From assembly GCA_030704615.1 (NCBI GenBank), contig CM060733.1, positions 37,386,001 through 37,450,000 on the forward strand: a DNA stretch of 64,000 bases, written 5' to 3'. The DNA comes from Takakia lepidozioides (taxonomy: Eukaryota; Plantae; Bryophyta). Both the position numbers and the translations under genes were made by a program. Below the pieces are notes generated by a model, which was not told where the DNA came from, ran no database searches, and saw only the letters and a program-made list of their open reading frames with translations. Of this stretch, positions 1 through 64,000 are shown piece by piece (position 1 is the stretch's first letter; every line of letters begins with the position of its first letter).

Positions 1-2306
1 GTGATAACAAAATTCTGTTCAGAACGCATCGCGAAATATGCTTTTGAGTATGCATATCTCAACAACCGCAAGACAGTGACAGCAGTGCACAAGGCCAACA
101 TTATGAAGCTCGCCGATGGCCTCTTCCTGGAGTCCTGTCGTGAGGTGGCCAAGAGGTACCCAGGGATAAAATATAATGAGGTCATTGTGGACAACTGTTG
201 TATGCAACTCGTGTCGAAGCCACAGCAATTTGATGTAATGGTATGGTACATCACTTTTCTCTGTTTGACATGTATACACATTGAACATTCCTTCTTTTGC
301 TATTTGCACTCTCCTTTGTTGTCTTAAGCTAGGCTTTGCTAAGCTAAAACCTTTTAATTCAAGTGCACAGATACGTACACAATCATATGACAGTATCCTA
401 TCTGGTCACATGAGGTGTAGTGTTCTTGTGATGGTATCAAGCCTAAACTGGACTACGAACTCCTTCCATCCAAAATGTTGTCTGTTAACATGAGGGGGAG
501 AGAGAGAAAGAGAGAGAGAGTACTTTTTGATATAACTGCGGTATCCTTGTGGCCGTAGACTCCACATTGGGTGTTCACAGAGCAAAAAGGGAGGGTCAGT
601 CCAGCTTGATAGAGCAGAGAGTGGAAAAGGAAAGAAAAATACGTCCAGTCCAGCGTATAGCCCTTTTTAATGCTCTCATGGGAGCTAATGGTTTGGTTGT
701 TATTTTCCTTTCTCTGGAATCACTCTGTCAAAGGTGGATGATTGCAGGTCACACCTAATCTGTATGGTACATTGGTGGCCAATGTAGCTGCTGGTATTGC
801 AGGAGGTACTGGTGTAATGCCTGGAGGTACAACATCTTCCCTGTTCCCCACTCCATTGTTACAGAGAGCAAACAGGAGAGATACTTTGCCCTTTGTCTGC
901 AGCCTCTGGGCTCATGTTGCACCACAACAAGGTCTAGTAAGCTCAAAATGGCCTTAGAGCTAGTGTTGCCCACAATGTGATTCTTGCTTAATTTCTCCTG
1001 CTTTAGTGCTGCATTTGCAGTACTAGTGGAGAGCAGAGAACAAGCTCAGATAGCTATTCTCAAGATGGTAGGTTGTTGTACTTGACATTTTCAGTTCATC
1101 TGCTCCAAATGTGAAGGGGCGCAAAGGGAGAATAGAGGAGAGAGAGATGAACCGCACACCATTGAGAACCTAAGGCTCAGAATTGAATCAGCTAAGAAAA
1201 TAATCCTTCAGCCATAGTTAGAGACATGAAATGGAAGAGGTCCAACATGGAAGGGCAGAAAAGGTGAGGGAGGAGGGCGGTTCAAGGAGAGCACCTCAGG
1301 GCCCACTATCTTGTGTAAACCCCTCCTGAAGCGGGGTTTACCTTGATTCTAGCAAAGATACTATAATGTTTACAGAGGGTCCAAGAGCCCATGGTACAAA
1401 CTAGAACAACAACAAAAGCCCACATGGAAATACACCAGTTGCTCCACAGCCTTGTGGCCGTAGACCCCTCTTCTGTTTGGAGCAGAAACTCCAGATCATG
1501 AATATAAAAATCTTGTCCAAATCTCTGAAGAATGAGGAGAGGATGGGAACCAGCAGGGCACTACAAATGCAGAAGCCGTACTCCAGGAGTGGATTCATCT
1601 TAGAATCCAGACCCCAAGGATGTACACAGCTTTGAGGTTGTCTTGAGCTTCTTGAAAAAACTGCAGCTACAATCTGGTTGATGCCTCCAAACAGGACCTC
1701 TCGTTGGCCTGAGTACTTACTATAATGCATCAGAAATGTTCGCTATCCTCACCTTCATCCCCACAGTCAGACACGTGGATTCTCCTCTTCCCAGCTGGGC
1801 TAACTTTTCATGGAGCCCGCACTTGAATTCTTGCACTTGGACCTAGGGGGCGAACACATTCCAATGCATCCAACTAGTTTGAAGTTGAACCTAGTGCCCA
1901 ACATGGGGAGACCCTTTAGTTTCAGTCTCTATTAGGGGAGACATTCATTCATCTCATCATCTATCACTGTCTCTTTATAGCATGCAGATGAGCTTTTTGT
2001 CTCTGATATTGTCCTTTTTCTGTATATGCAGGGAATGTGGGTGGAGAGCATGCAATATTTGAGCAGGGGGCCTCAGCAGGCAATGTGGGCAATGAGAAAT
2101 TGGTTCAACAACGGACTGCAAACCCTACTGCATTGCTGTTGTCCTCAGCTATGATGTTGCGACACCTTCAGTTTCCATCATTTGCAGACAGGGTTGAGCA
2201 AGCTGTGATGAGTGTTGTAGAAGAGGGTACTTTCCGTACCAAGGACCTGGGAGGGACCAGTAGCACACAGGATGTAGTCGATGCTGTTATTGAGAAGCTC
2301 GGCTAG
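1..2306 (+). CDS. IDH1: Mitochondrial NAD-dependent isocitrate dehydrogenase, regulatory subunit (IDH1/IDH2-like), 3' part; exons 1-240, 748-826, 2032-2306
   Basis: Spliced translation ...[22 protein letters not shown]...[18 protein letters not shown]|[26 protein letters not shown]|[20 protein letters not shown]...RTKDLGG...KLG*; GT-AG introns in compatible phase. It lacks the acidic residues of the catalytic-subunit motif (YGDIxSD), indicating a regulatory subunit. The 5' part lies outside the window. Confidence 0.93.
495..670 (-). mobile_element. Short degenerate 3' end of a LINE related to the 50181-52483 family, ending in a (TC)n tract, in IDH intron
   Basis: Minus strand reads tgtggagtctacggccacaaggataccgc...agtactctctc (CGVYGHKDT), matching the family 3' end cgcggggtcaatggccacaaggctacggc...gagtacaatctctc (RGVNGHKAT); abuts (GA)n at about 495-520. 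The 5' boundary is uncertain. Confidence 0.55.
1400..1850 (-). mobile_element. Degenerate LINE ORF2 C-terminal fragment (zinc-knuckle region plus 3' motif) in IDH intron
   Basis: With frameshift correction: [33 protein letters not shown], versus the intact copy GKGECNCPLCGQSEDSIHFLIHCPGFSHQRDALF; ends with ggggtctacggccacaaggctgtgg. Confidence 0.75.
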
Positions 2307-3029
2307 TCTCTCTCTCCCATCAGGGATGCAGTCATTGATGGGTGGCATTGTCAATTGGTGATTTGAAGTCAACTAACTTCTCAATAGCCTTGTGAGTAAT
2401 CATCCAACCTTTCAAGAGCCTGGTGAATGGATGCTTTACTGTCATGTGTAAGGGTCTAGCTTGTAGGGGACTCCATCCTTGAGGCCAATTCCTGCCAGGC
2501 CCGCCTTGGTAGGCATCAATTTGACATGCTAAAAGCTTTGGTATGGTTGCTGATGTCAATAAGGTTGTGGGATTCAAAAAATTTGAATCTTTTAACCCTG
2601 GGAGGCGTGGGCTGCCATGTAGAGGCCCAATTCTTGACCTTTCTTGGCAATGAGTTGTTGCAGACACATTGTTTGTTTACCCTCGGCCAAACTTCCAAGC
2701 ACTCTATTATGAAGATTTTGAATACCCATTGTTAAATTAAATGCAAAGGATTGAATTCTATTTGTCCTATTATAACAGTCTAGAGCTCTGTAGACAAAGC
2801 AATAGCATGTTTCCTCCTGCAGTGATATATCAAGTCCTGTTATGGTCATTGCAAGATTTTGTAACTATTGTCTTGTTCAGGAATGATATGTTCGATGTAC
2901 TACACAAGCATATAACAGGTGACAAGAGGTCGTTCAATTCTTTAAAAGAAAATCTTTACTCCCGTCCAAGCAAGTGTATGTTGGATCCACCCGTAAAACT
3001 AACACCTGCTTAAAAGAAAAATGATCATT

Positions 3030-3690
3030 GAGTAATCTGGAATTATGGTTTGTAAGGCAATATCCTCCCCACCAGGATGGGTATTCAAGTGAATTGTTTT
3101 TCCATGTTGAATGAAATTGCATGAAATACTCCACAGAATGACTATTTAGGAATTTCTGGCTGTAGTTGTGCAGCCCTGTTAAGTTTGTCTGTCCAATGGC
3201 TTCTAGAGTTTAGGAAGTAGGAATGCCATTGTTCTAAGAACTACGTTTTTATTTTAATAGTACACATGGTTATGCTCAGCTTGTAACAGATGTGAACCTA
3301 GCGGTAGTGGTTGAAGCAATACAAGCAATGGGCAACCTGGCTAGGGGCCTACGAAAGGACTTCGGTGCCGGTTCCAGACTGCTGCTCCCTCTGTTATTGG
3401 TGCGAATTTTTTCCTTTAAGAAATTTCAGTGTTTCTGCCTAGCATTTCACAATAGCTTAATGCATTTTGTTGACTGGGTTGCTCTCATTTCTGAAGGTCG
3501 TATTCGGTTTCTTTAGTATTTTACTGAAGTTGGCATCAGTTTGAACTGCTCCCTTTTTCTCTCAGGACAAACTGAAGGAAAAGAAGCAGGTTATGGCGGA
3601 GGCTTTGACACAAACACTTCAGGCTATGCACCAGGGTGGATGTATTCTCCTGGTTGATGTGGTTGAAGGCAAGTTGATATGGATATGCCT
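3030..3690 (+). pseudogene. Partial genomic duplicate of MOR1 (two TOG-region exons with their introns), copy of 11493-12163
   Basis: Near-identical to 11493-12163 including intron sequence and the GC donor; encodes LVTDVNLAVVVEAIQAMGNLARGLRKDF...LLL and DKLKEKKQVMAEALTQTLQAMHQGGCILLVDVVE; no start exon or flanking exons. Confidence 0.92.
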
Positions 3691-5552
3691 CTCCATCTGG
3701 TTAGATGCAGGTTGTGTCAGTCTTTCATAAGGTTGCAGGAAGCCCCATTTGACCATGACCCATGTTGCAGGTTATTCACATTTCTACCACCCACAGAGCT
3801 ACTGACTGCACCTTAATGACAATACCACATGACAATTGCAACACAAATGCAATGCTCCGACCTTTCACTCGTATTACTATACACACACATTCGCTACATC
3901 CTGCTTACACCAAAAATATACATGCCTCCCCCTCCCCTCCCACTACAATACGCCTATCTTATTGGCATAAATGCTTACCTCTTCCCATCACTCCTAAATT
4001 ACCATGACCAACTGCTTACCTGCCTCTTCTCAGATGTATCACACCATCAGCTAACAGGTTTACATGATAAAACAATACCCCTCCCCAACTTACATGATGT
4101 TATCCACAGAATGTGCTTGTAGATGTTGAAGCCTGATATATATTGTATGCCATGCTCTAGTGTAACATCCCTACTACCTCGGCCCACCACATTAATCAGA
4201 TCATATGACTATGCTACACACCATTTACACACTAAACGACCAATTTTATAAAAAGTACTTAATGCCAAGCACTGCATTAACAGTGGAAAAAGTCATAACA
4301 ATGGCCATAAGATCCATTGTAAGGATCTCTAACTAGCCCCCAATGTCAATATTGCTTAAGGTCTAACTCTCACCATAACCCATAGGTCACACAAAAGTAC
4401 GGCGGTGTGTGGTTAGAATAAGGAGGGTGACGGAGTAGTGAGTGAACCAGTATTGTGGTTGTGTTTCCTGACTAGTGCTTTTAGCAAATTGAACATGAGG
4501 TTTTTCGAGAGGTTTTTCGAGAGGTCTGTTGATGTACTCCCCATTTTTAGTGGGAGAAACTCTTCAGTATTGAAGTGACTGGCTTGAATATAAAGGGGGA
4601 TTTCACAGCAAGCAATGTCATCACAATATGGTGTGGTAATTGGTAGGGAAATTTCAGCAGTTGTGCATTAAAGTTAGGAAGTGTATGCTGGTAAATGAAG
4701 GCACATAGGCATATGGCATTTTAATAGTATTTGAGAAGCTGGGTACTTACTGTTGGTGCTTGGTGGTGCTTGGTTTTGAAGCTGTAGGGAAGGGCGGGAC
4801 TTGATAGTGGCAGCAAAGCCATCGTCATGACTCATGTCTACAGCCAAAAAGTTCGAAAGCTCAAAATAAATTGTGAATCCCTCAACAATTATGCACAACC
4901 CACTACAATTGCTCGACGAAACCCAACTATCTCTTGCCACCTTATATACTGGGTCATCTGCTCAACACTCAGAACAACAACACAAGCTGCTCTATCTCAA
5001 ATACCAATAACTGCTGATAACCACATACCCCTGGTCATATGCAGACACTGCTGTCGTATAGCCTTCTCCAGAAACCCAAAACGCAAGCGCCCCAATAGAA
5101 GAACAAGTCATCATGAAAATATCTCTCTACCAGAGCACTATCCACCTCCAAAATTGCACCACATACTACCCACCCAATTGGTAGTCTTCTACTATGCAAA
5201 ATGCCCTTCTACACTCTTTAGCAATACTTCAGCTAGGCTACAATAGCATCACGCACACGTCAAATTCTGTTACCATGGCAAAGAAACATGCCTAGGCACA
5301 TCTCTGCCTATACCAAGCTACGTTGTGGCTACTGACACCACCCACATCTACCTTTTTCACAGATAAGGAATATGCAAAGCATTCCTACATAGCCCCAAGA
5401 AGGCTGGACAGTGGACAGTGGACACCACAAAAAAAACCACAAATAACTAAAACAGATAATAATATAGCACACGAAGTGCATTGTGTGTTTGAGGAGTTCT
5501 TCTATCTTTTTCTACTGTCTCATAGGCCCTTTGTCAATCCACTAACACTTTG

Positions 5553-6049
5553 TCAATTCCAACTGAACCCTAGGTGATTAGCTAGGAGTATTCGCTTTGA
5601 ATTTAGGTCACCGGCCACAAGGAGGTGATAAGCCCATAGCAGCTCGTCAACGGCATCCTCCGCCAAGTCTGCACATGCAAGCTTGCAGAGAATCTCGAGG
5701 GGGCAGGTTCCCCTCCTCATCCAACACCCCATGCAAGGGGGAAGCAAACGCCAGGCCGCAGTTTACTATCCTACATAAGGTTTGTTGCTGCATTATCCCC
5801 AGCCTTTGTTCCAACTGTTGGAACCCATTGACTTGGCCGAGCTGCACTGTGTTTAGTTGCGCCTGGAACACATTCAGCATATTCTCCTGATCCTCTGCAT
5901 CTCTTGCATGCCCCCACTATGGTTGCTAGGGTCTCTAACATTTGTAAGTTATCTATTGTGGGGACCTCTTCCCCAATAGTATTGAGAGCTGCCCCTAGGA
6001 CAGGGACCTGGACTCCAACAGACTGAATGGCTGCCACTAAGCGCACCAA
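5553..6049 (-). pseudogene. Frameshifted coiled-coil protein with Mug135-like C-terminal domain
   Basis: Three overlapping minus-strand ORF pieces join to ...FQQLEQRLGIMQQQTLCRIVNCGLAFASPLHGVLDEEGNLPP..F.ASLHV.ADLAEDAVDELLWAYHLLVAGDLNSKRILLANHLG*, resembling the Mug135 C-terminal pattern (RxxN...L...GxxP...LLxxYxL...KRxxLxxxxG). By-eye match only. Confidence 0.5.
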
Positions 6050-6934
6050 TTGGTTAGCCTCCAGAAAATGCGAGGGACGGACGGAGAAGTGGGACGACCA
6101 CCCTACCCAAATTCTACTTAGTCCACATTCAGTTCACTAAGCAGTTTATAGTCTACTTATTAGTGCTAATCTGCTGAATTGAGTGTGCGGCGAGTGTGGT
6201 ATGACCAGGATTTGTGAACTGTAAGTGAGAAAGGGCCAAAGATGAGGCTCAAAGGTAAAACCTGCAGACCAGACCAGACACTGTCATGTTAAGACGATCC
6301 TTCTCCCGTAGGAACTCTCTTTCCTTCCCATGATTTCCGCAACACGCTGCAGCATATTTCTATTTCTATTAACATAGATGTAGTGCAACAGACTATCGTG
6401 ACTCACCCTTGTGTTGAAAGTCAAGTAGACTAGAAGTAAGCAGCATAGTAACAAAGGATCACTTCACAGCCTCACTTCACTGTTTCATTTCGAGCCACCA
6501 ACACCTTTCAGTGACCCACACCCTTAAGGATAGAGCATTTACCGCAAAGAGTAGGATGGTTCTGAGTGCAATCAGATATTCTGGGAATGAGGTGCGCAAG
6601 GTCCACACCACCTAATCATGCAAAACAGACCTACTTCCAACATTATGCAGCATTTGATAACATAATCCCCAACGGCAGTGAATAATTTCACAAGCAATGA
6701 GCGAAGCATGTCGCGGGCTTCAGATCCTTTGCTGTGGTGGGAGAACAGGTTTGATGAGGTGAGTTGGATTGTACCTGCAAATGTTGAAGCTATGCAGAGC
6801 TGGGGGTGGAGAAGGTAGACGCCACAGCGCGCCTGAGCCAGCAGACACTAGTTCCTTGAGGGGCGTCGTCGAAGGAAGGGAAGGTGAAGCCCTAGAGCTT
6901 CAAAATGTTTCGAATATTCTCGTTTGAACGATCC

Positions 6935-7033
6935 GCCACGTGGGTCCCGACAGACGTGACTGAAAACTCGAAAGTAAAATCACATTCAATCCACCCAATC
7001 AACGATTTTGGAGGGAAAACACACGCCACGTGG
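6935..7033 (+). promoter_or_regulatory. Pair of G-boxes in the MOR1 proximal promoter
   Basis: GCCACGTGG at 6935-6943 and 7025-7033, in a CpG-rich stretch about 480-580 bp upstream of the MOR1 ATG. Function not demonstrated. Confidence 0.4.
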
Positions 7034-7514
7034 AGCTGGCCACGGGATGGATGCAGAGACACATTCGTGCGCTCGAACTCATCCAGTTGGGTCACAAACA
7101 TGAAGAGCTGCGAGATGTCATCCTTCGTGCTCGTAGATATTTCATCCCTCCGTCTCGCACATCCCCAGTTCTGCCGAACTGTAGAGGAGGGATGCGGTTG
7201 TGGGGTGCACGAAATGTGCGAACGAGATGTGTGACTCAGTCGGGGTTTCGTCTCGCCAGGGCAAGGGCTGCGCGCATGCCCTGCTCCATCTCCCTTTCTC
7301 ATACCTTGCTGCCTCCTGAATCATCATGTCTTTTGATCTCCTTTCGCTGCACTGCTGGTAGTGGCCAGCTGTTCTTTTGGTGAAAATAAGGGTTGCAGAA
7401 GTGCATTAATCTGGGGACGCCTCTAGGAGTAGCTGTGTCTTGCTTTCCGCTGTTCTCTTTCCATGTTTCGCTTAGTTTGAACGCCAGTTTGTGGATTCCG
7501 TCCCTTTCTGCACA

Positions 7515-10500
7515 ATGTCGGAAGAGGAGAAGCTTCTCAAGGAGGCGAAGAAGCTCAACTGGGAGGACAGGCTCACTCACAAGAACTGGAAAGTCAGAAA
7601 CGAGGGAAATGTCGATCTTGCTGCCTTGTGCGACAGCATTCTGGACCCCAAAGATCCCAGACTGAAAGAATTTGGTAATATATGGTCTTTTGATCCAATC
7701 CCCTGTTTCGAGGATTTTGCAACATCTCACTCTATACAAGAACTTTGTACTTATAGATCATATGTTATTAAGTGTTCGGGTTTGCAAAGGTCACGCGGAT
7801 GAAATGTGTCTGGTTTACTACCCGGCTATGCAAGTCCGCCATGGTTGTGGGTTTCCCATGCGTTCACCTGGCTCGTTTAGGAATCCCACAGGGCTTCGTG
7901 TGAGAGCCGATTCGACTGTTGCATGATTTCCAGAGTTTTCATTCTTAGCATTATGTACAATCTAGGTGTGTACAGGCGCTCATAAGATCTGCTGTCCCTC
8001 CCAATTCTGCAGAAGCACTGGCGGCCTAGTCAGGTCGAGAAGAATGTGTTTGTAAATTGTGGCATACGTGTATCTTCTACACGTTCCCTCTTTACGCAAG
8101 GTTCTACGTTTTGAATTGTTTGGCAAGCTGCCGAAATGGGATTGTAAAATCTTGAGCTGACTGATAATGCAGCCTATAAGTCGTTCTCTTTGGTGTTTTT
8201 TGTCATGCGGACACCGACTTTGAGTATGTGCATGAAAGTGCATACATGTATTGCTTCCCTCAGCAGGCCTGGTTTCGGGTGTTCTACACAGGGCCTCTAT
8301 TCAAGAAAGCAGTTGCGGATCCCAATGCACCCACCCAGGAGAAGGCATTAGATGCCTTGATCGCCTATCTAAGAGCAGCTGATGTGGATGCTGGCAGGTA
8401 TGCTCGCAGAACCCTCTCAACATCATCATGCCAATGTCACAGAAGGCTCTTCATGTACTTCCGAGATACAGTACATCAGCTTTTCTGCTCTAAAAGGCTG
8501 CATAGGCACACCATGATATGCATTGGTTTGGAGTCTGATTTGAATTAATCAGGGGAGAATTGAGGATGTCACACACCTCCAAATCTACAATCCGTCCAGA
8601 AACTTGCAGAAGTGTGTGAGAGTGTCTGCACCTCAATCCATTTGTGGAATTTTCTAGTTTTTGTCCTCCCCTCAAAAACAGAAGGTGTTTCTCCATCTTT
8701 TCCTCGAGATGGTAGGCTTGAAAGTGTTGAGTTTGGTCTGGATATCTTGAGAGAGCAGAGAGACATTCAGGGCTTGACAGTAAGCAATTTTGATGTCAAA
8801 AGTCTCCCTCTCTTTGTGATTGTGGTCCTTCCTCTTGCTGTAACATTCTGCCCACTGATTGGAGGTCATTTGTGCTTCCTTTTCAGCTACACACCATGAT
8901 GTTGTCATTGGCAGGTATGGGAAGGAAATATGTGATGCTGTGGTTTCCAAGTGCCTCACTGGTCGGCCAAAGACATTGGAGAAGGCTCAGACTGTTTTCC
9001 TGCTTTGGGTAGAACTTGAAGCTGCAGACGCTTTTTTGGTGTGCACCCTCCCTCTCTTTCAACTATCCTTGGGCATTGGATTGTTGATATATGAATATAA
9101 TTCCTTCAATTCAAAACAGAACCCCATGTGTTCTGATCAGGTTTGGAGGCTTCCGTGAGCTTTTTCTTAAAATTTCTGGAGAAGAGACATCCAAGTAGCG
9201 GAAGACTCTGATAATGCAAAATGCGGGTTGTAGCACTGCCAAATTCACTGCTGCTAAGGCTCATGAGGTTAAACCAAGATCTGTTTGAGATGCTCTCCCT
9301 TTAAAAACATTCACACCATTTCCTAGAGGTGGCAATGTGCTGCTTATAGGTATTGTGTACGCTGTTTGAGTTTCAGTCTACTTGTAGCTGCAACCAATTT
9401 GCTATACATCATTGGGGTTTGCGATTTGAACAAAATTACACATTCTACCCAACTGCATAGGTGATTAACAGTTGCAGCATTGCTTGCAGAGTGTCTACAT
9501 GCATTATATGTTTACCTAGGATGCACATGGTCAACGGGTAGGCTTATTCATACATGTGACAGACACATGGCACATGAGTGGTGCCAATTGCCTTGAAGGA
9601 GTGTCAGTCAAAATCCGTTTGATGTAGTTAGTAAATGTGTGTCTCATCTCGTGGGATATCCAGAGAAATATTGCTCCTGTGGTTGTTGACCAGGAAAGAG
9701 GCTGACATTTTACTGGCTTTAGGATGCCATGGAGAAAGCCATAAAAGCTAAATTGGCCAAGGCAGTGGTTCCGGCTATTGATGCGATGTACCAGGCTGTC
9801 AGGTATATGTCTATGAATGTTTGACTATTGGGATTGGCTATCTTGATATGGTGATAGCCTATTTTGACAAGAGGATTTTGATTTGCTATTGGGAGTGCCA
9901 AGTGGTTTATATTTGATCTGATGTCCTATGCTTTTGTCTTCTGCAATATTCCCAGTGCTTTTGGGACTAAAGTCGTTCCTCCAAAGCGAATACTGAAGAT
10001 GCTTCCGGAACTTTTCGATCATCAAGACCAGAATGTGAGAGCCTCTGCCAAAGGCCTGACAATCGAGCTGTGTCGGTGGATTGGGAAAGATGCAGTCAAG
10101 TCCATTCTATTTGACAAAATGCGGGACACGATGGTATGTTCCTTGATTGGTGTCCCTGTTGGATTTGAGGTCCTCTTTCATCAAATTGGGTTATAGGCGT
10201 ATTGGTAGTCTGTAAAGGATTTGCCAATGGCATTCCTGGCAGCTGTCACTGCAATTTTGGACTTTTGTCCTCTATCCTCTGTGACTTTTAGCATTTTCTT
10301 GGATTGTATGGTGGATGAATTTGCAGAAAAAAGAGCTGGAGATGGAAGTGGATAATGTTGTTGGCACTTCTAAACCAACCCGGAAAATCAGGTGCTCATA
10401 TAGGATCTGCTCTCCTTTAGCATCAGATGAGATCATGTCAATGTTCACTGAAACCTCTGTAATTGAGAGGTCAGATTTGGCATCATACCTGGTCATTTTT

Positions 10501-13500
10501 ATGGGAATGTTGAAGAACATGTTCTGACCAGCTATCTGACAGGGTTCTGTGTGTGAGCAAGCAGTGATGGTCCACTCTGGGTCCAAGGGGGCTCATTTGT
10601 ATTTCGTATGTCTTAGGATCCCCCGATCACAATCAGCAGTTAATATTCATGAGGATGTCATGAAGTACTGTGGAATTGTGTTGTAGTCCAGGGCATTGTT
10701 TCACTCACTTGCTGGAATGCTGAACATCAGGTCTGAGCAGGCAATGGAGTTTGAGCAAGGTGAAGTGATGGTGGTTGATAACTCTGTACCTATCGATGAG
10801 GCCGCAGCCACTGGTAACAACTCACATTCTGTAGACCTGGACTGAGATGTCTCTGGTTCTTTATTGTCATGTTGTGGTGTCCAAAGGCTTTTGTGCTCAT
10901 GTTGCTCAAGGTTTGCTCAGGTGTGGAGGATGTTGATGAGTACGAGTTGGTGGATCCTGTGGAAATTCTAGTCCCCTTGGGAAAATCAAGCTTTTGGGAG
11001 GGAGTGGTAAGTTGTGCTCCTTGTTCTGAATATTTTTCTGAATTCGTAGTACCTTGGGCAGTTTGTTGTTTTTTATGTGGAATGCTTGCTGATAGTAGCT
11101 CCGTGATGATGGCACTTGGGACTAGTGTAGGTTGTAAGGATTCAGATCGCTGAAATATGGACCCACTAATCTTGAAGGCTATGTTGATGGCCTACATCAA
11201 AGACTAAAACATGTTGCCACTCCCTGCCTCGCAACTTGGAGGAATCAAACACAGGAGGTTTGAGTCAAACCAAAAGTGGCCATTGTGAAGTAGCTTGCCT
11301 GAAGGTGGTTACCTGTTGTCGTACTTTTGTAGAAAGCTGCCAAATGGTCTGAAAGGCGTGACGCTGTGGCAGAGCTTACAAAGCTTGCTTCAGCCAAAAG
11401 ACTCGCTGCTGGCGACTATACAGAAATCTCTCGATGCCTCAAGAAGGTAAGCAAGCACCAGCAGTTGTTTGCTTACACTTGGATAGCAATCAGAGTAATC
11501 TGGAATTATGGTTTGTAAGACAATATCCTCCCCACCAGGCTGGGTTTTCTAGTGAATTGTCTTTCCACGTTGGATGAATTGCATGAAATACTCCACAGAA
11601 TGACTATTCAGGGAGTTTTGGCTGTGGTAGTGCAGCCCTGTTAAGTTTGTTTGTCCTATTACACAACGGCTTCTGGAGTTTAGGAAGTAGGAATGCCATT
11701 GTTCCGAGAACTACGTTGTTATTTTAATAGTGCACATGGTTATGCTCAGCTTGTAACAGATGTGAACATAGCGGTAGCGGTTGAAGCAGTACAAGCAATG
11801 GGCAACTTGGCTAGGGGGCTACGAAAGGACTTCGGTGCCAGTTCCAGACTGCTGCTCCCTCTGTTATTGGTGCGGATTTTGTTCTTTCAAAAATTTCAGT
11901 GTTTCTGCCTAGCATTTCACGATATCTTAATAATGCCTTTTGTTGACTGGGTTGCTCTCATTTCTGAAGGTCGTGTTTGATTTCTTTAGGATTTTACTGG
12001 AGTTGGCGTCAGTTTGAACTGTTTCCTTTTTCTCTCAGGACAAACTGAAGGAAAAGAAGCAGGTTATGGCGGAGGCTTTGACACAAACACTTCAGGCTAT
12101 GCACCAGAGTGGATGTATTCTCCTGATTGATGTGGTTGAAGGCAAGTTGATATGGCTATGCCTATCTTTTGGAGCATATCTGGCCTGTGTGTTCTAAAGC
12201 CAATTCTGCACAAATCAAATACATCGTGCGGGTCCTGATTGTTTGGTCACTTTTGTTTGTGAGTAACTGGTATTCACTGTATTACTGTGGTCTTGGGTGT
12301 CTATTCGTGTCTGACATGTAGGATCCATGTACTGAAGCCATTAAGGTCTAATTTGTTCAAGCTTGAAGTAAAAGTGATGTACTGCTGTGTTTGTTTTTTA
12401 TTTGTGCTTGCAGAAGTGAAAGTGGCCACCAAAAATAAAGTTCCATTAGTGCGATCCTTGTGTTTAAGCTGGGTTACATACTGCATCGAGTCAAGTAATA
12501 AAGCCACTGTGCTTAAGTTACACAAGGATTATGTTCCCATCTTGATGGAGGTAAATTAAAAGCAGCTACATGTTCTAACTTGGCTTTCCGTTTGTGATAG
12601 ATGCCTGTTGCAAATTTCTTATCGTTTTAGGTTGTTTCTTGGAGGTTGTTTCTTGCAATTTAAAGTCATCCGTTGTCATTGTGGGCAGAGTTTAAATGAT
12701 GGTTCTCCAGAAGTTCGGGACTCTGCATTTCTGGCTCTTGCTGCAATTGCCAAGGTGAGTCCAGCTAAAGATGCTCTTTCTGCATTAAATCGTCTTCTAT
12801 TTCCCCTCAGATGTTCCCTTGACCCACCAGTTGATTTGGAGAAGTTTCTAGTGTTTTCAATTGCTGTAGTGCTGAATGAGGGGGAGCTTGCAGATGGTGG
12901 GCATGAAGGTGCTGGAGAGGTCTTTAGAGAAGCTGGATGATGTGAGGAAGAAAAAGCTTATTGAGTTGATTGGTCCCTCTCTGGGTGGGCCAGCCCCATT
13001 AGTGCCAGGTGTGCTATTTAAGCTTCACATTTCACCTTTTGATTCGGTGGCAAGGATATAGGAGTAGGATTGTTTGTAGTTATGTTTGTTCCTACAAGAT
13101 TTAATGTTGGAAGGTACTTCTGTTCAACTGATGTTCTCTCTGCAAATTGTTGGCAGTCTTATCTAGAGGGCCTGTATCCAGCGGCGGTGGAAGTTCAAAT
13201 GATGATGTAAGGTTTATGCTCCTATAAGTTTGTTTATGTACAAGCCTGATTGTTTGCGTCGGTACTTTTTAATCTCTCTGTGATAGTTACTTCTGCTTCC
13301 AGGTTTGTTTTATGTTGTCTGCTGGTGATTGCAGTTGTCTCTCAAGTTAGCTTTCTCTCTTGTGCTCAAGCTGAAATGCTGCAACAGGTTGCTGATGGTG
13401 GTGGGAAACGGACTGCTGCAAGCTTGTTGTCAAATAAAAAATTGACAACTCCATCAATGGTTGGCCAGTTTTTGGTTTTTGTAAATTCTAGTTATTCATT

Positions 13501-16500
13501 TAAGAAAGTGATGCGTGGTTTTTTGGATACCAAGTTGGCTGCCTTGTCTGTGTAAATACGGCTGGTATGTGGTTTACATTGGTTGTGTCTCACCATGGGA
13601 AGCGGGGTGCTTCTGGGGATCAGATGGTGAAAAAGGCTGGACCTGCCAAGCTGGGTACCGGAAAGAAGACAGAGGGTGGTGCAGGACAAAACAAGTCCCA
13701 GGGGGGTGACACAACTGAGGATATAGAGGTAGTATTTGTACTGCAGCCAATTTGGTTTTGGAGGCTGTGAAGCCATCTGTTAAAATTTATTGTGGTGCTC
13801 ATAGAGTTTGTATCCGAAGTAGGAAAAATACTGTAATTGTCAGTGCATAAAGAATCCATGGTGATTGGGTGCTGAGCTTGGAACTCAGTGTACTGGGGTG
13901 ATTGGCTGTGCACACTAATTTTGCTGGCGGGCCCTCTGTAGTGCAGCCTGGAGAGATGAGTTTGGAAGCCATTGAAGAGAAGGTTGGTGCTCTTTTTGAA
14001 CCAGATGTGCTCATTAATTTGAGGAGTGCTGTATGGAAGGAGCGTCTTGAAGGTGGGTCACTGGGTTTCCTGATGAGCTGATTACTGTTAATGTGTCTAA
14101 TCTCTTTCAAACTCACACCTATGCGCTTGAATGCCACTGCTGTCTGTGGTCCAGTATTGTGTGATTCATATCATTCAAAAAATCTTTTTCATGTGTTCTC
14201 CAGCTTTGAGGTATGTTTCTTGCATTGAAATCTGTCCGCGTCATGTCTTGCAGCTATGGGTTCGGTCAAGGAGTCAGTCGAAGCACTGCCGGATATTGAT
14301 GCACATGTTGAGCTGCTAATTCGTCTCCTTTCAGTTTTGCCAGGCTGGGCTGAGAAAAATGTTCAGGTTAGTAGGTGATGCTGGTCCCGTCTAGTTGTTG
14401 AAGTGGGGCTCTTTAGTTTGACAAATGCAGGGATAGGCCATGCTCCCGTGTTTTCTTACTATTGCATACTTTGTAGTGAGAGTGGTTCAGCCAAAAGCCT
14501 GTGGCATAGACCAGTGCCTGGTGTAGAGGGGTGAGGAAGGCGTTTGTGTGGGTTCCAGGACATTGCTATGTTGGTACCTTTGATGAAGCTGCCACTGTAA
14601 TGGATACAGGATACAGCTGTATTGGGATTTTCATTTTTCTCTCACAAATCTCTTGACCACAACATCCAGTTAATATGAAAACTCACCTGAGAATACTGCA
14701 GCTAGGAAGGTCACAGCTTTCTCACTGAGAACACCACTTTATGAGGTGTCTTTGTCCTCTGTCTGAAAGAGGTGCTATACAATAATGCATTTCTCAGTTT
14801 CAGCACCCGCATCCCAAATGTGGGCACGCAGGTACAGCAGAAAGCGATTGAAGTGGTTACATATATAGCACAAAAGGCGACAAGCTTCTCCAAGCGTTGT
14901 GTGGTATTATGTCTTGCAGGTGCGTGCTGAGTCTCGTAGGAATCCATGTATCCCTTCTGTTTCTGATGGAATCAAGGTAAATTGTTTGCCAAAACCATGG
15001 GATGCCTTATGTTTCAGAGCATGCATGTTGGGGAAGCCCAAACAGTGGAGCTTAGACAGGTTATTCTGGACATCAGTCTGGCCCAATTCTGCTCTGTAAT
15101 TCTGTCTGGAGGTTGGCCTGGGGAACGGATGCAGAGGACAGGAGATCAGAATAATAAACATTTGAAGTCCTGTGTAGTGCCTGAGCTCAATTGTGTAAAT
15201 GATTGCGTAGTTGAGGTGATTAGGAATTACATGTCAATTGGGGTGTTCGTCAATGGAGTTGAGAACAGGTTCCTGCCTTGCCAGCCATCCTCGGAGGAAA
15301 TCTGCTCATCAGCAGTGCTCTTTGCTGTAGCTAGGCAGGCGTTTGTCTGAGCTCAATAGTGTAGACGCGCATATAGTTGGAGGTCAGTAGGGGAGTGAGG
15401 TGAGACGGAAACCAGCCTGGTTGGAAACAATCTTGAATGAGTGCCGTGCTGGAGAGGTGAGTCTGTGCAAAAGAATGAGAAGATTGTGCTTTGCGTACAA
15501 TGCAATGGAGGTGTGAGCCAGCATTGTGTTTCCAGCAATCACAGCCACTGCCTTCTGCAGATATGTGTCTACCATGATGGTATCCACTATCCACCTATGT
15601 GTGAACTGTTTGCAAGGGCATGTTTCATCATGAACAGTGTAAGAGTTGGGTTCCTCAGCCAGTTGCTGCAGCCATGGCTCTGAAAGGTACCCAGAAATCC
15701 TCTGGAACATGTGAAAGGAGCCTCTAGGATTCCTACAGGTTTACTGCTCTGTAACTTGCAAGGTCTATACCGTCATAGGTCATAGACCAAAGAAGAGCCA
15801 AAGTTGCCCTTTCCAGCTCTTGTTTCATCTCCTAAGCCTGTAATTTCACCTATCTCGGTGAGGCACAGAAAAGGGACAGTGTACGTGACTTCTGCTTTGA
15901 GGTGCCTATTTATTTGTGGGAAAATTGCTGGGTGATGCAGGTGTAGTAGAGAGAGTTGCAGATTTGAAAACGAGGTTACAGGCTTCAAAATGTCTGACAG
16001 CATTTTGCGAAGCCGTTGGCCCAAACTTTGTGTTCATCAGGGTGCTACTTCTGCAGCCTGATGTCTTTTGGAAAGATACTGTTATTTGTTGTCGATAATT
16101 TAGGTTTCTTCATCGTTTCTATAGGTAGAAAATAATGGTTTGTTGACTTGTGGGCTTCTGGTTCACGTCGTTTTGCAGCCAGGTTGTCTTTGTTTTGTGT
16201 GTTTGTCTGCACCTCTGGTGGTTTGTTGTTGTGTTTAGACCTCTGGAGTGTTCTAGGCTTCGAATGCTAAAACAATGTCTTCACTGAGTCTTCCCATTAT
16301 GTTTCTGGAAAATGGACACAGCTAGATGTGGCTTTCTCATCTTTGCTGACCCCTTAAATGTGAGTTCAGCGTTGGTTATACACATACACACACACATTTA
16401 AGTTATCCATTTCATTTCTTCATTATTGTTACGTTTTCCCGTGCGAGTGTTGGTTGTACAGCTGTTCAAGCTTACGCAAGAGCACAAAAATCCAAAGGTG

Positions 16501-19500
16501 CTATCGGAAGGGTTTTCGTGGATGATAACAGCCCTTGAAGATTTTGGAGTGAGCCATGTGCCACTCAAGGTTAGCCCTTTACTCATCCTCTTGTTCGTTT
16601 AACCCATGTTAGAGCACTTGTTGTACCTGGTCTTCTTGAGGGGATCTTATCCTAAATGCAATGGACTGACAAGTTCTATTTTTATTGAATATTTTTTGTA
16701 TTGGTTTGAGGCAGTTGAGTTGAAGCACATCAACTGTCCTCTACACAAAACAGAAGTGTAGGGGTCATCTTTCTGCATTGCGGTATACTTACGGATCTGT
16801 GGGCTAGAGGGCAGTGATCTACTTTCTTGTGGGTTCTCATGAGGTCTAGAAGGTTTTAATCAGCATGTTGAAGTGTCTTTTATTGTAGGTATTTAACTAA
16901 TGATGAATCATCTTCAATTTTGGCAGGACCTGATCAATTTTTGTAAGGACATTGGACTGCAGTCGAGTGCTCCTGCAACAAGAAATTCAACCATCAAGCT
17001 TATCGGTGTCCTGCACAGATTTGTGGGCCCAGGTTAATGATTACAATCTCTCTCTGTCGGCATGGAAACTGGCAGAAAAGTGGTGACTAGAGGTAGAGTA
17101 GTTCATTTCTAGGTTTTCTGGTTCCCATCATCACCTTACTAACTCGTCATGTGTTGCAGATATCAAGGGGTTCTTATCAGATTTGAAGCCGACACTTCTG
17201 ACTGCTCTGGATGCAGAGTTTGAGAAGAACCCCTATGAGGTAACCTGCTTTTTCTGAAAAGTAGCTTCTCCTAATCATGGAGTAATAATATGATTCAAGC
17301 ATTAGCTTCCAGCATGGTTTTTATGTAATCTAATTTTGGAGGGTTGTTAAGTCTGTGTGTTGGTTTTGATAACCTTTGGGTCTGTCGACCAGGGACCTGT
17401 GATAGCCCCAAAAAGGGTCGTTCGCGCTGTAGAGAATGGGGCGCATGGCAGTGGGAGTGGAGGTGACGGCTTGCCTCGCGAAGATATTAGTGGAAAGTTG
17501 ACTGGAGCCCTAATAAAGAATTTGAGTAGTCCTGAGTGGAAGGTAACAAATCATTTGGCCTGGAAACTCAGATTGTTGTCCTGTCAACCATCATGTTTTC
17601 CTACAACTAGGTGTGGAGGGTGCCCATGCTGCTGCTTCATTTTAAACTGATCAAGAGATTTTGAATACTAGTGTATGCAGAAGGCTTGCATCCATTCCCC
17701 GTACTTTAATGTTCTGTTTTCCATCTTATCTGCTACAGGTTCGGCAAGAATCTCTGGAGGTTATCAATAAAATCATTGAGGAAGCACACAGGAGGATACA
17801 GCAAACTGGAACAGGTCTGTCATCCCCAGGATTGAATTTTCCCTAAGTTGCGAATCTTTCTTACTGGAAAGCTTTGGCTAGAGAAGGTGTGTTAAAACTT
17901 ATTTCAATTTTCTTAATCAGGGGAGTTGCTTGGAGCTCTGAAGGGAAGGCTCTGCGATTCCAACAAAAACCTAGTGGTCATGACGCTTGCCACTGTTGGT
18001 ATGATGGCTTCAGCCATGGGTCCGGCAATCGATAAGCAAAGCAAGGTTGGTGAATTCTGGTGTTAGGCATTCAACACACTCATTGTGGCTTCAATGTTGT
18101 TGGAAGGTTTCAGAGAGGAGGTTTTTTTTAAATCATTCCAATACTCATCTTACATATTCTTCTTATTCAGTGGCTTGTATGGTTGAATGTGTGCTGCAAT
18201 GTGGGTGCATTAGGGTTATTAATGTTAGTCGTTTGTTCCTGTTGTCGCTGTCTGATTATTCTTTCATGCAAGGATATTTATGTTGGGTTAGTTGGTTTTT
18301 CTATCTACAGGGGATTTTTGCAGATGTTTTGAAGTGCCTTGGTGATAACAAGAAATTGATTCGTGAAGCAGTTTTGAAGACCATGGACTCGTGGGTACTT
18401 GTATTGCAACTTGATAAGTTGGTACGTGGGTTGTTTTACTGAGGCCTTTTGAGTTATCTGTCTCCCTCCCATCAGAATCCAAGGTGGTTTTTGTACAGCT
18501 TGGCAGATATGCAGTTGCTTTCAGGTATCTGCCAGTCTGACTACATTGGCCAGGCTGAGATGCTCTGCAAACGATAAGAAGTACTTCTTTCCTAACACTG
18601 GGTCTATGGGTGGTAAAGGTAGATGTCCACAACTGCCCGGGAACACTGACAGAGAGTCTATGATTCTTTATCTGTGAGACCGACCACATTTTGAAGATGG
18701 GCATTCTTGATAGTTAAGAAGGGGGAGGAGTTGTCTTTCAGATGGACAGATGAGGTGTTCTTCATTTTCTTGCCTGGACAGCTTGGTCAGAGCCCGTTTC
18801 CTCACATTTATTTTGGTATTGGCTTGTGTAGAAGGTTAAGTGCACATGTTTTTGAAGATACGTAATAATTTAGATGGAGTGAATTTGCTTTGATCTCCTC
18901 AAACTTGGGTTAATTCTTCTATTTAACACCTTCCAATTAGGAGAGGTTGGAGGATGCACAAGCATTTTGGGCCAAGCATCTAGCTGGGGATGCCAACCAT
19001 TGTTAGGACTGTGGTTTTGCTCTTGTACTCCTATCTTCTCCCCTTATTTGGACCACCTTAGGTTAGGATGATTTTCAAGGGTAATCAGCCCTTGGCATGT
19101 CTGGACTAGCAGATCTGTTAGCCAAGCAGTATCACGTATTTGCAGCAGTCTTCAACTAGCTTCTAGAGATGTCCTTTTTGGTTGTTCAGTTAGCACTTCC
19201 TGCTGGGCGTTTTTCCTGCTGGCAGCCTCCCATTTTGGGTTCCTGCCTTCCTCCATCGATGGCAGCACTGCCACACATTTCCTGTGTGTTCTGCAAATAT
19301 GTGGGGTAGGCTTGGACAATAGCCTCAGGGGCAACTGAATGCTTTAGTTGCCGAATCTTGGACAGTGGGAATTCCAGGTTATCAGATATTTTGGTATTTG
19401 TGATCTCTGTGGTGGTTGTGTGGTCCTTCTCACTCTCTTCTTTCAACAAGTTTGTTTCTACAAGGTGGAATGAGGATTGACCCATCCTTTTGGTCTCAAT

Positions 19501-22500
19501 GTTTTGGTTAGAACTGTTTTGATGGAGGTGTGGACTTGCAGCTTCCATACATTATTCCTGCTCTGGGTGACTCAAAGATCTGCGCAGAGGGTCGCAAGGA
19601 TCTGTTTGAGTGGCTGAATGGTCAGGTGGCAAAACACAGCGATCAGCTGGGTTTGTTACAGCTGGTTAGGCCTATTGCAATCGGGCTACAGGTACTACTT
19701 TCTTAGAGAGGAGAAGCTGATTTGACTATCTTTTGAAAGTTTTCTGTCGTTGTCATTGCTGCTTTAGCATACCATTGGATACCTTCAGGTTATTCTACAC
19801 CAGAGATTGTTGTGGTTTTGGCAATATGCAGGACAAATCTGTGGAGATTCGAAAGGCAGCTGAATCACTGCTAATGGAGCTTATCAAGGTTTTTGATGTG
19901 GATTCGGTAAGGATGGAAATTTGTAGTTTCCTTTTAACCTCACAGGTTCGGCCAGAAGTCCAAGGAGCTGCACATATCTGTATTGGTGTCAGTTGGGAGA
20001 GGTAGTAAGTATGCAACTATGTGAAATGATCAATAGATTGTTCTTGCTCTCTTATGTGGTTCTACGTTTATCAGTAGTCATGATCAAACGTACCAATTTC
20101 CCCGGATAGCTCAGGATTGGTGTTCGTAGCAGCAGTACAGAGATCAAGTTATGTCTAGAAACAATGGTTGGTTCGAACATTGAATTTTCTTCTTGGCAGG
20201 CATGGAGTGAATGTGCATTTGAAATCCAGGAGTAGTATTAAAATGCTTGGTCCACCTGAACATTTAATTTCTTAAGTCGTATCTCTGGTAGGTGCATCAA
20301 TACGTCAGAGTCTCAAGGCTGGTGTCATTACAGGAGACATGTCCTTGTGCAAAATGGATACCCACCAAGTACATGCTTTTGCAGTTTTTGTGTTTGACCA
20401 TTTTGCAGATGTAAAGTCATCACGGAAGATATGATTATGGGACTTCAGTGCTTCTTGGACAATTATTTCCCATTTGCAAGACTATTGTAGCAAACTGCAA
20501 TGTGATGTGTCTGATCATGTTCATGGTGCTTTCTCTGAGTGTCGTGACCCTGCGGCAAGGCCCAGATCTCATGATAAGTTGATTGATCAGCATGAAACTC
20601 TGTGGTGAGTGGTTGTAATGAAAGTGTGTCCTAAGGCACAGAAGACTGGTGCAGGTGATGAAGGCAGCTAGGGGCATACAGGGCGCAGCACTTTCAGCGG
20701 TGCAGTGTATCATTGACCATCAAAGGTCCCTGAGTAAGTGCTTTGTGTCTGTTTCATTTGGGTCAGTTGGAAACTGTTGAATGCCAGGGGGAGACACTTC
20801 CTGTTTCATGTAGGGAAATTCTTATCTATATTCTTTGAGTAGTAGCTTCTCTACTTTTTCATCCTTGTGAAGAAGGTGGCTGACCAGTTGGTTTTTTCCC
20901 AGACTCAACTGACGAAGCAGGCCTTGAAGTGGTTATGACCAAAGCTGGAGTTAGAAGTAGTAAAGGGGCTCTTAATGGTTCCACAGATCGGGCCTCTGTT
21001 CGATCCACTTCCACAATTAGTCGCGCATCATCCAGCATAGTAAGCGTCTTCTTGAAGAATGGAACTCATTGTGGAAACCGCTAATCCGGAGGGGGGGGTT
21101 TTAGGGAATGTCAGAATCTGCTACTGAATTAACCTTCTGGTCATGGTAGATGGCTTTGGTTAAAGTGGTCCATGCTTTTGGAGTATGGTGAATTTTGGGT
21201 TGGTTTTAGGACTCACTGTGGAAATCTCTTGCTGTCCCCATTGCCTTATCCAAGTTTTACCTGTTATTTGGTGATTCTTCGTTCCAAGGCTTATCTTGTT
21301 TCTAAAACTGATCTGCATCTGTCAATTCATAACAGAGACATTCAGGATCAAAGCTTTCTGCTGCTTTTGTCGATACCCAGGATGCAGCTGTTCAAGGGCA
21401 GGCTCTCTTCATCTTAAAAGATTCACATAAGGTGCTCTTTCTTTCTATGAAGAACCACATTGAGCAACAAAAGTGTACACTCTCTGCTTTTGAAGTGTAC
21501 ACTACAAAGAGCCTCTAAAAAAGGACCATTCCAAGCTTGTCTGAGGGTCTTGCTGAGAATGTATAAGATACTCTTCTTGCCTGACACACCAAGAGTACCC
21601 AATCGAAGAGACAAGCCACTATTCTGAAGACCCTCAAGTCAAGACAGAAAGTTAATGCGAATCATACATTGTCCTCAGCTAATGCTTTTGGCTTCTGGTT
21701 GGGCCATGCTCATACAGCTGGGACAGCAATAAATGCAAGTGAATGATTGAGGATGCAGCTGTCTATGGATGAGGACTTGCACAGAAATAGTTAACTTCAG
21801 TGTGAAGATTTCAGTTTCAGTGGTACATAAATAGTAGGTGTATAGTCGTCATGTATATAGTTTTCACTCTCATGTAGATCTATAGCTAAATCACCTTATC
21901 TGATATATAGGCTGGTTGTTTCTTCTTCATTTTCCAATGAAATTTCTGTGATAAACTTGAGATAGTGCTTATTTGTTGTGCTGTATCTTGAACTATATCC
22001 GGCATAGGATGACTTGCAGATATCTCCCCTGATTTTGATTTTGGGTAGTTTTGAGCCCCCCCCCCTCTATCTTTTCCTGCTTTGATGGTTTCTCTGTGTA
22101 ACACCATTCCTTCGCCAAGAGAACAAACTTTTCGATAGCAGGACAGTCCAAGGTATCAACCAGCCTAAAAGTTCTAGCAACAATTGCGGTTTCCTGAGTA
22201 CATCAAGCCTCAATTCTGATTTGGGATTTTAATCTATATGTTAAGGGGGTGACTGCAGGTGGACAGAGAAAAGGCAGTATTACGCAAACTCAAATTTGAA
22301 GATCCCAGGCGTGAGCAAGTACTAGATGTAGAGGTGGGAATGGCATTGCACCCTCATTTGTTAGGACTCTTGGAGTCATGGACACCTTGTTTATGTGTTG
22401 ATGGTCTACATGGAAATACCATCCCTACAATTGTCTCTTGTCCATCTACCATTTTGTGCGTTCTGTGAGGAAGGCAGAGAGAAGCTTTGAAAATTCTCTG

Positions 22501-25500
22501 ACGCATTCTTTGCTGCAATGCTGTGACCTGCAGATTGATTTGGCCAAGTATTTCCGCGAAGATTTGCACCGAAGGCTCTTAAGTCCTGATTTTAAGAAGC
22601 AACTCGATGGCCTTGAAATGCTCCAGAAGGTTTGTTATTCACTTCTTGCTAGAGCCTATGTTTATCGTGAACTTGAAAGCGTTTTTGTTGAGAATAAATA
22701 GTGTTTCTTGGTATTTGCAGGCGATCCCACTTCATGTGAAAGAAATGGTTGAGATTTTGGACATTGTTCTCCGCTGGAGTGTTCTACGCTTCTGCGAATC
22801 TAATACGACCTGTCTCCTCAAGGTGATTGATGTGCAATATGTCTACAAGATGTGCTGAGGATGTTCTTACAAGTAATGGACGTTCTGTATCCCTGCTCGT
22901 AGTTCAGCATATTGGACTCTGATTCTGTGTTTGCTATGACACCCAGGTCATTGATTTCCTCTTTGAGTTATTCGAGGCTTTGAAAAATGAAGGCTATGCT
23001 CTCACTGAGCACGAGGGAAGCATCTTACTTCCATGTTTGGTGGAGAAGGTATGGGACACATTGGCTGAACCATATTGATATTCTAATTGTTTGTCAGTTT
23101 TAAATGACCTGCAATACTGTGTCAATCGAATTACAGCTTTCTAATGTGCGAGTTTCTTGTGTCAACTGCTATGAAACTGCAAGTCTTTGCAGAGACAGTT
23201 GGATTCTTACCCTCTGTTGTGTCAATTCCTGGTTGCAAACTGGGTGTATGTGAAGCAGATCTCCAGTATGCTCAGCACAATGTTCTTTTGTAGACTTTTT
23301 TCAAAGACAAGTTTGTTTTCTCTGCAGTCAGGACATAACATTGAGAAAGTTCGTGAGAAGATTCGTGAGTTAACCAAACTATTGTCCAGCATTCATCCTC
23401 CATACAAAGTTTTTCCTTTTATTGCTGAGGGACTACGCTCGAAAAACAATCGAACGAGGATTGAGTGTGTCGAGCACATTGGATTTATGATTGACCAGCA
23501 CGGAATAGAGGTAAGTTGCAATCAAGATGTTTCACGTTGGTCATGTAGCAGGTTTGAAAGCTTGGTTTTCAATCTACTCACTAGGATCACTTCAAACGTG
23601 TGCATTGGTGGTTTGATAGCAGGATCCTGACAAGTGGCTTCGAAATGGCCACCTTAAGGCCGTAGTATACTTCTCTAGCCTGTTTCTGGTTGGTCCTTTC
23701 ACGTACTGACTGACCTGATCTTGTTTCTCACTTTCTGATACGCAGATTAGTGGCTCAACAAAAGCTTTGCAGTCTGTTGTGGGGCTCACTGTAGAACGTG
23801 ACAGTGAGATTCGCAAAGCAGCTCTTCAAACGCTGGCAATCGCTTATGAAGTTCTTGGTAATTCATTAGACTTGCATCCTGAATTTTATTGTTCAGCTAG
23901 AAATTATAATATCGAATTGAAACTCACTTCTGCTACTCTGGACATTTGTACGGTCCTAGGTTAGACAGAACATTCTGCTCACCTGTTGATTGCATGATAG
24001 CACTGCTCTTAATGGACATTTTAGGCCTCTCAATCTGCCCTCACCTTCTTGTTGTGGCTTGATGTGAAATATGACAATGAGGGAAGAATTTACATGCATT
24101 CCTTGATTCAAATTGGCTCCAGGTGAGGACATATGGAGGTATGTGGGCAAGCTGTCTAGTGCACAAAAAGGCATACTCGATGAGAAGTTCAAGTGGAAGG
24201 TCAACATCTATGCTATTACTCTTTACTTTCCATTTATGTAATGGGTGCAAATATCAAGTCCATAGTGAGGCATTGGACGCATGACAGGAACATTTGGATG
24301 CAAAGAAGTCTTGAATTAAGTGGCTTTGTTTCTAATCTTGAAATGAATAGTTTTCCCACTGATCCAGGCGCGTGAAATGGATAAACGAAGGGAAGGAAAA
24401 CCTGGCGAGGCACGAGCTGCTGAGGCCCGAACAGCTGCCGTAAGACGGTCGGCTCTGGACAATAGGTATGTTCCATAGCCCAATCCACATGAGCCCCACC
24501 AGGTGTTCAGTGTTTTAGCTGCCTGTATTGTTCTCTGTAAAGTGTGCAGATAGTTTTTGGGCAAATCACACACAGCAGATTGATGCTTGTGTGAAGGGAT
24601 TTCTAGAGGATATCTGGAAAACCCGGATTAATTCTTTATATGGAGGTAAGTCTTACTACCAACGTCAGCCCCTGACAGAGGTAGGTTCTGTCCCTTTTGT
24701 TCCCGCTCAAACTGGGCGCGGGGTCAATGGCCACAAGGCTACGGCAAACAACGTCTTATGAGTACAATCTGTAAAGTGTGCAGTTGTCTGTTAATCTTTT
24801 TGCGAGGCTTAGGGTTTTGATGGATGAAAAGGCCAGAAGTGTCTCCAAGTGCCCCCACCACACAATGCTTTTTCCTCTTAGCCAATCAAACGATTCATTC
24901 TTTCTCTCTCTCTCTCTCTCTCGTTAGCTTATCCCTCTGTATCAGCCCCATCTTCAGTTGTCTGAAGACATAGCTACCCTGGGAGAGAACTAAATATTTC
25001 ATTTAGAATCTAGTTTGTCATCCATTGTATTATGAGGCGGGATGTTGTGTGTGACAGTTACTAATCATGAGAGCTGGCTTTACAACTCTCAATGGTTACA
25101 CGTACTTAAGTTCACACCTGTGAGTAGTTTCGTGAATATTCGTAGATGCAAATATAGATTAATCACAATTGTCCACCTTGTTGGTCTCAATTGCAATCAA
25201 TCTGCTTCAGTATATTAATGGTATAGTTTTTCTATTATCTGTGGCATGTCAGTGCTGGAATCAGCAATGGACACATAGATGTGCCCATGGAGCTGTCACG
25301 TTCAGGAAATGCAACTGTGGGGTGTTCTTTAGACTGGAATGAGGCGCTGGACATCATCAACTGTGCGACATCTTCAGAGCAGGTCTGTAAACCTCACAGC
25401 TCCCATTTGAAACCAGTAATTGCATACAGAGGGTGGGTACTGCTGGGCTCTATTTGTATATAGCTGGGTAAGGAAAGCTTGAGGGAAGGTAGTCACTAGG

Positions 25501-28500
25501 TTAATGTCTCAGGTCCATGACATTTAATTCAGCAGAAGCTGTAGGAGCCCAGTTAAGTGTTGACTTGTTTAAAGCTGAAACTTCCTGGGTACACAATGAT
25601 GAGTAGCATCAGTTAGCTCTACATTGTCTTCTACTGAAACTGTATCTTTGTACGTAGGCTGGCCTGTTTGCTTAAATTTGTGTAGGCGCTAATAGGGAAT
25701 AGCACCTTGTCTAGTTAACCCTGCTGACTACCGTGAATGAGGTGCTGGACTGTTGGGATTTAATGTGTTTACTTCAGATGCTTCAGTGTGAGATATGTGA
25801 TGGCCATGCCTGCTTTCATTGAAGCATTGTTTGCTGCCAACTCTTTCTGTATAGAAGTCTTTCTTGATGTGCCTGATGTCACTCAAAGGCAATGTGGTTC
25901 AGGTTGTTGATGGCTTAAAGCTGGTTTGCCATGAGCTGGCGAAAGCAGCTGGGGATGCTGAGAGCGGTGCTCTTGAGAATCTTGCAAAAGATGCTGATCA
26001 TCTCGTAACCACTTTATTTGTTAAGGTAGAGGACTTGTGTGTCCCTTTCTTTGTTGTGTGTCAACTGTCAAGTTGGTTAGGTATGAAGCACATTTTGGCC
26101 AAATGAATGGGAATGGTGAGGTTTGACCTCTTTTGAATGACACCATTGCCTCTGGTGTTGAAACACAAATTTCCATTTCCCTCAACACCACAAAAGAAAA
26201 CATTCCACGAACCGATGGGATGAGAAATGTCTCGAATGTTTTTGCATCCCTGCTCTACAGAATCTGACACATAACTGTTGCCCCAGCTTTGACATTTGAG
26301 ATCCCAGTTGATAAATATCGAAGCTAGCCTCCCTACTGGGTCAGAAATCTTGCAACACTGTACCCACATGTGTGTTAGACTTTCAAACGTCAAAGTATAT
26401 TTCAGTTTGTCTTAATGTTCTTCTATAGGAAGGATATTATGAAGGATATTGTGAAGACTGATCTGTCTTTCCTTTCAAGCTGAAGGGTCACCCATGTATG
26501 TCTGCCTATCCTTGAATGCATTTGTGCTTCATCTCCTTTCAGCTAGAGACGCAGGAGAGACCGTACAAGCTTTTGCGCCAGTAAAAGCATTCGTTATGCT
26601 TATGTTTGCTGCCGCAAAAGTATCATATTACCAATATCACATGAAGTCAGATTGAGTTTCATCAAATTACCTTGTTTGTTTGGATCTCCTCTGCCTTGTC
26701 CCGGAAAGACTTTTCAATAGAGGGTGCCAGGCGTTCCCAGCATGTCCTGGCAAGGTCTCACAGAATTGAGCTTGTCAAAGCTGAGGTCAGGCCTTCCTCA
26801 GCTTGAATACAATACCATGAGGGCATGATGCCCTATGGGCATTTGGACAGTGCCAGTTTGCAGTGATAGTATCTCCAGCTGCTGCTACAGGGGGTTGATC
26901 AATTTGTTTTGGCTCCTCCGTATGACAAGAATGGTGGATCTCAAATCTAACCTTCAATCTGTTCTAAACATCTTCTAACCAGTTTGTTGGGAAGATGGTG
27001 ATGAGGTTTATGCCCAGCCCAGTGTGTCCCACGGGTACCATTATCAGGGTCCTTGAGTTGGTCAATGTCCTTGAGTAGTAACATCTGTTGGAAGCGTGTT
27101 GAAAAATCAATCGAAGGCTTTCAGAAAACTTTTGGTCCCTTTGCATTGTCCTCCCTCACATTCAACACAGATATATCCACTTGTAATCCCAGAACCATGT
27201 GAAACATGAGAAGCAGACATGTTTGCAACCACTTCTCTAAAAGCAGGACAGAGGATGCCTAGTAAATTTGGTTAACCCCTCTAATGTATATGACCAACAA
27301 CCTTCTGTATGTTTCAAGATTTGAGTGGATAAATGTACTCTCTAATTTCTTGGTTGAGTTGGTTCTTTTGAGGGCCGGTGCTTGGGGGTGGACAACGATG
27401 CCATACTTCATTTTCCTAGCTTGCTGGTTTAAAGTTATGAATTCAAGCTAAAAGGTTATGTCTTGTGACCTAGCAGGTAACTACAACATTCAACTTGGGC
27501 CTTGCTGGGGCGTCTTCAAGGTCTTGTAAATACGTTCTGAACACGCTCATGCAGGTATGGTTGAGTTATCGTTATCTTGTTTGTCAAGTTTGAAAGTATT
27601 GCCAGCTTCCTGATATCAATAGCTTACCTCTTATTATTGTAGGCCAGAAATAAAAAGCCTTCAATAAGCTGAACCTTAACTGCCCAAGCTGGGGTGTTTT
27701 CAACTCGCTGTAACTTTGCGTCCACCAATCGCATGGAGGTGGCCTCTGGAGGAATCTCTTAAGATCTTTCAGATGGTATCTGTCTTGTGCCATTTGGAGA
27801 AAACCTCTGCTAGTCGAGGCATGTAATGTGCAGGTTCATAACTTTCTGGCCCACCACATATTGGGATCCTCTTCCATGTGTCCTCTTCCATGCGTCTGAT
27901 CAAAACCAAACCAGCGAATATGCTTGCCTCCCATGCGTCTTTCATATGGTGACCACTTGTTCTGATGCGCTGATGTAGACATTCCAAGTTAAGAAGCTGG
28001 CTCGTGGCGTGAAGGAAGGCACTTTGCATAATCTTATAACTGAGCTTCTACTGTGGCTCTTAGATGAGCGTGTTCTGTTGATGGATGATGGGAGCCAACT
28101 TTTGAAGGCTATGAATGTCTTAATGCTCAAAATATTGGTATGTGCAAGCTTCTCAATATTCTATAATCTTTGTTGGTAGTCTGGTATAGCGCAGCATGCT
28201 GTGTAGTTGAAAATTACTGAAAGTGGAAGACCAGGAAGTGGTAGTGTACTTATTCATATCTAAGAGCATCCTGGCTGCAAAACTTGCAGGAGAATGCTGA
28301 TCGGACATCAGCTTTTATAGTCTTAATCTACTTACTCCGGCCTCTTGGTTCATCAAGGTTTGCTGGTCTGGCCAAACAAGGGGCGGCTGTTGTGAGGAAT
28401 CAGAAGTTTCTAGACCTTGTGGTGAAGTGCCTCATCAAGCTAACTAAGGTATGGTACACAAATGCAACTACCAACTGTAGCCAGACTCACATGTGAGTTA

Positions 28501-31500
28501 TGATACTTTCAACACTAGAGAATAGATGCAATGTTCTCTCTACAGGTTGACCTGTAAATTAGAATCAAATAGGAATCCATTTGCTTTTGTTTTGATCTTC
28601 TCTGCAACTACTGTGCCAGTTCTTTGCTCCTAGGATTCCACAGCAATTTCCTGTGGCTGAGAAAGTTGGTGGGTTGCAGGTCCTTGGTTCTACCCTTAGT
28701 GACGTTGATCTGGATCGCATTCTGCAAAGTATACATGAGTATTTTGAAGAGTTGGGTATGGCAGAAATTCGGAAAAGGTATGTGTCTATTTGGCAACTTC
28801 CATAAGTTTACTTGAAGCTAGAAACTAAACAACTTTAAGCATGGCTTCAGTCTAAGGGGATGAATCCTCTCACCATTGCTGTTTTTCTATATCGATGCGA
28901 GCATGTGCAAGTGGAGTTGGTTTTAGGGGCGTCACCTGACAATTGATGTGAACTCAACCCTGAATGTGCTCCCATCAATGAGGGCTTTGGTAGCCTGCTA
29001 CCCTACCTTATGTTGCTCATAAATTTCTAACTCGCATGTTAGTCTAGTAAATCTGTAAATGTTGTGACATTAGTGTGAGAATTTGAAGTGATTCAGTTTA
29101 TGTACAGTCAGAGGCTGGGCTGGACCCTCTACTTTGTGCCTACTCACTGTGGAGCTCTTCCTCCATGCATTCTACAGAGCTGGAGCAGATGATAAGCCTC
29201 TGCGTATGGTGAAGACCCTCCTGCATGAGCTTGTGAAGCTCCGTGGAACTGCGATTAAAGGTCACTTGTCGCTGGTGCCAATTGACCTGGAGCCACAACC
29301 TATCATTCTCGCCTACATTGACCTAAATCTTCAGGTGCCTACATTCTTCTGAACCTTTTTTTGTGACAGTTATTGTATTAACATTCAATGATGTTGATCA
29401 GAGCAAGAAGGCTTTTAGGTAGTTTGGATGGAAACCTGGAACTGCCTATCCATTTAGGAGCAGGAGTTGTCACATCTGCAAGCTTGTGATATGCTTCCGA
29501 GGCCATCATGAAACAAATTGGATCCAGTGGAAATGTTTTTCACAGTCTGGACTAATCAGCAAGTAGAAGATTTTATAATCTTCAATAGGCACTTGCCTGC
29601 AGATTCCAGATTAAAAGCAGTGATTTCCTACAGTCATGGAAATTCTGGCCTGGAGCCAGTTGTAAGGACCTGAAATCAGACAGCACACAGCAGCCCATGA
29701 CCAAACAGGAGAACCTGAGGCTTTCACTGTGTAATGTCTCATCTTGGATAGGAGAGGCATGGTGCCTGACTTGCGCACTCCTCAACTTCGCCATCATTTT
29801 GGACAGTTGATTCCTCTGCTCCTATGGCCTGCATCCTGCCAGAGCTGCTAGTACATTCTTAGGCCCATATGATGCAGTAGTCAAAGGGACACCCTAGAAT
29901 TTGAGGGCCCAATATGACTGCTTCACAATAATTAAAAGCCAAATTCACAGCCATCTAAGTTCTCTAGATAGGGTCCTATTCATTGCTTCACATGCTCAGT
30001 GTCGCTGCATACAGACCATCTCGTACCTGTGCCCCTGTAGTCTCACCAACATTTTCTTTTGTGTCAGGCGTCTTTTCATTAGGTTCAATTTACTGGTCTT
30101 TTCAGAAGTGATCAGGGAGCACAAATGTGACTTCTATAAATAATCATGGTGCATTTCTGGCTTGTCATGCAGACTCTAGGAACAGTTGGCCAGTCACAGT
30201 GGGCTGCAGCACACAACGGAGCCTCGTCGCCTTCATCCCACTCTGCTGAAGCACAGTTGAAAGTAAGCCAGCCTCTAATTGCGTAGGTTGCAAAATTGCA
30301 TGGAAGCTTATATACCACCATCTCCATCTTATGAAAGCAATGATCCCCTGTTCCAACAGGACCTTCTTTTCTAATTGCTGACGCTTGTCTACTGCAGCAA
30401 GAGCTTGCTGCTGTGTTTAAGAAAATAGGGGACAAGCAGACTTGCACAATTGGATTGTATGAATTGTACCGCATCACCCAGCTTTATCCTCAGGTCAGTC
30501 GTCTACCTCTGTTGTACTTTTTCCCATCTCTTCATGCTGTTTTGTGTCTTAGATCAAAGGTATAGCAGATTCTTCTTTCCTGCATCTTGAGATCAACCCT
30601 ATCCTGTGTTCAGTATTGTAAAATGAGCATATGCTTCATTTTCTGGTGCACAAATGCTTCTTTCTTTCAAACCCTCGTACTGTTGGGGATATACTAGGAC
30701 TTCTCATCCCCAACCAATTCATGTGCTATAATCTACAAGGTGGCAATAAGGCGACTGTAGGGACTGAAAGTATTCCATCATTTCTTCAGCAATGGCTTAC
30801 CTTGTTGGACAGTAGTGTAAAATGAGCATATGCTTCATTTTCTGGTGCATGAGTGCTTCTCTCTTTTGAACGTCTTACTATAGGGGATATACTTGGACTT
30901 CTCATCCCCATCACTGCATATATAATCTACAAGGTAGCAATAAGGTAACCATAGGGGCTGGAAGTATTCCATCGTTTCTTCGCAATGGCTTACCTTGTTG
31001 GTCCACAGGTTGACATTTTTTCCCAGCTCCAGAATGCCAGTGAGGCCTTTCGAACATACATTGGAGATGGCATAGCACAGGTATTCTCTCAAACTCTGCA
31101 TATGAGGACGGCTATAATTTATCATGTGATTGTATAAGAGCAATGAACTTTGACCAGTATGTACCTGGTAGCTACATTGTCATTGCAGTTTGGGCTTCTT
31201 CCATGCTGCACATATGAATTTGGAAGCTGTCTTCATAGAGATCCCACCTTGCTTTTTGACTTGCCATCCTAGCACCTTGGATGAGATTGATTTCATGGTT
31301 GTGCTTCAGTGTAGAGAGGGATGAAGACCATCTGCCATCTCTCAGAAGCTGGACATGATATTTACCTTACGTATCTTGTTGACGCATTTTCTCAGATGGA
31401 AAAGAATATTGCAGCTGGTAGGACGTTTGGAAGTATGTCCCTTGTAACCCCGCCTCCAGTATCTCCACCGACCCTCGAGGTTTTCAAAGCAGCACCTCCT

Positions 31501-32388
31501 GCACTTGGTCGAAATAGAGTGCAGCTTGCAGGACTGGACACAAGTGGTACCAATGCAACAACGGCTTGTGGGGAAGCCACTGGATTGACTTGTGGTGGAG
31601 GTAATGCAAAACCTTTGGATTCAACTTACTGTGATCCATTGCATGTGAAGTCTTCAGCGGGGCAGAACACAATACCTTCACAAGGTGACAAACTCCTCTT
31701 GCAACTACTTGAGCCTCTAGCGTGTATCAACAAGGATTGCTGTCTAAATGCAACTGGAACCGTAGGAATCATGAAAAACAATTCTGCAATAAATTTGAAA
31801 TCTGAGAATCACCAGTGAGCTGCATTGCATCTTTGTAGTAATGAATTTTGTTGTGGATTAATAACTTTGAAGGCTTCATGTTAGTTCCTCAATCACATGA
31901 TAGTTTAGGGTGTGAGCATGCACATATTCACTGGATGCAAGGGTGCTCAATGCATGTGTTTTGCACGAGGTCTTGTGTTTCTGTTGCATGGGAAGAAGTA
32001 ATGCTGTGCACCAGCCAAGCATTGTTATTTTGAACTTTATGTTCTGACCCGTAGTGCTGAGGTGGTGTAATGAATAAACCTTCTGTTCTGAGCAGGTGAA
32101 CTGAAATCTCAAGCCACATTTGGAGGGACATTAGATGCAATCAGGGAGAGGATGAAAAGTATACAAGCAGCAGCCGCTGGAACTACGGGACCTTATGGGT
32201 TGACCTCTTGTGCAAATGGATCAATACCAGTTCATCCTCCCACATTTGGTTTGGCCCTCAGTGCTGAGCCAGCACTGGCAGGAGGGCCCTTCACTGACAT
32301 GGATGACAAGGCACTTTCTGGCCTGCAAGCCCGCATGGAAAGGCTTAAAAATGGAGCAGGATTAGACTTGGAATGCAGCCAAAGATAA
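7515..32388 (+). CDS. MOR1: MICROTUBULE ORGANIZATION 1 (XMAP215/ch-TOG family, TOG domains), multi-exon
   Basis: Start MSEEEKLLKEAKKLNWEDRLTHKNWKVRNE (exon 1: 7515-7674); ordered exons such as GPLFKKAVADPNAPTQEKALDAL, KNKVPLVRS, LPREDISGKLT, GLRSKNNRTRIECV, RAGADDKPLRMVKTLLHELVKLRG; conserved C-terminus TLDAIRERMKSIQ...DDKALSGLQARMERLK; stop at 32386-32388. Confidence 0.97.
24550..24767 (+). mobile_element. 218-bp 5'-truncated LINE insertion in a MOR1 intron with a 16-bp target-site duplication
   Basis: Nearly identical to the 3' end of the LINE at 50181-52483; flanked by tctgtaaagtgtgcag at 24534-24549 and 24768-24783; no poly(A). Confidence 0.95.
30618..31008 (+). repeat. Diverged ~200-bp tandem duplication of a MOR1 intron 3' region
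   Basis: Both units begin gtaaaatgagcatatgcttcattttctggtgca (30618, 30817) and end gcaatggcttaccttgttgg...cag. Confidence 0.9.
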
Positions 32389-32458
32389 AGGTGACTGTGT
32401 TCTCAAGTGACAGTCTTTCAGCTAGACTCTGCATCGCTTCCTGAGCCAGTATTTGAAT

Positions 32459-32590
32459 TCGGGATGCAATACCTCTATGGACTGAGGTCGTGTATTTTCA
32501 GCATCACGAGAAGGATCTACGGACTCGGGATGCAATACCTCTATGGATGGAGGTTGTGTATTTTGAACATCATGAGAAGGATCTACAGGG
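32459..32590 (+). repeat. 66-bp tandem duplication in the MOR1 3' UTR
   Basis: tcgggatgcaatacctctatgga...gagaaggatctac occurs twice in tandem. Confidence 0.85.
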
Positions 32591-33959
32591 TACCTCTTAG
32601 CATGCCATGTAGATTTGACACTTGCTGTACATGCCAGCTTCATTGGGTTAATGTGTTATCCTGCAGGACTGGTAGAGCAGTAATGGGTATGTGTACCATT
32701 CTCCTGATGAGATCGATTGATAGAAAGTAGGTACTTATGGAGGACAGCAAACTGCTGTTCTTTGCCTAGAGATAGATGTTATGACATCTGCTCCAAGGGT
32801 GGTGTTTTTGTCCTGCCTGTAATTTCTGACAGAGCTATTTCACACAGTAATTGTTCTTCCTAAACAGAAGGAATTTTTTTGTTGCCCCCTCCGTTGCTCT
32901 TGTTCTATGCAAGGAAAGGAAGGAAAGGAAGATCAGGATGTGAAAGGTGTAGTACTAGTAGAAGCCTGATTCTTGCGGAAGCAAATGTAAGTTACGATGT
33001 CACTTCACCCCAAAGGGCTGTTACCTTCCGTTTGGTAGGAGGACAACTTGGAAGCTATAACCATCAATTCACTCAAAGACCTCAAAAATCACACATAGCC
33101 ATGATCTCTGGGCGCTGCTTGTTGCTCCCATCTTGTGTCACCATGAGTCCCGTGTGACCTAGGTGATCAATTGACCCAACAGTCTCCTTTTTTCAGTTGG
33201 TTACTTGATAACATCCAAAAGCCGAGAATATATATATGGCATGTATATTGCCAAAATTATCATATCATGATCATTTCCCGAAAGGACTATCGCCATTTGT
33301 TAGCAGCTTGCTAAATGATGCTCTTCCAAGTTACCTATGCTATATTCCATTCTAATACACAACAACAATTGACATACAAAGATGCCAGAGGCAAACGTGT
33401 TCTTCATTTGCAATTACACAAAAATTGGAGGAAGGTGAAATTTGGACTTCAGAGGCTATGCACCTTATTTCGAGAATTTAGCTCCGCCTTTCCATGATCC
33501 GATTCCACTGCATAGCGTTAACCCATTCCATAGCATTAATGTGGAGTGCGGTAGGACATATTACATGACTTCGGCGTAACAAAGAGCCACTTTGGCTTAT
33601 GACTTTTTCCCCAATTGGAGGTGGGCAATTACAGCTAAAAGAAAATAATATCACAATTCACATACAACAATATATTACCTTGTACAAAACCCCAAATTAT
33701 ACAACACCCTACCAAAAAATTGAGTGCGATATGAGCCCAAGAACATTCTACACAACTCCCACAACACTGAAAAAACATGTTGTCTCATAGTGGTGTGGAA
33801 AGAGCCAAAGTGTCGTTTTAGCACATGTGAGGTCCACCAAGCTCGTGGTTCTCATAAATATTAATCCCAACGATATGTACAAAAAAATAAAAATGGTTGT
33901 TACAATCAACTTTTTCTTTTTCTTTTTAAATAAGAAGGCGTTGGCCAATTCATTAATTT

Positions 33960-36900
33960 TTTGGGAAAAATCAACCCCATTGATGCCATAAGGCATGATA
34001 CACATCCATGGGATGAGGGACGAGCCCGAGACATAATCAAGAGAGACTGCCGAACCGGCCATGACGAGGACCAAAAAGGTCCGGGGATGAGAGGACGGGC
34101 AACCATAGTCAACCATACACCATGCAGTTCAATGATGCATAAATGCAGAAAATTAAGTGTTGTGTTGTACCCCTACGAAGAAGGATCAAAATTTGTAACT
34201 GCCTGCCTAGTGAGGACTTTGACGAGCATTCCGAAGAGCCCGGGAAGAAAGACGATGTGATCAGTGATCGAAGTTGAACTTCAGCGAACTCTTGCCCTTG
34301 ATGTGTCTCCAGTTGATGTCGCAGTCGAAGTCTAGCGATTCAGGGCAGTGGCGAGTTGCAATTTCTCCATTCTTGAGGGATGGAAGTTGGCAAAAGAAAT
34401 TGAGCTGAAACACGAAAGTTGCCCATAACATTTTACCTTCCAAGAGATTTCCGACGAAGCCAATGTCCTTGATTTGCCGGCACGGGCATGCTCCATCGAG
34501 ATGAGCAATGACGCCAATACGGTCTTCAGTTTGGATCCCACACCACAGGACTTTGAAGACATTGGGATTCTGCAAAACAATGTCGAATACTACTCGCTCC
34601 ATCACCAATGCAAACCAGTGCAATGCGTCATCCACCACAAACTTCTGTGAATGGTCTCTTCCATGGAGTAAGTCATCCTCAAACTATGCAGATCCTTCAT
34701 CAACTTGTTGTATGAGCGGAAATTGCCAAATTGCATCCATCTGTGTTGTAGAAAGGAAGCTGCCATGCGCTCAAAGTCCTCCTCAGTCAATCCGAACAAG
34801 TGCTTTCTTCGCACCCCAAAGGTTGGATGTGCCATAGGCATATGTCTGAGGTCTTCAGGCCGTGGGTCATCCATGAGAATCAGCTGCACAAGTAGAGGCG
34901 GCGCATTTTGGTCGCTTGTGGCTTCAATGGCAACAGCAGAGGCGGCTTCCAGAACATGGTTGGCTTTCTCAATAGAAAACTCCATGGAATAATGAAAGGG
35001 TACAAATGACCACCGGCGGTCCGCAACAATCCGGTGGAGCTCATTATGCCAATCCAAATGGGGATTAATTTCTCCCACCCTAAGCCGAGGAAGTGTGAGG
35101 TCTTTAGCTCCGGGTCGAATTACCGGTGATGGCGATCGCCAAACTGCAAAAAGCGTCGTGCTATGTGAGAAAAAGGTAGTCTACTGGTCAGTCTGCTGGT
35201 CCGCAGTCTGTTGGATGACAGGACTTCCCATTGGCATGGGCTGCATGATGGGCTCCTGGAGAGGAGTCTGCAGGATGACAGGCTGCTCGTTGGGAGTTTG
35301 CTCCGTAGGAGTCTGCTGGATGACAGGCTGCTGAACGGGAGTCTGCTGGATGACGGCCTGCTGAATGGGAGTCTGCTGGATGGCAGACTCGGCTGTCCCA
35401 GACGCATTCCCCCCTGACGCGTCTTGAATATGTAATGCCGCTATAGCAGCAGATGACCCAGGATACTTCAATAATATGTACTCTCGCACGCGGTCCACTT
35501 CCGCATGCGCAGTCGCTTGTAAAGAAGCATCATTGCTAGGTATCCGCCAAGCCTGAATGGCCCTACGAATGGAAACACGTTCATCCTGATACACGATAGA
35601 GAACTTGGACGTCAGGAACATGGACGTGGACTCTATATTCACCTCATGCAGCGGACTGGACTCACAGACCGGCAGACTGTAACGTGCGTACGTAGGGTGG
35701 AGGCAACTAGTAGACTGTACCAGTGGCCTGGACCAGCGGACTGACAAACGGACTCAGTAAGTAATGCAGCGATATAAAACAGACTAACTGACGAGCGGAG
35801 TGAGCCAGTGGACTGAGGAGAGAACGCAGCGGACTGACCAGACTGAATAGGCAACGTGACCCCGATGATGGACTCAAACAACACAGAGAACGGACTGGGC
35901 GGTCAGACTGACCATTACCTCCTCTACTTCATCATCGTCATCTTCATCTTCAAAGCTGTTCAACCAGTTCTGTTCCGCCTGTCGGATGAATGTGCGTAGC
36001 AGACCTGACTGGGCAACTCTGTAGAAATAACGGAAGAAGTCCGGATCCCTAATTGGTGGGCACTATGGTGGGAAAAGCCCAAAGTCAACGAGGTGCAATG
36101 TGCCAGGGCAGACTGGCCCTTCAGTGCTCTGTTGAGTTTTTGGTTTTGACCCTAAACCGATGGCATGGGTCATGATATTTGTGTGAGTCTGCTGCTGAGT
36201 CTGGTCAGGCAAGTCAATGTCCACTGGACTTGTCACCCCTTCCAGGCCCTGAGCAGATTCACTTTCAGTATCAGTACTGATGGTGTGGGTCTGCCGCCCA
36301 TAACGGGGTTCAGTCTGTTGCGTGGATTTTGCCCTTGTCTCGTGAGCAGACCTTTTAGCCTTCTTTTTTTTTTGCCTCTCCTTTTTTTGGGCCCCATCAC
36401 TCAGTTTACGTTTTCTGGCAGTGTCTGGCGTTCCCTGCACTTGCAAATCTTCCATTGACGGGCCACCAGAATGGACGCCATACCGTGCGCGCACTTCGTC
36501 TAATTCCAAAGTGCGGGGGTCAAGCACTGATCCGTGCAAGCGCATTGTGGCCTCTTTGACAATCAACATTTCTTTCAGTATCGGCCAAGGCTTGAAATCC
36601 CATGGAATCATTGCAATAGTCTCCTTGCAACCCGTGTCAACACAATGCCGATTTAGTTGGATTTTGTCCTTGATAACCTCTTCACAGAAGGGACAGAAGA
36701 GCTTGTCCTTCTGCCAATTCGAGTTTTTGGGCTTCCGGGCGCGGAGCTCTACAAATGCTTCCACTATTTTATGATCAAACTCGTCTGGTGAGTACCAGTA
36801 CCTTCGCTCCTTCTTTAGTTTGGTTTGGTGCACAAAATCCACCCAGTCCGCTCCACCCTTTTCACAAGCATCCTCTATCGCTGCAGAATGAAACGAAGGT

Positions 36901-37100
36901 GCAATGATATTGAGCGACAGATAGAAGTCCTATGAAAAGACTCACCCTAAGCAAGAAGATGACACATAATGGAATGGAAACACCGCAGCAAGTGAGAACC
37001 TCACCAAGTCGATGAACTTCGAGTTGTTATGAAGGCAAGCGTGTTTGCGACGCTTCGCGGCTCACCGCGACTCTCCACACCTGGGGAATAACGGCCGTCT
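33960..37100 (-). pseudogene. Degenerate spliced gene: C2HC zinc finger, NLS, Q-rich repeat, BAH-like domain and partial C5-cytosine DNA methyltransferase domain
   Basis: ORFs 36063-36842, 35181-35747 and 34602-35078 share one frame, broken by TAG stops and a GT-AG intron (about 35587-35918). Motifs: CPFC-x12-HC-x4-C; RKRK..KKKKAKR; BAH-like AVAIEA..APPLLVQL..RPEDL..KHLF; FVVDDALHWFALVMER; motif IV GVIAHLDGACPC (PC at 34480-34485); motifs VII-VIII GYNTTLNFLH[26-nt insertion]MVDYGCPSSHPRTFLV. Confidence 0.62.
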
Positions 37101-37379
37101 TTCGTTACGGTGATGGAAACGCAAAGAGGAAAACAAAACAGTGCAAAACAGTGCGAAGAAACAGGCGCGAAGAGAATGGAGTCGATCGCACAGGGAACAT
37201 GAGAAGAAAGTAGAAGTAGAAGGGGGAAAGCGGGCATGGCACTGCCAACGTGGCGCGATTTCACAGGCGCCAACTATCCGCCGTCATTGCATTGAATACG
37301 TCCACCGAACGAACGCATCGTACTAAATTCATCCACGGTCCTCGCAAGTGCAACAGACTCATTTCCCATCGGGCCGAGA

Positions 37380-38945
37380 GTCCACCGAACCGTCAGTCCA
37401 GCGGACTATTCGCTTTGCTGAGGTGAAGCGGCTTCATATTGGAGGCACTTCCCTGCCAGCGGAATGAAGACAAAAGAGAGTAAGGGGAGAACAGGAAAGT
37501 CGAACATACCCATTGCAAACAGACTCGCGGCACAACAGACTGATGCATGCACAGTCCAATAGACTGATATCCATAGAGGAGAACTGTCCAGCAGACGGGC
37601 GTTTCACCAGACTGGCGAGAGAACAAGCCAAAACATTGACCGGAGGGAAAATAAGAAGTCAAACAGACTTAGTGCAACAGACTTCTGACACAACAGACTG
37701 ACAAATTCACAAGTGCGACAGACTGATATCCCAACAGACGGACTTCCAGCAGACCGCCTCCAAACTGACTGTTATGCACGCGATAAGGGGAATATCCGGA
37801 GCATTGATGGGCCAGCGGACCCACTGTGAACAGACTCGCGACACAACGGACCTCAAACATCCACGCGCATTTGCAGATGCAATTGTCTCAGCCTGGTCCG
37901 TCTCCTGGCAAATGCGACAATGTACCGATTCTGCACCTACTCCCGTCGTGGCTCAGACATCTGCATTCAGCAGGTGCATGTAGATGTTTGAGGACCTTAC
38001 GACTGGATGGTGTTCCGTGACGACTTGAATTGTTTTTTTGTGCTGCCATCCCTTATATAATACCATGTGGATCCATCACAAAGCTGAGTTTCTTCAGATT
38101 CTCCACTTTTTTCCACAACTTATGCACGACGGATGCAAGGCGCTATACTTGGTCATATAAACAGTCCCATCGTCCGATACGAAATCTGCAATACACGCCC
38201 CCATGTGCATACGCTTCCGCCATTTTCGCGCCCATGTTACCCATGGGTTCCTTTAACGGATCACGGCTGTTTGTTGTCCGATGTTGCGGTAGGCGTTTCC
38301 ATGCACGCGACTGTTCCTCTTTTGTGCGCGATGTTCATGATGATGATGAAGCGTATGCTTGAACATGAGAGGACTGTCTCGGCACTACAGCCACCATCAT
38401 GCATATGCTTCCACTATTTTTGCCTTCTTGTTGTGCTTTCGGGAACCTTCGTTTTATGGTTTGGTTCTATGTCATAAATATGGCAAATGCGGACATCTGT
38501 CGTCGATAACGTCCTCTACTTGTGATCCGTCATGATACGTTTAGCCCCTTCGTACTGCATCCCTCGCAGCCCTAAAAATGGAGGGTTCGGATGGGTTATG
38601 GGAATGGACGGTGGCGATCCTGCGCCGTCAGCGGACTGGATGGCAGGGGACTGGCGGGCGGACTGGCGGACTGGCAGACTGTTGGGCAGCGGACTGACCA
38701 ACACCGGACTAGCGGGCAGACTGGCGGACTAGCAGACTGGCCAGCAGCGGATTGGCAGACTGGAGGGCAGCGGACTCATGGGCGGGGGACTGGCCGCGCG
38801 GCGGACGGGGGCGCGGGCGCGGTTGCTGCAGCCGCGCCCGCGGCTGGGCGACCACGCGCAGCGGCGGGCGGGGTGCTAAGAAGCCGGGCGTCCGTGCGCG
38901 GGGCCCACTGGCCACATCGCACGTGCCCATTGAAGACCCTATTAT
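37380..38945. mobile_element. Putative transposon subterminal/terminal region upstream of the BAH-C5-MTase relic
   Basis: Dense short motifs cagact/ggact(g) at 37390-37860 and 38630-38790 (also in the 35700-35910 intron); very GC-rich end at 38790-38940 with an abrupt change to AT-rich DNA. No partner TIR found, so the superfamily is unassigned. Confidence 0.45.
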
Positions 38946-39240
38946 CTTAAAATGAGAGGCGGGAAAAATAACCTCACATGACATGCCATAGTGTTAGCAT
39001 TGAATTTTGGTTGGGATAATTGGAGGGAAAATAAAAAGTTAAAATGCTCATTCGAGCCATGAGTCATATACACTGAAACAGTGAAGGACAGATATCGAGC
39101 CAAACAAAGAGCATGACATCAATAGCACTGCGAAGGGAGTTTCAAACAGACCCAAAAACAATATACCTAGTAGAAAAGCTGCAGCACTATTTGATGTGTG
39201 TACTTTCAGAGAACAAGATGAGAGACCTTGTTGATCTTGC

Positions 39241-40097
39241 TCAAGGATCAAATCCATCTCGTAGTTGTGTTTTGATGGTGGGAAGGTATGTGCATCCCTG
39301 CCAACACATGTACAGTGATGCGGCAGACTGTCTTCTGACCAGTGCAAGAGATGCCACCATCTGACAGTCCCGGGCATCACCGACAGTCGGCAACCTCAGC
39401 TTTGCTACTAGCAGCTGACGTTGACGGCTTGAAGTTCTTCCAGCAAACACCCCGACCCTACTTTTATAGTACTTCCGATTTTGAATTGCATCTGCTTCTT
39501 TCTGTAGTCCAATAGGCATTCACCTTTTTGTCTCCATTGTCCCACCATTGACTGGAAGTGTTCATTCCAAAGCATCTACCATGTTTGATCTCCCTCTGAG
39601 ATCGGTGTGTGACCTACCTGCTCAGGAAGAACACCCTCGATACAGACAGCAAAGCGAAGTTCTGACTTCACTCACCAGTCCACACAATACGATCATACCA
39701 GAGTTCAGTTAACTCCTACACAAGAAAGCTCACCTTGTCAAGGCTACTGTCCCACCATTGGGAAGTATCTTCAAACAACTCCTGCCAGCGCTGTTCCATG
39801 CTCCATGCGCTTTCTTGTTTTTTCACCCAGAGTACATTCGTTTCAGGCTAGAATTATCAGCAGGTTAGTAGGGGAAGTTTCACTGCAATAACCTCTTTCG
39901 CTGGGAACAGGGTACAGCCAAGCATACATAGCGTGTACTCCTTCTCTGTTTCTATAGAGACGCCCTGCAATTCGATGCTCATTTGCGAGGAACCAAAGCG
40001 GGCCGTTGCCACCGACACACACAATTGACGACGATGACGTGGTTGACGACGACGACGTGTCCACGATGACCTGGCTATGAAGACGTGGCGACGTCAT
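39241..40097 (-). pseudogene. Decayed PDF-motif gene head-to-head with the PPR-DYW gene
   Basis: Ser/Thr-rich N-terminus (ATG 40097); MEQRWQELFEDTSQWWDSSLDK|gtgag (39799-39734); QTW*MLWNEHF-SQWWDNGDKK|gtgaa (about 39590-39524). Both are first halves of the OSB PDF motif. Confidence 0.65.
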
Positions 40098-40378
40098 CGC
40101 TCTCGACCTTCGGTCGTCGCTAGGATTTCATCTATTTACATATTGCAGATAAAAATATGTAGTCAGCCCTCGGTCACCAAAACAGTTTGAGTTTCCGTTT
40201 TGGTTAAGAGACTTGGAGCTGTCGAAGCTCCAGCGACTGAGACAGAAATGAAATGTGTAACTTCCGCGGATGTCGAGAGAGACAGAGAGAGAGAGATCGT
40301 CAACACGGAGACTAGTGTGATGCACTGTGAGAATGTGCATTCCACTTGTGTCCTTGAAGAATTCGAGAAGGAGCAGCA

Positions 40379-41758
40379 ATGGCAGCGCGCACAGTAAGCA
40401 TGGCGGCCGTGGCGTCCTTACATGTTCTCGATGCGTCTCGGGGTGCGCTTACAAGCTTCCCCGAGACTACGGTGCTTGCAATCCTGGAGCTGTGCTTGCA
40501 AGCTTCAAGAAGGTGTGAGCTCTGCAGTCTTTACGGGACCCATGTGCATTCTCCGGAATGTAAGGCATGGGAATTTGCTTCAAACATTTTCAGGTCAATT
40601 TCCGGGCAGTGGAGACCAGTGGAGAGGACCGCAGTATATGGTGAGGAGGACGAGCGAGGAGGTCAAAAACTTAAATACTGTAAAAAATAGAAAAGTGCCA
40701 ACTTACAATCTTGGAGAAGCTTTGGAGTGAATATTTTGCAGAACCCAGTGGGACAATCGCTGCAATAAGGTGAACGCCTCTTATCTTAACAGCAAACGCA
40801 AACAATAAGATGCTTAGGCATTTTCGTGAAATTAATGATAGTGCTCTCTCTCTCTCTCTCTCTCTCTCTTCATATTTGTCCTCTAACACTGACTGGCAGT
40901 GCAACCACATGCAAATGTATCACATTGTTGCAATGGCATAGTACTGGATCATTCTCATCCTTTCTAGGATGAGGCCATTGTCAATGCGTGAATCAGCACT
41001 GATCCCCTCTAAATTGGTTATCGGTGGCTTTTAACTAGCGCAATAGGGATTCCAGGCTGTCTGAAATATCCTTGTTGTCTGAAACTCCCAATCAGCTTCG
41101 AGAGGGTTTTATCCCTCTGGGATTAAGCCCTTGAGGCAATGGTCAATATTCTGCTTCTGGTTTTCAATTGGTGTGTGTGTGAAGGAAAACTTGGACGACA
41201 GTCACAAGACTTGTGTGTAAGGAGAGCGGTCCATGCACTGCATGTAGAGTGCATGTAGCAGTGCAGCTGTGAATATGTGCTTCCTGACATGATGCCATTG
41301 CTGCATTTAAATCAGTTCCACCTTGTCCGATTGTTTAGTTGGCTGTGCATGAGCAGGATGACTATTTTGGCTGACTTCACCATACAGTGGTTGCCTGAAA
41401 CCCCACTATGGACCCTTGTGAGGTTTTGTATCCAATTGGCATACCTATACTGCCGAGGACATTCTCTCTCCCTCCCTCTCACAGCAGAGGAACTAGTATT
41501 AAGTAGAGAGGGGCAGGGTTTCTGCTATGTACATAAGAGGTTGTCATTGTCACCTACGTATGGTGATGGGCAGGTGAGGAGCAGGATCTCTCTGCTTTTG
41601 TTATGGAGGGAAGGTTAACTGAAGGAGGCAGGGGTGGTTGTGGGGGCAGATCCATCCTAGAGGACCACATTTCAAGCACAACAGTAGCGATGAGGCATTG
41701 TGGATTGATAGCTACAAGAAGCCTGCATTGGTGGAGGAATTGGAAAGACTGGACTCAG
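40379..41758 (+). other. Probable upstream exons of the PPR-DYW gene: transit-peptide-like exon and split PDF motif exons (partly degenerate)
   Basis: MAARTVSMAAVASLHVLDASRGALTSF... with donor G|GTGAGG at 40640/1; LEKLWSEYFAEP-(frameshift)-QWDNRCNK|gtgaac (40711-40769); cag|IHPRGPHFKHNSSDEALWIDSYKKPALVEELERLDS|gtaaaa (about 41650-41758). Confidence 0.6.
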
Positions 41759-42280
41759 GTAAAACTAAGTATCAGGAAGGTAGACTCAGGATTCAGTTGA
41801 GTATCTTGTGTTTATTTGGGCTTGTTTGGCCTCTGGATGAGGTGACACCTTTGAGTTTGCCCCTCTTTCAGGTCTTTTGCATTTCCACAGGAGATTGCTT
41901 AAACAAGATACTCACTTCTTTGTCAGCATCTCATGGTCTGCTTTTAGTGTAACAGAACAAGCATTCACCTTTCTGCCTCAATTGCCCCACCATTAACTGG
42001 TTTTGAAAAAATATTTTTTCCAAAGCTTCTCTCCTCATCTATATTTTTGCTTTTGGGATATCTACCTGGAACTTCAGTAGCAGTCCAATTTGGAAACACT
42101 CATACCCACTAGATCCACCTAGACAACTTTGTCACATATGTCATTCCCTCTTGCACATTTTTCAGTCTTGTGAGAAAGTCCACATGGGGCAACTGTTTGG
42201 TTGGTGGTAGAGGCATTTGCTATGTAAGCTATGGCTTATCATCTCAGCTTTGGGGGTTTGGTGGGGGGGGGGAAATCTAG

Positions 42281-44643
42281 GAATGTTTGTTATGGAGGCA
42301 TCGATAACTGAAGAAGGTAGGGATGGAGTGTGGTTGCAGATCCATCCTCGAGGACCAGATTTCAAGCAAAACAGTGCCAACAAGGCACTGATGATTGATG
42401 CCTACAAGGAATCTCCATGGGTTGATGGTCAACAGGAAGCAGGGGCAGCCCAATCGTTTGAATCGGGCGTAACGACTGCCATTGAAAGAAGACCAAGAGA
42501 TGGAGTCCACCAGAGCTCTTCTGGCACTTACGGGGATGTGAGGACACTATGTAAGTCAGGGAAACTTAAAGATGCATTGCACATTTTGAACCAAGGGGGC
42601 TTTACGGCAGATTGCAATACTTATGTCTGTCTCTTGCAGGCATGCATCAGGAGAAAAGGCCTAGCAGAAGGAAAGCAGGTGCAGGCCCACATTATCCAAA
42701 GCAGATTCAAGTCAAACATCTTTCTACTCAATATCCTTGTTGACATGCATGTCAAGTGTGGGAGCATCGAAGATGCACGCGTAGTGTTTGACAAAATGTG
42801 TGAACGAGATATGTGTACATGGAATGTAATGGTGGCGGGATATGCCAAGCATGGGTGTGGTAGGGAGGCTTTGGAGACCTATGAGCAAATGATATGGGAA
42901 GGGGTGACACCCAACCAGGCCACGTTCTCTTGCGTTCTGAAGGCTTGTTCCAGCCTGGGTGACCTGGAGAAAGGCAAAGAGGTCCATGCTGACATCATGA
43001 GAGTCGGAATTGTACCAGATCTCATTCTGGACACTACCCTGATCAACATGTATGCCAAATGTGGCAAAATAGATGATGCGCGTCGAGTGTTTGACAATAT
43101 GGCTCAAGTAGATGTGGTCTCATGGAATGCAATGATTGCAGGATATGCTCAGCATGGATATGGTAGGGAGGCTTTGGAGATCTACGAGCAAATGATATGG
43201 GCAGGGGTGACGCCCAACCAGGTCACATTCGTTTGTGTTCTCAATGCATGTGCCAGCCTGAGAGCACTGGAGAAGGGTAGAGAGGTCCATGCCGACCTCA
43301 TCAAATCCAGAATTGTGCCCAATATCTTTCTCGACACCGCCTTGGTCGACATGTATGCCAAATGCGGGAGCATAATTGATGCCCGTCGAGTGTTTGACAG
43401 TATGCCTCAACGAAATGTGGTCTCATGGAATGCAATGATCACAGGATATGCCCAGCATGGGTGTGGTAGGGAGACTTTGGAGACCTATGAGCAAATGCTA
43501 CAGGAAGGGGTCGCACCCAACCAGGTCACGTTTGTCTGTGTCATCAATGCTTGTGCCAGTCTTGCAGCCCGGGAGAGGGGCAAAGCAGTCCATGCTGACA
43601 TCACAAAAGCCAGAATTGTGCCAAACGTCATTCTGGACACTGCCCTGGTCACCATGTATGCCAAATGTGGGAACATAAATGATGCATGTCGAGTGTTCAA
43701 CAATATGGTCCAAAGGAATGTGGTCTCATGGAATGCGATGATCGCTGGATATGCTCAGCATGGGTATGGTAGGGAAGCCCTGGATGTATTCAAACAAATG
43801 CAACAGGTAGGGTTGAAGCCGAATGGTATCACTTTTATATGTGTTCTCTCTGCATGTAGCCATGTGGGTCTAGTGGATGAAGGCAGACACTACTGGGATT
43901 CCCTGAGTCGAGATCATGGCCTCAGTCCTACAGGGGAGCATTTTGGCTGCATGGTGGACCTTCTTGGCCGTGCAGGCCACTTGAATGAGGCAGAGGACTT
44001 AATTAACAAAATGCCAACAAAACCTGAGGCTGTGGTGTGGAAGGCCTTGCTTGGTTCCTGCAGAATTCATGGCAACGTGGAGGTGGCGGAACGTGCGGCA
44101 AAATACATTCTCAAGTGGGATCAACAGGATGCGGCAACTTATGTGCTGCTGTCAAACATCTATGCTGCAGCTGGCAGGTGGGACGATAGTGCAAAGGTGA
44201 GAAAAATGATGAAGGTTAGACGTGTCAGGAAGGAGGCAGGTCGTTGCTACATTGAGGTCGATAACAGGGTGCATACATTCATTGTAGACGACAAGTTGCA
44301 TCCACAAATTGAGGAAATCCATGCTGAGCTGGAAAGACTGTCTGGGCAGATGAACGATGCTGGGTATGTGCCAGACACTCGCTTTGTATTACGTGATGTG
44401 GAGGAGGCGCACAAAGAGTTTTCTCTGTGTCACCACAGTGAGAAGCTAGCCATTGCTTTTGGGCTGATCAGTACCTCCGCTGGAACACCTCTGTGTGTCA
44501 TCAAGAACCTTCGTGTGTGTGGTGACTGCCACACAGCCACCAAGTTCATCTCAAAGATTGTCAGGCGAGCAATTGTTGTACGGGATGCCAGTCGTTTTCA
44601 CCACTTCCAAGATGGGGTATGTTCTTGTGGAGATTACTGGTGA
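42281..44643 (+). CDS. PLS-class PPR protein with E1-E2-DYW cytidine deaminase domain (organellar C-to-U RNA editing factor), main exon
   Basis: Uninterrupted ORF: L-S-(P-L-S)x3-P2-L2-S2-E1-E2, PG-box-like KEAGRCYIEV, HSEKLA...CGDCH zinc ligands, terminal DYW. The true 5' end is probably in upstream exons; candidate acceptors lie at 42280/1 and just before IHPRGPDFK. Confidence 0.96.
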
Positions 44644-45499
44644 AACTACCAACATGCATGAAGGACGTGTAAGACCGAAAGTGCATTGTCTCAACAGGAG
44701 GGTGCAAAGGGGTGAGTTGTGCTTTAGAACCAAGAGTGAGGTTGAAAGAAACCATTTGCATTGTTTAATGCGACAGTTTGTACTCCACTTATGTCAGCGG
44801 CCCATGGCAATTATGCCAGTTCTATTATGGTTGAAGCAGCAACCGCCTAGCTGTGGAAAATCTGGGAGTGGTGGACAGATTTGCCAGGGAACAGTTGGCA
44901 CGAAGAAAATTGTGCAAGTCCCCAGTTTTGAAGAATTGCTGGTTACAGATGAAAGTTTCAGCGATGCTATCTGATATGGAGCCCCTTTTTTCCAATGAGA
45001 AACCATCAATACCATGCCAATGGGTTAACGCCATAATTGGTAGGTGTGTTTGTTGGGGTTGAGACAGCTTGTTGTTTTTGGCTGTATACAGAAGAGGTTG
45101 TGCGAATATTTCTAAATTGACTGCAGTGGGGTTGACAAGGATAGTGCTATCTCTGGCCGGAAGAGACCAGAAGACAATTAAGTGGTGGGTTTGGGTGGGG
45201 GGAAAAAAGAGCTTTTTGTGCCTTCTTTGGTTGGTCTAGTAGGAGTTGGAAGAATGATGTAACAAATTTCTTATGGTTGTCTTGTTGTTTTGTGACAATT
45301 TCAGCTAATAAGCCCCCCAAGTTTGTGTAGGCCCTGTCCATTAAATGACGGTCCAGGAGTTCAAAAGGAGGGGTATATAGTAAGGCATAGAGGGATTTGA
45401 AGAGGTAACCGTTCTATAAGGGGGTACAAAAAGAGACAACATTGTTCTGGAAGAATGCATGCATAGTGACGGGTGGCACGGAATAGGAAGAAACAAGTT

Positions 45500-46115
45500 G
45501 CAGGGAGAGTACATACTAAGCATGAGAGAAGGTTTTCTATAAGGAAGATGCGATCCTGGAGGCAATAGCGCGAAAGAGAGGAGCTGCGCAAGATGAAGAG
45601 AAGAAACAGGCAAGAAAACGGAATCAGCAGAGGCAGAAGCCTGTAGATCCAGAACGGCAGACAACTTTCTGCAAGCTAGCATGACGATAGGTGTTGAAGG
45701 AGCAGATGTTGCCGAAGATTGCCTCACAGGGATGGACGGGTTTCTCCAAAAGGCTTGTGTGGCGGGATTGTGTGCGTTGGAAAAAGGTGGCACGCTTATT
45801 CATCTACATCTGCAAATGGTTTGTTAGGTGTATACTTCGAGTATTCAAATGCTCAACAGGCTCATTAGAAAAAACATGGGATGGGTAGATCTACAAACTG
45901 CGCCTCATCTTGTTCATTGCATATAATTGAGAGACAGGGGATTTCATAGGGGACTTCATACAATTGTTGGCATGGTGGGCTACTGTCTCAAAGACATCGA
46001 TGAACCAAACTTCTGATTTGTGCCTAAAGGTATTGTTGCTGATCAGATGCAACAAGGCATGGATGAATACATTAAGTTTGCTGCTTTTGCCACCAAAAAT
46101 CGAGTCTGTTTTTGT
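45500..46115 (+). mobile_element. Replitron HUH-endonuclease transposase fossil
   Basis: One frame from 45678: SMTIGVEGADVAEDCLTGMDGFLQKACVAGLCALEKGGTLIHLHLQMVC*...RKNMGW...HCI*LRDRGFHRGLHTIVGMVGYCLKDIDEPNF*...GMDEYIKF...KNRVCF. HUH motif at 45801, YxxK at 45981; stops at 45825, 45924 and 46014. Confidence 0.85.
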
Positions 46116-46699
46116 TATTGGTAGCTGCCACCTAATTGTTGTATGACGGGTCAATTCTCACTAACACTAAGCTGAAGGAGGCTAGAACTGAAGTGCAGGG
46201 GAAGCCCTTGGTGGGTAGAAGAAGGTTGCCATCTTGTTCAAGCAAGGACTCCATTTCATAGAACTCCTGATTTTGAAATGTTACACCTTGCGGCTTGCTA
46301 GTTAATTGCTGGTTATATGGGATGACATACCACTGGTGTCAAACTGAAATTGGCTAGAACCCATGGGTGGGGGAAGCTGGAAGGTGTAAACTTGCAAAGG
46401 AATGTAGAGAAAGTAGAGAGACCTGCAATTTCGAATATAGAGACCATTTGCAACGCATTCTACCAATTTAAATTTTGACCCCTTGTGGTTTGACCAAGTG
46501 TCACCACCTCAATTTTTGTCAAAATTAATTTTATTTTGGGTTGGATGCAAGATCCCACCAGGATGAACAGGGAGTAGATTTGGCAAATTTGGAGTTCATC
46601 CCAAATATCCATTACAGTAAATCCATTTTGTATTTTTTATGAGTGGTGTTTGATTTTGCCCTTATACTAACACCGCGTCCATCGTCCTTGTTATTACTC

Positions 46700-47460
46700 C
46701 TAATACGGGTATTGCCCGGATATTGCCTGTGCCAATACCAGCCTAGGTAGGGTATTGACCTAGGTATTGCAAGTGCCAATACCCAGGGTTCTGGTTCTTA
46801 GCTCTAGTATTACGAAAGCCGGATCGGATTTTTAATACCCTAGTTGATTTCCGGGTTGATACCTTTACCAGACACTATATACCTACCAGTCCAACATTGG
46901 TATGTACTGTCCTGCTGCTTGGGCCTGCCAACCAATGTTGGGCAGGTGTAGATCCAGCCCACCACCTCCTCTTTACTATTTCACCCAACATACCAGACCT
47001 GGAAGACCTTGTTTCTCCTTGATCAAGAATTAATTTTCAGTTCAAATACAAATATGATGGATGAGAAGAATATCTGCATTGCAGATTTGGCAATGTTGGA
47101 AAATGAGACTTGGAACCAATTTTCCTAACTGATTGCACTTGATTTGACAAAATATGCATATGTAATGAGAAGGGCTTTTGCAATTTATTTTGGGAAACCA
47201 GGTATACTTAGAAATTGGCCCCATACTCAGGCTACCACTTGAAATTAAATTAAATCAAATTATTTATACTCGGGTTGGTAACCGGCTGGTATTACAATTG
47301 GAATACCACTGGTTGATGATAACCGTAGGCAAATCCAAAATCCTGCATCTATTGAGAACCGACGGATTCTAAATTTTGTGAGTAATCTAGCACTATGGAA
47401 TCGGCTGGTATTGGAAAGTGAAAATATTTCAATACCAGGACCCTGCTGGTATTACAAAAT
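46700..47460. mobile_element. Non-autonomous hAT-like remnant(s) with AATACC/GGTATT subterminal repeats
   Basis: Imperfect inverted ends cagggttctggtt (about 46784) and aataccaggaccctg (about 47431-47445); many ggtatt/aatacc motifs; no TSD seen. Confidence 0.4.
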
Positions 47461-48727
47461 TTTAACCATTTTACAGCTCAGGGTTGGGTTTCTTTGGAAA
47501 ATGTCAAAGATGACCACATCGCGCTTAAGGGTTAAGCTTGTCATTTGATGGTTAGGTTAGGGTGTTACCCAATCGATTAAATGCTGGCCATGTGTTTTTT
47601 CTTTTTTCCATGTACTCAAGTATTAATATGAACTACAGGCCACGTCCCAGTTCAATGTAAATTTGTAACTGCAAAAAATTGATGCCAGCAACTGATGACC
47701 CTGGAATCCACCAACTAATGTTGCACACTCAGATACCCCTGGATCTATTTGAGCTTTCAAAATCCAGAAGCTTATGATTTTTATCATTATTCCCATACAT
47801 GTCTGCTCATGAACTTGTGCTCACTTCCGATCGTATTAGTTTCCCCCATACCTGGACCCGAATCAACCCAATGCAAGGTTCTGATCTCGTGCGAGTGTCT
47901 AGCCGAGTGCCTTGGGCTAGAAGTACATTCATATGAACACGTAGCCGAAGCAAAGCATATATTGTGGCAAGTGTAAATTATGGTGCCTTTTCATCCCAAA
48001 GAGCTACTGCCTTCCGGTGGAAGGTGGACACCTCTATGACTTCCAACAAGCGGTTTGCACATAACCACTAGTGAAGCGGTGTATGCCCTTACCACTGTGC
48101 CAAACCCATTACAGGCGGAAACAGCAGGAACGGCAGTTGTCCATCCCATTGCCATTGGTGTGGAGGCCACGACTAGAACCTTGCACTGTCAAAAGATATT
48201 TTGACCTCTGCAGAGCCAGGAAACCGCAGCCAGAAAATCCAGGTTATGCAGTTGAATGTGTAAATAGCCTTCGACATCATCCAAACAGCATTGAAGACAA
48301 ATTGTGGGAAATTGCAGGTATACATCAATAGAATCTCATGTGAGTAACAAATTCTAACTGCTCGATGTAAATCTGAACCTACAAGTTTAGTTTACAGAGT
48401 GCATAACATACACTTCTGAGGAGAGCACCATTAGGTGAATCACCCGACAAGTTGCACAAATCAGGCAATGTCAACATTTTAACAAGAATGTTGGCTTGAG
48501 AGTCCCGATTGCACAACCAGAATTTCAACCAGTCCCAATAAACGGTGTGAGGCAGCCCACTGGTGTGTGATTCGGGCCAACTGTTCCCACAGGTTGCTCA
48601 GTCCACTCTCACGAAGAGTTCCCAAATTTCGAACTCCTTTGTTCATGAAAGGCACAGCCTGGGGGTGGATGTTGGCAGGGACATGGCAACTGAATTTTCA
48701 AAGATAAGTTCAATCCTTCATCAAACT

Positions 48728-56627
<7,900 letters not shown>

Positions 56628-57045
56628 CTCTCTTAGCAAAAGCTACAGCCAGGCTCCCGCTCTCTTAGCGACTTATCTTTCTCCCATCCCTCAAGAGGTC
56701 ATCGAGCTGCGGCCTTCAACCCTAACCTCACAGCCACATCTGCCCCGTCCTCCCTAACGTCCTCGCAAACCTGCAGCCATGATTCCTTGTCGTCTCTCTC
56801 CCTCCCTCTCCGATCATCGAGAGCTCCAACCCTCGCTCCTCGCTCGTCTCTCTCGTCTCTATCTCGCAGCTCAGTCCCCCCGACTCTTAGGGCACTGCCA
56901 CCACGCGGCAGGCGGTCCTGCGCTCAAAGCCACACACACACGCCATTTTGTACCGCACGGTAGGTCATCGACACGCGGAACTGATTCAACTTCCTTTTCC
57001 TGGGCTGTTTTCAGCATATATATTTTTTTCAGCATATTTATTCCT

Positions 57046-57645
57046 ACTTTTTGCTTAAGAAGAACTTATACATATCTCCCCAAGGAAGCGCAAATTATGG
57101 TGTCACCCCAAAGGGCTACTATCTTTCGGCAGGAGAGTGGACTTTTTGCTTAAAAAGAACTTATACATGTATGGATACATGATGCCTCCCCAAGGGAGCG
57201 TAAATTATGGTGTCACCCCAAAGGACTACCATCTTTCGTCAGGAAGGTGGACTTTTTGCTTAAAAAGAACTTATACATATATGGATAGATGACGCCTCCC
57301 CAAGGGAGCGGAAATTATGGTGTCACCCCAAAGGACTACCATCTTTCGTCGGGAAGGTGGACTTTTTGCTTAAAAAGAACTTATACATATATGGATAGAT
57401 GACGCCTCCCCAAGGGAGCGGAAATTATGGTGTCACCCCAAAGGACTACCATCTTTCGTCGGGAAGGTGGACTTTTTGCTTAAAAAGAGCTTATACATAT
57501 ATGGATAGATGACGGAAGCGTAAATTATGGTGTCACCCCAAAGGGCTACTATCTTTCGGCAGGAAGGTGAACACACCAATCGGTGGATTGAACCCACTCT
57601 TCCGAGGGGTAAGTATGTGCCCATTACCATTGGGCTACAACTTAA
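57046..57645 (-). repeat. tRNA-derived SINE whose 3' half plus flank is expanded into about 5 tandem units of 110 bp
   Basis: actttttgctt recurs at 57046, 57141, 57251, 57361 and 57471. The SINE head on the minus strand (A-box tagcccaatgg, B-box ggttcaatcc) lies at about 57580-57645. Confidence 0.9.
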
Positions 57646-58007
57646 AGGGGCCCATGAAAATGCTTTGATCAAATTAAAAAAACAAGAGAGAAAAAACGTT
57701 GAAAACGACGGTAAGGCAAATCCAATGCTACCACCAGGAGTAACATAGAAGGATTCTAACGCAACTTCGAGAGCCTGAGCTGGTGGACTTGCATGTTTAG
57801 TTTTTAAATAGAATTATTCTTCATCTGTCAAATCTGACTGATATTAAAATAGATAATAGGGGATAGAGGCCCTGACAACTTTATTTGGAATTATTTGATG
57901 ATTCCGTATGTCACTTATTCTCTATTCTTAGCCAAATATTTACTAATATAAATATATATGTGTGCCTTTTTTTCAAATAAAAGGGAAACCCGGGAGTGCC
58001 CAGGGAC

Positions 58008-58185
58008 AACCAAGTTGTAGCTGAGTCGTAATGGGCACATACCACCTCGGAAGTGGTTGTGGGTCCCGTCCACGGATTGGTGTCACTAGGGTGTCCACCT
58101 TCCTACTGGAAGACAGTAGCCTTTCGGGATCAAGAGACACCATAATTTACGCTTCCTTGGGGAGGCGGCATATATTATTATTATA
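58008..58185 (+). mobile_element. tRNA-derived SINE, same family
   Basis: tagctgagtcgtaatgggcacataccacctcggaagtggttgtggg...gacaccataatttacgcttccttggggaggcg, then a (tat)n tail; B-box decayed. Confidence 0.85.
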
Positions 58186-58580
58186 TTGATAGTAGAATTC
58201 AAAGGACAAAACAAACACATAGACATGACCAGGAAAGGGAAGTCCTAAGTTGCAACAAGTTTAGTTCAAAAAGTCAGCGGTTCAACAAATTCTAAATATT
58301 CGACAGAGATTATGGAAGTCTTTTGATTCCGGGCCATTTTCAATTGCATCTAAGGCAGCAAGCAACGTGGGTGTGGGAATCTGGCACAGCGGCCACCATT
58401 GACAGGGGCAGTAACCACAAGTCATGCCGGTTCTGGCCGAAGTCCTCTCCCTTTCATGGGCATGTAATATATAATGCCCTAAAGATACCGGCATTGAATC
58501 ATGGGTCGAACCTATTGCCCATGCATTAGGGCTTCATTAAATTGTGCCCCAAACCTCATTTGTAATGCCTTAAACATACT

Positions 58581-58694
58581 TTGGAATGGCCCGGAAGATG
58601 ACATTCTGCCTAGTGAGCTGCCTGCCAAAAATAGTGGCAAGCGCTAGGCGGGCAGTGCAAACGAGACAGAATGTCATATGCCGGACCATTCCAA
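58581..58694. repeat. Fold-back element (~30-bp arms plus inner stem)
   Basis: tggaatggcccggaagatgacattctgcct versus the reverse complement of the right arm, tggaatggtccggcatatgacattctgtct (26/30 identical); inner ctgcctgcc/ggcgggcag also pair. Confidence 0.8.
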
Positions 58695-59074
58695 TGGGTA
58701 GTCCATTCTGACTACGGACGGCCGGAAGAAAAGGCCCTATGTATATCTGCCTGGAAAAGGTCAGGTTTTTGCTTAAGAGACCTCAAAAGCGGCAGAATTG
58801 CCTACTTACTGACCATTACGAATGCATATTGCGCAGCTGCGTGCCAGCACAGTGGAGTGACTATCTGCTGCGTCTTTGCCCCTAAAAAGGCACAAGTAAT
58901 CTGCCCCCAAAGTCCTTTGATGTTTGCACTTTACGACCAACACAGATTGTGGATATGGAAGGTGTTAGGGTGGTCTGAAATCCAGCTGCATTAATTACAA
59001 TTAGGGAATGTCCTCTTAGCCCTAATTGAACTTTGAACGAAACAGTATTCGGCTAACTCCAGGAAACCTCAAGG

Positions 59075-59165
59075 CTATATATATACATTTTGGTATATGA
59101 CGCCTCCCTCAGGAAGCGTAAATTATGGTGTCTCTTGACCCCAAGGTTACTGCCTTCCGCTAGGA
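59075..59165 (-). mobile_element. 3' fragment of the same SINE family
   Basis: gacgcctccctcaggaagcgtaaattatggtgtctcttga is the reverse complement of the family 3' end. Confidence 0.8.
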
Positions 59166-59949
59166 ATCTCAAGGCTACCCTTGTCAGCCGGCGAGGAAAA
59201 TTTACGCTGAGCAGATTCCAATCTGACATGATGAATTTGGCATCACAAGATCTTAGAAGATGTTCTGATAAGTAGTGATGCTTGGGGTCATACGCGGAAA
59301 TCCCTAGGAATCCATTCCGGATCTCGGCACTCTACAGGCCAATTGAACTGCTACACATTATTACAATTGAGTCTTCGCTGGGTTTCTAAACATTCCCAAT
59401 GCAAAGAAAAAATGTGGAGCTAATTTATACATGCGGAAAAGTAAAATTTTAACAAATTTTATTTTGGTATCAACTTGGTGGGACAGTCTTAGTCATATAT
59501 TTCACAAAAGGGCATTTCCAGTGAAGTGTGGAGCATAATGAGCACATGGTCGACTGAGGATGTGTGCGAATGGTGCCCATAATATTGTCCCAAGTAGTAG
59601 CCACTTACAAAGTTTAGACACTCCAATAATGGATGTTTCATGAACTGAAAACAAAACCATACAATGATTGGGCCATGATTGTAGAATTGTTGCTGGCTAG
59701 GATTCATTGATCACATTTACTAATTAATGGTAAGTAAGGGTCTTGAAAACATTCAATGCTCCCTCACTGAAGCCAAAAGAAGAAGAAAATGATGGGTGAT
59801 TTTTACATTATTTCAGGAAAAAAAGAGAAAGGCAGCTAAGGGCAGCCTTGATAAAATTAAGAGGCAAGGACAAAATAACGGAATGAAGGCTTCCAAATGG
59901 GGCACAGCAAGAAATCAACCCACTCTTTTAGATATATTTGCTGCGGCCA

Positions 59950-60115
59950 TAACTAACTTGTAGCCGAGTGGTAATGGGCACATACCACCTCGGAAGTGGT
60001 TGTGGGTTCAATCCACCGATTGGTGTCACAAAGGTGTCCACCTTTCTGCCGGAAGGGCCGGATGAAGACACACCATAATTTACGCTTCCTTGGGGGGCAT
60101 CTTATTATTACTATT
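59950..60115 (+). mobile_element. tRNA-derived SINE with intact Pol III boxes
   Basis: A-box TAGCCGAGTGG (59961-59971), B-box GGTTCAATCC (60005-60014), family 3' end caccataatttacgcttccttgggggg, and a tta-type tail. Confidence 0.88.
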
Positions 60116-61744
60116 TGCTATATTTATTGGCTGACTTCTTTTGGCGGCGTTGTAGATGACAAAAAAGTGACCACCAGTCTATAGTACTCTAGTTGGATAG
60201 AACACTGAGTGCTACAAAGATGATTCTGGGTTCCTAATACTTTGTCGGGTATGTTCTTCTTCCACCTGGGTCCTTCTTGGTGCCTCATGGCGAAGTTACT
60301 ATGAAAGAGGTTCTTTTCTCCTATAACTACAATGAATGGTGATTCCCTCCTTGGCAAGGGCCTGAATTGTGAGCAGTCGCTCCCAAGTTTCCTTTTGAAG
60401 AAAAAATAAAGAAAAAAATGTGATTTGCTCCCTGGTGTTGTCCACCTAAAAACATTTTAAGGAAAATATGGATGAAAAAATGAGTTGGAGGAGCCCTAAC
60501 ACTCCAATTCTTTGAACTTTTCTTAGTTGTGCAATATTTCCTATGTAACTTATTAACCAGATATGCAATCCTGTCACGTTTCACATGTACAGGGCAGAAC
60601 CAATAAAAACAACTAATAAAGACATAATGGCTCATCTTATGAGATGCAGTGTTTTTTTTTTGTGCGACAATTCGCCACTTTTCGAGGAAGAAATTGGCCT
60701 CACGAAATCAACAAAAGGAATAATGGGTTAAACTATGGCACTATTTCGCATTACTGCCATCCCTAATGCCATCATGTCGTTGCAATGAGGACGTTGCCTA
60801 TACTAGGGAAAGAGCCACATGCCATCGGGTTCGTTAGATCTAGCTGATCTTGTCTATCAATTTCTAGAAACCCTACCAGCGCAAGGAGCAAAGTCTTGGG
60901 TTCAAACTCTTCCCGAGCTATGGAGGGAACTTTCGTTTAGGTTTCGCTTATCTGCCTAGTATCCGCTTCACGCACCTCCATTTAAGCATACTTGCACCGC
61001 CTCTTGCACTGGCACATGAGGCTTTTGAGCACAGTTGTTGAACTTGGATAAGATTAGTCATATTTGTCAATGGATTGTATCCATGTGACAGAGTAGTACG
61101 ACGCTTGGTTGCCTTTGTTTCCACAACTTCTTTGCCTTGTTATGATCTATACAAAACTTTTAAGGTATTCCAGATGTGTTTTTATTTATGTTTGTTCGTC
61201 TATACTAACATGGTTTGGTTCTATAGGTCCCGCCCTGTGCTGCAGTGGGCAGTCTTCGTGGCTGAGGTTCAATTCCTCCACATGGCATTTTCGCTCAACA
61301 ACATGCTTCACAATATGCAGTGTCGTTGTTATTTAGAGAAAATTGCCTCTCTTGTCGCTACCACGAACAGAACACTACATGAGTTGAGTTTGCATAAAAC
61401 TCATCAAACATTCTTGATAGTAGCTACCGGTTCCAGATCACATGCCACAAAGTCGCCAATTGATCTTCCTCATAGGCCAGCAAGGAGCCAACGTGGCTCA
61501 AGTTCTTAAATGATGAAAAAGCTGGTGAGATGGCCCCAGATCACCGATGTGACAAGCAAACTTGGCTAATAAGTTAGGAGAAATTATTAGAAAAAAAATT
61601 CTCTCTTTTTTGTTCTCCGGAAATAATGTAGAGCCTTTGATCACAAACTAACTTTGATCATTCATTTATTTCGACATGTTAGTATGGGATATTCGGGCCC
61701 AGAAAAATAAGTTAGAAAAATAAACCTCTTTTCTGAGCATTACA

Positions 61745-61848
61745 GGGGCAGAGCCCCAACCTGAAGGCATAGAGACAGATGACTGGGGTTTGAACCCCAG
61801 ACCCACAGGCCAATACACGAGTGGCTTACCATCAAGCCACAAACCTGT
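61745..61848 (-). mobile_element. Second tRNA-like SINE head (different family) or tRNA-derived relic
   Basis: A-box TGGCTTGATGG (61839-61829) and B-box in a T-arm-like hairpin CTGGGG-TTCAAA-CCCCAG (about 61800-61783); no full cloverleaf. Confidence 0.55.
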
Positions 61849-61876
61849 TGTGTAGAAAGATTAACTACTCATAATC

Positions 61877-62300
61877 CAGGGATGCCTCGGCGTGAGCGCG
61901 TGAGCGCAACCGCGCTCACGCCACGTCACCTTGAACAAACGCCACGTCACCGGGCTCACTCCACGTCGTCGAGCTTAAACGCCACGGCAACGCGCGCCAA
62001 GTAAGAAGCAGAGTGTATTTCCACGGAAGAGCACCCTCAACCGCGGAAACAAGTTCGACGAAATAATAAAAGGACGTGGTCATCCCCACCTGAAAGTAAC
62101 AATTGAATGCAAGATGGATGAATGTAGAGTGGATGAGAAATATATGGATATGTGGGAACAATGCAAGCGAATGGATGAATATGGGATGGATGTTGAATGG
62201 TGGAAAACATTCTTGAATGGAGGATGCATGAATACACAATAGATGAATGCACAATGGATATGACATGAGTGTGAGGGGTTTAGGGGATGGATTCATGAAG
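61877..62300. mobile_element. Putative hAT-like transposon terminus and subterminal region
   Basis: Begins CAGGGATG (matches the start of the Ac/Ds TIR); 12-bp inverted repeat ggcgtgagcgcg/cgcgctcacgcc; repeated gccacgtc motifs, then ggatga/tgaatg motifs. The other end would be outside the window. Confidence 0.5.
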
Positions 62301-62424
62301 ATTGACATTTGAATCCGAGTAGATTGTTTGATTCATTTTCTTTTCTGCCGGAACAAATGCAATGAGGCAAGGGAATTCAATGAGTTCTGAATAGGATATA
62401 AATAGAACATAAAAAATGCGAAGT

Positions 62425-64000
62425 TCAGTCTGATTCAGAGTCAGTACAATGTATCCCCGCGTCCTCTGCATCCAAGTCCAAGAATTTAAGAACTCTGGAT
62501 CTACGATGGCTACTCCTGCAGTCGGGCAATAAGAAGTCAGGGGATAGAGCCTCGGCCATTTCAAATACCATTGCTTCGGCATAGACATGAAGCACAAAAG
62601 TGGAAAGGGGAATGTCGAAAACAGTCTCGGCACAAATGGGGGTTTCTCCTGAAGATCCATCGCTGTCGTTCCTGCAAGTCAAAGCATGATAAAAGTTATT
62701 ACTGCAATTTTGATGTATGCGAAATTGAACAAGCACCCAAACTGGAATGACATTTCCATGGCCAACTTACTCACATGAGAAGTCGTTGTCGATATGCTTA
62801 TCCTCGGTATCTTCATCATTTCTGATTTGAATTTGTTCAGTCTGTGTGCCAGACGTAGAGCCAAACACAAGAGGGAGGATGACACTCTTGAATAGTTCGG
62901 TGTCGCCCTCCATGCCAAAAAGGCTTCTCCCACCAACCTTGCAAGCACAGTAAGTCGCACCTGCCAAGACAGAAAGCCTCAAGAAGGTTGTAGAGGATGC
63001 AAAATCGGATGCAAACTGGAAGACCTTGAGAATTGAAACAGTATTGAACCAACGAACCTGTGGATAGTGTGAGGTCGACCACCCTTGCAGAATGGTGGCT
63101 GCATGACTCCAAGAGCGTCTGTATGAGCGCTGGGGTTCTCTCCCTTGCACCTCTCCACGGAAACCCGTCTGGTCTTTTGGCTGTCTGACTGGAGTGCATG
63201 GAATTGTACAGCATGTCATCCACATGCGGTTCATATGGGGGGTTGATAAAACACCCCTGGTTGGAAATTTCAAAGTTGCGAACGGATGAAGGTGTTTTGG
63301 AGGTGCGAATCCGCCTCAGGCAGATTGCCTCAAACATCCTTGTCTGGCAAAGATGCAAGGTAGGAGTGAGACATAGAAATTCGAAAGAAATTCTGGCGCA
63401 GGAAAGAACAGAACATGGACTGCAAATATAAATGGAAAGTTTTTGTGATGATCGGTGCCGATCATCAAATATGGTGGTAGAGCAAGCCAGCAGAAACAAC
63501 TGAAAAGACATTGGGAAATACTTCAGAGTAGGGCGGTGTCATACCAGCTGTCTAGGGCAACCACCTTTCAGAAGGTACAGGATGTTCACACAATTCCATG
63601 TCCTCAGAATTTCGAACCTAGACGACTTCAGGTATGATGCCAGACCCCTACGACTATCCTTATCACCTGACTGGAAGAGCAAAAGCGTTCCTGCATCTGA
63701 AAGGAATTATTGCAAAATCTGAATACCCAACTCCAGTAGTTCTCATCGAATCTGTTCCAGGATGGAGTCTTTCCCTTTGCAGGAACGTCGGGGACAGGCT
63801 GGCCGTGACCATGTCAGCGGCAAAGGGTTTTTGAACACCGCATATGAATGAGGGACCATTGCTCACCTGCAGCATACAGGTAGAATTTCAAGTCAAACAG
63901 AAATGAGGATTCCAACAGAAACCATCATCTACATTGGCATACACAATTTCGAAAGTCCCATGTGAAGAGGAAGATTCTTACCAGATTAAGAAATGAAATC
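62425..64000 (-). pseudogene. Intron-containing relic of a beta-class N4-cytosine/N6-adenine DNA methyltransferase; exons 63982-64000, 63545-63866, 63058-63343, 62771-62960, 62425-62671
   Basis: Reconstructed: FAADMV-[deletion]-(Y)GQPVPDV...PSWNRFDENYWSWVFRFCN-FLSDAGTLLLFQSGD...LASYLKSSRFEILRTWNCVN...|TRMFEAICLRR...WRGARERTPALIQTLLESCSHHSARVVDLTLST|GATYCACKVGGRSLFGMEGDTELF. Motif order is IV-VIII, TRD, X-I-II. Four phase-compatible GT-AG introns and two frameshifts. Confidence 0.75.

Follow-up and report, generated by a model that had tools for sequence, protein, structure and literature searches.

A spliced gene for a beta-class amino-methyltransferase-like domain at the end of a decayed, apparently Mutator-like transposon in Takakia lepidozioides

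We analyzed a 64,000-nucleotide stretch of the Takakia lepidozioides genome (hereafter the window; contig CM060733.1, positions 37,386,001 to 37,450,000), focusing on positions 61877–64000. This part is best explained as a decayed copy of a large Mutator-like DNA transposon, seen here at its 3' end and its right terminus. The element carries as cargo a spliced gene encoding a beta-class amino-methyltransferase-like (MTase-like) domain, whose relatives depart from the known enzymes at catalytic motif IV.

Inspection with a splice model divided minus-strand positions 62425–64000 into five exons and four introns, all with GT donors and CAG acceptors. The gene, the element end and their palindromes are listed here by window position.

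61877–61990, plus strand: transposon terminus, beginning CAGGGATGCC, with subterminal 40-bp repeats (repeat D17).
61898–61921, no strand: 24-bp subterminal palindrome GCGTGAGC-N8-GCTCACGC; its arms recur at the end of relative L001.
62104–62266, plus strand: degenerate repeats rich in TGGATGAA, separating the gene end from the terminus (families D7, D11 and D14).
62425–62671, minus strand: exon 5, with the C-terminal tail and stop codon; conservation is weak.
62672–62770, minus strand: intron 4 (GTAAGT..CAG, phase 2).
62771–62960, minus strand: exon 4, with the end of motif I, motif II (GR..FG.E.D) and an acidic tail.
62961–63057, minus strand: intron 3 (GTTCGT..CAG, phase 1), which interrupts motif I.
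63058–63343, minus strand: exon 3, with the last core strand, a variable loop, WRGARE, the motif X helix and motif I (DLTLST).
63344–63544, minus strand: intron 2 (GTATGA..CAG, phase 0).
63446–63467, no strand: 22-bp palindrome in intron 2, with 10-bp arms, a 2-nt spacer and the core CGG-TG-CCG.
63545–63866, minus strand: exon 2, from the motif IV region to motif VII, with two frameshifts.
63707–63708, minus strand: site of a 1-nt deletion relative to L001, the second frameshift.
63804–63808, minus strand: site of a 16-nt deletion relative to L001, with the break at 63806/63807; motif IV is gone.
63867–63981, minus strand: intron 1 (GTAAGA..CAG, phase 0).
63982–64000, minus strand: end portion of the upstream exon; the gene runs past the window edge.

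We gathered exon-sized relatives among ENA, JGI and Logan samples. Their introns, in other plant samples as well, interrupt identical codons in identical phases, which argues that the gene model is not a chance construction. The position and phase of intron 1 were identical in L088, L089, L008 and L084; those of introns 2, 3 and 4 were matched at five, four and three loci, respectively, and the donor position of intron 4 was common to L001, L008 and L088. Intron 2 is 201 nt long in the window copy versus 88–99 nt in five relatives, and the last exon of L001 matched exon 5 over a short stretch (E 0.015). These comparisons confirmed the five exons and phase-compatible GT-AG introns of the initial annotation, and the peptides that it quoted were all found. 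One further contig, X6, which was guessed to derive from RNA, had a distance between exons 2 and 4 that was about one intron below expectation. Because exon and intron lengths vary within the family, we did not count X6 as proof of splicing.

The window copy is dead, as the initial annotation had stated: relative to the close relative L001, exon 2 has suffered two frameshifting deletions, of 16 nt and 1 nt, the second of which the initial annotation had only hinted at. The longer one takes out V-L-D-I-P-D, which is motif IV, and a public contig (X5) reads A-D-I-V-I-L-D-I-P-D through the break. Near 63704, other family copies have one base more than the window copy. A small deletion falling at motif IV had thus been placed correctly, but the D/S-P-P-Y expected at this site is D-I-P-D in the relatives.

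The encoded domain is beta-class amino-MTase-like, and profile alignments together with a structure model make this fold assignment sound. Using hhalign, we compared family profiles of exons 2, 3 and 4 with a control profile built from 31 YhdJ-like beta-MTases of phages and bacteria, chosen for carrying motif IV, and judged each exon score against 40 column shuffles. The score was 42.3 for exon 2 (P 88.6, E 2.7e-6; best shuffle 18.8), 34.7 for exon 3 (P 74.7, E 2.6e-5; best shuffle 19.0) and 29.6 for exon 4 (P 75.8, E 2.3e-5; best shuffle 18.0). All three profiles were collinear with the bacterial enzymes, in the motif order IV..VIII and then X-I-II. The family HMM matched pieces of exon 2 at E 4.6e-9 and 2.5e-13, and a phmmer search with exon 3 recovered 10 real relatives. 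The searches used single exons or natural ORFs, so profile sensitivity was reduced: the window's separate exons had no MTase match in Pfam, and the relatives reached PF01555, the profile to which the initial annotation had pointed, at E 0.06–0.15 only, below the gathering score. Matches of the relatives to phage DNA-MTase PHROGs (E 0.003–0.009) covered the correct part of the profile. Searches of PDB sequences with the exon profiles returned nothing real, exon 3 by itself had no match in a word-index search, and family relatives were absent from the viral contigs, phages and plasmids searched. Two candidate relatives, P0010 and P0030, were unrelated and were excluded.

We also modeled the structure of P0099, a natural ORF that runs through intron 2 (pLDDT 47). 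When the model was searched against 48,161 chains, the best 20 matches were all beta-class amino-MTases, among them CcrM (Z 7.4), M.MboIIA (7.2), M1.HpyAVI (7.0), N4CMT (6.5), M.PvuII (6.4) and METTL3 (5.2). Every Z was below 8, and the best match had an rmsd of 4.8 over 159 residues. An Atlas fold search returned rows mainly from PF01555 clusters. The beta-class reading of the initial annotation was therefore upheld by hhalign collinearity, by the structural search and by the Atlas rows. In motif order and fold the family is like CcrM, M.MboIIA, M.RsrI, M.PvuII and YhdJ (PF01555); unlike these bacterial enzymes, its gene is spliced and eukaryotic and falls under the Pfam cut-off. Motifs X-I-II and the weak profile matches suggest that the enzyme type is likely the DNA type rather than the MT-A70 type.

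A large, high-copy transposon family clearly has an end at 61877. In one same-species run, summed contig depth, which is not equivalent to copy number, was ~60 on the unique flank and 3,000–124,000 from 61877 onward. On 3.5 kb, 1784 contigs of one run aligned, most at 80–99% identity, and their loose ends start with CAGGGATGCC. Relative L001, which sits inserted within a LINE reverse transcriptase, ends 452 bp past its own stop codon in CAGGGGGAATGC and shares the 24-bp palindrome (at its positions 1778–1801). The terminal sequence of L095 is CAGAGGAATGC, and the flanks of L001 and L095 differ. The depth jump and the loose ends, together with the similar ends of L001 and L095, led us to conclude that the terminus is real; across relatives, this kind of end recurs with variable sequence. 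In the window the distance from the stop codon to the terminal CAGGGATG is 548 bp, in agreement with an earlier estimate of about 550 bp, and the terminus, the depth and the contexts of L088, L001 and L095 bear out the proposal that a transposon carries the gene. The 8-mer CAGGGATG by itself is not significant, as four further copies occur in the window. Four other sites reading CAGGGATG or CATCCCTG were considered as the partner end and rejected, since they lacked the subterminal motif, and neither a second family copy nor a transposase was found within the 64-kb window.

Relatives revealed the layout of the element. A 10.3-kb contig, L088, which is only ~30% identical to the window copy, contains most of an element in the order transposase ORF, palindrome array, exon with a G-N-H-R motif, and MTase-like exons, with the 707-codon transposase ORF on the strand opposite to the MTase-like exons. 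This transposase had an Atlas score of 0.95 to MULE (PF10551) clusters and carries the motifs FDH, FKGFMAD and CLFH; a Pfam search of the L088-type transposase gave no match. L005 is a decayed version of the same layout (43% identity), its accessory gene again lying opposite the transposase, which is likewise Mutator-like. The initial annotation had called the terminus hAT-like. We consider the carrier Mutator-like instead, because the transposases of L088 and L005 are Mutator-like, the termini are variable, and the resemblance to maize Ac is limited to CAGGGATG, the first 8 nt of the Ac end.

The upstream G-N-H-R exon is conserved across L084, L088, L003 and L005 and terminates at a GT donor. 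At the G-N-H-R motif it weakly matched a ParB-like PHROG (E 0.23), whereas Pfam, NCBIfam and PDB searches found nothing; a comparison with P1 ParB, whose available sequences are nearly identical to one another, gave no match. In eight contigs the ParB-like and MTase exons were on the same strand, ~2–2.7 kb apart. The window copy very probably has this L088-type layout beyond the window edge.

We read motif IV in 52 distinct relatives, all of which carried D-x-P-[DE] or a closely similar sequence (DIPEG in 24, DAPED in 6, DTPSG and DAPEN in 4 each, DAPDG in 3, and similar sequences in the rest). The motif's first Asp and second Pro are nearly invariant, and the second position varies among I, A, T, L and M. 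None of the 52 had an aromatic residue at the fourth position, and none read (D/S)PP(Y/F/W) as the bacterial PF01555 enzymes do; in contrast, DPPY, SPPY or DPPF was present in 31 of 31 control enzymes, which were picked for having motif IV. In beta-class enzymes the motif IV aromatic stacks the flipped base. Because no relative has this residue, the role of 4mC/6mA writer suggested by the initial annotation is doubtful for the family on sequence grounds. That MpDN4MT1 has TSPPY at motif IV (10.1101/2021.02.12.428880) further argues that the family is not a DN4MT1-type writer.

Many relatives retain motif I, often as DLTVGTG (DLTxGTG or DLTxSTG), and the acid of motif II. The motif I Phe is replaced across the family, and the window copy reads DLTLSTG. 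For L008 versus L088, dN was 0.087 and dS was 0.85 (ratio 0.10 over 155 codons); for the window copy versus L001, pN was 0.37 and pS was 0.79, the latter saturated, over 217 codons. These substitution patterns indicate that the protein is under purifying selection, though many copies, including that in the window, are broken.

The palindrome in intron 2 has counterparts in L088, where six palindromes at positions 4608–5060, between both genes, are all centered on the same 8-bp core; the outer arms differ between the intron-2 palindrome and those of L088. The core 8-mer, which was picked post hoc after both loci had been seen, is expected 0.25 times per 64 kb and was seen twice in the window, the second time without extended arms. 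No CGG-NN-CCG site was present in the portions of L001 and L084 examined. A shared core with element-specific arms is the look expected of a family of cognate binding sites, making the intron-2 palindrome a candidate self-recognition site. The initial annotation had missed this palindrome, and the ParB-like exon of the relatives lay beyond what it could see.

We propose that the intact element would carry a transposase head to head with a spliced accessory gene, together with its own palindromes, and that the accessory gene would have a ParB-like exon close to its beginning and finish with a beta-class amino-MTase-like domain. The odds are roughly even that palindromes of the element itself, with their CGG-NN-CCG core, are bound by intact proteins. 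In that case the domain with the MTase fold would serve at cognate copies as a DNA- or SAM-binding module, probably a non-catalytic one, and would protect the element from silencing or maintain its expression, much like VANC on VANDAL Mutators. We assign a probability of about 0.45 to the mechanism as a whole, that is, mainly non-catalytic, VANC-like anti-silencing via the element's own palindromes. To our knowledge, VANC has no homology to ParB or MTase proteins.

Alternatively, the same cargo may be an active amino-MTase with a non-canonical motif IV, which would place palindrome-guided 4mC or 6mA, or some other SAM-dependent mark, on the element's own DNA. The near invariance of the first Asp and second Pro of motif IV, the retention of SAM-binding motifs I and II in many relatives and the strong purifying selection would fit such an enzyme, as would an algal counterpart that is predicted to make 4mC or 6mA (PMC12477816). 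Activity is nonetheless unlikely given that the base-stacking aromatic is missing in 52 of 52 relatives, that the second position of motif IV drifts, and that the Phe of motif I has been lost, with DLTLSTG in the window copy. ParB-family domains clamp and bridge DNA, and this property, the palindromes both at the terminus and inside the element, and the altered catalytic motif could also point to a structural cofactor of transposition, serving in end pairing, transposase loading, target capture or passage to daughter nuclei, with no epigenetic role. We regard a cofactor of this kind as unlikely: the terminal palindrome with its GCGTGAGC arms is unlike the internal CGG-NN-CCG-cored one, which suggests separate binders, and the internal sites, in introns and intergenic sequence, resemble the VANC targets in non-coding regions (PMC5735166).

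The preferred reading, anti-silencing by a protein bound to its own element, has its closest functional model in VANC, which binds repeated motifs in Arabidopsis VANDAL Mutators and removes their methylation (PMC5735166). In both cases the accessory protein is encoded by a Mutator element and repeated cognate sites lie in the element's non-coding parts; anti-silencing is proven for VANC (PMC5735166), whereas we infer it for the plant family. Among transposon systems, VANDAL/VANC is the only one cited as known to bind its own sequence and modify it (10.1101/2025.02.11.637652).

Algal elements offer a different likeness. Sola1-1_Ec32 of Ectocarpus is a DNA transposon with a second gene opposite its transposase, as in the plant family; this gene encodes a 1104-aa protein with ParB-like and N4/N6-MTase domains, which is proposed, as a prediction, to bind and modify its own element (PMC12477816). 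The likeness is one of description only, and the two differ in host (a brown alga versus a land plant), in carrier (Sola1 versus Mutator-like) and in the MTase, which is predicted to be active in Sola1-1_Ec32 (PMC12477816) but lacks the motif IV aromatic in the plant family. In Plavaka elements of the red alga Bostrychia, inverted-repeat arrays lie next to a gene for a ParB-oxygenase, and an adenine methylase is encoded by another gene (10.1101/2025.02.11.637652). The cassette of Bostrychia accessory genes PAG2 and PAG3, with homologues on Mutator elements of Chondrus, joins a ParB-like protein, inverted-repeat arrays and an N6-adenine methylase domain, much like the putative make-up of the plant family; in these separate red-algal genes, however, ParB is fused with a 2OG oxygenase, and a SET domain accompanies the methylase (10.1101/2025.02.11.637652). 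MTase domains also occur in DIRS1 retrotransposons, where they were judged inactive (PMC4738411).

MpDN4MT1a/b (10.1101/2021.02.12.428880) and bdelloid N4CMT (PMC8885841) share with the plant family a bacterial-type beta-class MTase domain in a eukaryote. These, however, are host genes present in few copies, and their 4mC activity is proven (10.1101/2021.02.12.428880, PMC8885841), whereas the plant family is multi-copy cargo without TSPPY. The label "domesticated" in the initial annotation is unsupported for a gene that occurs as multi-copy cargo beside a terminus. A host-domesticated 4mC writer akin to Marchantia DN4MT1 or bdelloid N4CMT, lying beside a hAT end, is largely refuted, for although the beta-class fold is shared (structural Z of 6.5 to N4CMT) and CAGGGATG equals the first 8 nt of the maize Ac end, copy number is high, a Mutator-like transposase is linked at two independent loci, TSPPY/SPPY is absent and the termini differ among relatives.

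Equally improbable is an MT-A70/METTL-type protein acting on RNA, for example on element transcripts: Foldseek searches with both models gave weak rows only, in which DNA and RNA beta-class enzymes were indistinguishable and whose top included METTL4, METTL14 and MTA1 (E 0.003–0.02), and within the beta class METTL14 is known as an inactive partner (PMC4738411), but the motif X-I-II pattern is that of the N6_N4_Mtase family, the MTase profile matches were to PF01555 and phage DNA-MTase PHROGs only and never to MT-A70, and the full structural search puts bacterial DNA enzymes first.

In the literature searched, which covered few subscription papers, we found no land-plant report of a transposon accessory gene combining ParB with N4/N6-MTase. 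The class is a known one, predicted in algae, from which the plant family differs in its host (a land plant), its carrier (Mutator-like) and its motif IV. A conserved, multi-copy land-plant version with a candidate site makes the algal prediction testable in plants with genetic tools, and the family-wide change in motif IV poses the question of pseudo-enzyme or new chemistry; it also urges caution before such genes are labelled writers of 4mC or 6mA. A bolder formulation, which we consider rather doubtful, is a two-part self-recognition module of bacterial style on land-plant Mutator elements, in which a ParB-like clamp on the element's own palindromes works with a beta-class MTase-fold domain whose D-x-P-[DE] active site is undescribed and which either places a mark other than 5mC or prevents 5mC by the host. 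If true, plants would have, next to VANC, another sequence-specific anti-silencing system of independent origin, and the beta-class MTase fold possibly a new chemistry.

Elsewhere in the window, an intact PPR-DYW ORF lies at 42217–44643, which supports the view of the initial annotation that the host edits its RNA.

The host-gene content and the repeats of the window can be set out as follows.

1-327, plus strand: ORF presumably corresponding to an isocitrate dehydrogenase exon, at the start of the window
About 7490-25000, plus strand: exon-sized ORFs resembling a MOR1/XMAP215 TOG-domain gene
33960-39000: transposon-like, GC-rich block that contains CAGAC-rich repeats and has several ORFs on the minus strand
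42217-44643, plus strand: intact 808-codon PPR-DYW ORF whose N-terminal extension is unusual
About 48728-56639: AGC-type kinase gene, in pieces
50187-52634, minus strand: LINE reverse transcriptase, an open ORF of 815 codons (RVT_1, E = 1.5e-33)
57076-57572, 58008-58175, 59080-59142 and 59951-60095, both orientations: one small repeat, as a 110-bp tandem array and dispersed copies

The intact PPR-DYW ORF indicates that the host has organellar RNA editing. The LINE ORF sits between pieces of the kinase gene, which flank it on both sides, and a short peptide repeat was found at each end of the ORF. Searches of the open ORFs in the GC-rich block against Pfam and NCBIfam gave no convincing match.

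The public loci L005 and L006 both carried a pogo/Tc5-type DDE_1 element (L005, 5450-7021; L006, 98-1447), and this insertion separates the decayed transposase from the ParB-like exon. In the public sequencing run X6, which was guessed to be RNA, a contig (record 31) aligned to 62825-63685 of the window. Its spacing between exons 2 and 4 of the methyltransferase-like gene was ~97 nt below that expected of two normal introns, a weak hint of transcription and partial splicing in a relative.

Two copies of the small repeat had heads with A-box- and B-box-like sequence, resembling those of a tRNA-derived SINE; ARAGORN and Rfam returned no match for this repeat. A separate second repeat occupied 60617-61552, with high contig depth and unique flanks on either side. 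Immediately outside the transposon end, A- and B-box-like sequence and a small hairpin were observed at 61775-61850 (minus strand), possibly another SINE head at the transposon insertion site.
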